A stretch of DNA of 33,671 nucleotides from an uncultured Chitinophagaceae bacterium (GTDB lineage: Bacteria > Bacteroidota > Bacteroidia > Chitinophagales > Chitinophagaceae), in the NCBI GenBank assembly GCA_964242675.1, contig CAXTDG010000001.1, positions 1 to 33,671 on the forward strand. Direction: 5' to 3'. The notes beneath the pieces are model-generated. The model was not told the origin of the DNA, did not search any database, and was given only the letters and a program-made list of their open reading frames with translations. How positions within the stretch are numbered: position 1 is the stretch's first letter; each line of letters starts with the position of its first letter. This document shows positions 1-33,671 of this stretch, piece by piece. Both the position numbers and the translations under genes were made by a program.

Positions 1-83
1 CACGATAGATAGATAGATTCCCTCCTGCAGGGTTTCCTATATTTTCACCTTACGAATATTGCACCCCTTTAACTAGTTCTACT

Positions 84-114
84 CCGCAGGGGCAAAGCAC
101 TGGTGACCCTGCGG
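84..114 (-). terminator. Stem-loop just downstream of the GH53 stop codon; possible terminator
   Basis: CCGCAGGG (84-91) and CCCTGCGG (107-114) are exact reverse complements, giving an 8-bp GC-rich stem with a 15-nt loop. It starts 27 nt after the stop at 141. No clear U-tract follows on the minus strand. Confidence 0.3.
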
Positions 115-140
115 GAAAAGAAATGGTATATCCTCTATGC

Positions 141-2156
141 TTATCGGATCACTATTTTTTCACTTTCACTGATGGCGTTTCCGCTGATGCGAATGAAATA
201 GGAACCTTTTGGAACAGTTGGCAACGAAACAGTAAAGGAATTACTTACAGGGATAAGTTGCTTGCTAAATACCTGTTTACCATCGAAGCTTAATAGCTGA
301 ACAGTTATCGGTTTGCCAACAAATGTTTCTGACTGAATTAAAATGGTGTTGGCCGTTGGATTAGGATAAATACTGAATGTTGTTTGGCCACCTGTTTTTA
401 CCAGCCGTATACCTAATTCTGTTATTTTCCCATCCACATCTACCTGCAATAATTTATAATAATTACTACCCAAAATTGGGGCTGCATCTGTTAGCTGATA
501 CGCTTTTTCACCACTACCACTTTTGGCTGCAGCCGTACCAATATCGGTGAAATTGCGACCATTGCTGCTACGCTGAATGATGTACTGTTTGTTATTCAAT
601 TCAGAAGCGGTCTTCCAGGTGAGCTGCACTTTTCCACTGGAAAGCAAAGCGGCATTATAAGAGAGTAGCGATACTGGTAAGGCATTCACATTTACCAGCC
701 GTACGCTATCCAGGTTCAGATAATTACCAGCATTGGCATTGGAGTAAACACCAATAGTAACTTGCCCGTTGGTAACGTTGATATCCGGAATAGTGATTTG
801 CCGCCAGGCATTGTTGTAGGGGATATCGGCCGTTACATCGGCACTGCCAAAGTTGGTGGCATATAGCTGAGCTGTGATTTGCCCATTACCCCGAATGGCC
901 CATGCCGTAAGCTGGTAGTGCCCGTTGGGAACGGCAACCGTTTGGAAAGTACGCACTTGGTAAGCTGTAGCCTGGTAATGATTTAGGTAGTAGGCACCAT
1001 CCGCATTCCAGCCATTACCAGCGGAAGTGTAAGAGGCGCCTGTACTACCGCTTTTGCTCCAGCCCTGCGGCGTAGCGGTGCCGGTATTGTCTGCTTCGAA
1101 ACTGGGGTTCAGCAATAGGTTGGTACCGGGGGCAGGGGTATTATTTTCTAAAAAAGCGTTTAGGGCCACCGTAGGTTTTCCATACATATCAAAAGCTACT
1201 TTGCCGTAGCCCTGCCAGCCGCCATACGCTTCTGGTTCCCAGGTAAAAACGCCTAGCCCTTTGTTGTTAGGCAGGCTGCGAACCTTTGTAATTAAATCGC
1301 TAAAAAACCTTTTGGCAGTAGGAGCCGGGCCAACATCCATACCCACTTCAGAAATCATGATTTCCTTGTTGTAACGGGTAACCATATCGTTCATGTTGGT
1401 AAGGCATTGTGTGTTGAGCGTTTGCCAGTTAGACTGCGTTGGGTACAACGACATACCAATGACATCCCACTGGGCATTGTTGGCCGTCAGCCCGTCAAAC
1501 ATCCAGCGGAATAGGCTATTGTCGTAGCCGTTGGAGATGTGTACGATTACTTTTGAAGTAGGGCTAACTGCTTTGACAGCTGTATAGCCAGCCGTAACCA
1601 GCCGGGCAAAATTGCTCATGGAAACAGATGCTTTGCCATCATTCCACAACATGCCGTTATTGGTTTCATTGCCTACCTGCACCCAATCGGGCGTTACGCC
1701 TTTGGAGAACAGCGTATCTATCACATGATAGGTATATCGGTTTACCGTGGTTACCAGCGAATCGAAAACCAGGCTGGTCCAGGCAGCGGGTTTGGTTTGC
1801 TGGCCAGGGTCGGCCCAGCTATCGCTGTAGTGCAGGTCTATCAGCACCTTCATACCCATATTTTTGGCCCGTATGGCCTGGGTCACTACATCGGGCAGGC
1901 CGTTCCAGTAGGTGGCCGGATTTACCCATACCCGAAACCGGATGGAATTGATGCCCTTATCTTTTAATATCTGAATGCAATCCTGCTGTACACCAGCATC
2001 GTTGTAAAATATTTTTCCGGATGCCTCCATCTGGCTAAGCCAGCCTACATCGGCGCCTTTCGCAAAAAATTGGGCTTTTGCCGGTTGAATAACTAGTAGT
2101 AAGAAACCAACGAAAGAAACACACAGGCAGGCAATTGCACTTTTAATCGTCTTCAT
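141..2156 (-). CDS. GH53 endo-beta-1,4-galactanase with a CBM-like beta-sandwich, an Fn3/Ig-like module and a T9SS C-terminal sorting domain
   Basis: The ORF runs 141-2249. The likely true start is the ATG at 2156 (MKTIKSAIACLCVSFVGFLLLVIQPAKAQ signal peptide). GH53 hallmarks: FAKGADVGW, GINSIRFRVWVNP, acid/base GNETNNG, nucleophile MISEVGM. The C-terminal ~80 aa (FSIYPNPTANTILIQ...KGSYFIRISG) match the T9SS CTD pattern. Confidence 0.9.
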   Translation of the reverse strand: MKTIKSAIACLCVSFVGFLLLVIQPAKAQFFAKGADVGWLSQMEASGKIFYNDAGVQQDCIQILKDKGINSIRFRVWVNPATYWNGLPDVVTQAIRAKNMGMKVLIDLHYSDSWADPGQQTKPAAWTSLVFDSLVTTVNRYTYHVIDTLFSKGVTPDWVQVGNETNNGMLWNDGKASVSMSNFARLVTAGYTAVKAVSPTSKVIVHISNGYDNSLFRWMFDGLTANNAQWDVIGMSLYPTQSNWQTLNTQCLTNMNDMVTRYNKEIMISEVGMDVGPAPTAKRFFSDLITKVRSLPNNKGLGVFTWEPEAYGGWQGYGKVAFDMYGKPTVALNAFLENNTPAPGTNLLLNPSFEADNTGTATPQGWSKSGSTGASYTSAGNGWNADGAYYLNHYQATAYQVRTFQTVAVPNGHYQLTAWAIRGNGQITAQLYATNFGSADVTADIPYNNAWRQITIPDINVTNGQVTIGVYSNANAGNYLNLDSVRLVNVNALPVSLLSYNAALLSSGKVQLTWKTASELNNKQYIIQRSSNGRNFTDIGTAAAKSGSGEKAYQLTDAAPILGSNYYKLLQVDVDGKITELGIRLVKTGGQTTFSIYPNPTANTILIQSETFVGKPITVQLLSFDGKQVFSKQLIPVSNSFTVSLPTVPKGSYFIRISGNAISESEKIVIR

Positions 2157-2359
2157 GTCAGGCAAACTTTTTTCAGTAAATGGTTGTGACAAGGCAGTAG
2201 AAAACCCCGTCTGCAATCTGTTCAAATATACATTGGCCAGACGCAACAATATTTATGAACATTCGGTTCGCCAGTACGTAGAAAACGGGTCTTTAAAATG
2301 CTTAATTATAAGCTGCAAAGCTGCTAAGTATCAATTGTGTTACTAGGCAAATGAGGGCA

Positions 2360-3529
2360 CTACATTTTGCTGCGTATCAATGCTTCCAGGTAATAATAAT
2401 CGGCATAAATAAGCGGTACGTCCACTTCACTTTTGGCAGGCCGATGGCCGGTGCTGTGTAGCAAAAGAAAACCCTTGTTTTCTCCTATCGGCGAACGATA
2501 CCCAGCTGTAAGGCTCTGCAACAAGGCATCAGCAAACGCTTTGTATTTTTTGCTCTGCTGGCTGTACTTACTTAACTCGTACAACGCAGCAGCGGTAATA
2601 GCGGCTGCCGATGCATCTCTGGATACGGCCGGTATTTGCGGATCGTTGTAATCCCAATATGGTATTTTATCGGCAGGTAATGATTGCCGGAGGAGGAAAG
2701 CTGCAATTTTATCAGCCTGCTGTAAATACGCTTTGTTCTTCGTTTCCCGGTAGCAAACAGTAAAGCCATACAAGCCCCAGGCCTGCCCCCGTGCCCAAGC
2801 CGAGGAATCGCTATAGCCCTGCACGGTTTGCTTGCCTCTTACGGCTCCGGTGGTGGTATCGTAGTCTACCAAATGGAAACAACTGCCATTGGGTCGGAAG
2901 TGATTTTTTAGAGTCGTGTTGGCATGGGTGACGGCTATTTTGTAAAAAGAGGAATCGCCGGAAAACCGGGTAGCGTTGAAGAGTAATTCCAGGTTCATCA
3001 TGTTATCAATAATAACCGGGAACTGCCAGTTTTCTTTGTTGAAATCCCAGGATTTAATAACACCCGTAACCGGCCGAAAACGGGTGCTGAGACTTTTAGC
3101 TGCCTGTATAATGATGGCCCGGTAAGCAGTGTCTTTCGTAAGCCGGTAGCCATTTCCATAACTGCAATACACCATAAATCCCAGGTCGTGTGTGCCGGTG
3201 AAGTATTTCAGATCCTGTAGCTTTTGAGTATACTGTCGTGCCAGGTCAGCCCACTTTTTATTCTTCGTGTACTGGTATAAATACCACAATTCTCCGGCAA
3301 AAAAACCGCTCGTCCAGTCCCTCATGGCCACCATTTTTAGCTGGCCGTTTTCAAGAGTGCGGGGTGCTGCCAGGTCTGGTTTGCCAGTAGGTACTTCGGC
3401 ACAACTTTTCAGCATTACATCAGTTTGCTTTTCGGCATCTTTTACTACGGCTCCTACGTTTACCGGCTGGGCATAATTGTTATAGAAAACAGCCAGTAAC
3501 AAGGCAAGGCTGAGCAATTTTGTTTTCAT
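2360..3529 (-). CDS. GH88 unsaturated glucuronyl hydrolase
   Basis: 389 aa with ATG start and signal peptide MKTKLLSLALLLAVFYNNYAQ. GH88-type motifs: DWTSGFFAGELWY, VIIDNMMNLELLF, CFHLVDYD, QGYSDSSAWARGQAWGLYGF. Confidence 0.85.
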   Translation of the reverse strand: MKTKLLSLALLLAVFYNNYAQPVNVGAVVKDAEKQTDVMLKSCAEVPTGKPDLAAPRTLENGQLKMVAMRDWTSGFFAGELWYLYQYTKNKKWADLARQYTQKLQDLKYFTGTHDLGFMVYCSYGNGYRLTKDTAYRAIIIQAAKSLSTRFRPVTGVIKSWDFNKENWQFPVIIDNMMNLELLFNATRFSGDSSFYKIAVTHANTTLKNHFRPNGSCFHLVDYDTTTGAVRGKQTVQGYSDSSAWARGQAWGLYGFTVCYRETKNKAYLQQADKIAAFLLRQSLPADKIPYWDYNDPQIPAVSRDASAAAITAAALYELSKYSQQSKKYKAFADALLQSLTAGYRSPIGENKGFLLLHSTGHRPAKSEVDVPLIYADYYYLEALIRSKM

Positions 3530-3661
3530 AGCTATTTACAAAAAATAATTATTGAATAGTACAAGAGATGAGTTACCGCCAGAAAGCAAAGTACACTAAG
3601 ACGACAAGGGCTTTTACAATGGTTGCTTAGAGTTATAGCTGTATCTATAGCAAAACTGCGG

Positions 3662-5398
3662 TTACATTTTTGTGAAGCGAATCTTACTCAATTTATATCC
3701 ACCTTGTACTGCTTTAATTCTTAACTGATGAACACCTTTCGATAAGGTAACGGCTTGTGGTGTTGTCCACTGCCAGGAAGTGGTGCCTGGCGTTGCTTTG
3801 ACAGGCACATTTTCCAGCAAAGGTTGCTCCTTTTCTATTACAATTATCTTACCATCGAGGCTATCCGCAGCTGCCTGGAAACTAATATTGTACTTGCCAT
3901 TTTTTTGAACCTGTACCGTGTATTGCAGCCATTCGCCATCTTCAATAGAAAAGACATAACTACTATCTTTTCCACCTTCAATATCAACCCCATCATTTCG
4001 GTAAGTTCGCCCCCGGTTGCCTACCGTACGCACACCCGGTGTGTACTGGTAACTGGCCGTATCTTTATCGTAATAAGCAACACCCTGGCTGCCCATATCG
4101 TAGTCTATTGCTAGTAAGGTGTAATCGTTAGTAATGCTATGTTTTTTGAAAGGAATGGCGGTAGCTGAAGCAACCTGCCTGAACATAGCATCAGGCACAT
4201 CTCGATGATAAATATTGTTCTTGATTTTGATGGCTTCAATCAACTGCTGCAATATAGTCCAGGCTTCTTCCGGTGAAGGTTTTTCACCCCTGCCATTCCA
4301 GTATTTTACCAGCTTATCATAACCACTTGGCACCACTATTTCCAACGGATTATTGATGCCCATTTTCTTTTCCTGCCACCAGGCCCAGCCAATGCCATTG
4401 CTTTCTACTAATTGTATAGCATGAGTAAACCAATTGTTAGAATTTTCGCCACTTTCGCCCATCCAAATCGGCACATTGTATTTATCCCGCAGATTTAGAA
4501 AAGATTTAATAGCGCCTTCTGTATTAAAGTTGCCGTACTTGTGAAAACTGAGCTCCATGTTACTATCCCAAGTGGGTAAGATACTATTGTAATTATTTCC
4601 AAAGCCATTGCCTTCAATAATAATTAGGTGCTTTGTATCCACTTCCCGAATGGCTTTGGTAATGTCCATCATTAGTTTACGCAACGGCTCGTTTTTCTTT
4701 TCAGCAGTGCCCCGGAAATCTTTTGGATCCTCAAATCCCCAGTTGGGTTCATTAATAATATCGTAGCCACCGATATATGGTTCGTTAGCATAGCGTTGGG
4801 CCAGCTTTTTCCACAGGGCAATTGTCTTTTGCTGGTTCGCATCACTTTGCCATAAGCTTGGTTTGGTAGTGTCTCTGTCGGAAATGGCCAGGTCATTTCC
4901 CTGACCGCCGGGTGTAGCATGCAGGTCTAATATGAGGTACATTTTATTAGCCTTACACCAGGCCAAAAGGCTATCAGTTATGGCAAAGCCTTTGGTTAGC
5001 CAGGTGTTTTGCCCGGCCACCGGTTCTTTCTCTACTGGCAAAGTGTAGAGATTGTAATGCATGGGCAAACGAATGGAATTAAATCCCCATGCAGCCATTG
5101 AATCAACATCCGTTTTTGTGGTATGATTCAGTAACCATTCGTTGTAAAACTGTTCTGCTTTATCAGCACCAACTACATCTGCAATCTTTGCTTTAATGCG
5201 GTGCTGCTGACCAATACCTCCCAGGCGAAACATATAGCCTTCCTGCAACATCCACCCGCCTAATCCCATTCCCCGCAGAATGATTTTACTGCCCTTTTCA
5301 TCTACAATGTATTTGCCTTCTGCTCTTAAAAATCCTTGACCGAAGCCAGATGTTGTAATTGCAATAAGCAGTAATCCGGCAAGCCATTTTTGTATCAT
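3662..5398 (-). CDS. GH5 beta-glucanase/glucosidase-like enzyme with a C-terminal CBM6/35-like module
   Basis: 578 aa with a signal peptide. GH5 motifs: LRGMGLGGWMLQEGYM, FNSIRLPMHY, ILDLHATPGGQG, acid/base YDIINEPNW, IWMGESGE. The C-terminal ~140 aa (GVAYYDKD...RNDGVDIE...GEWLQYTVQV...LSKGVHQLRIKA) look like a CBM6/35 beta-sandwich. Confidence 0.85.
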   Translation of the reverse strand: MIQKWLAGLLLIAITTSGFGQGFLRAEGKYIVDEKGSKIILRGMGLGGWMLQEGYMFRLGGIGQQHRIKAKIADVVGADKAEQFYNEWLLNHTTKTDVDSMAAWGFNSIRLPMHYNLYTLPVEKEPVAGQNTWLTKGFAITDSLLAWCKANKMYLILDLHATPGGQGNDLAISDRDTTKPSLWQSDANQQKTIALWKKLAQRYANEPYIGGYDIINEPNWGFEDPKDFRGTAEKKNEPLRKLMMDITKAIREVDTKHLIIIEGNGFGNNYNSILPTWDSNMELSFHKYGNFNTEGAIKSFLNLRDKYNVPIWMGESGENSNNWFTHAIQLVESNGIGWAWWQEKKMGINNPLEIVVPSGYDKLVKYWNGRGEKPSPEEAWTILQQLIEAIKIKNNIYHRDVPDAMFRQVASATAIPFKKHSITNDYTLLAIDYDMGSQGVAYYDKDTASYQYTPGVRTVGNRGRTYRNDGVDIEGGKDSSYVFSIEDGEWLQYTVQVQKNGKYNISFQAAADSLDGKIIVIEKEQPLLENVPVKATPGTTSWQWTTPQAVTLSKGVHQLRIKAVQGGYKLSKIRFTKM

Positions 5399-5430
5399 CG
5401 TTTTATTTTCTTTTTCTATTGTCCTAAACG

Positions 5431-5500
5431 TATAAACCTATAAGGTCTATCTTGGTGTGCATCGTTTTTGAAGTCCGAAATAGACCTTATAGGGTTTATA
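5431..5500. repeat. 20-bp inverted repeat (hairpin or palindromic operator) between the GH30 stop and the GH5 start
   Basis: TATAAACCTATAAGGTCTAT (5431-5450) against ATAGACCTTATAGGGTTTATA (5480-5500). The arms are reverse complements apart from one extra G, with a 29-nt spacer. The element begins 7 nt after the stop codon at 5508. Confidence 0.7.
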
Positions 5501-5507
5501 ATATTCC

Positions 5508-6902
5508 CTACCAAACATAAGTAGCTACCGACGCTGCAGGCAGCGCCGTATTGATACCTTTTTTATTGGAAGCGATACTGATCTTTTTTTCTTCAGCAGT
5601 ATTGTTCAATACAATCAAAACTGTTTTCCCCTGCGGTGTTTTAAAAGCCACGTTTGGCAATACCCCGTCTGTTGTAGAAGCAATGCGAACTGATCCGGGC
5701 TTTACAAATTTGGCCGCATGGGCAATGATGTAATAAGCCGGATTACGGGCCACACTGTCTTTATCAATGGTGATGGCGCCCAGGCATTTATTACAGCCGC
5801 CACGGTCAGTAAAAGGTTTGTTTTCGGGATCGTTAGCCAGGTTCCATTCTATCACGGTGCGGCACCAGTTGCGGGTAGCACCAATGATCAATTTTTGTAC
5901 ATGCTCTGGTATGTCTCTTTTGAAATTGCCCGGCGCCCCAACCCATTGCTCTGTGAAGTATAAATTCTTGACTGGAAATGCATCATGCACTTTGGAAAGT
6001 GCTTCTATTTTTCCGCCATATAAGTGAAAGGCAGATCCATCTACATATTGGGCTGCATCTGCATCCTGTAAAATGCTGATGGGGTATTCCGGCTTGTCGG
6101 CATTGTGATCGTACACAATGATTTTGGTAGTAAGCTTGGCCGCTTTAAATGCAGGCCCTAAACGCTGTTTTACAAATGCCGCCTGCTCATTCGCAGGCAT
6201 AAACATGCTGGGATTATTGCCGGGATGTAATGGCTCATTCTGTATGGTCATGGTTGCAATACGGATGCCCTGCTGTTGCATGGATTGAATGTATTTCACT
6301 AGGTAACGAGCATACGTATCATAGTACTGCGGCAACAAACTTCCGCCTCTTGTATCCTTATTGGTTTTCATCCATACCGGGGCGCTCCACGGCGATGCCA
6401 TAATACCAATATTCGGATTGATTGCTAATATTTCTTTCAGCACCGGAATGACATCTTGTTTATCCGGACCCAAATCAAAGTGAACTAACATTGTATCTAT
6501 TTCGCCAGCGGGCAAATCATCGTATGAAAAAACATGATCATTAAGATCGGAGGCACCAATACTTACCCGCAGATAGCTAGTGCCAATATTATTTTTATCA
6601 GAAGTGAAAAGCTCCTGTAGTAACGCTTTCCTGGCAGCAGCGTTCATGTGAATGATGTGTTGGGCACTACCACCGGTCAACGCAAAACCGAAACCATCTA
6701 TTGGTTGAAAAACCTGCTTTTCATCTACCATAATAGTGCTGGAATCAGGCACTATTTTCTTTGATAAGGTAATGGATGCCTGCTGCTGAAACAATGTTGT
6801 TTTATCAAACTTGGTTAACCACACTTCTGTTTTTTGTTGGGCATGGCAATACAGCCCCGCCAGTGCCATAGCACTGCATAACAATTGTCTTTTAAAATTC
6901 AT
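5508..6902 (-). CDS. GH30 glycoside hydrolase, glucosylceramidase/beta-1,6-glucanase-like
   Basis: 464 aa with a signal peptide. GH30 pattern: FQPIDGFGFALTGGSA, YLRVSIGASD, MASPWSAPVWMK, acid/base TIQNEP, FTEQW. Confidence 0.85.
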   Translation of the reverse strand: MNFKRQLLCSAMALAGLYCHAQQKTEVWLTKFDKTTLFQQQASITLSKKIVPDSSTIMVDEKQVFQPIDGFGFALTGGSAQHIIHMNAAARKALLQELFTSDKNNIGTSYLRVSIGASDLNDHVFSYDDLPAGEIDTMLVHFDLGPDKQDVIPVLKEILAINPNIGIMASPWSAPVWMKTNKDTRGGSLLPQYYDTYARYLVKYIQSMQQQGIRIATMTIQNEPLHPGNNPSMFMPANEQAAFVKQRLGPAFKAAKLTTKIIVYDHNADKPEYPISILQDADAAQYVDGSAFHLYGGKIEALSKVHDAFPVKNLYFTEQWVGAPGNFKRDIPEHVQKLIIGATRNWCRTVIEWNLANDPENKPFTDRGGCNKCLGAITIDKDSVARNPAYYIIAHAAKFVKPGSVRIASTTDGVLPNVAFKTPQGKTVLIVLNNTAEEKKISIASNKKGINTALPAASVATYVW

Positions 6903-6907
6903 TTGTA

Positions 6908-8347
6908 TTACTTAATAATGATCGTTGAAATAGAATGCGGAAGGCTTTCTGTTAGTGCTGCTTTGCCATCCATCCAAAGATTGTAAGTTAATTTTTGATC
7001 GGTGGTATTCATCACCACAACCGCTATGCTACCATCCGGATTTTTGAAGGCTGTAGTTTGCAAAGCTGCTCGGCTACCGGAAGCACTAATTCGTCTGGCA
7101 CCTGGCTGTATATATTTTGAAAAATGACCTAGGTAATAGTAGGCGTTAGTATAAATAAGCTTACCTGTTCTAGTGTCCGCATGGATGGGTGCAAAACAGA
7201 AATTACCTACATGGTTAGGGCCACCGGTTTCATCCAGCAGAATATTCCAATCCGTCCAGGCGGCGGTGCCGTTATTGAAGTCGTTGATCATGGAATAACC
7301 ATAGCGTTCGCCCAGGCTCCAGTCGTCTACTTTATCTAGCTTAAACTGCTCTTTACAGCCTTCTGTAAAAATGAGCGCCTTGTCCGGAAAAGCTTTGGCA
7401 ACAGCACCTACGTTATCCACCTGCATGGGGCCACCAGTCCAGGTTTCATACCAATGAAAGCCCAATCCCCATACGTATTTAGCAGCAGCCGGATCGTTAT
7501 AAATAACCGATGCTCTTTGATACATCAAGTCCCGGTTATGATCCCAGGCAATAAGTTTTTTACTACTCAAACCGGCTTTTTGAAGGGTGGGTCCAAGGTA
7601 AATTTTGATAAAATTCCGTTCGTCTTCCGCCGTGTAAATACAGCTTTCCCATTTCTGCCGAGCCATGGGTTCGTTCTGTGTACTCAGGCCCCACACAGGT
7701 ATGCCTTTCGCTTCATATGTCTTAATGAATTTTACATAGTAGTTGGCCCAAATTTGCTTGTATGCATCGGCCAGTTTACCGCCGTGCAGCATGTCATTAT
7801 TATCCTTCATCCAGGCAGGTGGGCTCCAAGGCGTTACGTACAAATTCAACTTGCCGCCAGCCGCTGCCATCGCTTGTTTTATCAATGGAATTTTGTACTG
7901 CTCATCATGCTTTACATCAAAGGTTTTTAGTTCCTTATCGCCATCGGTAACATACACATACGTATCGCTGCTAAAGTCGCAACTATTGATGTTGGTGCGG
8001 GCCATGGTGTAGCCAATTCCTTTTCGCTTATCGTAGTAAGCGGTCAGCAATTCCTGCTGCTGTGCCTTAGGCAATTTAGCAAAGGTTTCCGCTGAAGCAT
8101 CGGTCAATGCGCCACCCACACCAATAAAGGTTTGGAAGGTATGTTGAGGATCAATAAACACACAAGGTTCTGTTTCTAGTGGCTGTGGTTTGTCGGTAAA
8201 ACTGAGCTGACCTGCTTCGCCAAAACGCATATCGGTTTTATCCGCCGTAGTGTACACCGTGGCGGTATACATTTTTGCTTTAAGAACCTGTGCATAAGTG
8301 GCATTTCCAAAAGCCAGGATGGCTAAAGCGACTACTAATTTCTTCAT
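6908..8347 (-). CDS. GH30 glycoside hydrolase, glucocerebrosidase-like paralogue
   Basis: 479 aa with a signal peptide. Motifs: FIGVGGALTDASAE, ARTNINSCDFS, VTPWSPPAWMK, STQNEP, FTEGC. Its stop lies only 5 nt upstream of the next GH30 start. Confidence 0.85.
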   Translation of the reverse strand: MKKLVVALAILAFGNATYAQVLKAKMYTATVYTTADKTDMRFGEAGQLSFTDKPQPLETEPCVFIDPQHTFQTFIGVGGALTDASAETFAKLPKAQQQELLTAYYDKRKGIGYTMARTNINSCDFSSDTYVYVTDGDKELKTFDVKHDEQYKIPLIKQAMAAAGGKLNLYVTPWSPPAWMKDNNDMLHGGKLADAYKQIWANYYVKFIKTYEAKGIPVWGLSTQNEPMARQKWESCIYTAEDERNFIKIYLGPTLQKAGLSSKKLIAWDHNRDLMYQRASVIYNDPAAAKYVWGLGFHWYETWTGGPMQVDNVGAVAKAFPDKALIFTEGCKEQFKLDKVDDWSLGERYGYSMINDFNNGTAAWTDWNILLDETGGPNHVGNFCFAPIHADTRTGKLIYTNAYYYLGHFSKYIQPGARRISASGSRAALQTTAFKNPDGSIAVVVMNTTDQKLTYNLWMDGKAALTESLPHSISTIIIK

Positions 8348-8445
8348 ATCTGTATCTTCTTTTTTCTTTCAATAATGTTGGCCAGGCGTGTAAATTCTTT
8401 CCAGTAATTATTCGAATAAATTAATTTAAAAAACTGCTATAATTT

Positions 8446-10467
8446 TTATCGGTCACTCATTTCTTCAGCCACTTGCTTTGCTCTACTTCGGGGTGTTGCA
8501 GTTTGTTTTGCATGTGGTTCTTCATCCAATACCAATATCGTCCAGCCGTCGGCGCTATCGTGTTTCAATTCCTTCTTTTTTTCTTCCAAAGCGGCTTTCA
8601 CTTTTACGCTGATGGCGTAGCAAGTAGCCTGGCGTATTTCCAGTAACCGGGAAAGTTTGTGAGAGGAAATTTTGCCTTTTGTAGCGTACAATAGTGAGGT
8701 CATGTAAAACGCTTTGTTCATTGGTATCCTCGTATTCTCGAACAAAGTGCCGGTAGTGGCAGATTCTTCGTAGCGGCACTTGGCGCAGCGGTGGCTGTAA
8801 GGCGTTTTACCGGGCCGTGAATCATTGCTGCCACATCTTTTGCAAGTAAAACCGTTGCTCCATTTCAAGTCGGCTAGCAACTTGAAACAACTGTCTTCAT
8901 CAGGATAACTTTGGCTGAATTCCTCGAACGTAAGATCAGAGGATAACACCCTGGCTTTACTGATTTTTGTAACGTTTGTTTTGAGGGTCGTGTTATCCGC
9001 TTCCAGCACTACGTTAATCTTCGAAATCTCTTCCGATTGTATTTTCAATTGCTCGTTGGCTTCCTGCAAATCTTTGTTTTGCTGCGATATAATTAAGGCT
9101 TGTCGTTGTACCTCGGAAGTTCGCTGCTGCACCTTAATTTCGAGTTCCTTATTCAGGTTGTTTTGTAAATCGGTATTAATAAGCATTTGTCGGATAGTTT
9201 CTTCCTGCGCCTTTTCTTTTTGCTTTTTTAGGAAACGCAGCCGGTCGCCCAGGGCAAAGCCCAGACAGCACATTTCAACAACAAAGCAGCAACTAATAAC
9301 GTAGTAAGCAAACATGCTTTCGTTGAGCCAGGAAACGCCAGTAAGGGCAAGTAATTTCAGGATAATACCAACTATCAGGAAGCTAAAACCCAGTACAAAA
9401 AAACGGGCAGGTTCGTACCCGTTTCGTAATCGCCGGATGCCGATAAAAAAACACAGGCCGATAGGCAGCAGGTCAATGAATTTGTAGTTGAAGAAATTGT
9501 GATTTACGAAAAGACAAATCCCGAAGAAAATAGTACGAACCAATATAGTAATCTTCACCGCCTGATGTAGCCGGGGCGCTCTTTTTCGCAGCTTTAGCAG
9601 GCTATCGGTAAATAGTAATGAAAAAACGGTAGCCAGGAAAAGCATCACCCCATACGCTATCTGGTTCCAGTGGTTGAATTGTGGCCATAAGTATTGGTAA
9701 GCAATGCCATCGCTGCTCATTTCGTACAGGCCTACACTTAGCATGTATAGCACATAATACAAGTAATGCCGCTGCCGGATGGCGAAGAACAGAATGAGAT
9801 TATAGAAACAAAAAATGAGGATCATTCCATAGAAAATACCAAAGAAAAAATACTCGTTGGTAGCATACCCGATGAACCAGTTTTTGCTGCGTAAAACGAC
9901 GATTAAGTTAGTAAGCTGCGATGATTTTATTTTGAAGTAATAAGTGTGGGTAGATGTATCGAAATTGGCGATGTCCATTACAAAATTTTTGTGGCGAATA
10001 GGGCGTTCGCCAAAAATTTTTGCATCGCCAAGATGCCATATATCGTAGCCTTTGTTTTTGTTAGGCAGATAAGCAGTGATGCTGTCTATCGTTTGGTCGA
10101 AAAGTTCCAGCACATATCGCCTGTTTACTGTGCTATCGAGATGAATATTGAGCCGACACCAATAGCTGTAATTGGTATTGTAAGTACGGGGTGTTGTAGT
10201 GGCAGGAGCTCTGAAATGACTGGCAAAAGCAGCGGATCGCACCTGCTGCAAACTCAATACCTCATTGGTGTCTACCAGGTATTCAATCTGATGGTTAATA
10301 AATACCCGTTGCTCCAAAACTGTGTTTAACTGAACCGTATCCTGCGAACGGGCAGGTATGCAAAAAAGCAGCATGCAAATTATTATTGCAATGCTTTTAT
10401 AGCTCGCCGTCAGTTGCTTCTTTTTAGGGCAACCATATTTTGAATTGTATGTAGAGAAAGCAATCAT
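8446..10467 (-). CDS. 7TMR-DISM receptor (DISMED2 ectodomain + 7TM) fused through a coiled coil to an IS1595-transposase-like zinc-ribbon/HTH domain; putative membrane-bound regulator
   Basis: 673 aa with an ATG at 10467, 12 nt after the GH18 stop. aa ~45-195: DISMED2-like (NYSYWCRLNIHL...RYVLELFDQTIDSITAYL...HTYYFKIKSS). aa ~200-410: seven hydrophobic helices. aa ~411-510: heptad-rich Q/E/K/L segment. aa ~514-627 (nt 8587-8928): FKLLADLKWSNGFTCKRCGSNDS...YSHRCAKCRYEESATTGTLFENTRIPMNKAFYMTSLL...ISSHKLSRLLEIRQATCYAISVKVKAAL, matching the CxxC...CxxC + HTH N-terminus of IS1595-family transposases. No DDE domain follows. Confidence 0.75.
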   Translation of the reverse strand: MIAFSTYNSKYGCPKKKQLTASYKSIAIIICMLLFCIPARSQDTVQLNTVLEQRVFINHQIEYLVDTNEVLSLQQVRSAAFASHFRAPATTTPRTYNTNYSYWCRLNIHLDSTVNRRYVLELFDQTIDSITAYLPNKNKGYDIWHLGDAKIFGERPIRHKNFVMDIANFDTSTHTYYFKIKSSQLTNLIVVLRSKNWFIGYATNEYFFFGIFYGMILIFCFYNLILFFAIRQRHYLYYVLYMLSVGLYEMSSDGIAYQYLWPQFNHWNQIAYGVMLFLATVFSLLFTDSLLKLRKRAPRLHQAVKITILVRTIFFGICLFVNHNFFNYKFIDLLPIGLCFFIGIRRLRNGYEPARFFVLGFSFLIVGIILKLLALTGVSWLNESMFAYYVISCCFVVEMCCLGFALGDRLRFLKKQKEKAQEETIRQMLINTDLQNNLNKELEIKVQQRTSEVQRQALIISQQNKDLQEANEQLKIQSEEISKINVVLEADNTTLKTNVTKISKARVLSSDLTFEEFSQSYPDEDSCFKLLADLKWSNGFTCKRCGSNDSRPGKTPYSHRCAKCRYEESATTGTLFENTRIPMNKAFYMTSLLYATKGKISSHKLSRLLEIRQATCYAISVKVKAALEEKKKELKHDSADGWTILVLDEEPHAKQTATPRSRAKQVAEEMSDR

Positions 10468-10479
10468 TCTACTCCAAAA

Positions 10480-11616
10480 CTAATTTAGATTTTTAGTAAT
10501 CGTTTGCAAAAGATAGGTCTTTGGGTCGTCGGAATATTCCCAGAACATCACACCACCCATAGACTGTTGTTTTACATATTGGCACTTCGCTTTTACTGAC
10601 TGCTCATCGTCGTACGAGATGAAGATTTTTTCTTTGGAATTAAAAAGATAAGGTGCCTGTGCGGCATCATCCCAGTAGCGAACGAACCCATCACGGGTTA
10701 TGATGCTGTCTTTTATAAATGAGTAGCCGCCTGTGTAAAAATTGCTGGCAACTTTTTGACCCATACCATTGTTAGCAGTGTCTTCAACCGTCCAGCCACG
10801 GCCATAAAATGCAAGGCCCATCACCAGCTTTTTTGCAGGTACGCCTGCTGCTACAAATGCTTGCACGGCACGGTTTGCAGCGTTGCCTTCGGGCTGTGTT
10901 TTAGTAGGGTATAAATTGGTATGATGCCCGGCTGTACCCCAACCATAATCGTAAGTCATCAGGTTGATGAAATCGAGGTATTGCTGTGCCTTTGCCATCT
11001 CCGTATTTTTCAAAAACTCGTTGAAGCCACCGGCTGCTGTGGTGAGTAAATATTTTTGTTTTGTTAGATGTTGTACCGCATCTAATTGCTGGCGGATGGC
11101 TTGGAATATGAGGGTGTAATTCTGTTTGTCCTCCGGGCGGTAGATGTTGCCATCGCCCTGCATGTTTGGGTATTCCCAATCAATATCTACTCCATCTAAA
11201 TTGTACTGCTGTACAATGGCTACAGCGCTCGCCGCAAAGTTTTTCCGGCCGGTATCCGTAAGGGCTGCATCCGAAAAGTTTTTGCTCCAGCTCCAGCCGC
11301 CTATCGAAATCAGAATCTGTAAAGCCGGATTTTTCTTCTTCAAAGCTACCAAGTTTCTAAAATTGACCGTATCAGTATTTTCATGATGCAGCCACGCCCG
11401 GTTGTCTTTAATATCTACAAATGCATAGTTGATATGGGTGAGTTTATCTACCTGTAAAATGGATGTATCAATGATGCCTTTATAGCCCGCTACATAACCA
11501 ATGACCACTGGTTTTATTTTCTTTTCTGGCTTAGTGGGGTTGGCTTTAGATAATTGGCATAAACTTGCACACAATGCAACAATTGCTAACAGTATTTTCA
11601 TTTTGTTTTTATGCAT
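10480..11616 (-). CDS. GH18 chitinase / endo-beta-N-acetylglucosaminidase-like enzyme
   Basis: 378 aa. Catalytic DxxDxDxE motif DGVDIDWEYP; also ISIGGWSWS, MTYDY, MFWEYSDD. Signal peptide present. Alternative ATG at 11601 (MKILLAIVAL). Confidence 0.9.
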   Translation of the reverse strand: MHKNKMKILLAIVALCASLCQLSKANPTKPEKKIKPVVIGYVAGYKGIIDTSILQVDKLTHINYAFVDIKDNRAWLHHENTDTVNFRNLVALKKKNPALQILISIGGWSWSKNFSDAALTDTGRKNFAASAVAIVQQYNLDGVDIDWEYPNMQGDGNIYRPEDKQNYTLIFQAIRQQLDAVQHLTKQKYLLTTAAGGFNEFLKNTEMAKAQQYLDFINLMTYDYGWGTAGHHTNLYPTKTQPEGNAANRAVQAFVAAGVPAKKLVMGLAFYGRGWTVEDTANNGMGQKVASNFYTGGYSFIKDSIITRDGFVRYWDDAAQAPYLFNSKEKIFISYDDEQSVKAKCQYVKQQSMGGVMFWEYSDDPKTYLLQTITKNLN

Positions 11617-11709
11617 GCGGCATTTTAGTTTTTGACTGTATCATATAGAGCCGCACAACCGTACGTCTCTACTACAGCCTGATAGAGATGCGCCCAAATT
11701 TTCCTTGTG

Positions 11710-12375
11710 TTATTTTACGAGATAAGGTGTGATAATTTTTTTCCAGATGTCGTAGCCGATGGGCTTCATGTGCAGGCGGTCTTCTATGTATAGTTCTTCC
11801 CGCATGTTGCCGCTGGCATCGAGCATAGCATCGTACACATCTATGAAGTCAGCGTTCTTTTGTTTTTTGATGAAGGATTTGATGAGTGTATTAGTGGCTT
11901 TTACCCGTTCCTGAATCTTCATTCGGGAAGGGCTGGGCTTGATGGAAACATAACTGATGCGAGCCTGTGGCAGATTGATGCGAATAATGCTGAACAGCGT
12001 TTGAACCCGCTGTAGCACTTCATTTGGCGTTAGCGTATCATTAGCAGCCAAATCGTTTTCACCGCAATAAATGAGCACTTGTTTTGGGTGATAAGGCATC
12101 ACCACATCGTAGCTATAGCGAATGACATCTTTGAGAATGGAACCGCCGAAAGCCCGGTTAAGAATAGGATACTCGGGGAAGTACGATTCAATGCCAGCCC
12201 AGCGGGTAAAAGAAGAACTGCCTATAAATAAAATGGGCGCCTGCACGGGTGTCTGGGCGGAGTCTTTCTTTTTGAATGCAACTATATCCTGCCAAAAGGG
12301 AGGTGCTGTTTGGGCCTGTGTGAAAAGTGCCTGCATCAACAGCACCACAACTATCCATTTTTTCATCACTTTCAT
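11710..12375 (-). CDS. SGNH/GDSL-family hydrolase, probably a carbohydrate esterase
   Basis: 221 aa with a signal peptide. SGNH blocks: ILFIGSSSFTRW (block I Ser), AFGGS (block II), IYCGENDL (block III), DRLH (block V). Confidence 0.75.
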   Translation of the reverse strand: MKVMKKWIVVVLLMQALFTQAQTAPPFWQDIVAFKKKDSAQTPVQAPILFIGSSSFTRWAGIESYFPEYPILNRAFGGSILKDVIRYSYDVVMPYHPKQVLIYCGENDLAANDTLTPNEVLQRVQTLFSIIRINLPQARISYVSIKPSPSRMKIQERVKATNTLIKSFIKKQKNADFIDVYDAMLDASGNMREELYIEDRLHMKPIGYDIWKKIITPYLVK

Positions 12376-12421
12376 TTGTTTTGCTAAAAGTAAACTGCCT
12401 GAAGCTTTTGACTATCTTAAT

Positions 12422-13234
12422 CTATTTTTTCCCTAGCCATAGCAGTGAATTAATCAGCATTTGGTTCTGTTCTTTACTGCCGAAACTGGAGGATAATGGT
12501 TTGTTAGTTTTGCCTTCGTAATCCATATCGTTGTGGCCCATGTTTACATACACCATTTTGTAACTTTTGTTGGTCCAAACAACAGGGTAGTAGCCGCTGT
12601 GCCATATCTCGTATTGCTTGGGGCCGGTGCCCAATGGAAAGCTGGTGGAGTCGATGGTTAGAAGGATTTTGATGTCCCTGTTTTGACGTAAATCCTTTTC
12701 CCAGCGGTACCACTCATTGGGTTGCGAATGGAAAGTATCAGGCAATCCTTTGGTGACGGCATGTTTATTTTCTACCCGCAATACGGCGGCGGTTGGCCGC
12801 CAGGTATTGCTACCGTATTGGCCGCATCCTAAGAACTCGTTGTGGTACCAATCCCAGTTTTGCGGCACGCCGGAAGGGGTGAGGGCAAAGGCGGCAAAGT
12901 GAAATCCCATCCAGGCACCGCCTCTTTTCATGTACTGCTCAAATGCAGCTCTTTGGGCTGGCTTTTCAGGCCGGGTATCTAAGCACAGAACGACTTTGTA
13001 ATTAGCTAAGAAATCAGCATTCAAGTTGTCCCAGTTGGTGGTGGTATCATAACTGAAATGGTATTTTTCTGCCATTTGAGGAAACCATTCGTTGGCTTCT
13101 TTTACGAAGCTAATATGCGCCAAGTCAGCTTTGCCGGTGAAGAATGCAATGACTTTGAAGGCTGGCTTTTGAGCGAATGATTGAGTGGCTAAAACGATCC
13201 CTAAAATGGTGGTTAGAAAAAAGCGTTTACTCAT
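12422..13234 (-). CDS. ThuA-like protein (class-I glutamine-amidotransferase fold, trehalose-utilisation-like)
   Basis: 270 aa with a signal peptide. The pattern KVIAFFTG...YKVVLCLDT...GGAWMGFHFAA...HAVTKGLP...NEWYRW...PVVWTNK...VYVNMGHN resembles ThuA-family proteins. Assignment is by eye only. Confidence 0.55.
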   Translation of the reverse strand: MSKRFFLTTILGIVLATQSFAQKPAFKVIAFFTGKADLAHISFVKEANEWFPQMAEKYHFSYDTTTNWDNLNADFLANYKVVLCLDTRPEKPAQRAAFEQYMKRGGAWMGFHFAAFALTPSGVPQNWDWYHNEFLGCGQYGSNTWRPTAAVLRVENKHAVTKGLPDTFHSQPNEWYRWEKDLRQNRDIKILLTIDSTSFPLGTGPKQYEIWHSGYYPVVWTNKSYKMVYVNMGHNDMDYEGKTNKPLSSSFGSKEQNQMLINSLLWLGKK

Positions 13235-13268
13235 AATGATCTATGGTTCTTATTGCTTGTAGCGGCAC

Positions 13269-13480
13269 CTCACCCCCAGCCCCTCTCCAAGCCAAAGGCT
13301 TAGAGAGGGGAGCCGCTGTTCGTACTTTGTAAACAGTTTTATTAGCGGGTTTATGAAAAATGATTTCTAAAAACAAGCAGTCAACTTAAATGACAGGAAT
13401 CCACTGCTTAACTAAAACAATCAAAGCCCCACAGAGGCACCCCTCTATACGGCTTGCCGTGAAGAGGGGATGGGGGTGAG
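13269..13480. repeat. MITE/BIME-like element: two GC-rich palindromic units in inverted orientation flanking an AT-rich core
   Basis: CTCACCCCCAGCCCCTCTCC (13269-13288) matches the reverse complement of 13461-13480 (CTCACCCCCATCCCCTCTTC) at 18 of 20 positions. Each end also folds locally: CCCCTCT...AGAGGGG at 13281-13310 and at 13440-13469. The element fills most of the spacer between the SusD stop (13482) and the ThuA-like start (13234). Confidence 0.7.
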
Positions 13481-13481
13481 A

Positions 13482-15179
13482 TTACCACCCGGTATTTTGC
13501 TGCCAGTTGGTTTTAGAAATTTCATTTTGTGTAATGGGATACCAATACATTTTATCTTCAAACACCCGGTCCTCTAATTTCTTTACGGCGTAGGTAAATG
13601 CGCTGCCGTTAGCGGTAATTTCAATGCGGTTGAGCGGTGCTCTGAAGTAGGTTGCTTTCTTCCAGCGGCGTACATCCCAGGAGCGTTGGTCTTCAAAACT
13701 GAGTTTCACATTTCGTTGGGTTTCTATACGCTCCTGTGTAAGCTGAGCGGCAGTAAGAACCGGCATTTTTACATTGTTGCGCTGGCGTACCAGGTTGATG
13801 GCTTGCAGGGCTGTAGTACCATAAGCCATTGGGTCGGCGGTGGGGCCGTAGGCGTTGTACATAGCTTCTGCATAACCGAGTAAAATATCAGCATAGCGGA
13901 AATAAATCCAGGCATGGTTGGTAGTAGTGTTATTCACCAGATCTACACTGGAGTTGTTCCATTTTAGTAAATAGTAGCCGGTCTTAGTAGCGTTTTGCTT
14001 GGGTAAGCCACTATTGCCACCGGTGAAGGTTTCAATCACTCTGGATTTGAATGAAGCACCATTTGTAATGACAGAAAAAGCCAGCCGGGGATCACGGTTT
14101 GCATACGGATTAGCGGTATGCGTCGGGTCGTTCCAATTGAATGGAACGGAACCGGTAACAACACCCGAGGTGTTTTTTATTAATACTTCATAATTATCTA
14201 CCAGGTTTTGACTAGGCGTAATACTGCTGCCGTTGCTGCCTTCAAAAAGGATAGGGAAATTGTTTCTTTCCATTGCATTTTGTGCACCGTACCGACGATA
14301 AAAAATTACCTCGGCAGAAGAGGTGTTATTAGCGCCAAAAAGATTGGTGTAACTACCATCAAGCGAATAAGCATTTAGGGCAATTACTTCTCTTGCGGCT
14401 TGTGCAGCTTCGGCCCAAGTGATGGTAGAGCCTTTGTCTTTAAATAGCGGACTAGCACCATACAAAAAAGCTTTTGCCTTTAGCGCTTTGATGGAACCTA
14501 GCGTTACCCGACCGGCCTGGTACCAAGTGTAAGTAGCAATATTAGCCGGGATAATAGTGGCGGCTTTATCACACAAACTACCAATGTAGCGCAGGCAGGA
14601 ATCAACCGAGCTGCGTTGTATATTTTTCCAGGAATCTTCATTTTCGTAATCCAGCGCTTCAGGAATTACCGGTACGCCACCGTAACGTTTTACCAATTCA
14701 AAGTAAAAAAATGCTTTTAAAAACAGGGCTTCACCTTCCATGAATTTCACATTATTTCTTGCATTGAAATAAGTAGTAGAATCGGTAGAAGTAATCCGGT
14801 CTTTGATATAGCCAATGTCCACTTTGTCCTTGTTTTTCAAATACAAATTGGCCTGGCGAATACCACTGAAATTATTGGCCCAGGCAGCGGCATCGGGGTT
14901 GTTGTATTGGTTCCAAATGCCGTAGTTGAAACTTTGCGAACGGTCGGTTACATTGGTGGCTTCGGCATTGTCGGTCGCCGCTTCTAAATACAGTTTATCA
15001 AACCCATCGGGCAGGTAGCTGTAAATGTTCCAAACTACCTGCTGCACGTAGGCATAATTAGTATAAAGCAATTCAACCGGCACATTGGCTTGTTCACTTT
15101 TTACATCGAGGTATTGCTTATTGCAGGCGCTGATGCAAACGGCCAAAAGCAGCACTGGTATATATCTTACTGATTTCAT
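13482..15179 (-). CDS. SusD/RagB-family glycan-binding outer-membrane lipoprotein (pair B)
   Basis: 565 aa. Lipoprotein signal MKSVRYIPVLLLAVCISAC. SusD-like TPR region (EALFLKAFFYFELVKRYGGVP, FRYADILLGYAEA) and typical ...QQNTGW C-terminus. Lies downstream of a SusC-like gene. Confidence 0.9.
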   Translation of the reverse strand: MKSVRYIPVLLLAVCISACNKQYLDVKSEQANVPVELLYTNYAYVQQVVWNIYSYLPDGFDKLYLEAATDNAEATNVTDRSQSFNYGIWNQYNNPDAAAWANNFSGIRQANLYLKNKDKVDIGYIKDRITSTDSTTYFNARNNVKFMEGEALFLKAFFYFELVKRYGGVPVIPEALDYENEDSWKNIQRSSVDSCLRYIGSLCDKAATIIPANIATYTWYQAGRVTLGSIKALKAKAFLYGASPLFKDKGSTITWAEAAQAAREVIALNAYSLDGSYTNLFGANNTSSAEVIFYRRYGAQNAMERNNFPILFEGSNGSSITPSQNLVDNYEVLIKNTSGVVTGSVPFNWNDPTHTANPYANRDPRLAFSVITNGASFKSRVIETFTGGNSGLPKQNATKTGYYLLKWNNSSVDLVNNTTTNHAWIYFRYADILLGYAEAMYNAYGPTADPMAYGTTALQAINLVRQRNNVKMPVLTAAQLTQERIETQRNVKLSFEDQRSWDVRRWKKATYFRAPLNRIEITANGSAFTYAVKKLEDRVFEDKMYWYPITQNEISKTNWQQNTGW

Positions 15180-15220
15180 TGTTCTGATTTTTTAATTGTA
15201 TCTCAATTTAAATTGAACGG

Positions 15221-15375
15221 TTTACCACATAGGCACATAAGCCGCATAGAAGGGTTGGAAAGTGATTTTCTAACCACTGTGAACCTTGTTATTTCAAGCA
15301 GTAGTGAGGGAAGAAAAACACATAGCTTTTGCCCAATCTTTCATTCCTATGATGCTATGTGTCTATGTGGTAAAA
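15221..15375. repeat. MITE-like inverted-repeat element (CACATAG family) inside the susC-susD spacer
   Basis: TTTACCACATAGGCACATAAGCCGCATAGAAGG (15221-15253) matches the reverse complement of 15341-15375 (TTTTACCACATAGACACATAGCATCATAGGAATGA). Of the first 19 aligned nt, 18 are identical, then CATAG blocks realign. A 14-nt exact match to the arm core (ACCACATAGACACA) recurs at 26216-26229. Confidence 0.7.
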
Positions 15376-15390
15376 TATATGCTCTCACTT

Positions 15391-18240
15391 TTAAAATTTA
15401 GCTCTTACACCAAAGCTTACGGTCTTCATTAACGGGTAGCCCATGGAAAGGCGTTCTGCTTCCAGTCCTTCAATTTGATCCCAGGTAAATAAGTTGGTGC
15501 CGTTGGCAAAAAATCGCACTGCTTCTACTTTTTTCAGGAAGCTTGTTTGTGGTAAGGTGTAGCCCACTTCAATGCTTCTGATTTTTAGAAGATTGCCATT
15601 GCGAAGCCAGAAATCTGACTGACGATTATTGTTTTCATTGGCCTGTGTGGAAAGCCGTGGCGTGGTGGCGGTCATAGCATTTTGCGGGGTCCAGCTATTG
15701 GTTGAAAAGGCTGTAATGTTATTGTTGCCAACCAACGGATGGGTGTAGGCATACGCATCATCCAACAAGCTTACAGTGCGGTGCAATACACCTTGTGCAT
15801 ACGCATCCACATCAAACCCACCAACCTTGAAACCAATATTAAAACCAAGAGTAATTTCAGGCAGTTTAGCATAATCAATTGGTGCCCGATCGTAGTCGTT
15901 GATAATACCGTTGCCATCCTTGTCTACAAATTTCAAATCACCGGGTTTTACCGTAGTAAAAGAGGAGCGAGGAATGTTAGGCAACAGGTTTCCGCTGGCA
16001 TCAAAATCAGATGTTTGATAAAAACCATTGCTCATTAATCCTTTGAACTGACCCAGTCGAAAACCTTTGGTGTACAGGTAATCCAGCGGTTGTGCATTTT
16101 CTGAACGGGCAGTTATTTTATTACGAGCAAATGCTACCGATCCACCTACATAATATTCAAATGACTTTTGTTTTTCATGGAAATTCAGTGCTGCTTCAAA
16201 GCCTTTGTTATTCACTTTGCCCGTGTTGGTTTGGGCCAGGTTAAAGCCTGTAAAATCAGGAATACCAGATGGTGTTTCGAGAATGCCAGAACGGGTTTCG
16301 TTAAACACATCTATAGTAGCAGTCAGCTTTTCCCAAAGTTTTGCATCTATACCAAAATTGAAAGTTGATTTCTGTTCCCAACGGAAATCCTTGTTAGCAA
16401 TTGCTCCTTCGGTACGGCCACCAACGCCAGTGTTGCCGGTTCCAACAATCCAGCCGTTGGCCGTTACGCCCCAGCGTTCGTACAGAAAACGGTAGTCTTC
16501 ATTCTGGTTGCCGGTAAGGCCATAAGAGGCTCTTACTTTCAGGAAATTAACTGTCTTACTTTCCTTCAAAAAATCTTCGTTGCTGGCTACCCACCCTAAT
16601 CCTACTGCCGGAAAAAATCCATAACGGTGGCCTGATTCATAATCGGCCGAACCATTGTAGGAAGCGGATACGTCAGCAATATATTTTTTATCGTAGTCAT
16701 ACGTTACGCTGCCCAACAAGCCTTGCGTACGTACGGCGTACACCTGTCCATCGTGAATATATTCTTGCCGGCGAGCCTGTACCATACCGGTTACGGTATG
16801 CTTGCCAAAACTATTGTCGTAATCAAAACCTGCCTGAAAAGTGTTGCGGTTCCAATGTTCGTTTCCACCATCTGAAATGGACTGGCTTACAGCGCCTATA
16901 CTTTTGTACGTAAGGCCACCACCTGTTAGGATTGCGCTGTCGTTTGCATTTTTACTAATCTCAAAAGAAGGAACGGTGAAGCTTTTTACATAGGTGCCGA
17001 TGTACAAATTGCTGAATGATAATGATCCGTTGAACGATAGACCTTTCACCAATTTATCTAGTCGCTCGGTTACGGCAAAATTGGTTTGCAGCGTACGGGC
17101 ATGAGAACTGTACACGCCATTGCGTTGCAGCAATTGTTGCGGGTTGAAATTATACACCGAATTATTTCCCCAGCTTCCATCCGGATTATTTACCGGAAAC
17201 GCTGCTGCCGGAATACGCAGCAGGTTGTTGAAAAAAGTAGTAGCCGTAAAGCCTGAAGGCGTATTTCTATCTTCCGTTACGCCAACAATATTTGCCCGTA
17301 CGCTCAGGTTTTTACTCAACTGCAATTCCACATTGGCCCGTAGGTTTAGCTTAGTGTACTCGGCATTGGTTCCAAAGTCTTTATTAATGGCAGCGGCATC
17401 TTTGTAAATGCCTTCAAAATTGGTGTAGTTGCCAAATACGTAGTAGCGGGCCCTGGTGCCACCACCTCTAAAAGCCAGGTTGTAATCCTGTATGGCCGAT
17501 GTTTTACTCAGTACCTGCTTGTACCAATCCACATTGGGATGAACCGGGTCGTTGTCGGCTTTATATAAACCTGGATTAGGATATTTAGTAGGCAGACCAT
17601 CATTTTGCGTAGCCTGATTGTAAGCGGATACATAGTCAAAAGCGTTCAGCACTTTCGGTAATTCAATAGGACTTAAAATGCCGTAGCGGCCATTTACGCT
17701 GATCTGTGTTTTGCCGGAATTCATTCCTCTTTTGGTGCGAATACTCAATACGCCTGCACCACTTTCCAAACCATACATTGCTAAAGCCGCTGCATCTTTC
17801 AGCAGCGTTACTGATTCTATTTCAAATACGGATAATGAACTGATGGCATTCAAATCAACCGGGAAGCCGTCGAGGTAAATAGTTACCCGGTTGCCGGTAA
17901 TGTTCCAGCTACTTTGGCCCCGTACATACAGCGTTGGGTTGTCGTAGCCCGGTTCGCCGGAGCCGGTAGCTACCGTTAGTCCGGGGATGCGGCCTTGTAA
18001 AGTATTCAGCAAATTACCAGCACTCATGCGGGTCAGTTCTTCACCGGAAAGGGTGAAAACAGCTCCCGTGGTACGCCAGGCTTTTTCGCTACGTAGGCCC
18101 AGGTCTACCCGGCTTTCCAAGGAAGCCGGTGCCTCGGTGAGCATTTTGGTGGAATCCAGCATGGGAACCTGGGCGCCAGCTTTCATAGCCATGCCACCCA
18201 GTAGCCCGCAACAGATATATAGTCTATATTTTTTAATCAT
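15391..18240 (-). CDS. SusC/RagA-family TonB-dependent transporter (pair B), without the N-terminal carboxypeptidase-regulatory-like domain
   Basis: 949 aa with ATG start and a signal peptide. The plug begins directly (TGAVFTLSGEELTRMSAGNLLNTLQGRIPGLTV). SusC-type barrel ending ...KTVSFGVRAKF. Confidence 0.9.
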   Translation of the reverse strand: MIKKYRLYICCGLLGGMAMKAGAQVPMLDSTKMLTEAPASLESRVDLGLRSEKAWRTTGAVFTLSGEELTRMSAGNLLNTLQGRIPGLTVATGSGEPGYDNPTLYVRGQSSWNITGNRVTIYLDGFPVDLNAISSLSVFEIESVTLLKDAAALAMYGLESGAGVLSIRTKRGMNSGKTQISVNGRYGILSPIELPKVLNAFDYVSAYNQATQNDGLPTKYPNPGLYKADNDPVHPNVDWYKQVLSKTSAIQDYNLAFRGGGTRARYYVFGNYTNFEGIYKDAAAINKDFGTNAEYTKLNLRANVELQLSKNLSVRANIVGVTEDRNTPSGFTATTFFNNLLRIPAAAFPVNNPDGSWGNNSVYNFNPQQLLQRNGVYSSHARTLQTNFAVTERLDKLVKGLSFNGSLSFSNLYIGTYVKSFTVPSFEISKNANDSAILTGGGLTYKSIGAVSQSISDGGNEHWNRNTFQAGFDYDNSFGKHTVTGMVQARRQEYIHDGQVYAVRTQGLLGSVTYDYDKKYIADVSASYNGSADYESGHRYGFFPAVGLGWVASNEDFLKESKTVNFLKVRASYGLTGNQNEDYRFLYERWGVTANGWIVGTGNTGVGGRTEGAIANKDFRWEQKSTFNFGIDAKLWEKLTATIDVFNETRSGILETPSGIPDFTGFNLAQTNTGKVNNKGFEAALNFHEKQKSFEYYVGGSVAFARNKITARSENAQPLDYLYTKGFRLGQFKGLMSNGFYQTSDFDASGNLLPNIPRSSFTTVKPGDLKFVDKDGNGIINDYDRAPIDYAKLPEITLGFNIGFKVGGFDVDAYAQGVLHRTVSLLDDAYAYTHPLVGNNNITAFSTNSWTPQNAMTATTPRLSTQANENNNRQSDFWLRNGNLLKIRSIEVGYTLPQTSFLKKVEAVRFFANGTNLFTWDQIEGLEAERLSMGYPLMKTVSFGVRAKF

Positions 18241-18308
18241 CGTTGGTTTGAGTTTTACAAATTTTTCGTCTTATAACTTTTGTCTTACTCTTCTTGCCAG
18301 CCGCCGAC

Positions 18309-18350
18309 CTCATCCCTAACCCTCTTCAATGGAGAGGCGCACCTCTCTCG
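18309..18350. repeat. Solo, degenerate copy of the GC-rich palindromic unit seen at 13269-13480
   Basis: ACCTCATCCCTAACCCTCTTCAATGGAGAGG resembles ACCTCACCCCCAGCCCCTCTCCAAGCC (13267-13293). It contains overlapping small stems CCTCT/AGAGG and GAGAGG/CCTCTC. It sits in the 188-bp spacer between the SusD-A stop and the SusC-B start. Confidence 0.5.
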
Positions 18351-18428
18351 AAGCAATTGGAATAATGCTTTGAGGTGAATGGGTTGCAGGATCTTCTATT
18401 AACAGCGAAAGAAAGTTTGACGGGCTTT

Positions 18429-20252
18429 TTACCAGCCAGGGTTTTGTCCATTCCAGGTAGCGTTGCCCAGGTATTGCTTGCTCACTTCGGAATAAGGGAA
18501 CGGAACGTAGTAATACTTGATTGGAAAAACCCTTTGGATGAAAGGCACAATCTGCCAAGAACGCTTCAGGGTATTATTTACCTTTTTAGCCGTAGTGCTT
18601 ACACCCCGCAATGGTTGGTTAAGAACGATATGGGCTTTTAGCCAGCGGTTCAGGTCGTTGTAGCGGTGGCCTTCGTAGGCTAGTTCTATGGTGCGTTCGT
18701 TTTGCACCGCTAAACGAAACTGGTCCTGGCTTAGGCCGGTTTTGCTAGGCATACCTGCCCGTGAGCGAATGGCATTCAGGTATTGATAAGCTTCTGTTGT
18801 AGGAGCACCCATTTCGTTCAGGGCTTCTGCATAGCTTAAGTAAAACTCTGCTAACCGAAATACCGGCCAGGCAAAATGATTATCGCTCATATTATCAATA
18901 CGGGCCACAAACTTTACGGCTTCCATCGCATAGCCATCGGGGCCGGCATCGCTACTGGAAAGGCTACCGGCCGCATAGCCATCGCCCGCTTTATAATAGG
19001 CTAGTACACCACGGCTGCTGTTCCAGGTCTGGCCATCATACGCAATGGTCTGGTAAAAACGAGGGTCGAGGTTAAGGGCTTTTACATCCACACCAAAGTC
19101 ATCTCCGGAGGTTGGCAACGTCCACGTTGTGCCGTTTCGTTTTTCGTATTGCTGCATAAACTCTACCGGCACATTGTTTTTTGCACCCCATTCATTCAGC
19201 CGCACTTTACTCATCAGGTAGCGGCCCCATTCAAAACCGGTTGTTACCTGGTTGTAAGTATTTACCAGTATCAGTTCCTGGTTAGCATACACATTGTAAA
19301 CGGCTTCGTAGTCGCCCAACTCAGCATAGGTTCCATTAGTACCAATGGTTTCTGGTTTGCCGGTATTGTAAAGTGATACGCTGGAAGCTCCTGCATTATC
19401 AATCACTGCCTTGGCAGCAGCAGCAGCTAGTTGCCAGCGATTCTGGTCATAAGCAGGGTAGCATAAAACGGAATCTCTACCATCGCCAAACCGGGCGGCC
19501 GAAATGGTAGATGCCATGGATTGAGGCGTATTATACAACGGGCTAGCAGCATATAGCAACACTCTTGCTTTCAGGGCCAGCGCAGCCAGTTTGGTCACTT
19601 TACCATAATCTACCGATGCACGGGTGGCAGGCAAAATAGCTGCTGCTTCGTCGCACCAGGCAACGATATTGTCAACTGTGTTTTTCAGCGAACTACGAGG
19701 TATTTTCAGGTTATCTTCCCCATCCAGCGGAACGGTTACGATAGGGATGCCGCCATACAAGCGGAACACTTCGTAGTGCTGTAGAGCCCGGCAAAAAAGT
19801 GCCTGCGCCTTCACATCAGCTTTCCAGGCGGCATCAGCATCTTCCACCTTATCAATATTTTGCAGCACCAGATTGGCCTGGCGAATGCCCTGGTAGTGGC
19901 TACCAAAACCACCTTTATCAATAGTGGCCGATGGGCTCATGTTGCCCGTAACGTACACACCGGCATTCATAGAAAGCTGAGCCCAATTGTAGGCCGGGTT
20001 AATGATGTACAATTGGTCAGTAACCACTTCCGGGCGGCTATCGCCGGAGTTATTTTGAGCAAAATAGGTTTTGATGCACAGGTTGTACATCTGCGCCACT
20101 GCGTAGTTTGCCTGCTTTTGGGTGCGAAAAATAGTATCAATCGTTACATCGCCACCCCGTGGTTTTTCGAGAAAGTTTTTTGTGCAACCTGGTAGAAAAA
20201 AGCTGCCTGTTACTGCTGCCATCAGCAGTACAATAATGTGTATTCTTTTCAT
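18429..20252 (-). CDS. SusD/RagB-family glycan-binding outer-membrane lipoprotein (pair A)
   Basis: 607 aa. Lipoprotein signal MKRIHIIVLLMAAVTGSFFLPGC. SusD-like segments: ALFCRALQHYEVFRLYGGIPI, FRLAEFYLSYAEALNE, ending ...GQNPGW. Starts 19 nt after the SusC-A stop. Confidence 0.9.
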   Translation of the reverse strand: MKRIHIIVLLMAAVTGSFFLPGCTKNFLEKPRGGDVTIDTIFRTQKQANYAVAQMYNLCIKTYFAQNNSGDSRPEVVTDQLYIINPAYNWAQLSMNAGVYVTGNMSPSATIDKGGFGSHYQGIRQANLVLQNIDKVEDADAAWKADVKAQALFCRALQHYEVFRLYGGIPIVTVPLDGEDNLKIPRSSLKNTVDNIVAWCDEAAAILPATRASVDYGKVTKLAALALKARVLLYAASPLYNTPQSMASTISAARFGDGRDSVLCYPAYDQNRWQLAAAAAKAVIDNAGASSVSLYNTGKPETIGTNGTYAELGDYEAVYNVYANQELILVNTYNQVTTGFEWGRYLMSKVRLNEWGAKNNVPVEFMQQYEKRNGTTWTLPTSGDDFGVDVKALNLDPRFYQTIAYDGQTWNSSRGVLAYYKAGDGYAAGSLSSSDAGPDGYAMEAVKFVARIDNMSDNHFAWPVFRLAEFYLSYAEALNEMGAPTTEAYQYLNAIRSRAGMPSKTGLSQDQFRLAVQNERTIELAYEGHRYNDLNRWLKAHIVLNQPLRGVSTTAKKVNNTLKRSWQIVPFIQRVFPIKYYYVPFPYSEVSKQYLGNATWNGQNPGW

Positions 20253-20271
20253 TTGATAAGCAATTAGCAGT

Positions 20272-23200
20272 TTAGAAATTGACGTTAAGACCTGTGTTGA
20301 ACGTACGGGTCAATGGATAGCCGATGTAACCCAGGTTTTCGGGGTCGCCCCAAATCGGGTCTTTCGTCCAGGTAAGCAGGTTGTAGCCATTGGCATACAC
20401 TCTTATGGAACGTATACCTGTTTTCTTCATTAAGTTTTTGGAAAGCGTATAACCAATTTCCATATTCTTCAGGCGTACATAAGAAGTGTTGATGCGGAAG
20501 AAACTGTTGCGAGCACCCTGCTGGCTATAAGCCGCCAGTGGAAAATCAATCTTTTCACCTGCCGCATAGCGTTCTTGGGTAAAGCGGTTCAGGTCTACTT
20601 CAAATAAAGATTCCTGCTTGTTGAAATGTAACTGGTTGGCCAGGGCATATTTTGCTACGCCTTCCACGCCCTGTACTAAGGCAGAGAAATCGAAACCTTT
20701 GAAGCTGAAGCCAAAAGATACACCATACGTTATCCGTGGGATATCGGTGTAGCCGGAGCGTACATAGTCCTTTTCGTCTATCACGCCGTCTTCGTTGTAG
20801 TCCTGCAACTTAATTTCTCCTGGTTGTAAAGCCCGGCCTGCAAAACCCAGATCTTTCTGATACACGGTTTGACCTTGTGCATTTTTGTAAGGCTGACCAC
20901 TTTTGTTCAGCGCTTTCACCGGGTTAGCCAAAACCGGGTTGCCATTTTTGTCTACTTCATACAAATCGGCCCATGAAGTGTACAACCCTTGTGACTGTAA
21001 ATACAGCCCCTGGTTGATAGGCTTGCCGGTAGCAGCCTGATATTCCAGTCCCGGAACAATGGCTTCATCCCGATAAATGATCTTGTTATTATTGGTAGAT
21101 CCATTAGCTTTTACCCAATACGTGAAGTTGCGGGTGCTTCCGTTGTAACCAATTTCCAGTTCATTACCCCAGTTTTTTACATCACCAATATTGTATGGCG
21201 GCAGGGTAGCCTGCACAATTCCTGGCACCGTTCCCCGATATGACAGGATATTGATGCGGTGCTCATTGTAGTGGTCGAAAGTAATGCTCAGCTTGTCTTT
21301 CAGGAAACGGGTTTCTACGCCAATATTGGATTTGGTAGCGGTTTCCCAGGTTACATTGGGGTTGCCAATTACGCTTTCGGCAGCACCTTGTACCCGGTTG
21401 CGGTCATTGAGGCCACCAAAATAGTAGCCACCGGTGTACTGCCAGGTGTTGGGCAAATACAGGTAACGGGCATCTGTACTAGTTCCCGGAATGGTAATTT
21501 TATCGTTACCTACTTTACCATAAGAGCCTCTTACTTTCAGGTAGGTGAAATAAGGCGTTTTAGGGAAAAAATCTTCTTTGCTGGCAACCCAACCTAAAGA
21601 ATAAGCTGGCAGGAATCCAAAGCGTTTTCCTTCAGGAAAATTCTCGGAGCCATTGTAGCCCATATTAAATTCCGCCAGGTATTTTGACTTGTAAGCATAC
21701 GTAACACGACCGGCCATACCTAAGTAAGCATGGGGCAAATCAGGAACATAAGAAGGGTCGTAGCGCTTTTCAGCAAAATACAGCAGTAGGCCCGTGAAAG
21801 CATGGTCGCCAAAAGTGCGGGAATAGTTCATGGATGCCTCGCCGTATAGCTTGCGCCACTTGCCTACATACACATTTTGAAATCTTTCGGAAGGCGTAAC
21901 GTCATTTAGTTGCACCAAAATAGGGTTTAGTTTATCACCGTTTGGATTAGCCCGGTAGCCATACAAAAGCGGGTAAGAACGGCCATAAGAACGGCTATCG
22001 AAATAGCTATCATATGCTCCTCTTGCATTGATGGATAAGCCTTTGGTAATGAAATCCAGCTTATGCGTCAGGCGAATGAGAGAGTTAAGGATGCTATTGT
22101 TATCAATATTGTAGTAGTTAGAAGAAACGATGGAATACAGCGGGTTCAACTGTGTATTCTGGTTGGTGAACGGCACTACAAATTTGCCATTGATCATACC
22201 GGGAGAACCCAGCGGCGTAGACCACAGGATACGTTTTTCCCAGGTGTAGCCATCGTTATCCATACCGCTGATGCGTACGAACTGAGTACCCAAGTCAACC
22301 GATATTTTGAAGTTTTTGTTTACATCGAAATCTAGATTGCTGCGCAGGTTGTAGCGGTCTTTCCGAAAATCCATTTCCTTGGAAAAAGGCATGTAATCCG
22401 TTTTAAACAAACCGCCTTGTGTAAGGGCACCCAGCGAAACGAAATATTTGATAGAATTGGTACCACCCGAAATATTGGTATTGAACTGCGATTGCTGTGC
22501 GTACTTCTTAAAAATCTGGCTTTTCCATTCCTGGTCGGGGTGGAAATAAGGATCATAATTAGGATTAGGCTGCCCGTTGAGAGTAGGCGTATGGGCATTT
22601 TGGAAAGCCAATAGATCTTGTGGAGAGAAGTATAGAACCGCTTCCCGGATCCAGCTGGTGTCCCGTTTTTTTACAAAATCATCCCAGGTATTAATGCCTG
22701 CATCCCGTGAGTGATTTACCCAATAGTTTTCAAAACTCAGTTCGTTTTGCAGGGTAGCGTACTGGTAGGAGTTCACAAAATTGGGCATCCGAGTAAAGCC
22801 GGTAATAGCCGTTTGGGCCGAGGCACTGATTCTGGGAGCACCTTCTTTGCCTCTTTTGGTAGTAATGAGAATAACGCCGTTGGCACCCCGAACACCATAC
22901 ACCGCCGTAGCAGAAGCATCTTTTAAAATGCTGATGGTTTCAATTTCGTTGGGGTCAATGTCGTTGTAAGTATCACGGGCTACACCATCCACCATTATCA
23001 GCGGAGCGGTGTTGCCGGTATATGTACCTACACCCCGAACGTACAGGGCAGAAGCATCAGCCCCTGGCTTGCCGCTACTCTGAATAGCTGTAAGCCCGGA
23101 CAGGCGACCAACCAACGCATTACTAATGTTAGAAACCGGCGTTTGAACCAGTTCCTTATTATTCATGGTAGAGATGGCCCCCGTTACAGATTCTTTCTTC

Positions 23201-23550
23201 TGCTGGCCGTAGCCTACAATTACCACATCTGATAGGCCGGCAGTATCTGACGTAAGCCGGATGCTAATCGAACCATTTCCGATAGAAGCTTCTTTAGTAC
23301 CAAACCCAACGGAAGAGAAGATAAGTTTGGTAGCGGCTAAGGGAACAGACAGCGAAAAATGACCATTGAAGTCGGTTGCGGTAGACTTGGAAGATGTTTT
23401 TTCCGTAACGGTAGCCCCTTGCAATGGCTTGTTCTTTTCGTCCGTTACGGTTCCTTGTACTGTTTTGGTTTGGGCTAAGGCCTTCTGGCTTCCTACAAGT
23501 GCTGATAGGCAAAGCAGTAGCAGCAACCCTAAGAGTTGGCTTTTTCTCAT
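20272..23550 (-). CDS. SusC/RagA-family TonB-dependent transporter (pair A) with an N-terminal carboxypeptidase-regulatory-like domain
   Basis: The ORF reaches 23562 through a TTG codon; the ATG at 23550 (MRKSQLLGLLLLLCLSALVGSQKALAQ) is more likely the start. The N-terminal TVQGTVTDEKNKPLQGATVTEK...FNGHFSL matches the CarboxypepD_reg-like pattern. Then the plug (VTGAISTMNNKEL...ALVGRLSGL) and a barrel ending ...FNTGLNVNF. Confidence 0.92.
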   Translation of the reverse strand: MRKSQLLGLLLLLCLSALVGSQKALAQTKTVQGTVTDEKNKPLQGATVTEKTSSKSTATDFNGHFSLSVPLAATKLIFSSVGFGTKEASIGNGSISIRLTSDTAGLSDVVIVGYGQQKKESVTGAISTMNNKELVQTPVSNISNALVGRLSGLTAIQSSGKPGADASALYVRGVGTYTGNTAPLIMVDGVARDTYNDIDPNEIETISILKDASATAVYGVRGANGVILITTKRGKEGAPRISASAQTAITGFTRMPNFVNSYQYATLQNELSFENYWVNHSRDAGINTWDDFVKKRDTSWIREAVLYFSPQDLLAFQNAHTPTLNGQPNPNYDPYFHPDQEWKSQIFKKYAQQSQFNTNISGGTNSIKYFVSLGALTQGGLFKTDYMPFSKEMDFRKDRYNLRSNLDFDVNKNFKISVDLGTQFVRISGMDNDGYTWEKRILWSTPLGSPGMINGKFVVPFTNQNTQLNPLYSIVSSNYYNIDNNSILNSLIRLTHKLDFITKGLSINARGAYDSYFDSRSYGRSYPLLYGYRANPNGDKLNPILVQLNDVTPSERFQNVYVGKWRKLYGEASMNYSRTFGDHAFTGLLLYFAEKRYDPSYVPDLPHAYLGMAGRVTYAYKSKYLAEFNMGYNGSENFPEGKRFGFLPAYSLGWVASKEDFFPKTPYFTYLKVRGSYGKVGNDKITIPGTSTDARYLYLPNTWQYTGGYYFGGLNDRNRVQGAAESVIGNPNVTWETATKSNIGVETRFLKDKLSITFDHYNEHRINILSYRGTVPGIVQATLPPYNIGDVKNWGNELEIGYNGSTRNFTYWVKANGSTNNNKIIYRDEAIVPGLEYQAATGKPINQGLYLQSQGLYTSWADLYEVDKNGNPVLANPVKALNKSGQPYKNAQGQTVYQKDLGFAGRALQPGEIKLQDYNEDGVIDEKDYVRSGYTDIPRITYGVSFGFSFKGFDFSALVQGVEGVAKYALANQLHFNKQESLFEVDLNRFTQERYAAGEKIDFPLAAYSQQGARNSFFRINTSYVRLKNMEIGYTLSKNLMKKTGIRSIRVYANGYNLLTWTKDPIWGDPENLGYIGYPLTRTFNTGLNVNF

Positions 23551-24162
23551 ATAATTAAGCAATGTTTAAAAATGTTGAAGTGTGTTAGTGCATCGGTAAA
23601 CACAACAATGAACTTGTTGGAGAGTAAAGAATTAGTTTAATCTTACACTAATAGCAATCTTAATCGTTTTGGTTTGTCTGAAAGTAGGCAGTCTTTCAAA
23701 TCAGTAATAATCAACAGGCAGCTTGATTTTTTTCTGAAGAGCAATCGTTTTCGTGGCGTAAAAGTATAGAGCAGGTATTTACAAAACCAACTTTTGAGGA
23801 AAATTTTTTTCTCAACTCGTTGATTATAAATAAGTTAGGATAAATTCAATACGCTTCAATCACATAAAGCGAAATAGGGCATAAACTTGAATATCAGTTG
23901 ATTGCAACGAATATTATAAAGATACTTCTACCTTTTTTGATACGGTTTAGGGAAATTTGAAACCCTACAAGCAATTTTGACTGTGAAAAGCTAAGCAGTT
24001 TACAATAGTATTTATTGAACGTAAAAAGGAACATCAGGTTGAAAAGAACTCCATTATAAGTAGAGTATCATCATTAATTATGCGGTTGTTTCTACCCATT
24101 ATGCTTACTAATGTATGTTAGGTATTCACCTTTATTCCTGAACTTATTCTAAACGATATAGC
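23551..24162. promoter_or_regulatory. 612-bp AT-rich divergent intergenic region; presumed to hold the PUL promoter (minus strand) and the gluconolactonase-like gene promoter (plus strand)
   Basis: No ORF of 60 aa or more on either strand. It is flanked by divergent start codons at 23550 and 24163. I could not place an exact Bacteroidota TAnnTTTG -7 box with confidence. Confidence 0.4.
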
Positions 24163-25104
24163 ATGTACACAAAAAAAATACTTCCCTTTTCTATATTGAT
24201 AATGGCAATAATGCTGGCAGCTTGTGGCCAGATAAGCAGAAGCACTAGTATACATCTACCTAACCAGGACAGCACTAATACCATATTCGATACGGCAGAG
24301 CGGCTTCAACTGATCTCTAACCAGTTTTCATTTACAGAAGGACCGGCTACAGACAAAAACGGGAATGTTTTTTTTACAGATCAGCCCAATAATAAAATCT
24401 GGAAATATAGTACCCATGGCAAACTGAGCTTATTTATGGACAGTGCCGGACGTAGCAATGGAATGTATTTTGACAAAGAGGGCAACCTGATTTCCTGTGC
24501 AGATGAACACAACCAACTGTGGGAAATAGCACCAGATAAAAAGGTGCAAGTATTGGTCAATCAATTTGAGGGCAAAGCGCTGAATGGGCCTAACGATGTA
24601 TGGATAGATCGTAGTACCGGCGGCCTGTATTTTACCGATCCCTATTACCAAAGGGATTACTGGACCCGAAAGGCGACTGAACTAAATGGTATGAAAGTGT
24701 ACTACTTACCTGCCGGGGCAAAAGAAGCCGTTGTGGTAAGTGACCTGCTAAAAAAGCCTAATGGAATAACCGGCACGCCGGATGGTAAATACTTGTTTGT
24801 AGCAGATATCGAAGGCGGAAAAACATACCGGTTCAACCGGGATGCCAATGGGCTGCTAACAAACGCACAGGTGTTTGCCAACCAAGGATCTGATGGAATG
24901 ACCATTGACAATAAAGGCAATTTGTACCTGACGGGAAAAGGAGTTACCATTTACAATGCTGCCGGAATGCGGATAGCACATATAGATGTACCTGAGACAT
25001 GGACTGCTAACTTATGTTTCTTCGGCAAAAAGCGGGATAATCTTTTTATAACGGCTTCCAAAGGCGTTTATATCCTAAAAACAAAAGTGGCTGGTGTTGA
25101 GTAG
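24163..25104 (+). CDS. SMP-30/gluconolactonase/LRE-like beta-propeller lipoprotein
   Basis: 313 aa. Lipoprotein signal ...IMAIMLAAC. Motifs: FTEGPATDKNGNVFFTDQPNNKIW, NGPNDVWID...GLYFTDP, KPNGITGTPDGKYLFVAD, GSDGMTIDNKGNLYLT. Confidence 0.8.
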   Translation: MYTKKILPFSILIMAIMLAACGQISRSTSIHLPNQDSTNTIFDTAERLQLISNQFSFTEGPATDKNGNVFFTDQPNNKIWKYSTHGKLSLFMDSAGRSNGMYFDKEGNLISCADEHNQLWEIAPDKKVQVLVNQFEGKALNGPNDVWIDRSTGGLYFTDPYYQRDYWTRKATELNGMKVYYLPAGAKEAVVVSDLLKKPNGITGTPDGKYLFVADIEGGKTYRFNRDANGLLTNAQVFANQGSDGMTIDNKGNLYLTGKGVTIYNAAGMRIAHIDVPETWTANLCFFGKKRDNLFITASKGVYILKTKVAGVE

Positions 25105-25130
25105 TATTTTCCTTAATAGGAGTAATAATA

Positions 25131-25177
25131 CTGTTGGTGGAGCTAATCAGTTAAAGCCGTTTTCACTCCACCAACAG
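25131..25177. terminator. Bidirectional terminator-like hairpin between convergent genes
   Basis: CTGTTGGTGGAG (25131-25142) and CTCCACCAACAG (25166-25177) are exact reverse complements, giving a 12-bp stem with a 23-nt loop. It lies 27 nt after the plus-strand stop (25104) and 8 nt after the minus-strand stop (25185). Confidence 0.55.
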
Positions 25178-25184
25178 GCTATTC

Positions 25185-26201
25185 TTAATTTATTAGGGCT
25201 TCTGCAAACCGCTCCATCTCTTCCAATTGCGGGCTACATTGCAACAAAAAGAAATCAACGCCCACCTTTTCAAACGCTGCAATTTTGTCCTGTACCTGCG
25301 CTGGTGTACCGGTAAGGCCAGTACGTAATCCTCTGTTAGAAACAGAATAATCGTATAAGGAAACTCTTTGCTCTAATTGCGTACCGGATAACCATTGCTG
25401 GTAATTTTTATAACCGGAGCTGCCTTCCTGCACATTCGTAATTCTATCCAGTTCCTGTTTTACTTCGGCTTCCGTATTGCGGATAATGCTATACGCAGCA
25501 ACGCCATACAACATCGGTGGTAACCCTTTCTTCTCCCGACGTTCTTTCATATCGGCAATACGCCGACCAATTAATTCTGGTGAATCGCCGTGCATCACAT
25601 AGCCATCGCAGGTAGAAGAAATCAAATCCTTTGCTGCTTCTGATTCACCACCAGCATAGATTTTTGGTCGGGGGGAAGATACTGGTTTCGGCTGCAGAAT
25701 GTTATCGTTTACCTTATAGTATTTTCCGTCGAAACTGTAGTTGTCCTTCTTCCAAACATTGTCTACCACGTCGAGCCATTCAGCGGTACGAGCATAGCGG
25801 TTATCGTGCTGCTCAAACTGAATTCCGTATTTCTCTGCTTCATCTTTCCACCAGGAAGAAACGACATTCAAGGAAAGGCGTCCATTGCTGATATGATCAA
25901 TATTGGCGGCCTGCTTGGCCAACTGTGCCGGGTTGTGAAACGTAGGTCGTACAGCCACCATCAATTCTTGCTTATTAGTGACGGCTGCCAGTGCCGCTGC
26001 CGTTGACCAAGCATCTAGTGATGGTGCATCTTCACCCTTAATATCATTCAAATACAACTCCGCAATCAGTGCCAGGCTAAAGCCAATTTCTTCACTCCTA
26101 ATAGCTAGTTTTTTTGCATAATCCCAGGTTGGCTCCATGCCTTCATCTTCCACATTTCTCAACCATCCGCCAAAGACCGGTAACCAATATCCGTATTCCA
26201 T
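25185..26201 (-). CDS. LLM-class (luciferase-like) flavin-dependent oxidoreductase/monooxygenase
   Basis: 338 aa with ATG start. Pattern: GYWLPVFGGW...EEIGFSLALIAE...DAWSTAAALAAVTNKQELMVAVRP...AKQAANIDHISNGRLSLNVVSSWW...KIYAGGESEAAK, typical of the bacterial luciferase-like family. Confidence 0.8.
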   Translation of the reverse strand: MEYGYWLPVFGGWLRNVEDEGMEPTWDYAKKLAIRSEEIGFSLALIAELYLNDIKGEDAPSLDAWSTAAALAAVTNKQELMVAVRPTFHNPAQLAKQAANIDHISNGRLSLNVVSSWWKDEAEKYGIQFEQHDNRYARTAEWLDVVDNVWKKDNYSFDGKYYKVNDNILQPKPVSSPRPKIYAGGESEAAKDLISSTCDGYVMHGDSPELIGRRIADMKERREKKGLPPMLYGVAAYSIIRNTEAEVKQELDRITNVQEGSSGYKNYQQWLSGTQLEQRVSLYDYSVSNRGLRTGLTGTPAQVQDKIAAFEKVGVDFFLLQCSPQLEEMERFAEALIN

Positions 26202-26212
26202 TCTATTATTTT

Positions 26213-26253
26213 TTCACCACATAGACACAGTAGTTTACACATAGTGCCAGTAG
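26213..26253. repeat. Solo copy of the CACATAG-family repeat arm
   Basis: TTCACCACATAGACACAGTAGTTTACACATAGTGCCAGTAG. Positions 26216-26229 (ACCACATAGACACA) are identical to the reverse complement of 15359-15372. No partner arm was seen nearby. Confidence 0.55.
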
Positions 26254-26296
26254 TATTTTAAAGCTTTATCTAAATATCGATTTTCGAAGTATTTCT

Positions 26297-27274
26297 TTAA
26301 GCTGCTACTAGTTCTTCTTCATGCACACTAACAGCTTGTTGCTCTAAGAAATCCACTAAACGTTCATGTGGATTGAAGCCAATTACGTTCACTGCATCAG
26401 CCACAAAATTGGACAGAGCATTGATGTCGTAATACAGCACTTCGCCATCCCGGTCATCAATGATGTATTCGATACCACCCACATCAATACCGCAAGCCTG
26501 AACAATGGTTTCAATGTTTTTAATTACGTCTGCTGGTGGCGTATAAGCCTCTACTTTCAAGCCATTCTTAGGAGCATCTAAAGCACAGGCATTTCGTACC
26601 AGTTCTTGTCCGGTAGTGGTTTGGCAAATGTCAGCGGGGCAAAGGTTAAAGCTTTCTCCATTTGTGTACACCCGGATGGCGTACAGGTATTTGCCACCCA
26701 GCGTTTCTACACGGGTTATATAACCGCCACGAGCCGGGATAAATTCCTGCACCAGTGCCGTATGATCTACGCCGAAATCAATCTGGTTATTTTGTACTGC
26801 TTCCCGTACTTCTTCAATAGAATTAAACTTCTCAATACCAGCACCGCTACCACCAATATTGGCTTTCACCACAATTGGAAAACGCAAACCTTCTGTAGCA
26901 CTTTCTATTTGCGATACATGATTGACCACTCTTGATTTTGGATATTTAATACCCAATTGTTGCAACAAAATCAATTGCAGCGCTTTCGACGTTTCGTACG
27001 TAAAAGCCTTGTAACCATTGATGGTACGGATGCCCTGAATTTTCAAGTGTTTTAAATAATTCAGCGTGTAAAACATGCCCTGAATACCATCCCGCAAGTA
27101 AGCGGAAGGACTCATGCGGTTGAAGAAAAGCGAAAATTGCGGTGCTTCTTCTTCAATAGCAAACTGGTGCTGTGTTGGGTTAAAAGTTTGGTAAGGAATG
27201 CCTCTTTTTTCCAGTTCGGCTAATAAAGGTTTAAACCAATCAGGATGCTCAAATGATATTGCAAACGGTTCCAT
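26297..27274 (-). CDS. ATP-grasp family ligase (RimK-like), substrate unknown
   Basis: 325 aa with ATG start. Pattern: KALQLILLQQLGIKYPKS...FPIVVKANIGGSGAGIEKF...ALVQEFIPARGGYITRVETLGGKYLYAIRV...DVGGIEYIIDDRDGEVLYYDINALSNF, as in ATP-grasp folds. Confidence 0.7.
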   Translation of the reverse strand: MEPFAISFEHPDWFKPLLAELEKRGIPYQTFNPTQHQFAIEEEAPQFSLFFNRMSPSAYLRDGIQGMFYTLNYLKHLKIQGIRTINGYKAFTYETSKALQLILLQQLGIKYPKSRVVNHVSQIESATEGLRFPIVVKANIGGSGAGIEKFNSIEEVREAVQNNQIDFGVDHTALVQEFIPARGGYITRVETLGGKYLYAIRVYTNGESFNLCPADICQTTTGQELVRNACALDAPKNGLKVEAYTPPADVIKNIETIVQACGIDVGGIEYIIDDRDGEVLYYDINALSNFVADAVNVIGFNPHERLVDFLEQQAVSVHEEELVAA

Positions 27275-27319
27275 TTGTATTAAAATAGGGGATTGAAAAA
27301 TTAAAAACGGAATAACAAA

Positions 27320-27341
27320 TGTCAGCTAATAATAGCTGACA
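27320..27341 (-). terminator. Hairpin downstream of tRNA-Cys; probable tRNA terminator
   Basis: TGTCAGCT (27320-27327) and AGCTGACA (27334-27341) are exact reverse complements with loop AATAAT. On the minus strand the hairpin is followed by ATTTGTTATTCCGTTTTT. Confidence 0.45.
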
Positions 27342-27390
27342 ACGCTGAATTATACTCTACAAATACGGTTAAAAAAGGTTATAAAAAAGA

Positions 27391-27461
27391 GGCGGTGGGA
27401 CGGATTCGAACCGTCGTAGAGGGTTTTGCAGACCCCAGCCTTGCCACTCGACCACCCCGCC
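27391..27461 (-). tRNA. tRNA-Cys (anticodon GCA)
   Basis: The minus-strand read is GGCGGGGTGGTCGAGTGGCAAGGCTGGGGTCTGCAAAACCCTCTACGACGGTTCGAATCCGTCCCACCGCC (71 nt). The acceptor stem GGCGGGG/CCCACCG(CC) pairs. Anticodon stem GGGGT/ACCCT encloses loop CTGCAAA, giving U33 and anticodon GCA. The T-arm has GGTTCGAATCC. CCA is not encoded. Confidence 0.9.
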
Positions 27462-27467
27462 TTATAT

Positions 27468-27499
27468 ATGTACCCGGCTGCACCTTACGCCGGGTACAT
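27468..27499 (-). terminator. Hairpin between the M14 peptidase stop and tRNA-Cys
   Basis: ATGTACCCGGC (27468-27478) and GCCGGGTACAT (27489-27499) are exact reverse complements, giving an 11-bp stem with a 10-nt loop. It starts 10 nt after the stop at 27510. The T-run lies on the plus-strand side (AAAACCTTTTTT). Confidence 0.5.
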
Positions 27500-27509
27500 A
27501 AAACCTTTT

Positions 27510-30239
27510 TTACTGACCATATCCAAACCCGTTGCCAAGCAGCGGAGCAAAGAAAATAGCATTTAAAAACAGGCGGTTGGTGCCTAACCAATAGCTGCGA
27601 TAGGTAGGATCGTCAGCGAATAATACGACTTCACCGCTACCGTTAGGACTTAGTAAAATGGCCGCCGAATTGGCAACACGAGCAATATTGTTTTTGGAAG
27701 AATATCCATTGATAAAAGGCGCTTTGGTGTACTGTGCCACCGTAGCATATTTATTGGTGCTAGGCAGTAAAAGTGTAGGGCCATTTTTGTTGATAAATAG
27801 CTTGCGGGTATTCAGTCCAAAAGCTATTGGATGGCTGATATCAATATCCGCTTCGAAGATAGCACCGTTGATGCGTTTGCTACCTTCTACATCTTGCTGT
27901 TGAATATAATCCAGGCGTTCTGTATTGGCACTATTTCTTCTACCTGTATTTGTTTCAGCAGCAGCAACTAGTTGCGGACCTGACTGGCCTAGCTGCGCCG
28001 TTTGCGAAACAATAACGGGTTTACCATTGGCATCAATTGCCGTTGTAGGTGTCGGTGTTAGATTGTTCAAATTCTGACGATCCGGTGCTCTTTCTGTTTG
28101 CTCTAATTTCTCGTTAGCAATGCCTTGTTGTACGGCCCATGCACTAGCGGTTTGGAAAGTAATCAGCGAACCACCATCTGCTACCCAAGCCTTGATTTTA
28201 TCCACTACTGATTTATCCCATGCACTGTAATTACCTCCAGGCAAAACCAATGTAGTATAGCGTTTCAGAGAAGCACGTTGGAAATTTTGCAGATCAATTT
28301 TTGTTACTGGCAATCCTAATTGTTGATTCAATAAAAACCAGATCTGTCCAGCTTCTTCAGAATTGGTGCCCTGCCCAAACGCCAATGCTACTTCTGGTTT
28401 TTTTACAGATTTAATATTGCTGCTACCCAAATCAATACCTTCTGCATTGAAGCCGGTGGTTACGGGTGTAATATTTAAGCCTGTTGCACTAGATACTTGT
28501 TGTAGGGCGCTGTATAACGAATCAGGCGAAACAGTCTGGCCAGCCACAGGCACTACCAGGCTACCATAGCTGTATGCTTTTTTACCTTCTGCTGTGGGAA
28601 TGCTGAATGGTTTGAAAGCTGTTTTCACCAATAGATTTTTAGATAATAATTGATATAAAGCTTTGGAAGCGTTGTAGTCAGAATAATTAAGAATATAAGC
28701 GACAGATGATTTTCCAGAAACGGTGCCTACAGGGAAATGGGCGGCAGTTACTACACTACCTTTTGCAAAGCCAGCAGTAGCCACTTTTGCATATTGCAAA
28801 CCATAGGCATGAATGATACTCCAGCCGGTATTGTCATAGTAAATACTGTCTTTTAAAATGTTCTCTTCAAACAGGGAATGAACGATTAAAAAATTAGGTT
28901 GCTCAGATGGAACTACATAAGCTTTTCCTTTTTCAAAACGTTTTCCATCCTGTGTGTAATCAGCATTTAACTCATATACTTTCACCCGATGCTTTACAAG
29001 TAGATCCAAGAATTTTTGTGTCAAGGTTTCATCACGGCTATCACCAAATACAAAAGCTTTTGTTGGGTTTAGGCGACCTTGTTCCAGTGCATATTTGAAG
29101 AACTCTTTTTGCTCTTTAAATAGGCCTGCTTTTTCAGCAACAGAACCACGAATAGTAGAAAGGCTTGTAGCTACGTGATTGCGAATGCTGAATGGAAAAG
29201 TAAGCGTACCATTCGTCGTTTCTTTAGCAATACCACCTGAACTGGCTTCTTCAAAAGTAGCTGCTACACTACCGAAAAATTTGGGATAGGTAGAGCCATA
29301 AATAGGAGAAAGGTTATCGTAATTTTCTTTAGTGAAATAGAGCGAACCAATGGCATCTAAAGCCTGTGCATGATACTTTGCCAGCTTTGTATTTTCATCA
29401 TACAAAAACTGTGGAATAATAGGGCTTTCATGGCGCTTAGGTGTAGGCTCAAAATAGTAAGTTGCGTTGGCACCTTGCTCATGAAAATCTATCTGCACAT
29501 TGGGATACCATTTATGGAAAAACTCAATGCGGTTCACACTTTCCACCTGCGTTAGGTTCAGCCAATCTCTATTTAAATTATTTAAATAGTGATTGCTTCT
29601 GCCACCCGGCCAACTTTCCTGGTGTTCTTTGTCTAATGGGTCAGCAACAGGTGGAAATGACTTGTAGGAATTATACCAATTAGCCGCTCTATCACGACCA
29701 TCCGGATTCAGAGATGGGTCAATAAAAATTACTGCTTCATTCAACCATTTTTGTGTTTCTGCACTTTGATTAGCAGCTAAATAATAAGCAGTCAACAAAC
29801 TGGTTTCACCACTACTTGTTTCATTGCCATGCACACTGTAACCCAGGTTAATTACCACCGGCGCATCTGAACGAATAGCAGGTTTGCTCGGGTCAACCAG
29901 CGTAAGATGTTCCTGGCGAATATCTTCCAGCTTTGAATAATTTTCTGATGAAGTAAACGTGGCAATTACTTGTTCCCGCTGCTCATAAGTACGACCGATA
30001 CTTTGTACATGCACTTTGCTACTTACTTTTTCCAGTTCCCGTAGGTATGCCACAATTTCATCATGCCTTGTATAATGACTACCAATCGGGTAACCTAAAA
30101 ATTGCTCTGGCGTTGGTATTTTACTATCGTACGGACCCTGAGAATTCGGGAAGAAATAACTGGTTTGCGCAACAGCGGCATTCACTGTAAACACCAGTGC
30201 AGCAAGGCCTATTTTTTTGAGATTAATAATACTTTTCAT
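27510..30239 (-). CDS. M14-family zinc metallocarboxypeptidase with a large C-terminal extension
   Basis: 909 aa. Signal peptide MKSIINLKKIGLAALVFTVNAAVAQ. M14 zinc motif in GYSVHGNETSSGETSLL (HxxE); also NPDGRD, NRDW, IDFHEQG. About 550 aa of unassigned C-terminal sequence. Confidence 0.85.
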   Translation of the reverse strand: MKSIINLKKIGLAALVFTVNAAVAQTSYFFPNSQGPYDSKIPTPEQFLGYPIGSHYTRHDEIVAYLRELEKVSSKVHVQSIGRTYEQREQVIATFTSSENYSKLEDIRQEHLTLVDPSKPAIRSDAPVVINLGYSVHGNETSSGETSLLTAYYLAANQSAETQKWLNEAVIFIDPSLNPDGRDRAANWYNSYKSFPPVADPLDKEHQESWPGGRSNHYLNNLNRDWLNLTQVESVNRIEFFHKWYPNVQIDFHEQGANATYYFEPTPKRHESPIIPQFLYDENTKLAKYHAQALDAIGSLYFTKENYDNLSPIYGSTYPKFFGSVAATFEEASSGGIAKETTNGTLTFPFSIRNHVATSLSTIRGSVAEKAGLFKEQKEFFKYALEQGRLNPTKAFVFGDSRDETLTQKFLDLLVKHRVKVYELNADYTQDGKRFEKGKAYVVPSEQPNFLIVHSLFEENILKDSIYYDNTGWSIIHAYGLQYAKVATAGFAKGSVVTAAHFPVGTVSGKSSVAYILNYSDYNASKALYQLLSKNLLVKTAFKPFSIPTAEGKKAYSYGSLVVPVAGQTVSPDSLYSALQQVSSATGLNITPVTTGFNAEGIDLGSSNIKSVKKPEVALAFGQGTNSEEAGQIWFLLNQQLGLPVTKIDLQNFQRASLKRYTTLVLPGGNYSAWDKSVVDKIKAWVADGGSLITFQTASAWAVQQGIANEKLEQTERAPDRQNLNNLTPTPTTAIDANGKPVIVSQTAQLGQSGPQLVAAAETNTGRRNSANTERLDYIQQQDVEGSKRINGAIFEADIDISHPIAFGLNTRKLFINKNGPTLLLPSTNKYATVAQYTKAPFINGYSSKNNIARVANSAAILLSPNGSGEVVLFADDPTYRSYWLGTNRLFLNAIFFAPLLGNGFGYGQ

Positions 30240-30333
30240 GATGATTATTTTAAGTTGTCTGAATCAGGATTTACAAGATGAAAGGATGAACAGAATGTTT
30301 TATGAAGATTGAATAGCAGAACTTTAAACTTGC

Positions 30334-31662
30334 TTAATAACCTGGATTCTGCGTTACATCAGGATCGGATTGCACATCAGATAATGGGATTGGGAACAAC
30401 CAATAATTTTGATTGGCAAGTCCTAAAACCGCACCGGCACGGCTGGTACGTACCAGATCAAACCAACGGTGTGCTTCAAAAGCAAATTCAACACTGTTTT
30501 CATCTTCAATGACCTGCAACACATCAGCTTGAGACGTAGCCGAATAGGCAGCTACATCCGCTCTTGCACGAATGATATTCAAATCTGCTAGCGCTCCTGA
30601 GAGGTTATTTTGTCTGGCTCTTGCCTCAGCCCGAATGAGATATAATTCTGCAATGCGAATAACATAAGATGGATCGGTGCTGGTAGACGAAGTATTATAC
30701 AGCACGCCATACACGGAATTTCCGCTGCCCGCAAGTAGGCTACTTCTTGTGCCTCCTATAGCTGTGTTTGTTAACTTGGAAACAATGCCGGTAGATGGCT
30801 TCAAAGTATACTGCCCACCTGCAGAACTAGGATACCACAAGTTCCAGAAACTGTTCTTATCATTTGCAGAAAAGGTCAATTCAAAAACAGATTCTGCTGT
30901 ATTAAACGGAGCAGTGAAAAATGTTTTATAAGGTGATACCAAATTGTATTTCGTGTTGCCAATTACTTGTGTAGCGTAGGTCTCAGCATCGGCCCATTGT
31001 TGGCGATACAAATGCAGTCTTGATCGTAATGCTCTGGCGGTACTTTTTTGTGCCCGGTTACGAGTATTAGCATCTTCCGGGAGTAATTGTTCTGCTTTAA
31101 TTAAATCAGCCAATACCTGGTCGTATGTTTGCGCCAATGTGCTGCGTTTTATGCCTTTTAATCCATTTACATCTGTTGTTGGTTTTAGCTGTAATTGCAA
31201 GCCACCCCAGCCACGGCCCAGATCAAAATAACCCAATGCCCGTATGAAATAAGCTTCGCCCAAAATCTTATTTTTTTCATCTGTTGTAAGCGTTGCATCT
31301 GTTACCGCAGGCACATATTCTAACACGCCATTTGCTGCATTAATAGCCCGGTAAATGCCTTGATAAGCAGCTACTGTTGTTACGTTGTCAGCGGGTATAG
31401 CATTTTGATCCAGTTGTAAATACTGGCTTAGCGTTCCATTGAAGATTACATTATCCGCAGTAATCGTTCCCAGCGTTGGATAGTTGGATGCATAATAACC
31501 CTGCACCGCATCGTAAGCGCCAATGATGGCGGCTCTTGCAGTACCTGCCGTAAAAGTTGTGCTGGTAGAAACGGAACTGTTGGGCAATTCCGTAAGATAT
31601 TTTTTGCAGGAAGCTAGTGAAGCTGTTAGGAGCAAAAAACTCAGTTTATAATATAGTTTCAT
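30334..31662 (-). CDS. SusD/RagB-family outer-membrane lipoprotein (pair C)
   Basis: The ORF extends to 31713, but the ATG at 31662 gives the lipoprotein signal MKLYYKLSFLLLTASLASC. SusD-like segments: GEAYFIRALGYFDLGRGWGG, IRIAELYLIRAEA, ending ...TQNPGY. Starts 37 nt after the SusC-C stop. Confidence 0.85.
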   Translation of the reverse strand: MKLYYKLSFLLLTASLASCKKYLTELPNSSVSTSTTFTAGTARAAIIGAYDAVQGYYASNYPTLGTITADNVIFNGTLSQYLQLDQNAIPADNVTTVAAYQGIYRAINAANGVLEYVPAVTDATLTTDEKNKILGEAYFIRALGYFDLGRGWGGLQLQLKPTTDVNGLKGIKRSTLAQTYDQVLADLIKAEQLLPEDANTRNRAQKSTARALRSRLHLYRQQWADAETYATQVIGNTKYNLVSPYKTFFTAPFNTAESVFELTFSANDKNSFWNLWYPSSAGGQYTLKPSTGIVSKLTNTAIGGTRSSLLAGSGNSVYGVLYNTSSTSTDPSYVIRIAELYLIRAEARARQNNLSGALADLNIIRARADVAAYSATSQADVLQVIEDENSVEFAFEAHRWFDLVRTSRAGAVLGLANQNYWLFPIPLSDVQSDPDVTQNPGY

Positions 31663-31699
31663 GTTCGTTGAAATAAAAAGATCAATTAAAAAAGAGAAA

Positions 31700-33671
31700 T
31701 TAAAAACCCACATTTACACCTACCTGAATGGTACGTGGCTGAGGCACCGTAGCCCAATCGTAACCACCTGTATTTTGGTTACTACTTTGCGAACTTACTT
31801 CCGGATCAAGACCGCTGTAGTGCGTAAAGGTTAGCAGGTTAGCTCCTTGCACGTATGCACGGATATTGCTCAGTTTCAGCTGGCGAGTAACGCTTGCAGG
31901 CAGGTTGTAACTAAGCGTTACGGTACGCAGGCGAATGAAGGAGCCATCTTCCAGGTAGCGAGTACTTTGACTGGCCACATTACCTCCATAATTGTTTGCT
32001 GCACCACCGTTTACAGTTGGGTTAGCGCTGTATGTAGTCAGCCTCGGAATGTCTGTAATATCACCTGGTTTTTGCCAGCGTTCGAGTTGGCGGGGAACAA
32101 AGCCAATGTTCGCTTGTGTGCCACCATGCACCAGGAAAAAGTCATTCATATTTATGATCTTATTTCCTTGTTGGAAATAGAGAAAGAAGTTGAAATCAAA
32201 CCCTTTCCAGGAAAGATTATTGGTGAATCCACCAGTGTATTTAGGCAATGCACTGCCTACAATCTGGCGATCAGCAGCGGTAATAGCTTTATCGCCATTT
32301 ACGTCTTCATATACCGCATTTCCAGTTTGCGGATCAACATATAATTGCTTGAATAATTGAATAGAACCGATGGAATACCCTTGTCTTAAGATAGAAAGAT
32401 TACGACCAGAAGCACCCTGTGCAATATCAGATGCCAGCTTCTCAATCTTATTATTATTCCAGGATATATTAAAGTTGGTTGTCCAGTGGAAATTTTTTGT
32501 GCTGACGTTAGTAGAATTGAGCGCTAACTCCAGCCCTTTATTCCTCATGGAGCCATAATTCTGCAGATAAGTTGTAAAGCCTGATCTGGATGGGATGGGT
32601 ACATATAGCAGCAGGTCGTACGTGTATTTATTGTACACATCTGCTGAAACGCTCAGCCTGTTTTTGAGAATAGCAAAGTCAAGTCCCAGATCAATCTGGC
32701 GGGTTGTTTCCCAGGTCAGGTCGGCATTGGGTAATTGAGTAGGGGTAATGCCAGCCACTTCCAGATAGTTAGATCCTCCGCCGTACAAGCCCTGCGCAGC
32801 ATAGGCGCCAATACCGTTCTGTGTGCCGGAAAGGCCAGCACTAGCACGTACTTTCAGCTCGTCGAAGAAGTTTAGATTTTGTATAAAATTCTCTTGACCT
32901 AAACGCCAGGTAACACCACCGGAAGGGAAATATCCCCATCGTTTATTTACCCCAAATTTAGAAGAGGCATCTGCCCGCAGACTTCCATCAATCGTGTATT
33001 TATTATCAAACGTGTAGCCGACTTTTCCAAAGAAAGATACCAGTTTAGATTGTGACCGGGAAGAAGAACCAGAACGGATGGCCGCAGCAGAAACGGCTGT
33101 AAAATCGTTAGAAGGAAAGTCGGTACCCGTAGCTGTGGTAGATTGTGCCAATACCGTATTAATTGTATTTCCTACCAGTGCATTGATATTGTGTTTTTTA
33201 TCTGCACCAAACGATTTAATATAGGTCAGTACCTGTTCATTGGTCAACACCAGGTTCTTTGTTTCGTAAGATGCGGCTGACCCATTTACCGAAATACCTG
33301 CACTTAAAAGCGTATTAGTGTAATTGTTTTCGTATACGTCATTATTATCAAGACTCCAACTAGTACGTAATTTTAATTCAGGTAAAAAGCTGTACTCGCC
33401 ATATACATTTCCGATCAGGCGCCAACCAACTGCGCTGTTATTCAGCTGGTCTATCAGGGCTAAATGATTTTCGAAACTGCCATAGCGGGCATATCCACCA
33501 GTTTGCGTAAAAATGGGTAGATAACTGCGAGGAAAAATAGCAGAATTAATAACGCCGGTTGGGTTGTTATCATTGCTGCTCACATTGCGCCAGGTACGGC
33601 TCAAATTGATGCTGGTACCTACTTTCAGGCGACTGGTTAAATTATTATCATAGTTCAACCGAGCTGTGTAT
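31700..33671 (-). CDS. SusC/RagA-family TonB-dependent transporter (pair C), with the N-terminus outside the window
   Basis: The frame stays open to the window edge; the listed M at 33658 is a TTG codon. C-terminal barrel features: KVRASAGLSGTQNG, LKNRLSVSADVYNK, NKGLELALNS, ending ...TIQVGVNVGF. Confidence 0.85.
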   Translation of the reverse strand, partial: YTARLNYDNNLTSRLKVGTSINLSRTWRNVSSNDNNPTGVINSAIFPRSYLPIFTQTGGYARYGSFENHLALIDQLNNSAVGWRLIGNVYGEYSFLPELKLRTSWSLDNNDVYENNYTNTLLSAGISVNGSAASYETKNLVLTNEQVLTYIKSFGADKKHNINALVGNTINTVLAQSTTATGTDFPSNDFTAVSAAAIRSGSSSRSQSKLVSFFGKVGYTFDNKYTIDGSLRADASSKFGVNKRWGYFPSGGVTWRLGQENFIQNLNFFDELKVRASAGLSGTQNGIGAYAAQGLYGGGSNYLEVAGITPTQLPNADLTWETTRQIDLGLDFAILKNRLSVSADVYNKYTYDLLLYVPIPSRSGFTTYLQNYGSMRNKGLELALNSTNVSTKNFHWTTNFNISWNNNKIEKLASDIAQGASGRNLSILRQGYSIGSIQLFKQLYVDPQTGNAVYEDVNGDKAITAADRQIVGSALPKYTGGFTNNLSWKGFDFNFFLYFQQGNKIINMNDFFLVHGGTQANIGFVPRQLERWQKPGDITDIPRLTTYSANPTVNGGAANNYGGNVASQSTRYLEDGSFIRLRTVTLSYNLPASVTRQLKLSNIRAYVQGANLLTFTHYSGLDPEVSSQSSNQNTGGYDWATVPQPRTIQVGVNVGF

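What the first reader, a model, noticed from the sequence alone, without database searches (positions are those of the whole stretch)
8446..10467. 7TMR-DISM sensor fused to a transposase-derived zinc-ribbon/HTH: candidate new type of membrane-tethered PUL regulator
The sequence shows one uninterrupted 673-aa frame with four parts. First, a DISMED2-like periplasmic domain (nt ~9883-10335), a module predicted in the literature to bind carbohydrates. Second, seven hydrophobic helices (nt ~9238-9870). Third, a ~100-aa heptad-rich coiled coil (nt ~8938-9237). Fourth, a C-terminal block (nt 8587-8928): FKLLADLKWSNGFTCKRCGSNDS...HRCAKCRYEESATTGTLFENTRIPMNKAFYMTSLL...SHKLSRLLEIRQATCYAISVKVKAAL. That block reads like the CxxC...CxxC zinc ribbon plus HTH at the N-terminus of IS1595-family transposases (Pfam Zn_Tnp_IS1595 type). 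No DDE catalytic domain follows. The protein stops ~45 aa later, near a short LVLDEE string that may be a vestige of the point where the DDE domain normally begins; this is tentative. The output modules I know of for 7TMR-DISM receptors are histidine kinase, GGDEF, cyclase and PP2C phosphatase; I do not know of a DNA-binding transposase module among them. The ~20-kb PUL has no hybrid two-component system, SusR, ECF sigma/anti-sigma, AraC, LacI or GntR gene, so this is its only regulator-like protein. Its ATG is 12 nt after the GH18 stop, which suggests co-transcription with the enzymes. My inference is a one-component, ToxR/CadC-style regulator that either stays membrane-bound or is released by proteolysis, built from a domesticated IS DNA-binding domain.
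Basis: partly seen in the sequence, partly recalled or inferred. Interest (0 to 1): 0.85.

Follow-up and report, generated by a model that had tools for sequence, protein, structure and literature searches.

The report
Membrane sugar sensor with transposase-derived DNA-binding domain
This gene encodes a membrane sensor fused directly to a DNA-binding module borrowed from a jumping-gene enzyme. It belongs to a widespread, unstudied family that sits next to fungal beta-glucan-degrading gene clusters in soil Bacteroidota and very likely switches them on.

Summary
ORF 8446-10467(-) encodes 673 aa: signal/anchor, 7TMR-DISMED2, seven TM helices, a ~100-aa helix, then a zinc-ribbon plus HTH module. 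That module is homologous over ~125 residues to the whole pre-catalytic N-terminus of IS1595 transposases (hhalign E 2e-33). There is no DDE domain.

It is not a strain-specific scar. More than 1000 full-length homologues exist in Pedobacter, Mucilaginibacter, Chitinophaga and Cytophagia. In 67 of 80 genome loci the gene lies directly upstream of SusC-SusD-(GH3)-GH30, where the GH30 is like BT3312, an endo-beta-1,6-glucanase. Bacteroides thetaiotaomicron has a SusR-type regulator at that position.

The same coiled-coil/Zn-ribbon/HTH cassette also ends ~1000-aa Reg_prop/Y_Y_Y proteins that lack kinase and receiver domains and also sit in PULs.

A 17-bp motif, GGTAnTnAAGCGTATCA, occurs as two direct copies 90-92 bp apart upstream of the SusC promoter. 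The window has a weaker version of this layout with 91-bp spacing. It is a candidate operator.

Best reading: a membrane-spanning one-component PUL activator, analogous to SusR and BguR, with a new sensor/DNA-binding-domain combination. I found no publication on it. DNA binding, the ligand and the activator role are inferred, not shown.

The parts
8446..10467 (-). Whole gene: 673-aa 7TMR-DISM / Zn-ribbon-HTH protein (stop codon 8446-8448)
   Evidence: ORF; Pfam. The M1 start is conserved in L083, while M32 is CTG there.
10342..10467 (-). N-terminal signal peptide or membrane anchor (aa 1-42): KKK n-region, hydrophobic IAIIICMLLFCIPA, then RSQ/D
   Evidence: Hydropathy; AF2 helix 17-36. Homologues have an equivalent ~25-30 aa leader ending in AQ.
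9892..10293 (-). Periplasmic 7TMR-DISMED2 sensor domain (aa 59-192), a CBM-like beta-sandwich
   Evidence: Pfam E 2e-28. Foldseek best hit is the RetS periplasmic domain 3JYB, E 6e-6, TM-score 0.82 normalised to the target.
9241..9855 (-). Seven transmembrane helices (aa 205-409)
   Evidence: Pfam 7TMR-DISM_7TM E 2e-46. AF2 shows seven helices between aa 195 and ~410. Hydropathy.
9025..9240 (-). Cytoplasmic long helix continuing from TM7 (aa 410-481); putative dimerising signalling helix
   Evidence: AF2 single helix 385-481. One hydrophobic heptad seam. The segment is also conserved in the Reg_prop/Y_Y_Y class.
8935..9024 (-). Linker (aa 482-511): conserved in sequence (the ARVxS motif, which leads into FEEF at aa 514-517 of the next part) but predicted with low confidence
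   Evidence: pLDDT below 50 for aa 480-511. Conservation.
8770..8904 (-). Four-Cys zinc ribbon (aa 522-566; C542, C545, C561, C564 invariant)
   Evidence: Pfam Zn_ribbon_IS1595, 33.4 bits. Invariant Cys. AF2 strands.
8581..8721 (-). Three-helix HTH (aa 583-629; GKISSHKLSxLLxIRQxTC recognition region)
   Evidence: AF2 C-terminal model with pLDDT 86. hhalign to IS1595 transposase residues 5-130, E 2.4e-33. tblastn 31-35% identity to annotated IS1595 transposases.
8524..8547 (-). Conserved family C-terminus DGWxxLVLD (aa 641-648); most homologues end here
8449..8523 (-). Lineage-specific 25-aa tail, low confidence; present only in the closest relatives
   Evidence: pLDDT below 50.
23938..23954 (-). 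Candidate operator site A (TTCCCTAAACCGTATCA). The core AACCGTATCA is kept; the GGTA half is degenerate.
23847..23863 (-). Candidate operator site B (GTGATTGAAGCGTATTG), 91 bp downstream of site A
   Evidence: PWM score 13.2 (the 18-position PWM hit spans 23846-23863). Spacing. The family spacing is 90-92 bp.
23886..23900 (-). Conserved middle element (CAACTGATATTCAAG; family consensus CTGnTTATCAG)
   Evidence: Cross-genus alignment.
23758..23790 (-). Bacteroidota-type promoter-like element (TTG ... TATACTTTTAC) upstream of the first SusC
   Evidence: Aligned with the conserved CTTG...TAACTTTA of 12 loci. Assigning these as -33/-7 boxes is my inference from the published Bacteroides consensus.
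141..23550 (-). Presumed regulated gene set, all on the minus strand. In transcription order: two SusC/SusD pairs, ThuA, GDSL, GH18, [regulator], GH30 (GH30_1-like), GH30 (BT3312-like), GH5-CBM6, GH88-like, GH53-T9SS.
   Evidence: Pfam; PDB sequence matches; gap sizes.

Best explanation
The gene encodes a membrane-spanning one-component transcriptional regulator of the surrounding PUL, which targets fungal cell wall and beta-1,6-glucan.

Proposed mechanism: oligosaccharides imported by SusC/D, probably beta-1,6-gluco-oligosaccharides, bind the periplasmic DISMED2 domain. The signal passes through the 7TM bundle into a long, probably dimeric helix. That helix repositions a C-terminal zinc-ribbon/HTH domain derived from an IS1595 transposase. 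The domain binds 17-bp direct repeats (GGTAnTnAAGCGTATCA, two copies about 91 bp apart) roughly 85-190 bp upstream of the SusC promoter and activates transcription. No phosphorelay is involved.

In this window the regulator sits inside the operon, so it would also amplify its own expression.

Shown here: the architecture, the homology of the DNA-binding domain, the family's conservation, the linkage to SusC/D and GH30, and the conserved motif.

Inferred: DNA binding to that motif, the activator role, the ligand, dimerisation, and action from the membrane.
For: 1. Architecture.
2. The C-terminal module matches the entire pre-catalytic N-terminus of bona fide IS1595 transposases. hhalign gives Prob 99.9, E 2.4e-33, module columns 7-132 against transposase residues 5-130; the Pfam DDE domain starts at residue 130-131. 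tblastn gives 31-35% identity. The Zn-binding Cys residues and the HTH residues are invariant.
3. Conservation: more than 1000 full-length homologues. The species-representative genome collection gave 340 confirmed stretches. The cassette profile found 294 clusters (50% identity) at E<=1e-30, nearly all with the domain at the C-terminus.
4. Synteny: in 67 of 80 loci the order is regulator -> SusC -> SusD -> (GH3) -> GH30 on one strand, while the upstream context varies among at least 5 arrangements. Most of the other loci have GH30 or GH5 adjacent. The partner GH30 best matches BT3312 (5NGK), an endo-beta-1,6-glucanase.
5. Non-orthologous displacement: the B. thetaiotaomicron PUL for 1,6-beta-glucan has a SusR-type regulator at the same position (PMC5481569).
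6. Same cassette on a second sensor: Reg_prop + Y_Y_Y + TM + coiled coil + Zn-ribbon/HTH, with no HK or REC domain. These proteins lie in PULs with SusC/D and GH43.
7. Motif: two direct copies 90-92 bp apart in 55 of 68 regulator-SusC intergenic regions across genera (63 of 68 carry at least two core matches), and the motif forms conserved islands in otherwise diverged sequence. Sites outside the training set lie upstream of GH30/GH5-regulator operons in Mucilaginibacter. The exact two-site pattern hit 18 metagenome contigs, and all 18 carry the regulator directly upstream. The window has the same layout, with 91-bp spacing, 13 kb from the gene.
8. Precedent for the mechanism: BguR (10.64898/2026.01.10.698779).
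Against: - There is no experimental evidence of DNA binding, ligand binding or regulation for any family member.
- In most loci the motif and the regulator gene are adjacent. Their co-occurrence is therefore partly synteny. Only the Mucilaginibacter loci and the window separate the two.
- The window's own site A lacks the GGTA half and site B scores modestly (13.2). The recognition helix here also differs from the family consensus (RQATCYAIS against RQSTCWTFG).
- Foldseek found no significant solved structure for the C-terminal domain.
- 27 of the 80 loci also have an OmpR-type two-component pair just upstream.
- More distant members sit beside other sugar loci (GH16/GH3; ribokinase). The ligand is therefore not uniform across the family.
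Confidence: 0.72

Rival explanations
1. Same regulator, different mechanism of action. Ligand binding triggers regulated proteolysis in the conserved but disordered linker (aa 482-511). The released soluble Zn-ribbon/HTH domain then acts on DNA, instead of binding from the membrane.
For: The linker has a low-confidence structure but a conserved sequence (the ARVxS motif, leading into FEEF at aa 514-517) in both sensor classes. Several short database entries consist of the C-terminal module alone, though most are probably contig fragments.
Against: No protease gene is conserved in the loci. The ~70-aa helix plus ~30-aa linker could reach DNA from the membrane, as reported for ChiS, ToxR and BguR-type systems. 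The coiled coil is conserved together with the DNA-binding domain as a unit, which suggests conformational coupling.
Confidence: 0.15
2. The Zn-ribbon/HTH module does not bind DNA. It is a protein-interaction or sequestration module, for example holding a soluble transcription factor or sigma factor at the membrane. The conserved repeats would then be bound by that other factor.
For: DNA binding is untested. 27 of 80 loci have an adjacent OmpR-type response regulator and histidine kinase, and OmpR-family proteins bind direct repeats.
Against: The two-component pair is absent from the other 53 loci, from the window and from the metagenome loci, all of which still carry the motif. The module keeps the residues shared with transposase DNA-binding regions, including the HTH recognition helix. 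No other regulator gene is conserved in the neighbourhood.
Confidence: 0.08
3. The gene is an IS1595 insertion scar that truncated an ordinary 7TMR-DISM sensor kinase, or it is part of an active mobile element.
For: Only the Pfam name of the zinc ribbon, and NCBI's 'transposase' label on one fragment.
Against: Identical architecture and C-terminus in more than 1000 proteins at ~50% identity. The gene is single copy and syntenic in 80 genomes. There is no DDE domain and no kinase remnant. The cassette is joined in-frame to a conserved coiled coil in two sensor classes.
Confidence: 0.01

Closest known systems
BguR, the membrane-spanning one-component beta-glucan PUL activator of Formosa agariphila (bioRxiv 10.64898/2026.01.10.698779)
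   Same: Periplasmic sensor, membrane span, helical linker and cytoplasmic DNA-binding domain, with no phosphorelay. [quoted passage not shown] The sister architecture found here (Reg_prop/Y_Y_Y + Zn-ribbon/HTH) even shares BguR's sensor type.
   Different: BguR has a tandem beta-propeller/Y_Y_Y sensor, one TM helix and a GerE/LuxR HTH. This protein has a DISMED2 sensor, seven TM helices and an IS1595-type Zn-ribbon/HTH. BguR's function is shown genetically; this protein's is not.
SusR and the SusR-type regulator BT3309 of the B. thetaiotaomicron 1,6-beta-glucan PUL (PMC5481569)
   Same: Membrane-associated one-component PUL regulator. BT3309 occupies the same position (regulator - SusC - SusD - GH30_3 ... 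GH3) as this family does in Pedobacter and Chitinophaga.
   Different: No sequence or domain relationship was detected; Pfam finds only the three domains listed. The sensor and the DNA-binding domain differ.
7TMR-DISM receptors (RetS, LadS; Anantharaman & Aravind 2003, cited from my own knowledge)
   Same: DISMED2 periplasmic domain (Foldseek hit to RetS 3JYB) and the 7TMR-DISM 7TM module.
   Different: The outputs I know of are histidine kinase, GGDEF, cyclase and PP2C, plus a ChiS-type DNA-binding domain noted in 10.1101/2020.11.18.389122. Here the output is a transposase-type Zn-ribbon/HTH.
IS1595-family transposases (ISXO2-like)
   Same: The N-terminal ~125 residues (Zn ribbon + HTH) are homologous to the C-terminal module here (hhalign E 2e-33; 31-35% identity).
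   Different: No DDE_Tnp_IS1595 catalytic domain. The gene is not flanked by IS ends and is single copy and syntenic. The module is at the C-terminus of a receptor.
ToxR, CadC and ChiS membrane-bound DNA-binding regulators
   Same: Sensing and DNA binding in one membrane protein. ChiS and ToxR bind DNA from the membrane.
   Different: ToxR and CadC have an N-terminal OmpR-type winged helix, one TM helix and a C-terminal periplasmic sensor, which is the opposite topology. ChiS retains kinase and receiver domains.
Hybrid two-component systems (HTCS) of Bacteroides PULs
   Same: PUL-linked inner-membrane glycan sensors. The sister class here shares their Reg_prop/Y_Y_Y sensor.
   Different: No HisKA, HATPase, REC or AraC domains.

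Membership tests
7TMR-DISM receptor family | Extracellular 7TMR-DISMED2 (or DISMED1) domain | tested here: met
   Pfam PF07696, E 2e-28. Foldseek hit to RetS periplasmic domain 3JYB, E 6e-6, TM-score (target) 0.82.
7TMR-DISM receptor family | 7TMR-DISM_7TM module with seven helices | tested here: met
   Pfam PF07695, E 2e-46, full-length match 1-205/205. AF2 shows seven helices.
7TMR-DISM receptor family | Cytoplasmic output of a described type (HK, GGDEF, cyclase, PP2C) | tested here: not met
   No such Pfam or NCBIfam hit. The output is a Zn-ribbon/HTH.
IS1595-family transposase | N-terminal Zn ribbon plus HTH DNA-binding region | tested here: met
   Pfam PF12760, 33.4 bits. hhalign E 2.4e-33 to residues 5-130 of an annotated IS1595 transposase. 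tblastn.
IS1595-family transposase | DDE_Tnp_IS1595 catalytic domain | tested here: not met
   No PF12762 hit at E<=1. NF033547 gives only 19 bits against a cutoff of 75, over model positions 1-60. The true transposases L081 and L082 do hit PF12762.
IS1595-family transposase | Mobile element behaviour: terminal inverted repeats, variable or multi-copy location | tested here: not met
   The gene has the same syntenic position next to SusC/GH30 in 80 genomes. It is fused in-frame to a receptor.
Membrane-spanning one-component PUL regulators (functional class: SusR, BguR) | Periplasmic sensor + TM + cytoplasmic DNA-binding domain in one polypeptide, without phosphorelay domains | tested here: met
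   The topology is inferred from the signal peptide plus seven TM helices.
Membrane-spanning one-component PUL regulators (functional class: SusR, BguR) | Conserved adjacency to SusC/SusD and cognate CAZymes | tested here: met
   67 of 80 loci are directly upstream of SusC-SusD-(GH3)-GH30. In all 18 metagenome loci the regulator gene lies directly upstream of the motif, with SusC downstream wherever the contig extends that far (14 of 18).
Membrane-spanning one-component PUL regulators (functional class: SusR, BguR) | [quoted passage not shown] | tested here: met
   GGTAnTnAAGCGTATCA in two copies with 90-92 bp spacing. The window has 91-bp spacing.
Membrane-spanning one-component PUL regulators (functional class: SusR, BguR) | Regulator required for substrate-dependent PUL induction | not testable with these tools
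   Needs deletion plus RNA-seq or growth assays.
BguR family (homology) | Reg_prop/Y_Y_Y sensor and GerE-type HTH | tested here: not met
   Neither domain is found in the window protein. The sister class has Reg_prop/Y_Y_Y but a Zn-ribbon/HTH in place of GerE.
Hybrid two-component system (HTCS) | HisKA + HATPase_c + REC + AraC HTH | tested here: not met
   No hits.

The most novel reading that the evidence does not exclude
The coiled-coil + IS1595-type Zn-ribbon/HTH cassette is a previously unrecognised, transposase-derived transcriptional output module of Bacteroidota. It is plugged onto at least two unrelated periplasmic glycan sensors (7TMR-DISM and HTCS-like Reg_prop/Y_Y_Y) to form phosphorelay-free, membrane-spanning PUL activators. 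These would bind spaced direct repeats. If so, this is a third major class of PUL regulator alongside HTCS and ECF-sigma/anti-sigma systems, and a clear bacterial case of a domesticated IS DNA-binding domain serving as a transcription factor.
Probability: 0.6. Interest if true: 0.82.

Novelty: new variant of a known kind. Interest (0 to 1): 0.74.

Why it matters
How PULs are regulated outside gut Bacteroides is largely unknown. Many soil and marine PULs have no recognisable HTCS, SusR or ECF system.

This family would assign a regulator to a conserved set of fungal beta-1,6-glucan PULs in Pedobacter, Mucilaginibacter and Chitinophaga. Through the sister Reg_prop/Y_Y_Y class it would do the same for other PULs. 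These proteins are currently annotated only as '7TM diverse intracellular signaling domain-containing protein', or wrongly as 'ParA'.

It also gives a defined, testable operator-regulator pair and a compact ligand-to-promoter switch that could be used as a biosensor. Finally, it would be an example of a transposase DNA-binding domain exapted into bacterial signal transduction.

Tried and rejected
- A single-sequence scan of the genome collection found nothing. The alignment-based scan worked.
- The word-index protein search with the C-terminal domain returned only 11 short fragments. The exhaustive representative search was informative.
- I tested whether the operator resembles IS1595 terminal inverted repeats. 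The IRs of the closest annotated IS (Chondrinema, AATAGGGTTACCCAT...) do not resemble GGTAnTnAAGCGTATCA. My recollection that the ISSod11-group end is 'GcnTATC' could not be verified. I dropped this as unsupported.
- 'LVLDEE = remnant of the first DDE strand': the hhalign alignments stop at the DDE boundary, and MAFFT placed DGW arbitrarily. Not supported.
- Foldseek of the C-terminal model against the PDB gave no hit with E<1, only partial zinc-ribbon and HTH matches. phmmer of the whole protein against PDB sequences gave nothing.
- The OmpR-type two-component pair upstream could be the real regulator, but it is present in only 27 of 80 loci.
- Rfam found no regulatory RNA in the PUL leader, only a tRNA elsewhere.
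- Literature searches for this architecture returned nothing.
Full report
**1. Observation**

The window carries one uninterrupted 673-aa ORF at 8446..10467 on the minus strand.

Pfam finds three domains, all above their gathering scores:
- 7TMR-DISMED2, aa 59-192, E 2e-28
- 7TMR-DISM_7TM, aa 205-409, E 2e-46, full-length model match
- Zn_ribbon_IS1595, aa 522-566, E 4.5e-8, 33.4 bits against a cutoff of 25.4

Nothing else is found: no DDE domain, kinase, GGDEF or receiver. NCBIfam gives only a sub-threshold match to the start of the IS1595 transposase model at aa 578-634.

An AF2 model built on 38 homologues (pLDDT 75.5) shows:
- an N-terminal hydrophobic helix
- a beta-sandwich at aa 53-194
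- seven membrane helices, the last running on as a single helix to aa 481
- a low-confidence linker at aa 482-511
- a folded C-terminal domain

Foldseek places the sandwich on the RetS periplasmic domain (3JYB, E 6e-6, TM-score 0.82 normalised to the target).

Modelled alone with a more diverse alignment, the C-terminal domain reaches pLDDT 86 and pTM 0.77. It consists of two helices, zinc-ribbon strands and a three-helix HTH. No solved structure matches it as a whole.

The 'coiled coil' is a long helix with one clear heptad seam, not a textbook coiled coil.

The 12-nt gap after the GH18 stop is real. The M1 ATG is conserved in the 87%-identical relative, whereas the gene caller's alternative M32 codon is CTG there.

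**2. The C-terminal module is the transposase DNA-binding region**

tblastn of aa 505-655 against plasmids finds annotated IS1595-family transposases at 31-35% identity (E 1e-9 to 2e-12) over the zinc ribbon and HTH.

Two of these, from Chondrinema and Bacteroides faecis, carry DDE_Tnp_IS1595 starting at residue 130-131.

A profile of the module aligns to residues 5-130 of the Chondrinema transposase with Prob 99.9 and E 2.4e-33. It aligns to residues 9-123 of the Bacteroides one with E 3e-17.

The module therefore corresponds to the complete pre-catalytic N-terminus and stops at the catalytic boundary.

The last 25 residues of the window protein are a lineage-specific, low-confidence tail.

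**3. It is a conserved family, not a scar**

More than 1000 proteins match at full length. They are about 630 aa long and about 50% identical. They come mostly from Pedobacter, and also from Chitinophaga.

Their source names are '7TM diverse intracellular signaling domain-containing protein' or, wrongly, 'ParA'.

In a 38-sequence alignment the four zinc-ribbon Cys residues, the GKISSHKLSxLLxIRQxTC helix-turn-helix and the C-terminal GWxxLV(L/I)(D/E) are invariant or nearly so.

The species-representative genome collection yields 340 confirmed stretches. The best 80 come from Pedobacter, Mucilaginibacter, Chitinophaga, Arcticibacter, Pararcticibacter and Deminuibacter.

Members also occur on Cytophagia megaplasmids: Persicobacter, Flammeovirga and Aureibacter.

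**4. Genomic context**

I called ORFs in the 80 loci and clustered them by blastp.

In 67 of 80 loci the gene is followed directly, on the same strand, by SusC, SusD, an optional GH3, and a GH30 (Pfam). The upstream neighbours fall into at least five unrelated arrangements: a two-component pair, Lgt, OGG, SDR, an MFS transporter, NlpE and others.

Most of the remaining loci are Mucilaginibacter and have the order GH30 / GH5 / regulator / GH30. This resembles the window, where the order is GH18 / regulator / GH30 / GH30 / GH5-CBM6.

The closest relative (87% identity) has the same GH18-regulator-GH30-GH30 order.

The partner GH30, including the window's 5508-6902 copy, best matches 5NGK (E 8e-90 and 1e-92). 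5NGK is BT3312, the endo-beta-1,6-glucanase of B. thetaiotaomicron. The window's other GH30 (6908-8347) is GH30_1-like.

The B. thetaiotaomicron PUL for 1,6-beta-glucan has the order SusR-type regulator (BT3309) / SusC / SusD / GH30_3 / SGBP / GH3 (PMC5481569). This family therefore occupies the regulator slot of an otherwise equivalent PUL.

No other regulator-type domain is present among the window's ORFs.

**5. The same output cassette sits on a second sensor**

I searched 1.84 billion representative proteins with a profile of the C-terminal module. It returned 11,576 hits at E<=1e-3, which include true transposases, and 294 hits at E<=1e-30.

The top 150 are almost all proteins of ~580-660 aa with the module at the C-terminus. 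A second class of ~980-1100 aa is also present.

All eight long proteins I scanned have Reg_prop beta-propeller repeats, a Y_Y_Y domain and a C-terminal Zn_ribbon_IS1595, with no kinase or receiver. They also share the preceding helix and the ARVM...FEEF linker.

Two of their loci are PULs:
- SusC / SusD / GH43 / regulator ... GH43 ... SusC / SusD
- SusC / SusD / FG-GAP-UnbV_ASPIC / GH43 / regulator

This is the architecture of BguR with the GerE HTH replaced by the transposase-type module.

**6. A candidate operator**

The regulator-SusC intergenic regions are 221-391 bp long. Each contains two direct copies of GGTAnTnAAGCGTATCA.

63 of 68 regions have at least two core matches, and 55 of those have a start-to-start spacing of 90-92 bp. 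All copies are on the SusC strand.

In a cross-genus alignment these sites form conserved islands in otherwise diverged sequence. The other islands are a CTGnTTATCAG element between the sites, a TTATCA element after site B, and a TTG...TAACTTTA promoter-like pair.

A -7-like box starts a median of 70 nt after the site B core. Both sites therefore lie upstream of the promoter, roughly -85 to -190, which fits activation.

With a PWM threshold of 12, 134 of 148 hits across the 80 loci fall in that intergenic region. This is partly circular, because the PWM was trained on those regions. The non-training hits are informative:
- Strong single sites (scores 19-29) lie upstream of the GH30/GH5-regulator operons of five Mucilaginibacter loci.
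- Weaker sites lie in the SusD-GH3 gaps.

As a reverse test I scanned JGI metagenomes for the exact two-site pattern. It returned 18 contigs. All 18 carry a homologue of the regulator ending just upstream, and SusC lies downstream wherever sequence is available.

In the window the layout is kept upstream of the first SusC, 13 kb from the regulator:
- Site A core at 23938-23947, with its GGTA half degenerate
- Site B at 23847-23863, PWM score 13.2
- 91-bp spacing between the sites
- Middle element at 23886-23900
- Promoter-like element at 23758-23790

**7. Mechanism and its limits**

1. Periplasmic oligosaccharide binds the DISMED2 domain.
2. The signal is transmitted through the 7TM bundle and the long helix.
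3. The Zn-ribbon/HTH domain binds the repeats.
4. The SusC operon is activated.

The ligand would probably be beta-1,6-gluco-oligosaccharides for the GH30-linked clade. Because the gene lies inside the operon in this window, it would also feed back positively on its own expression.

Shown here: the architecture, the homology, the conservation, the linkage and the motif. Inferred: the binding, the sign of regulation, the ligand, dimerisation, and whether the protein acts from the membrane or after cleavage in the conserved but disordered linker.

Distant members sit in a GH16/GH3 PUL (Persicobacter) or beside ribokinase and a sugar transporter (Flammeovirga). Specificity therefore varies across the family.

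**8. Comparison with what is known, and novelty**

Membrane one-component PUL regulators are known: SusR, and BguR from a 2026 preprint. Membrane-bound DNA-binding sensors such as ToxR, CadC and ChiS are also known.

The sensor belongs to the 7TMR-DISM family but carries an output type I could not find described.

The protein fails membership of IS1595 transposases: it has no DDE domain and is not mobile. It also fails membership of the HTCS, BguR and SusR families by domain content.

Full-text searches found no paper on this architecture.

I rate it a new variant of a known kind. It is a new sensor/DNA-binding-domain combination within membrane one-component PUL regulators. It also brings the wider point that a transposase DNA-binding domain has become a modular signalling output on two sensor types.

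Noticed in passing
window 495-512 (-): GGTGAAAAAGCGTATCAG matches the operator pattern GGTNNNNAAGCGTATCR with no mismatch and scores 17.8 on the PWM, higher than the promoter sites. It lies inside the GH53-T9SS coding region, between the catalytic domain and the Por tail. No partner site lies ~91 bp away. It may be chance or an internal or downstream regulatory site; the window ends 500 bp further on.
   Followed up: partly
L109:454-516 (Persicobacter psychrovividus plasmid pPP7, upstream of the SusC of a SusC-SusD-PKD-GH3-GH16-[7TM regulator] PUL): Three tandem 21-bp direct repeats contain GGGTTACAT. The IR of a Cytophagales IS1595-family element (L081:1411-1435) contains GGGTTACCCAT. This could mean that distant family members use other direct-repeat operators, perhaps IR-like ones. 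The related Persicobacter locus L110 did not show the same repeats.
   Followed up: partly
L003:7932-9930 and 26 other Pedobacter loci: An OmpR-type response regulator and a histidine kinase lie immediately upstream of the regulator gene in 27 of 80 loci. This is probably lineage synteny, but cross-talk was not examined.
   Followed up: partly
L001:9399-9860 (cluster c4; about 47 loci): A conserved ~150-aa protein with no Pfam hit usually follows the GH30, and sometimes precedes the regulator. It is a possible uncharacterised PUL component.
   Followed up: no
window 27391-27460 (-): A tRNA gene (Rfam, 43 bits) lies between the ATP-grasp gene and the M14 peptidase gene, separating this PUL region from a second SusC/SusD pair at 30334-33658.
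   Followed up: no
window 12422-13234 and 11710-12375 (-): ThuA-like and GDSL esterase genes are embedded between the SusC/D pairs and GH18. The window's PUL also has two tandem SusC/SusD pairs and mixes GH18, GH30_1-like, GH30_3-like, GH5-CBM6, GH88-like and GH53-T9SS genes. This is far broader than the minimal SusCD-GH3-GH30 module of Pedobacter.
   Followed up: no
database annotations of homologues: Many family members are named 'chromosome partitioning protein ParA' in NCBI and UniRef. This looks like an annotation error, probably propagated from the coiled-coil segment.
   Followed up: no
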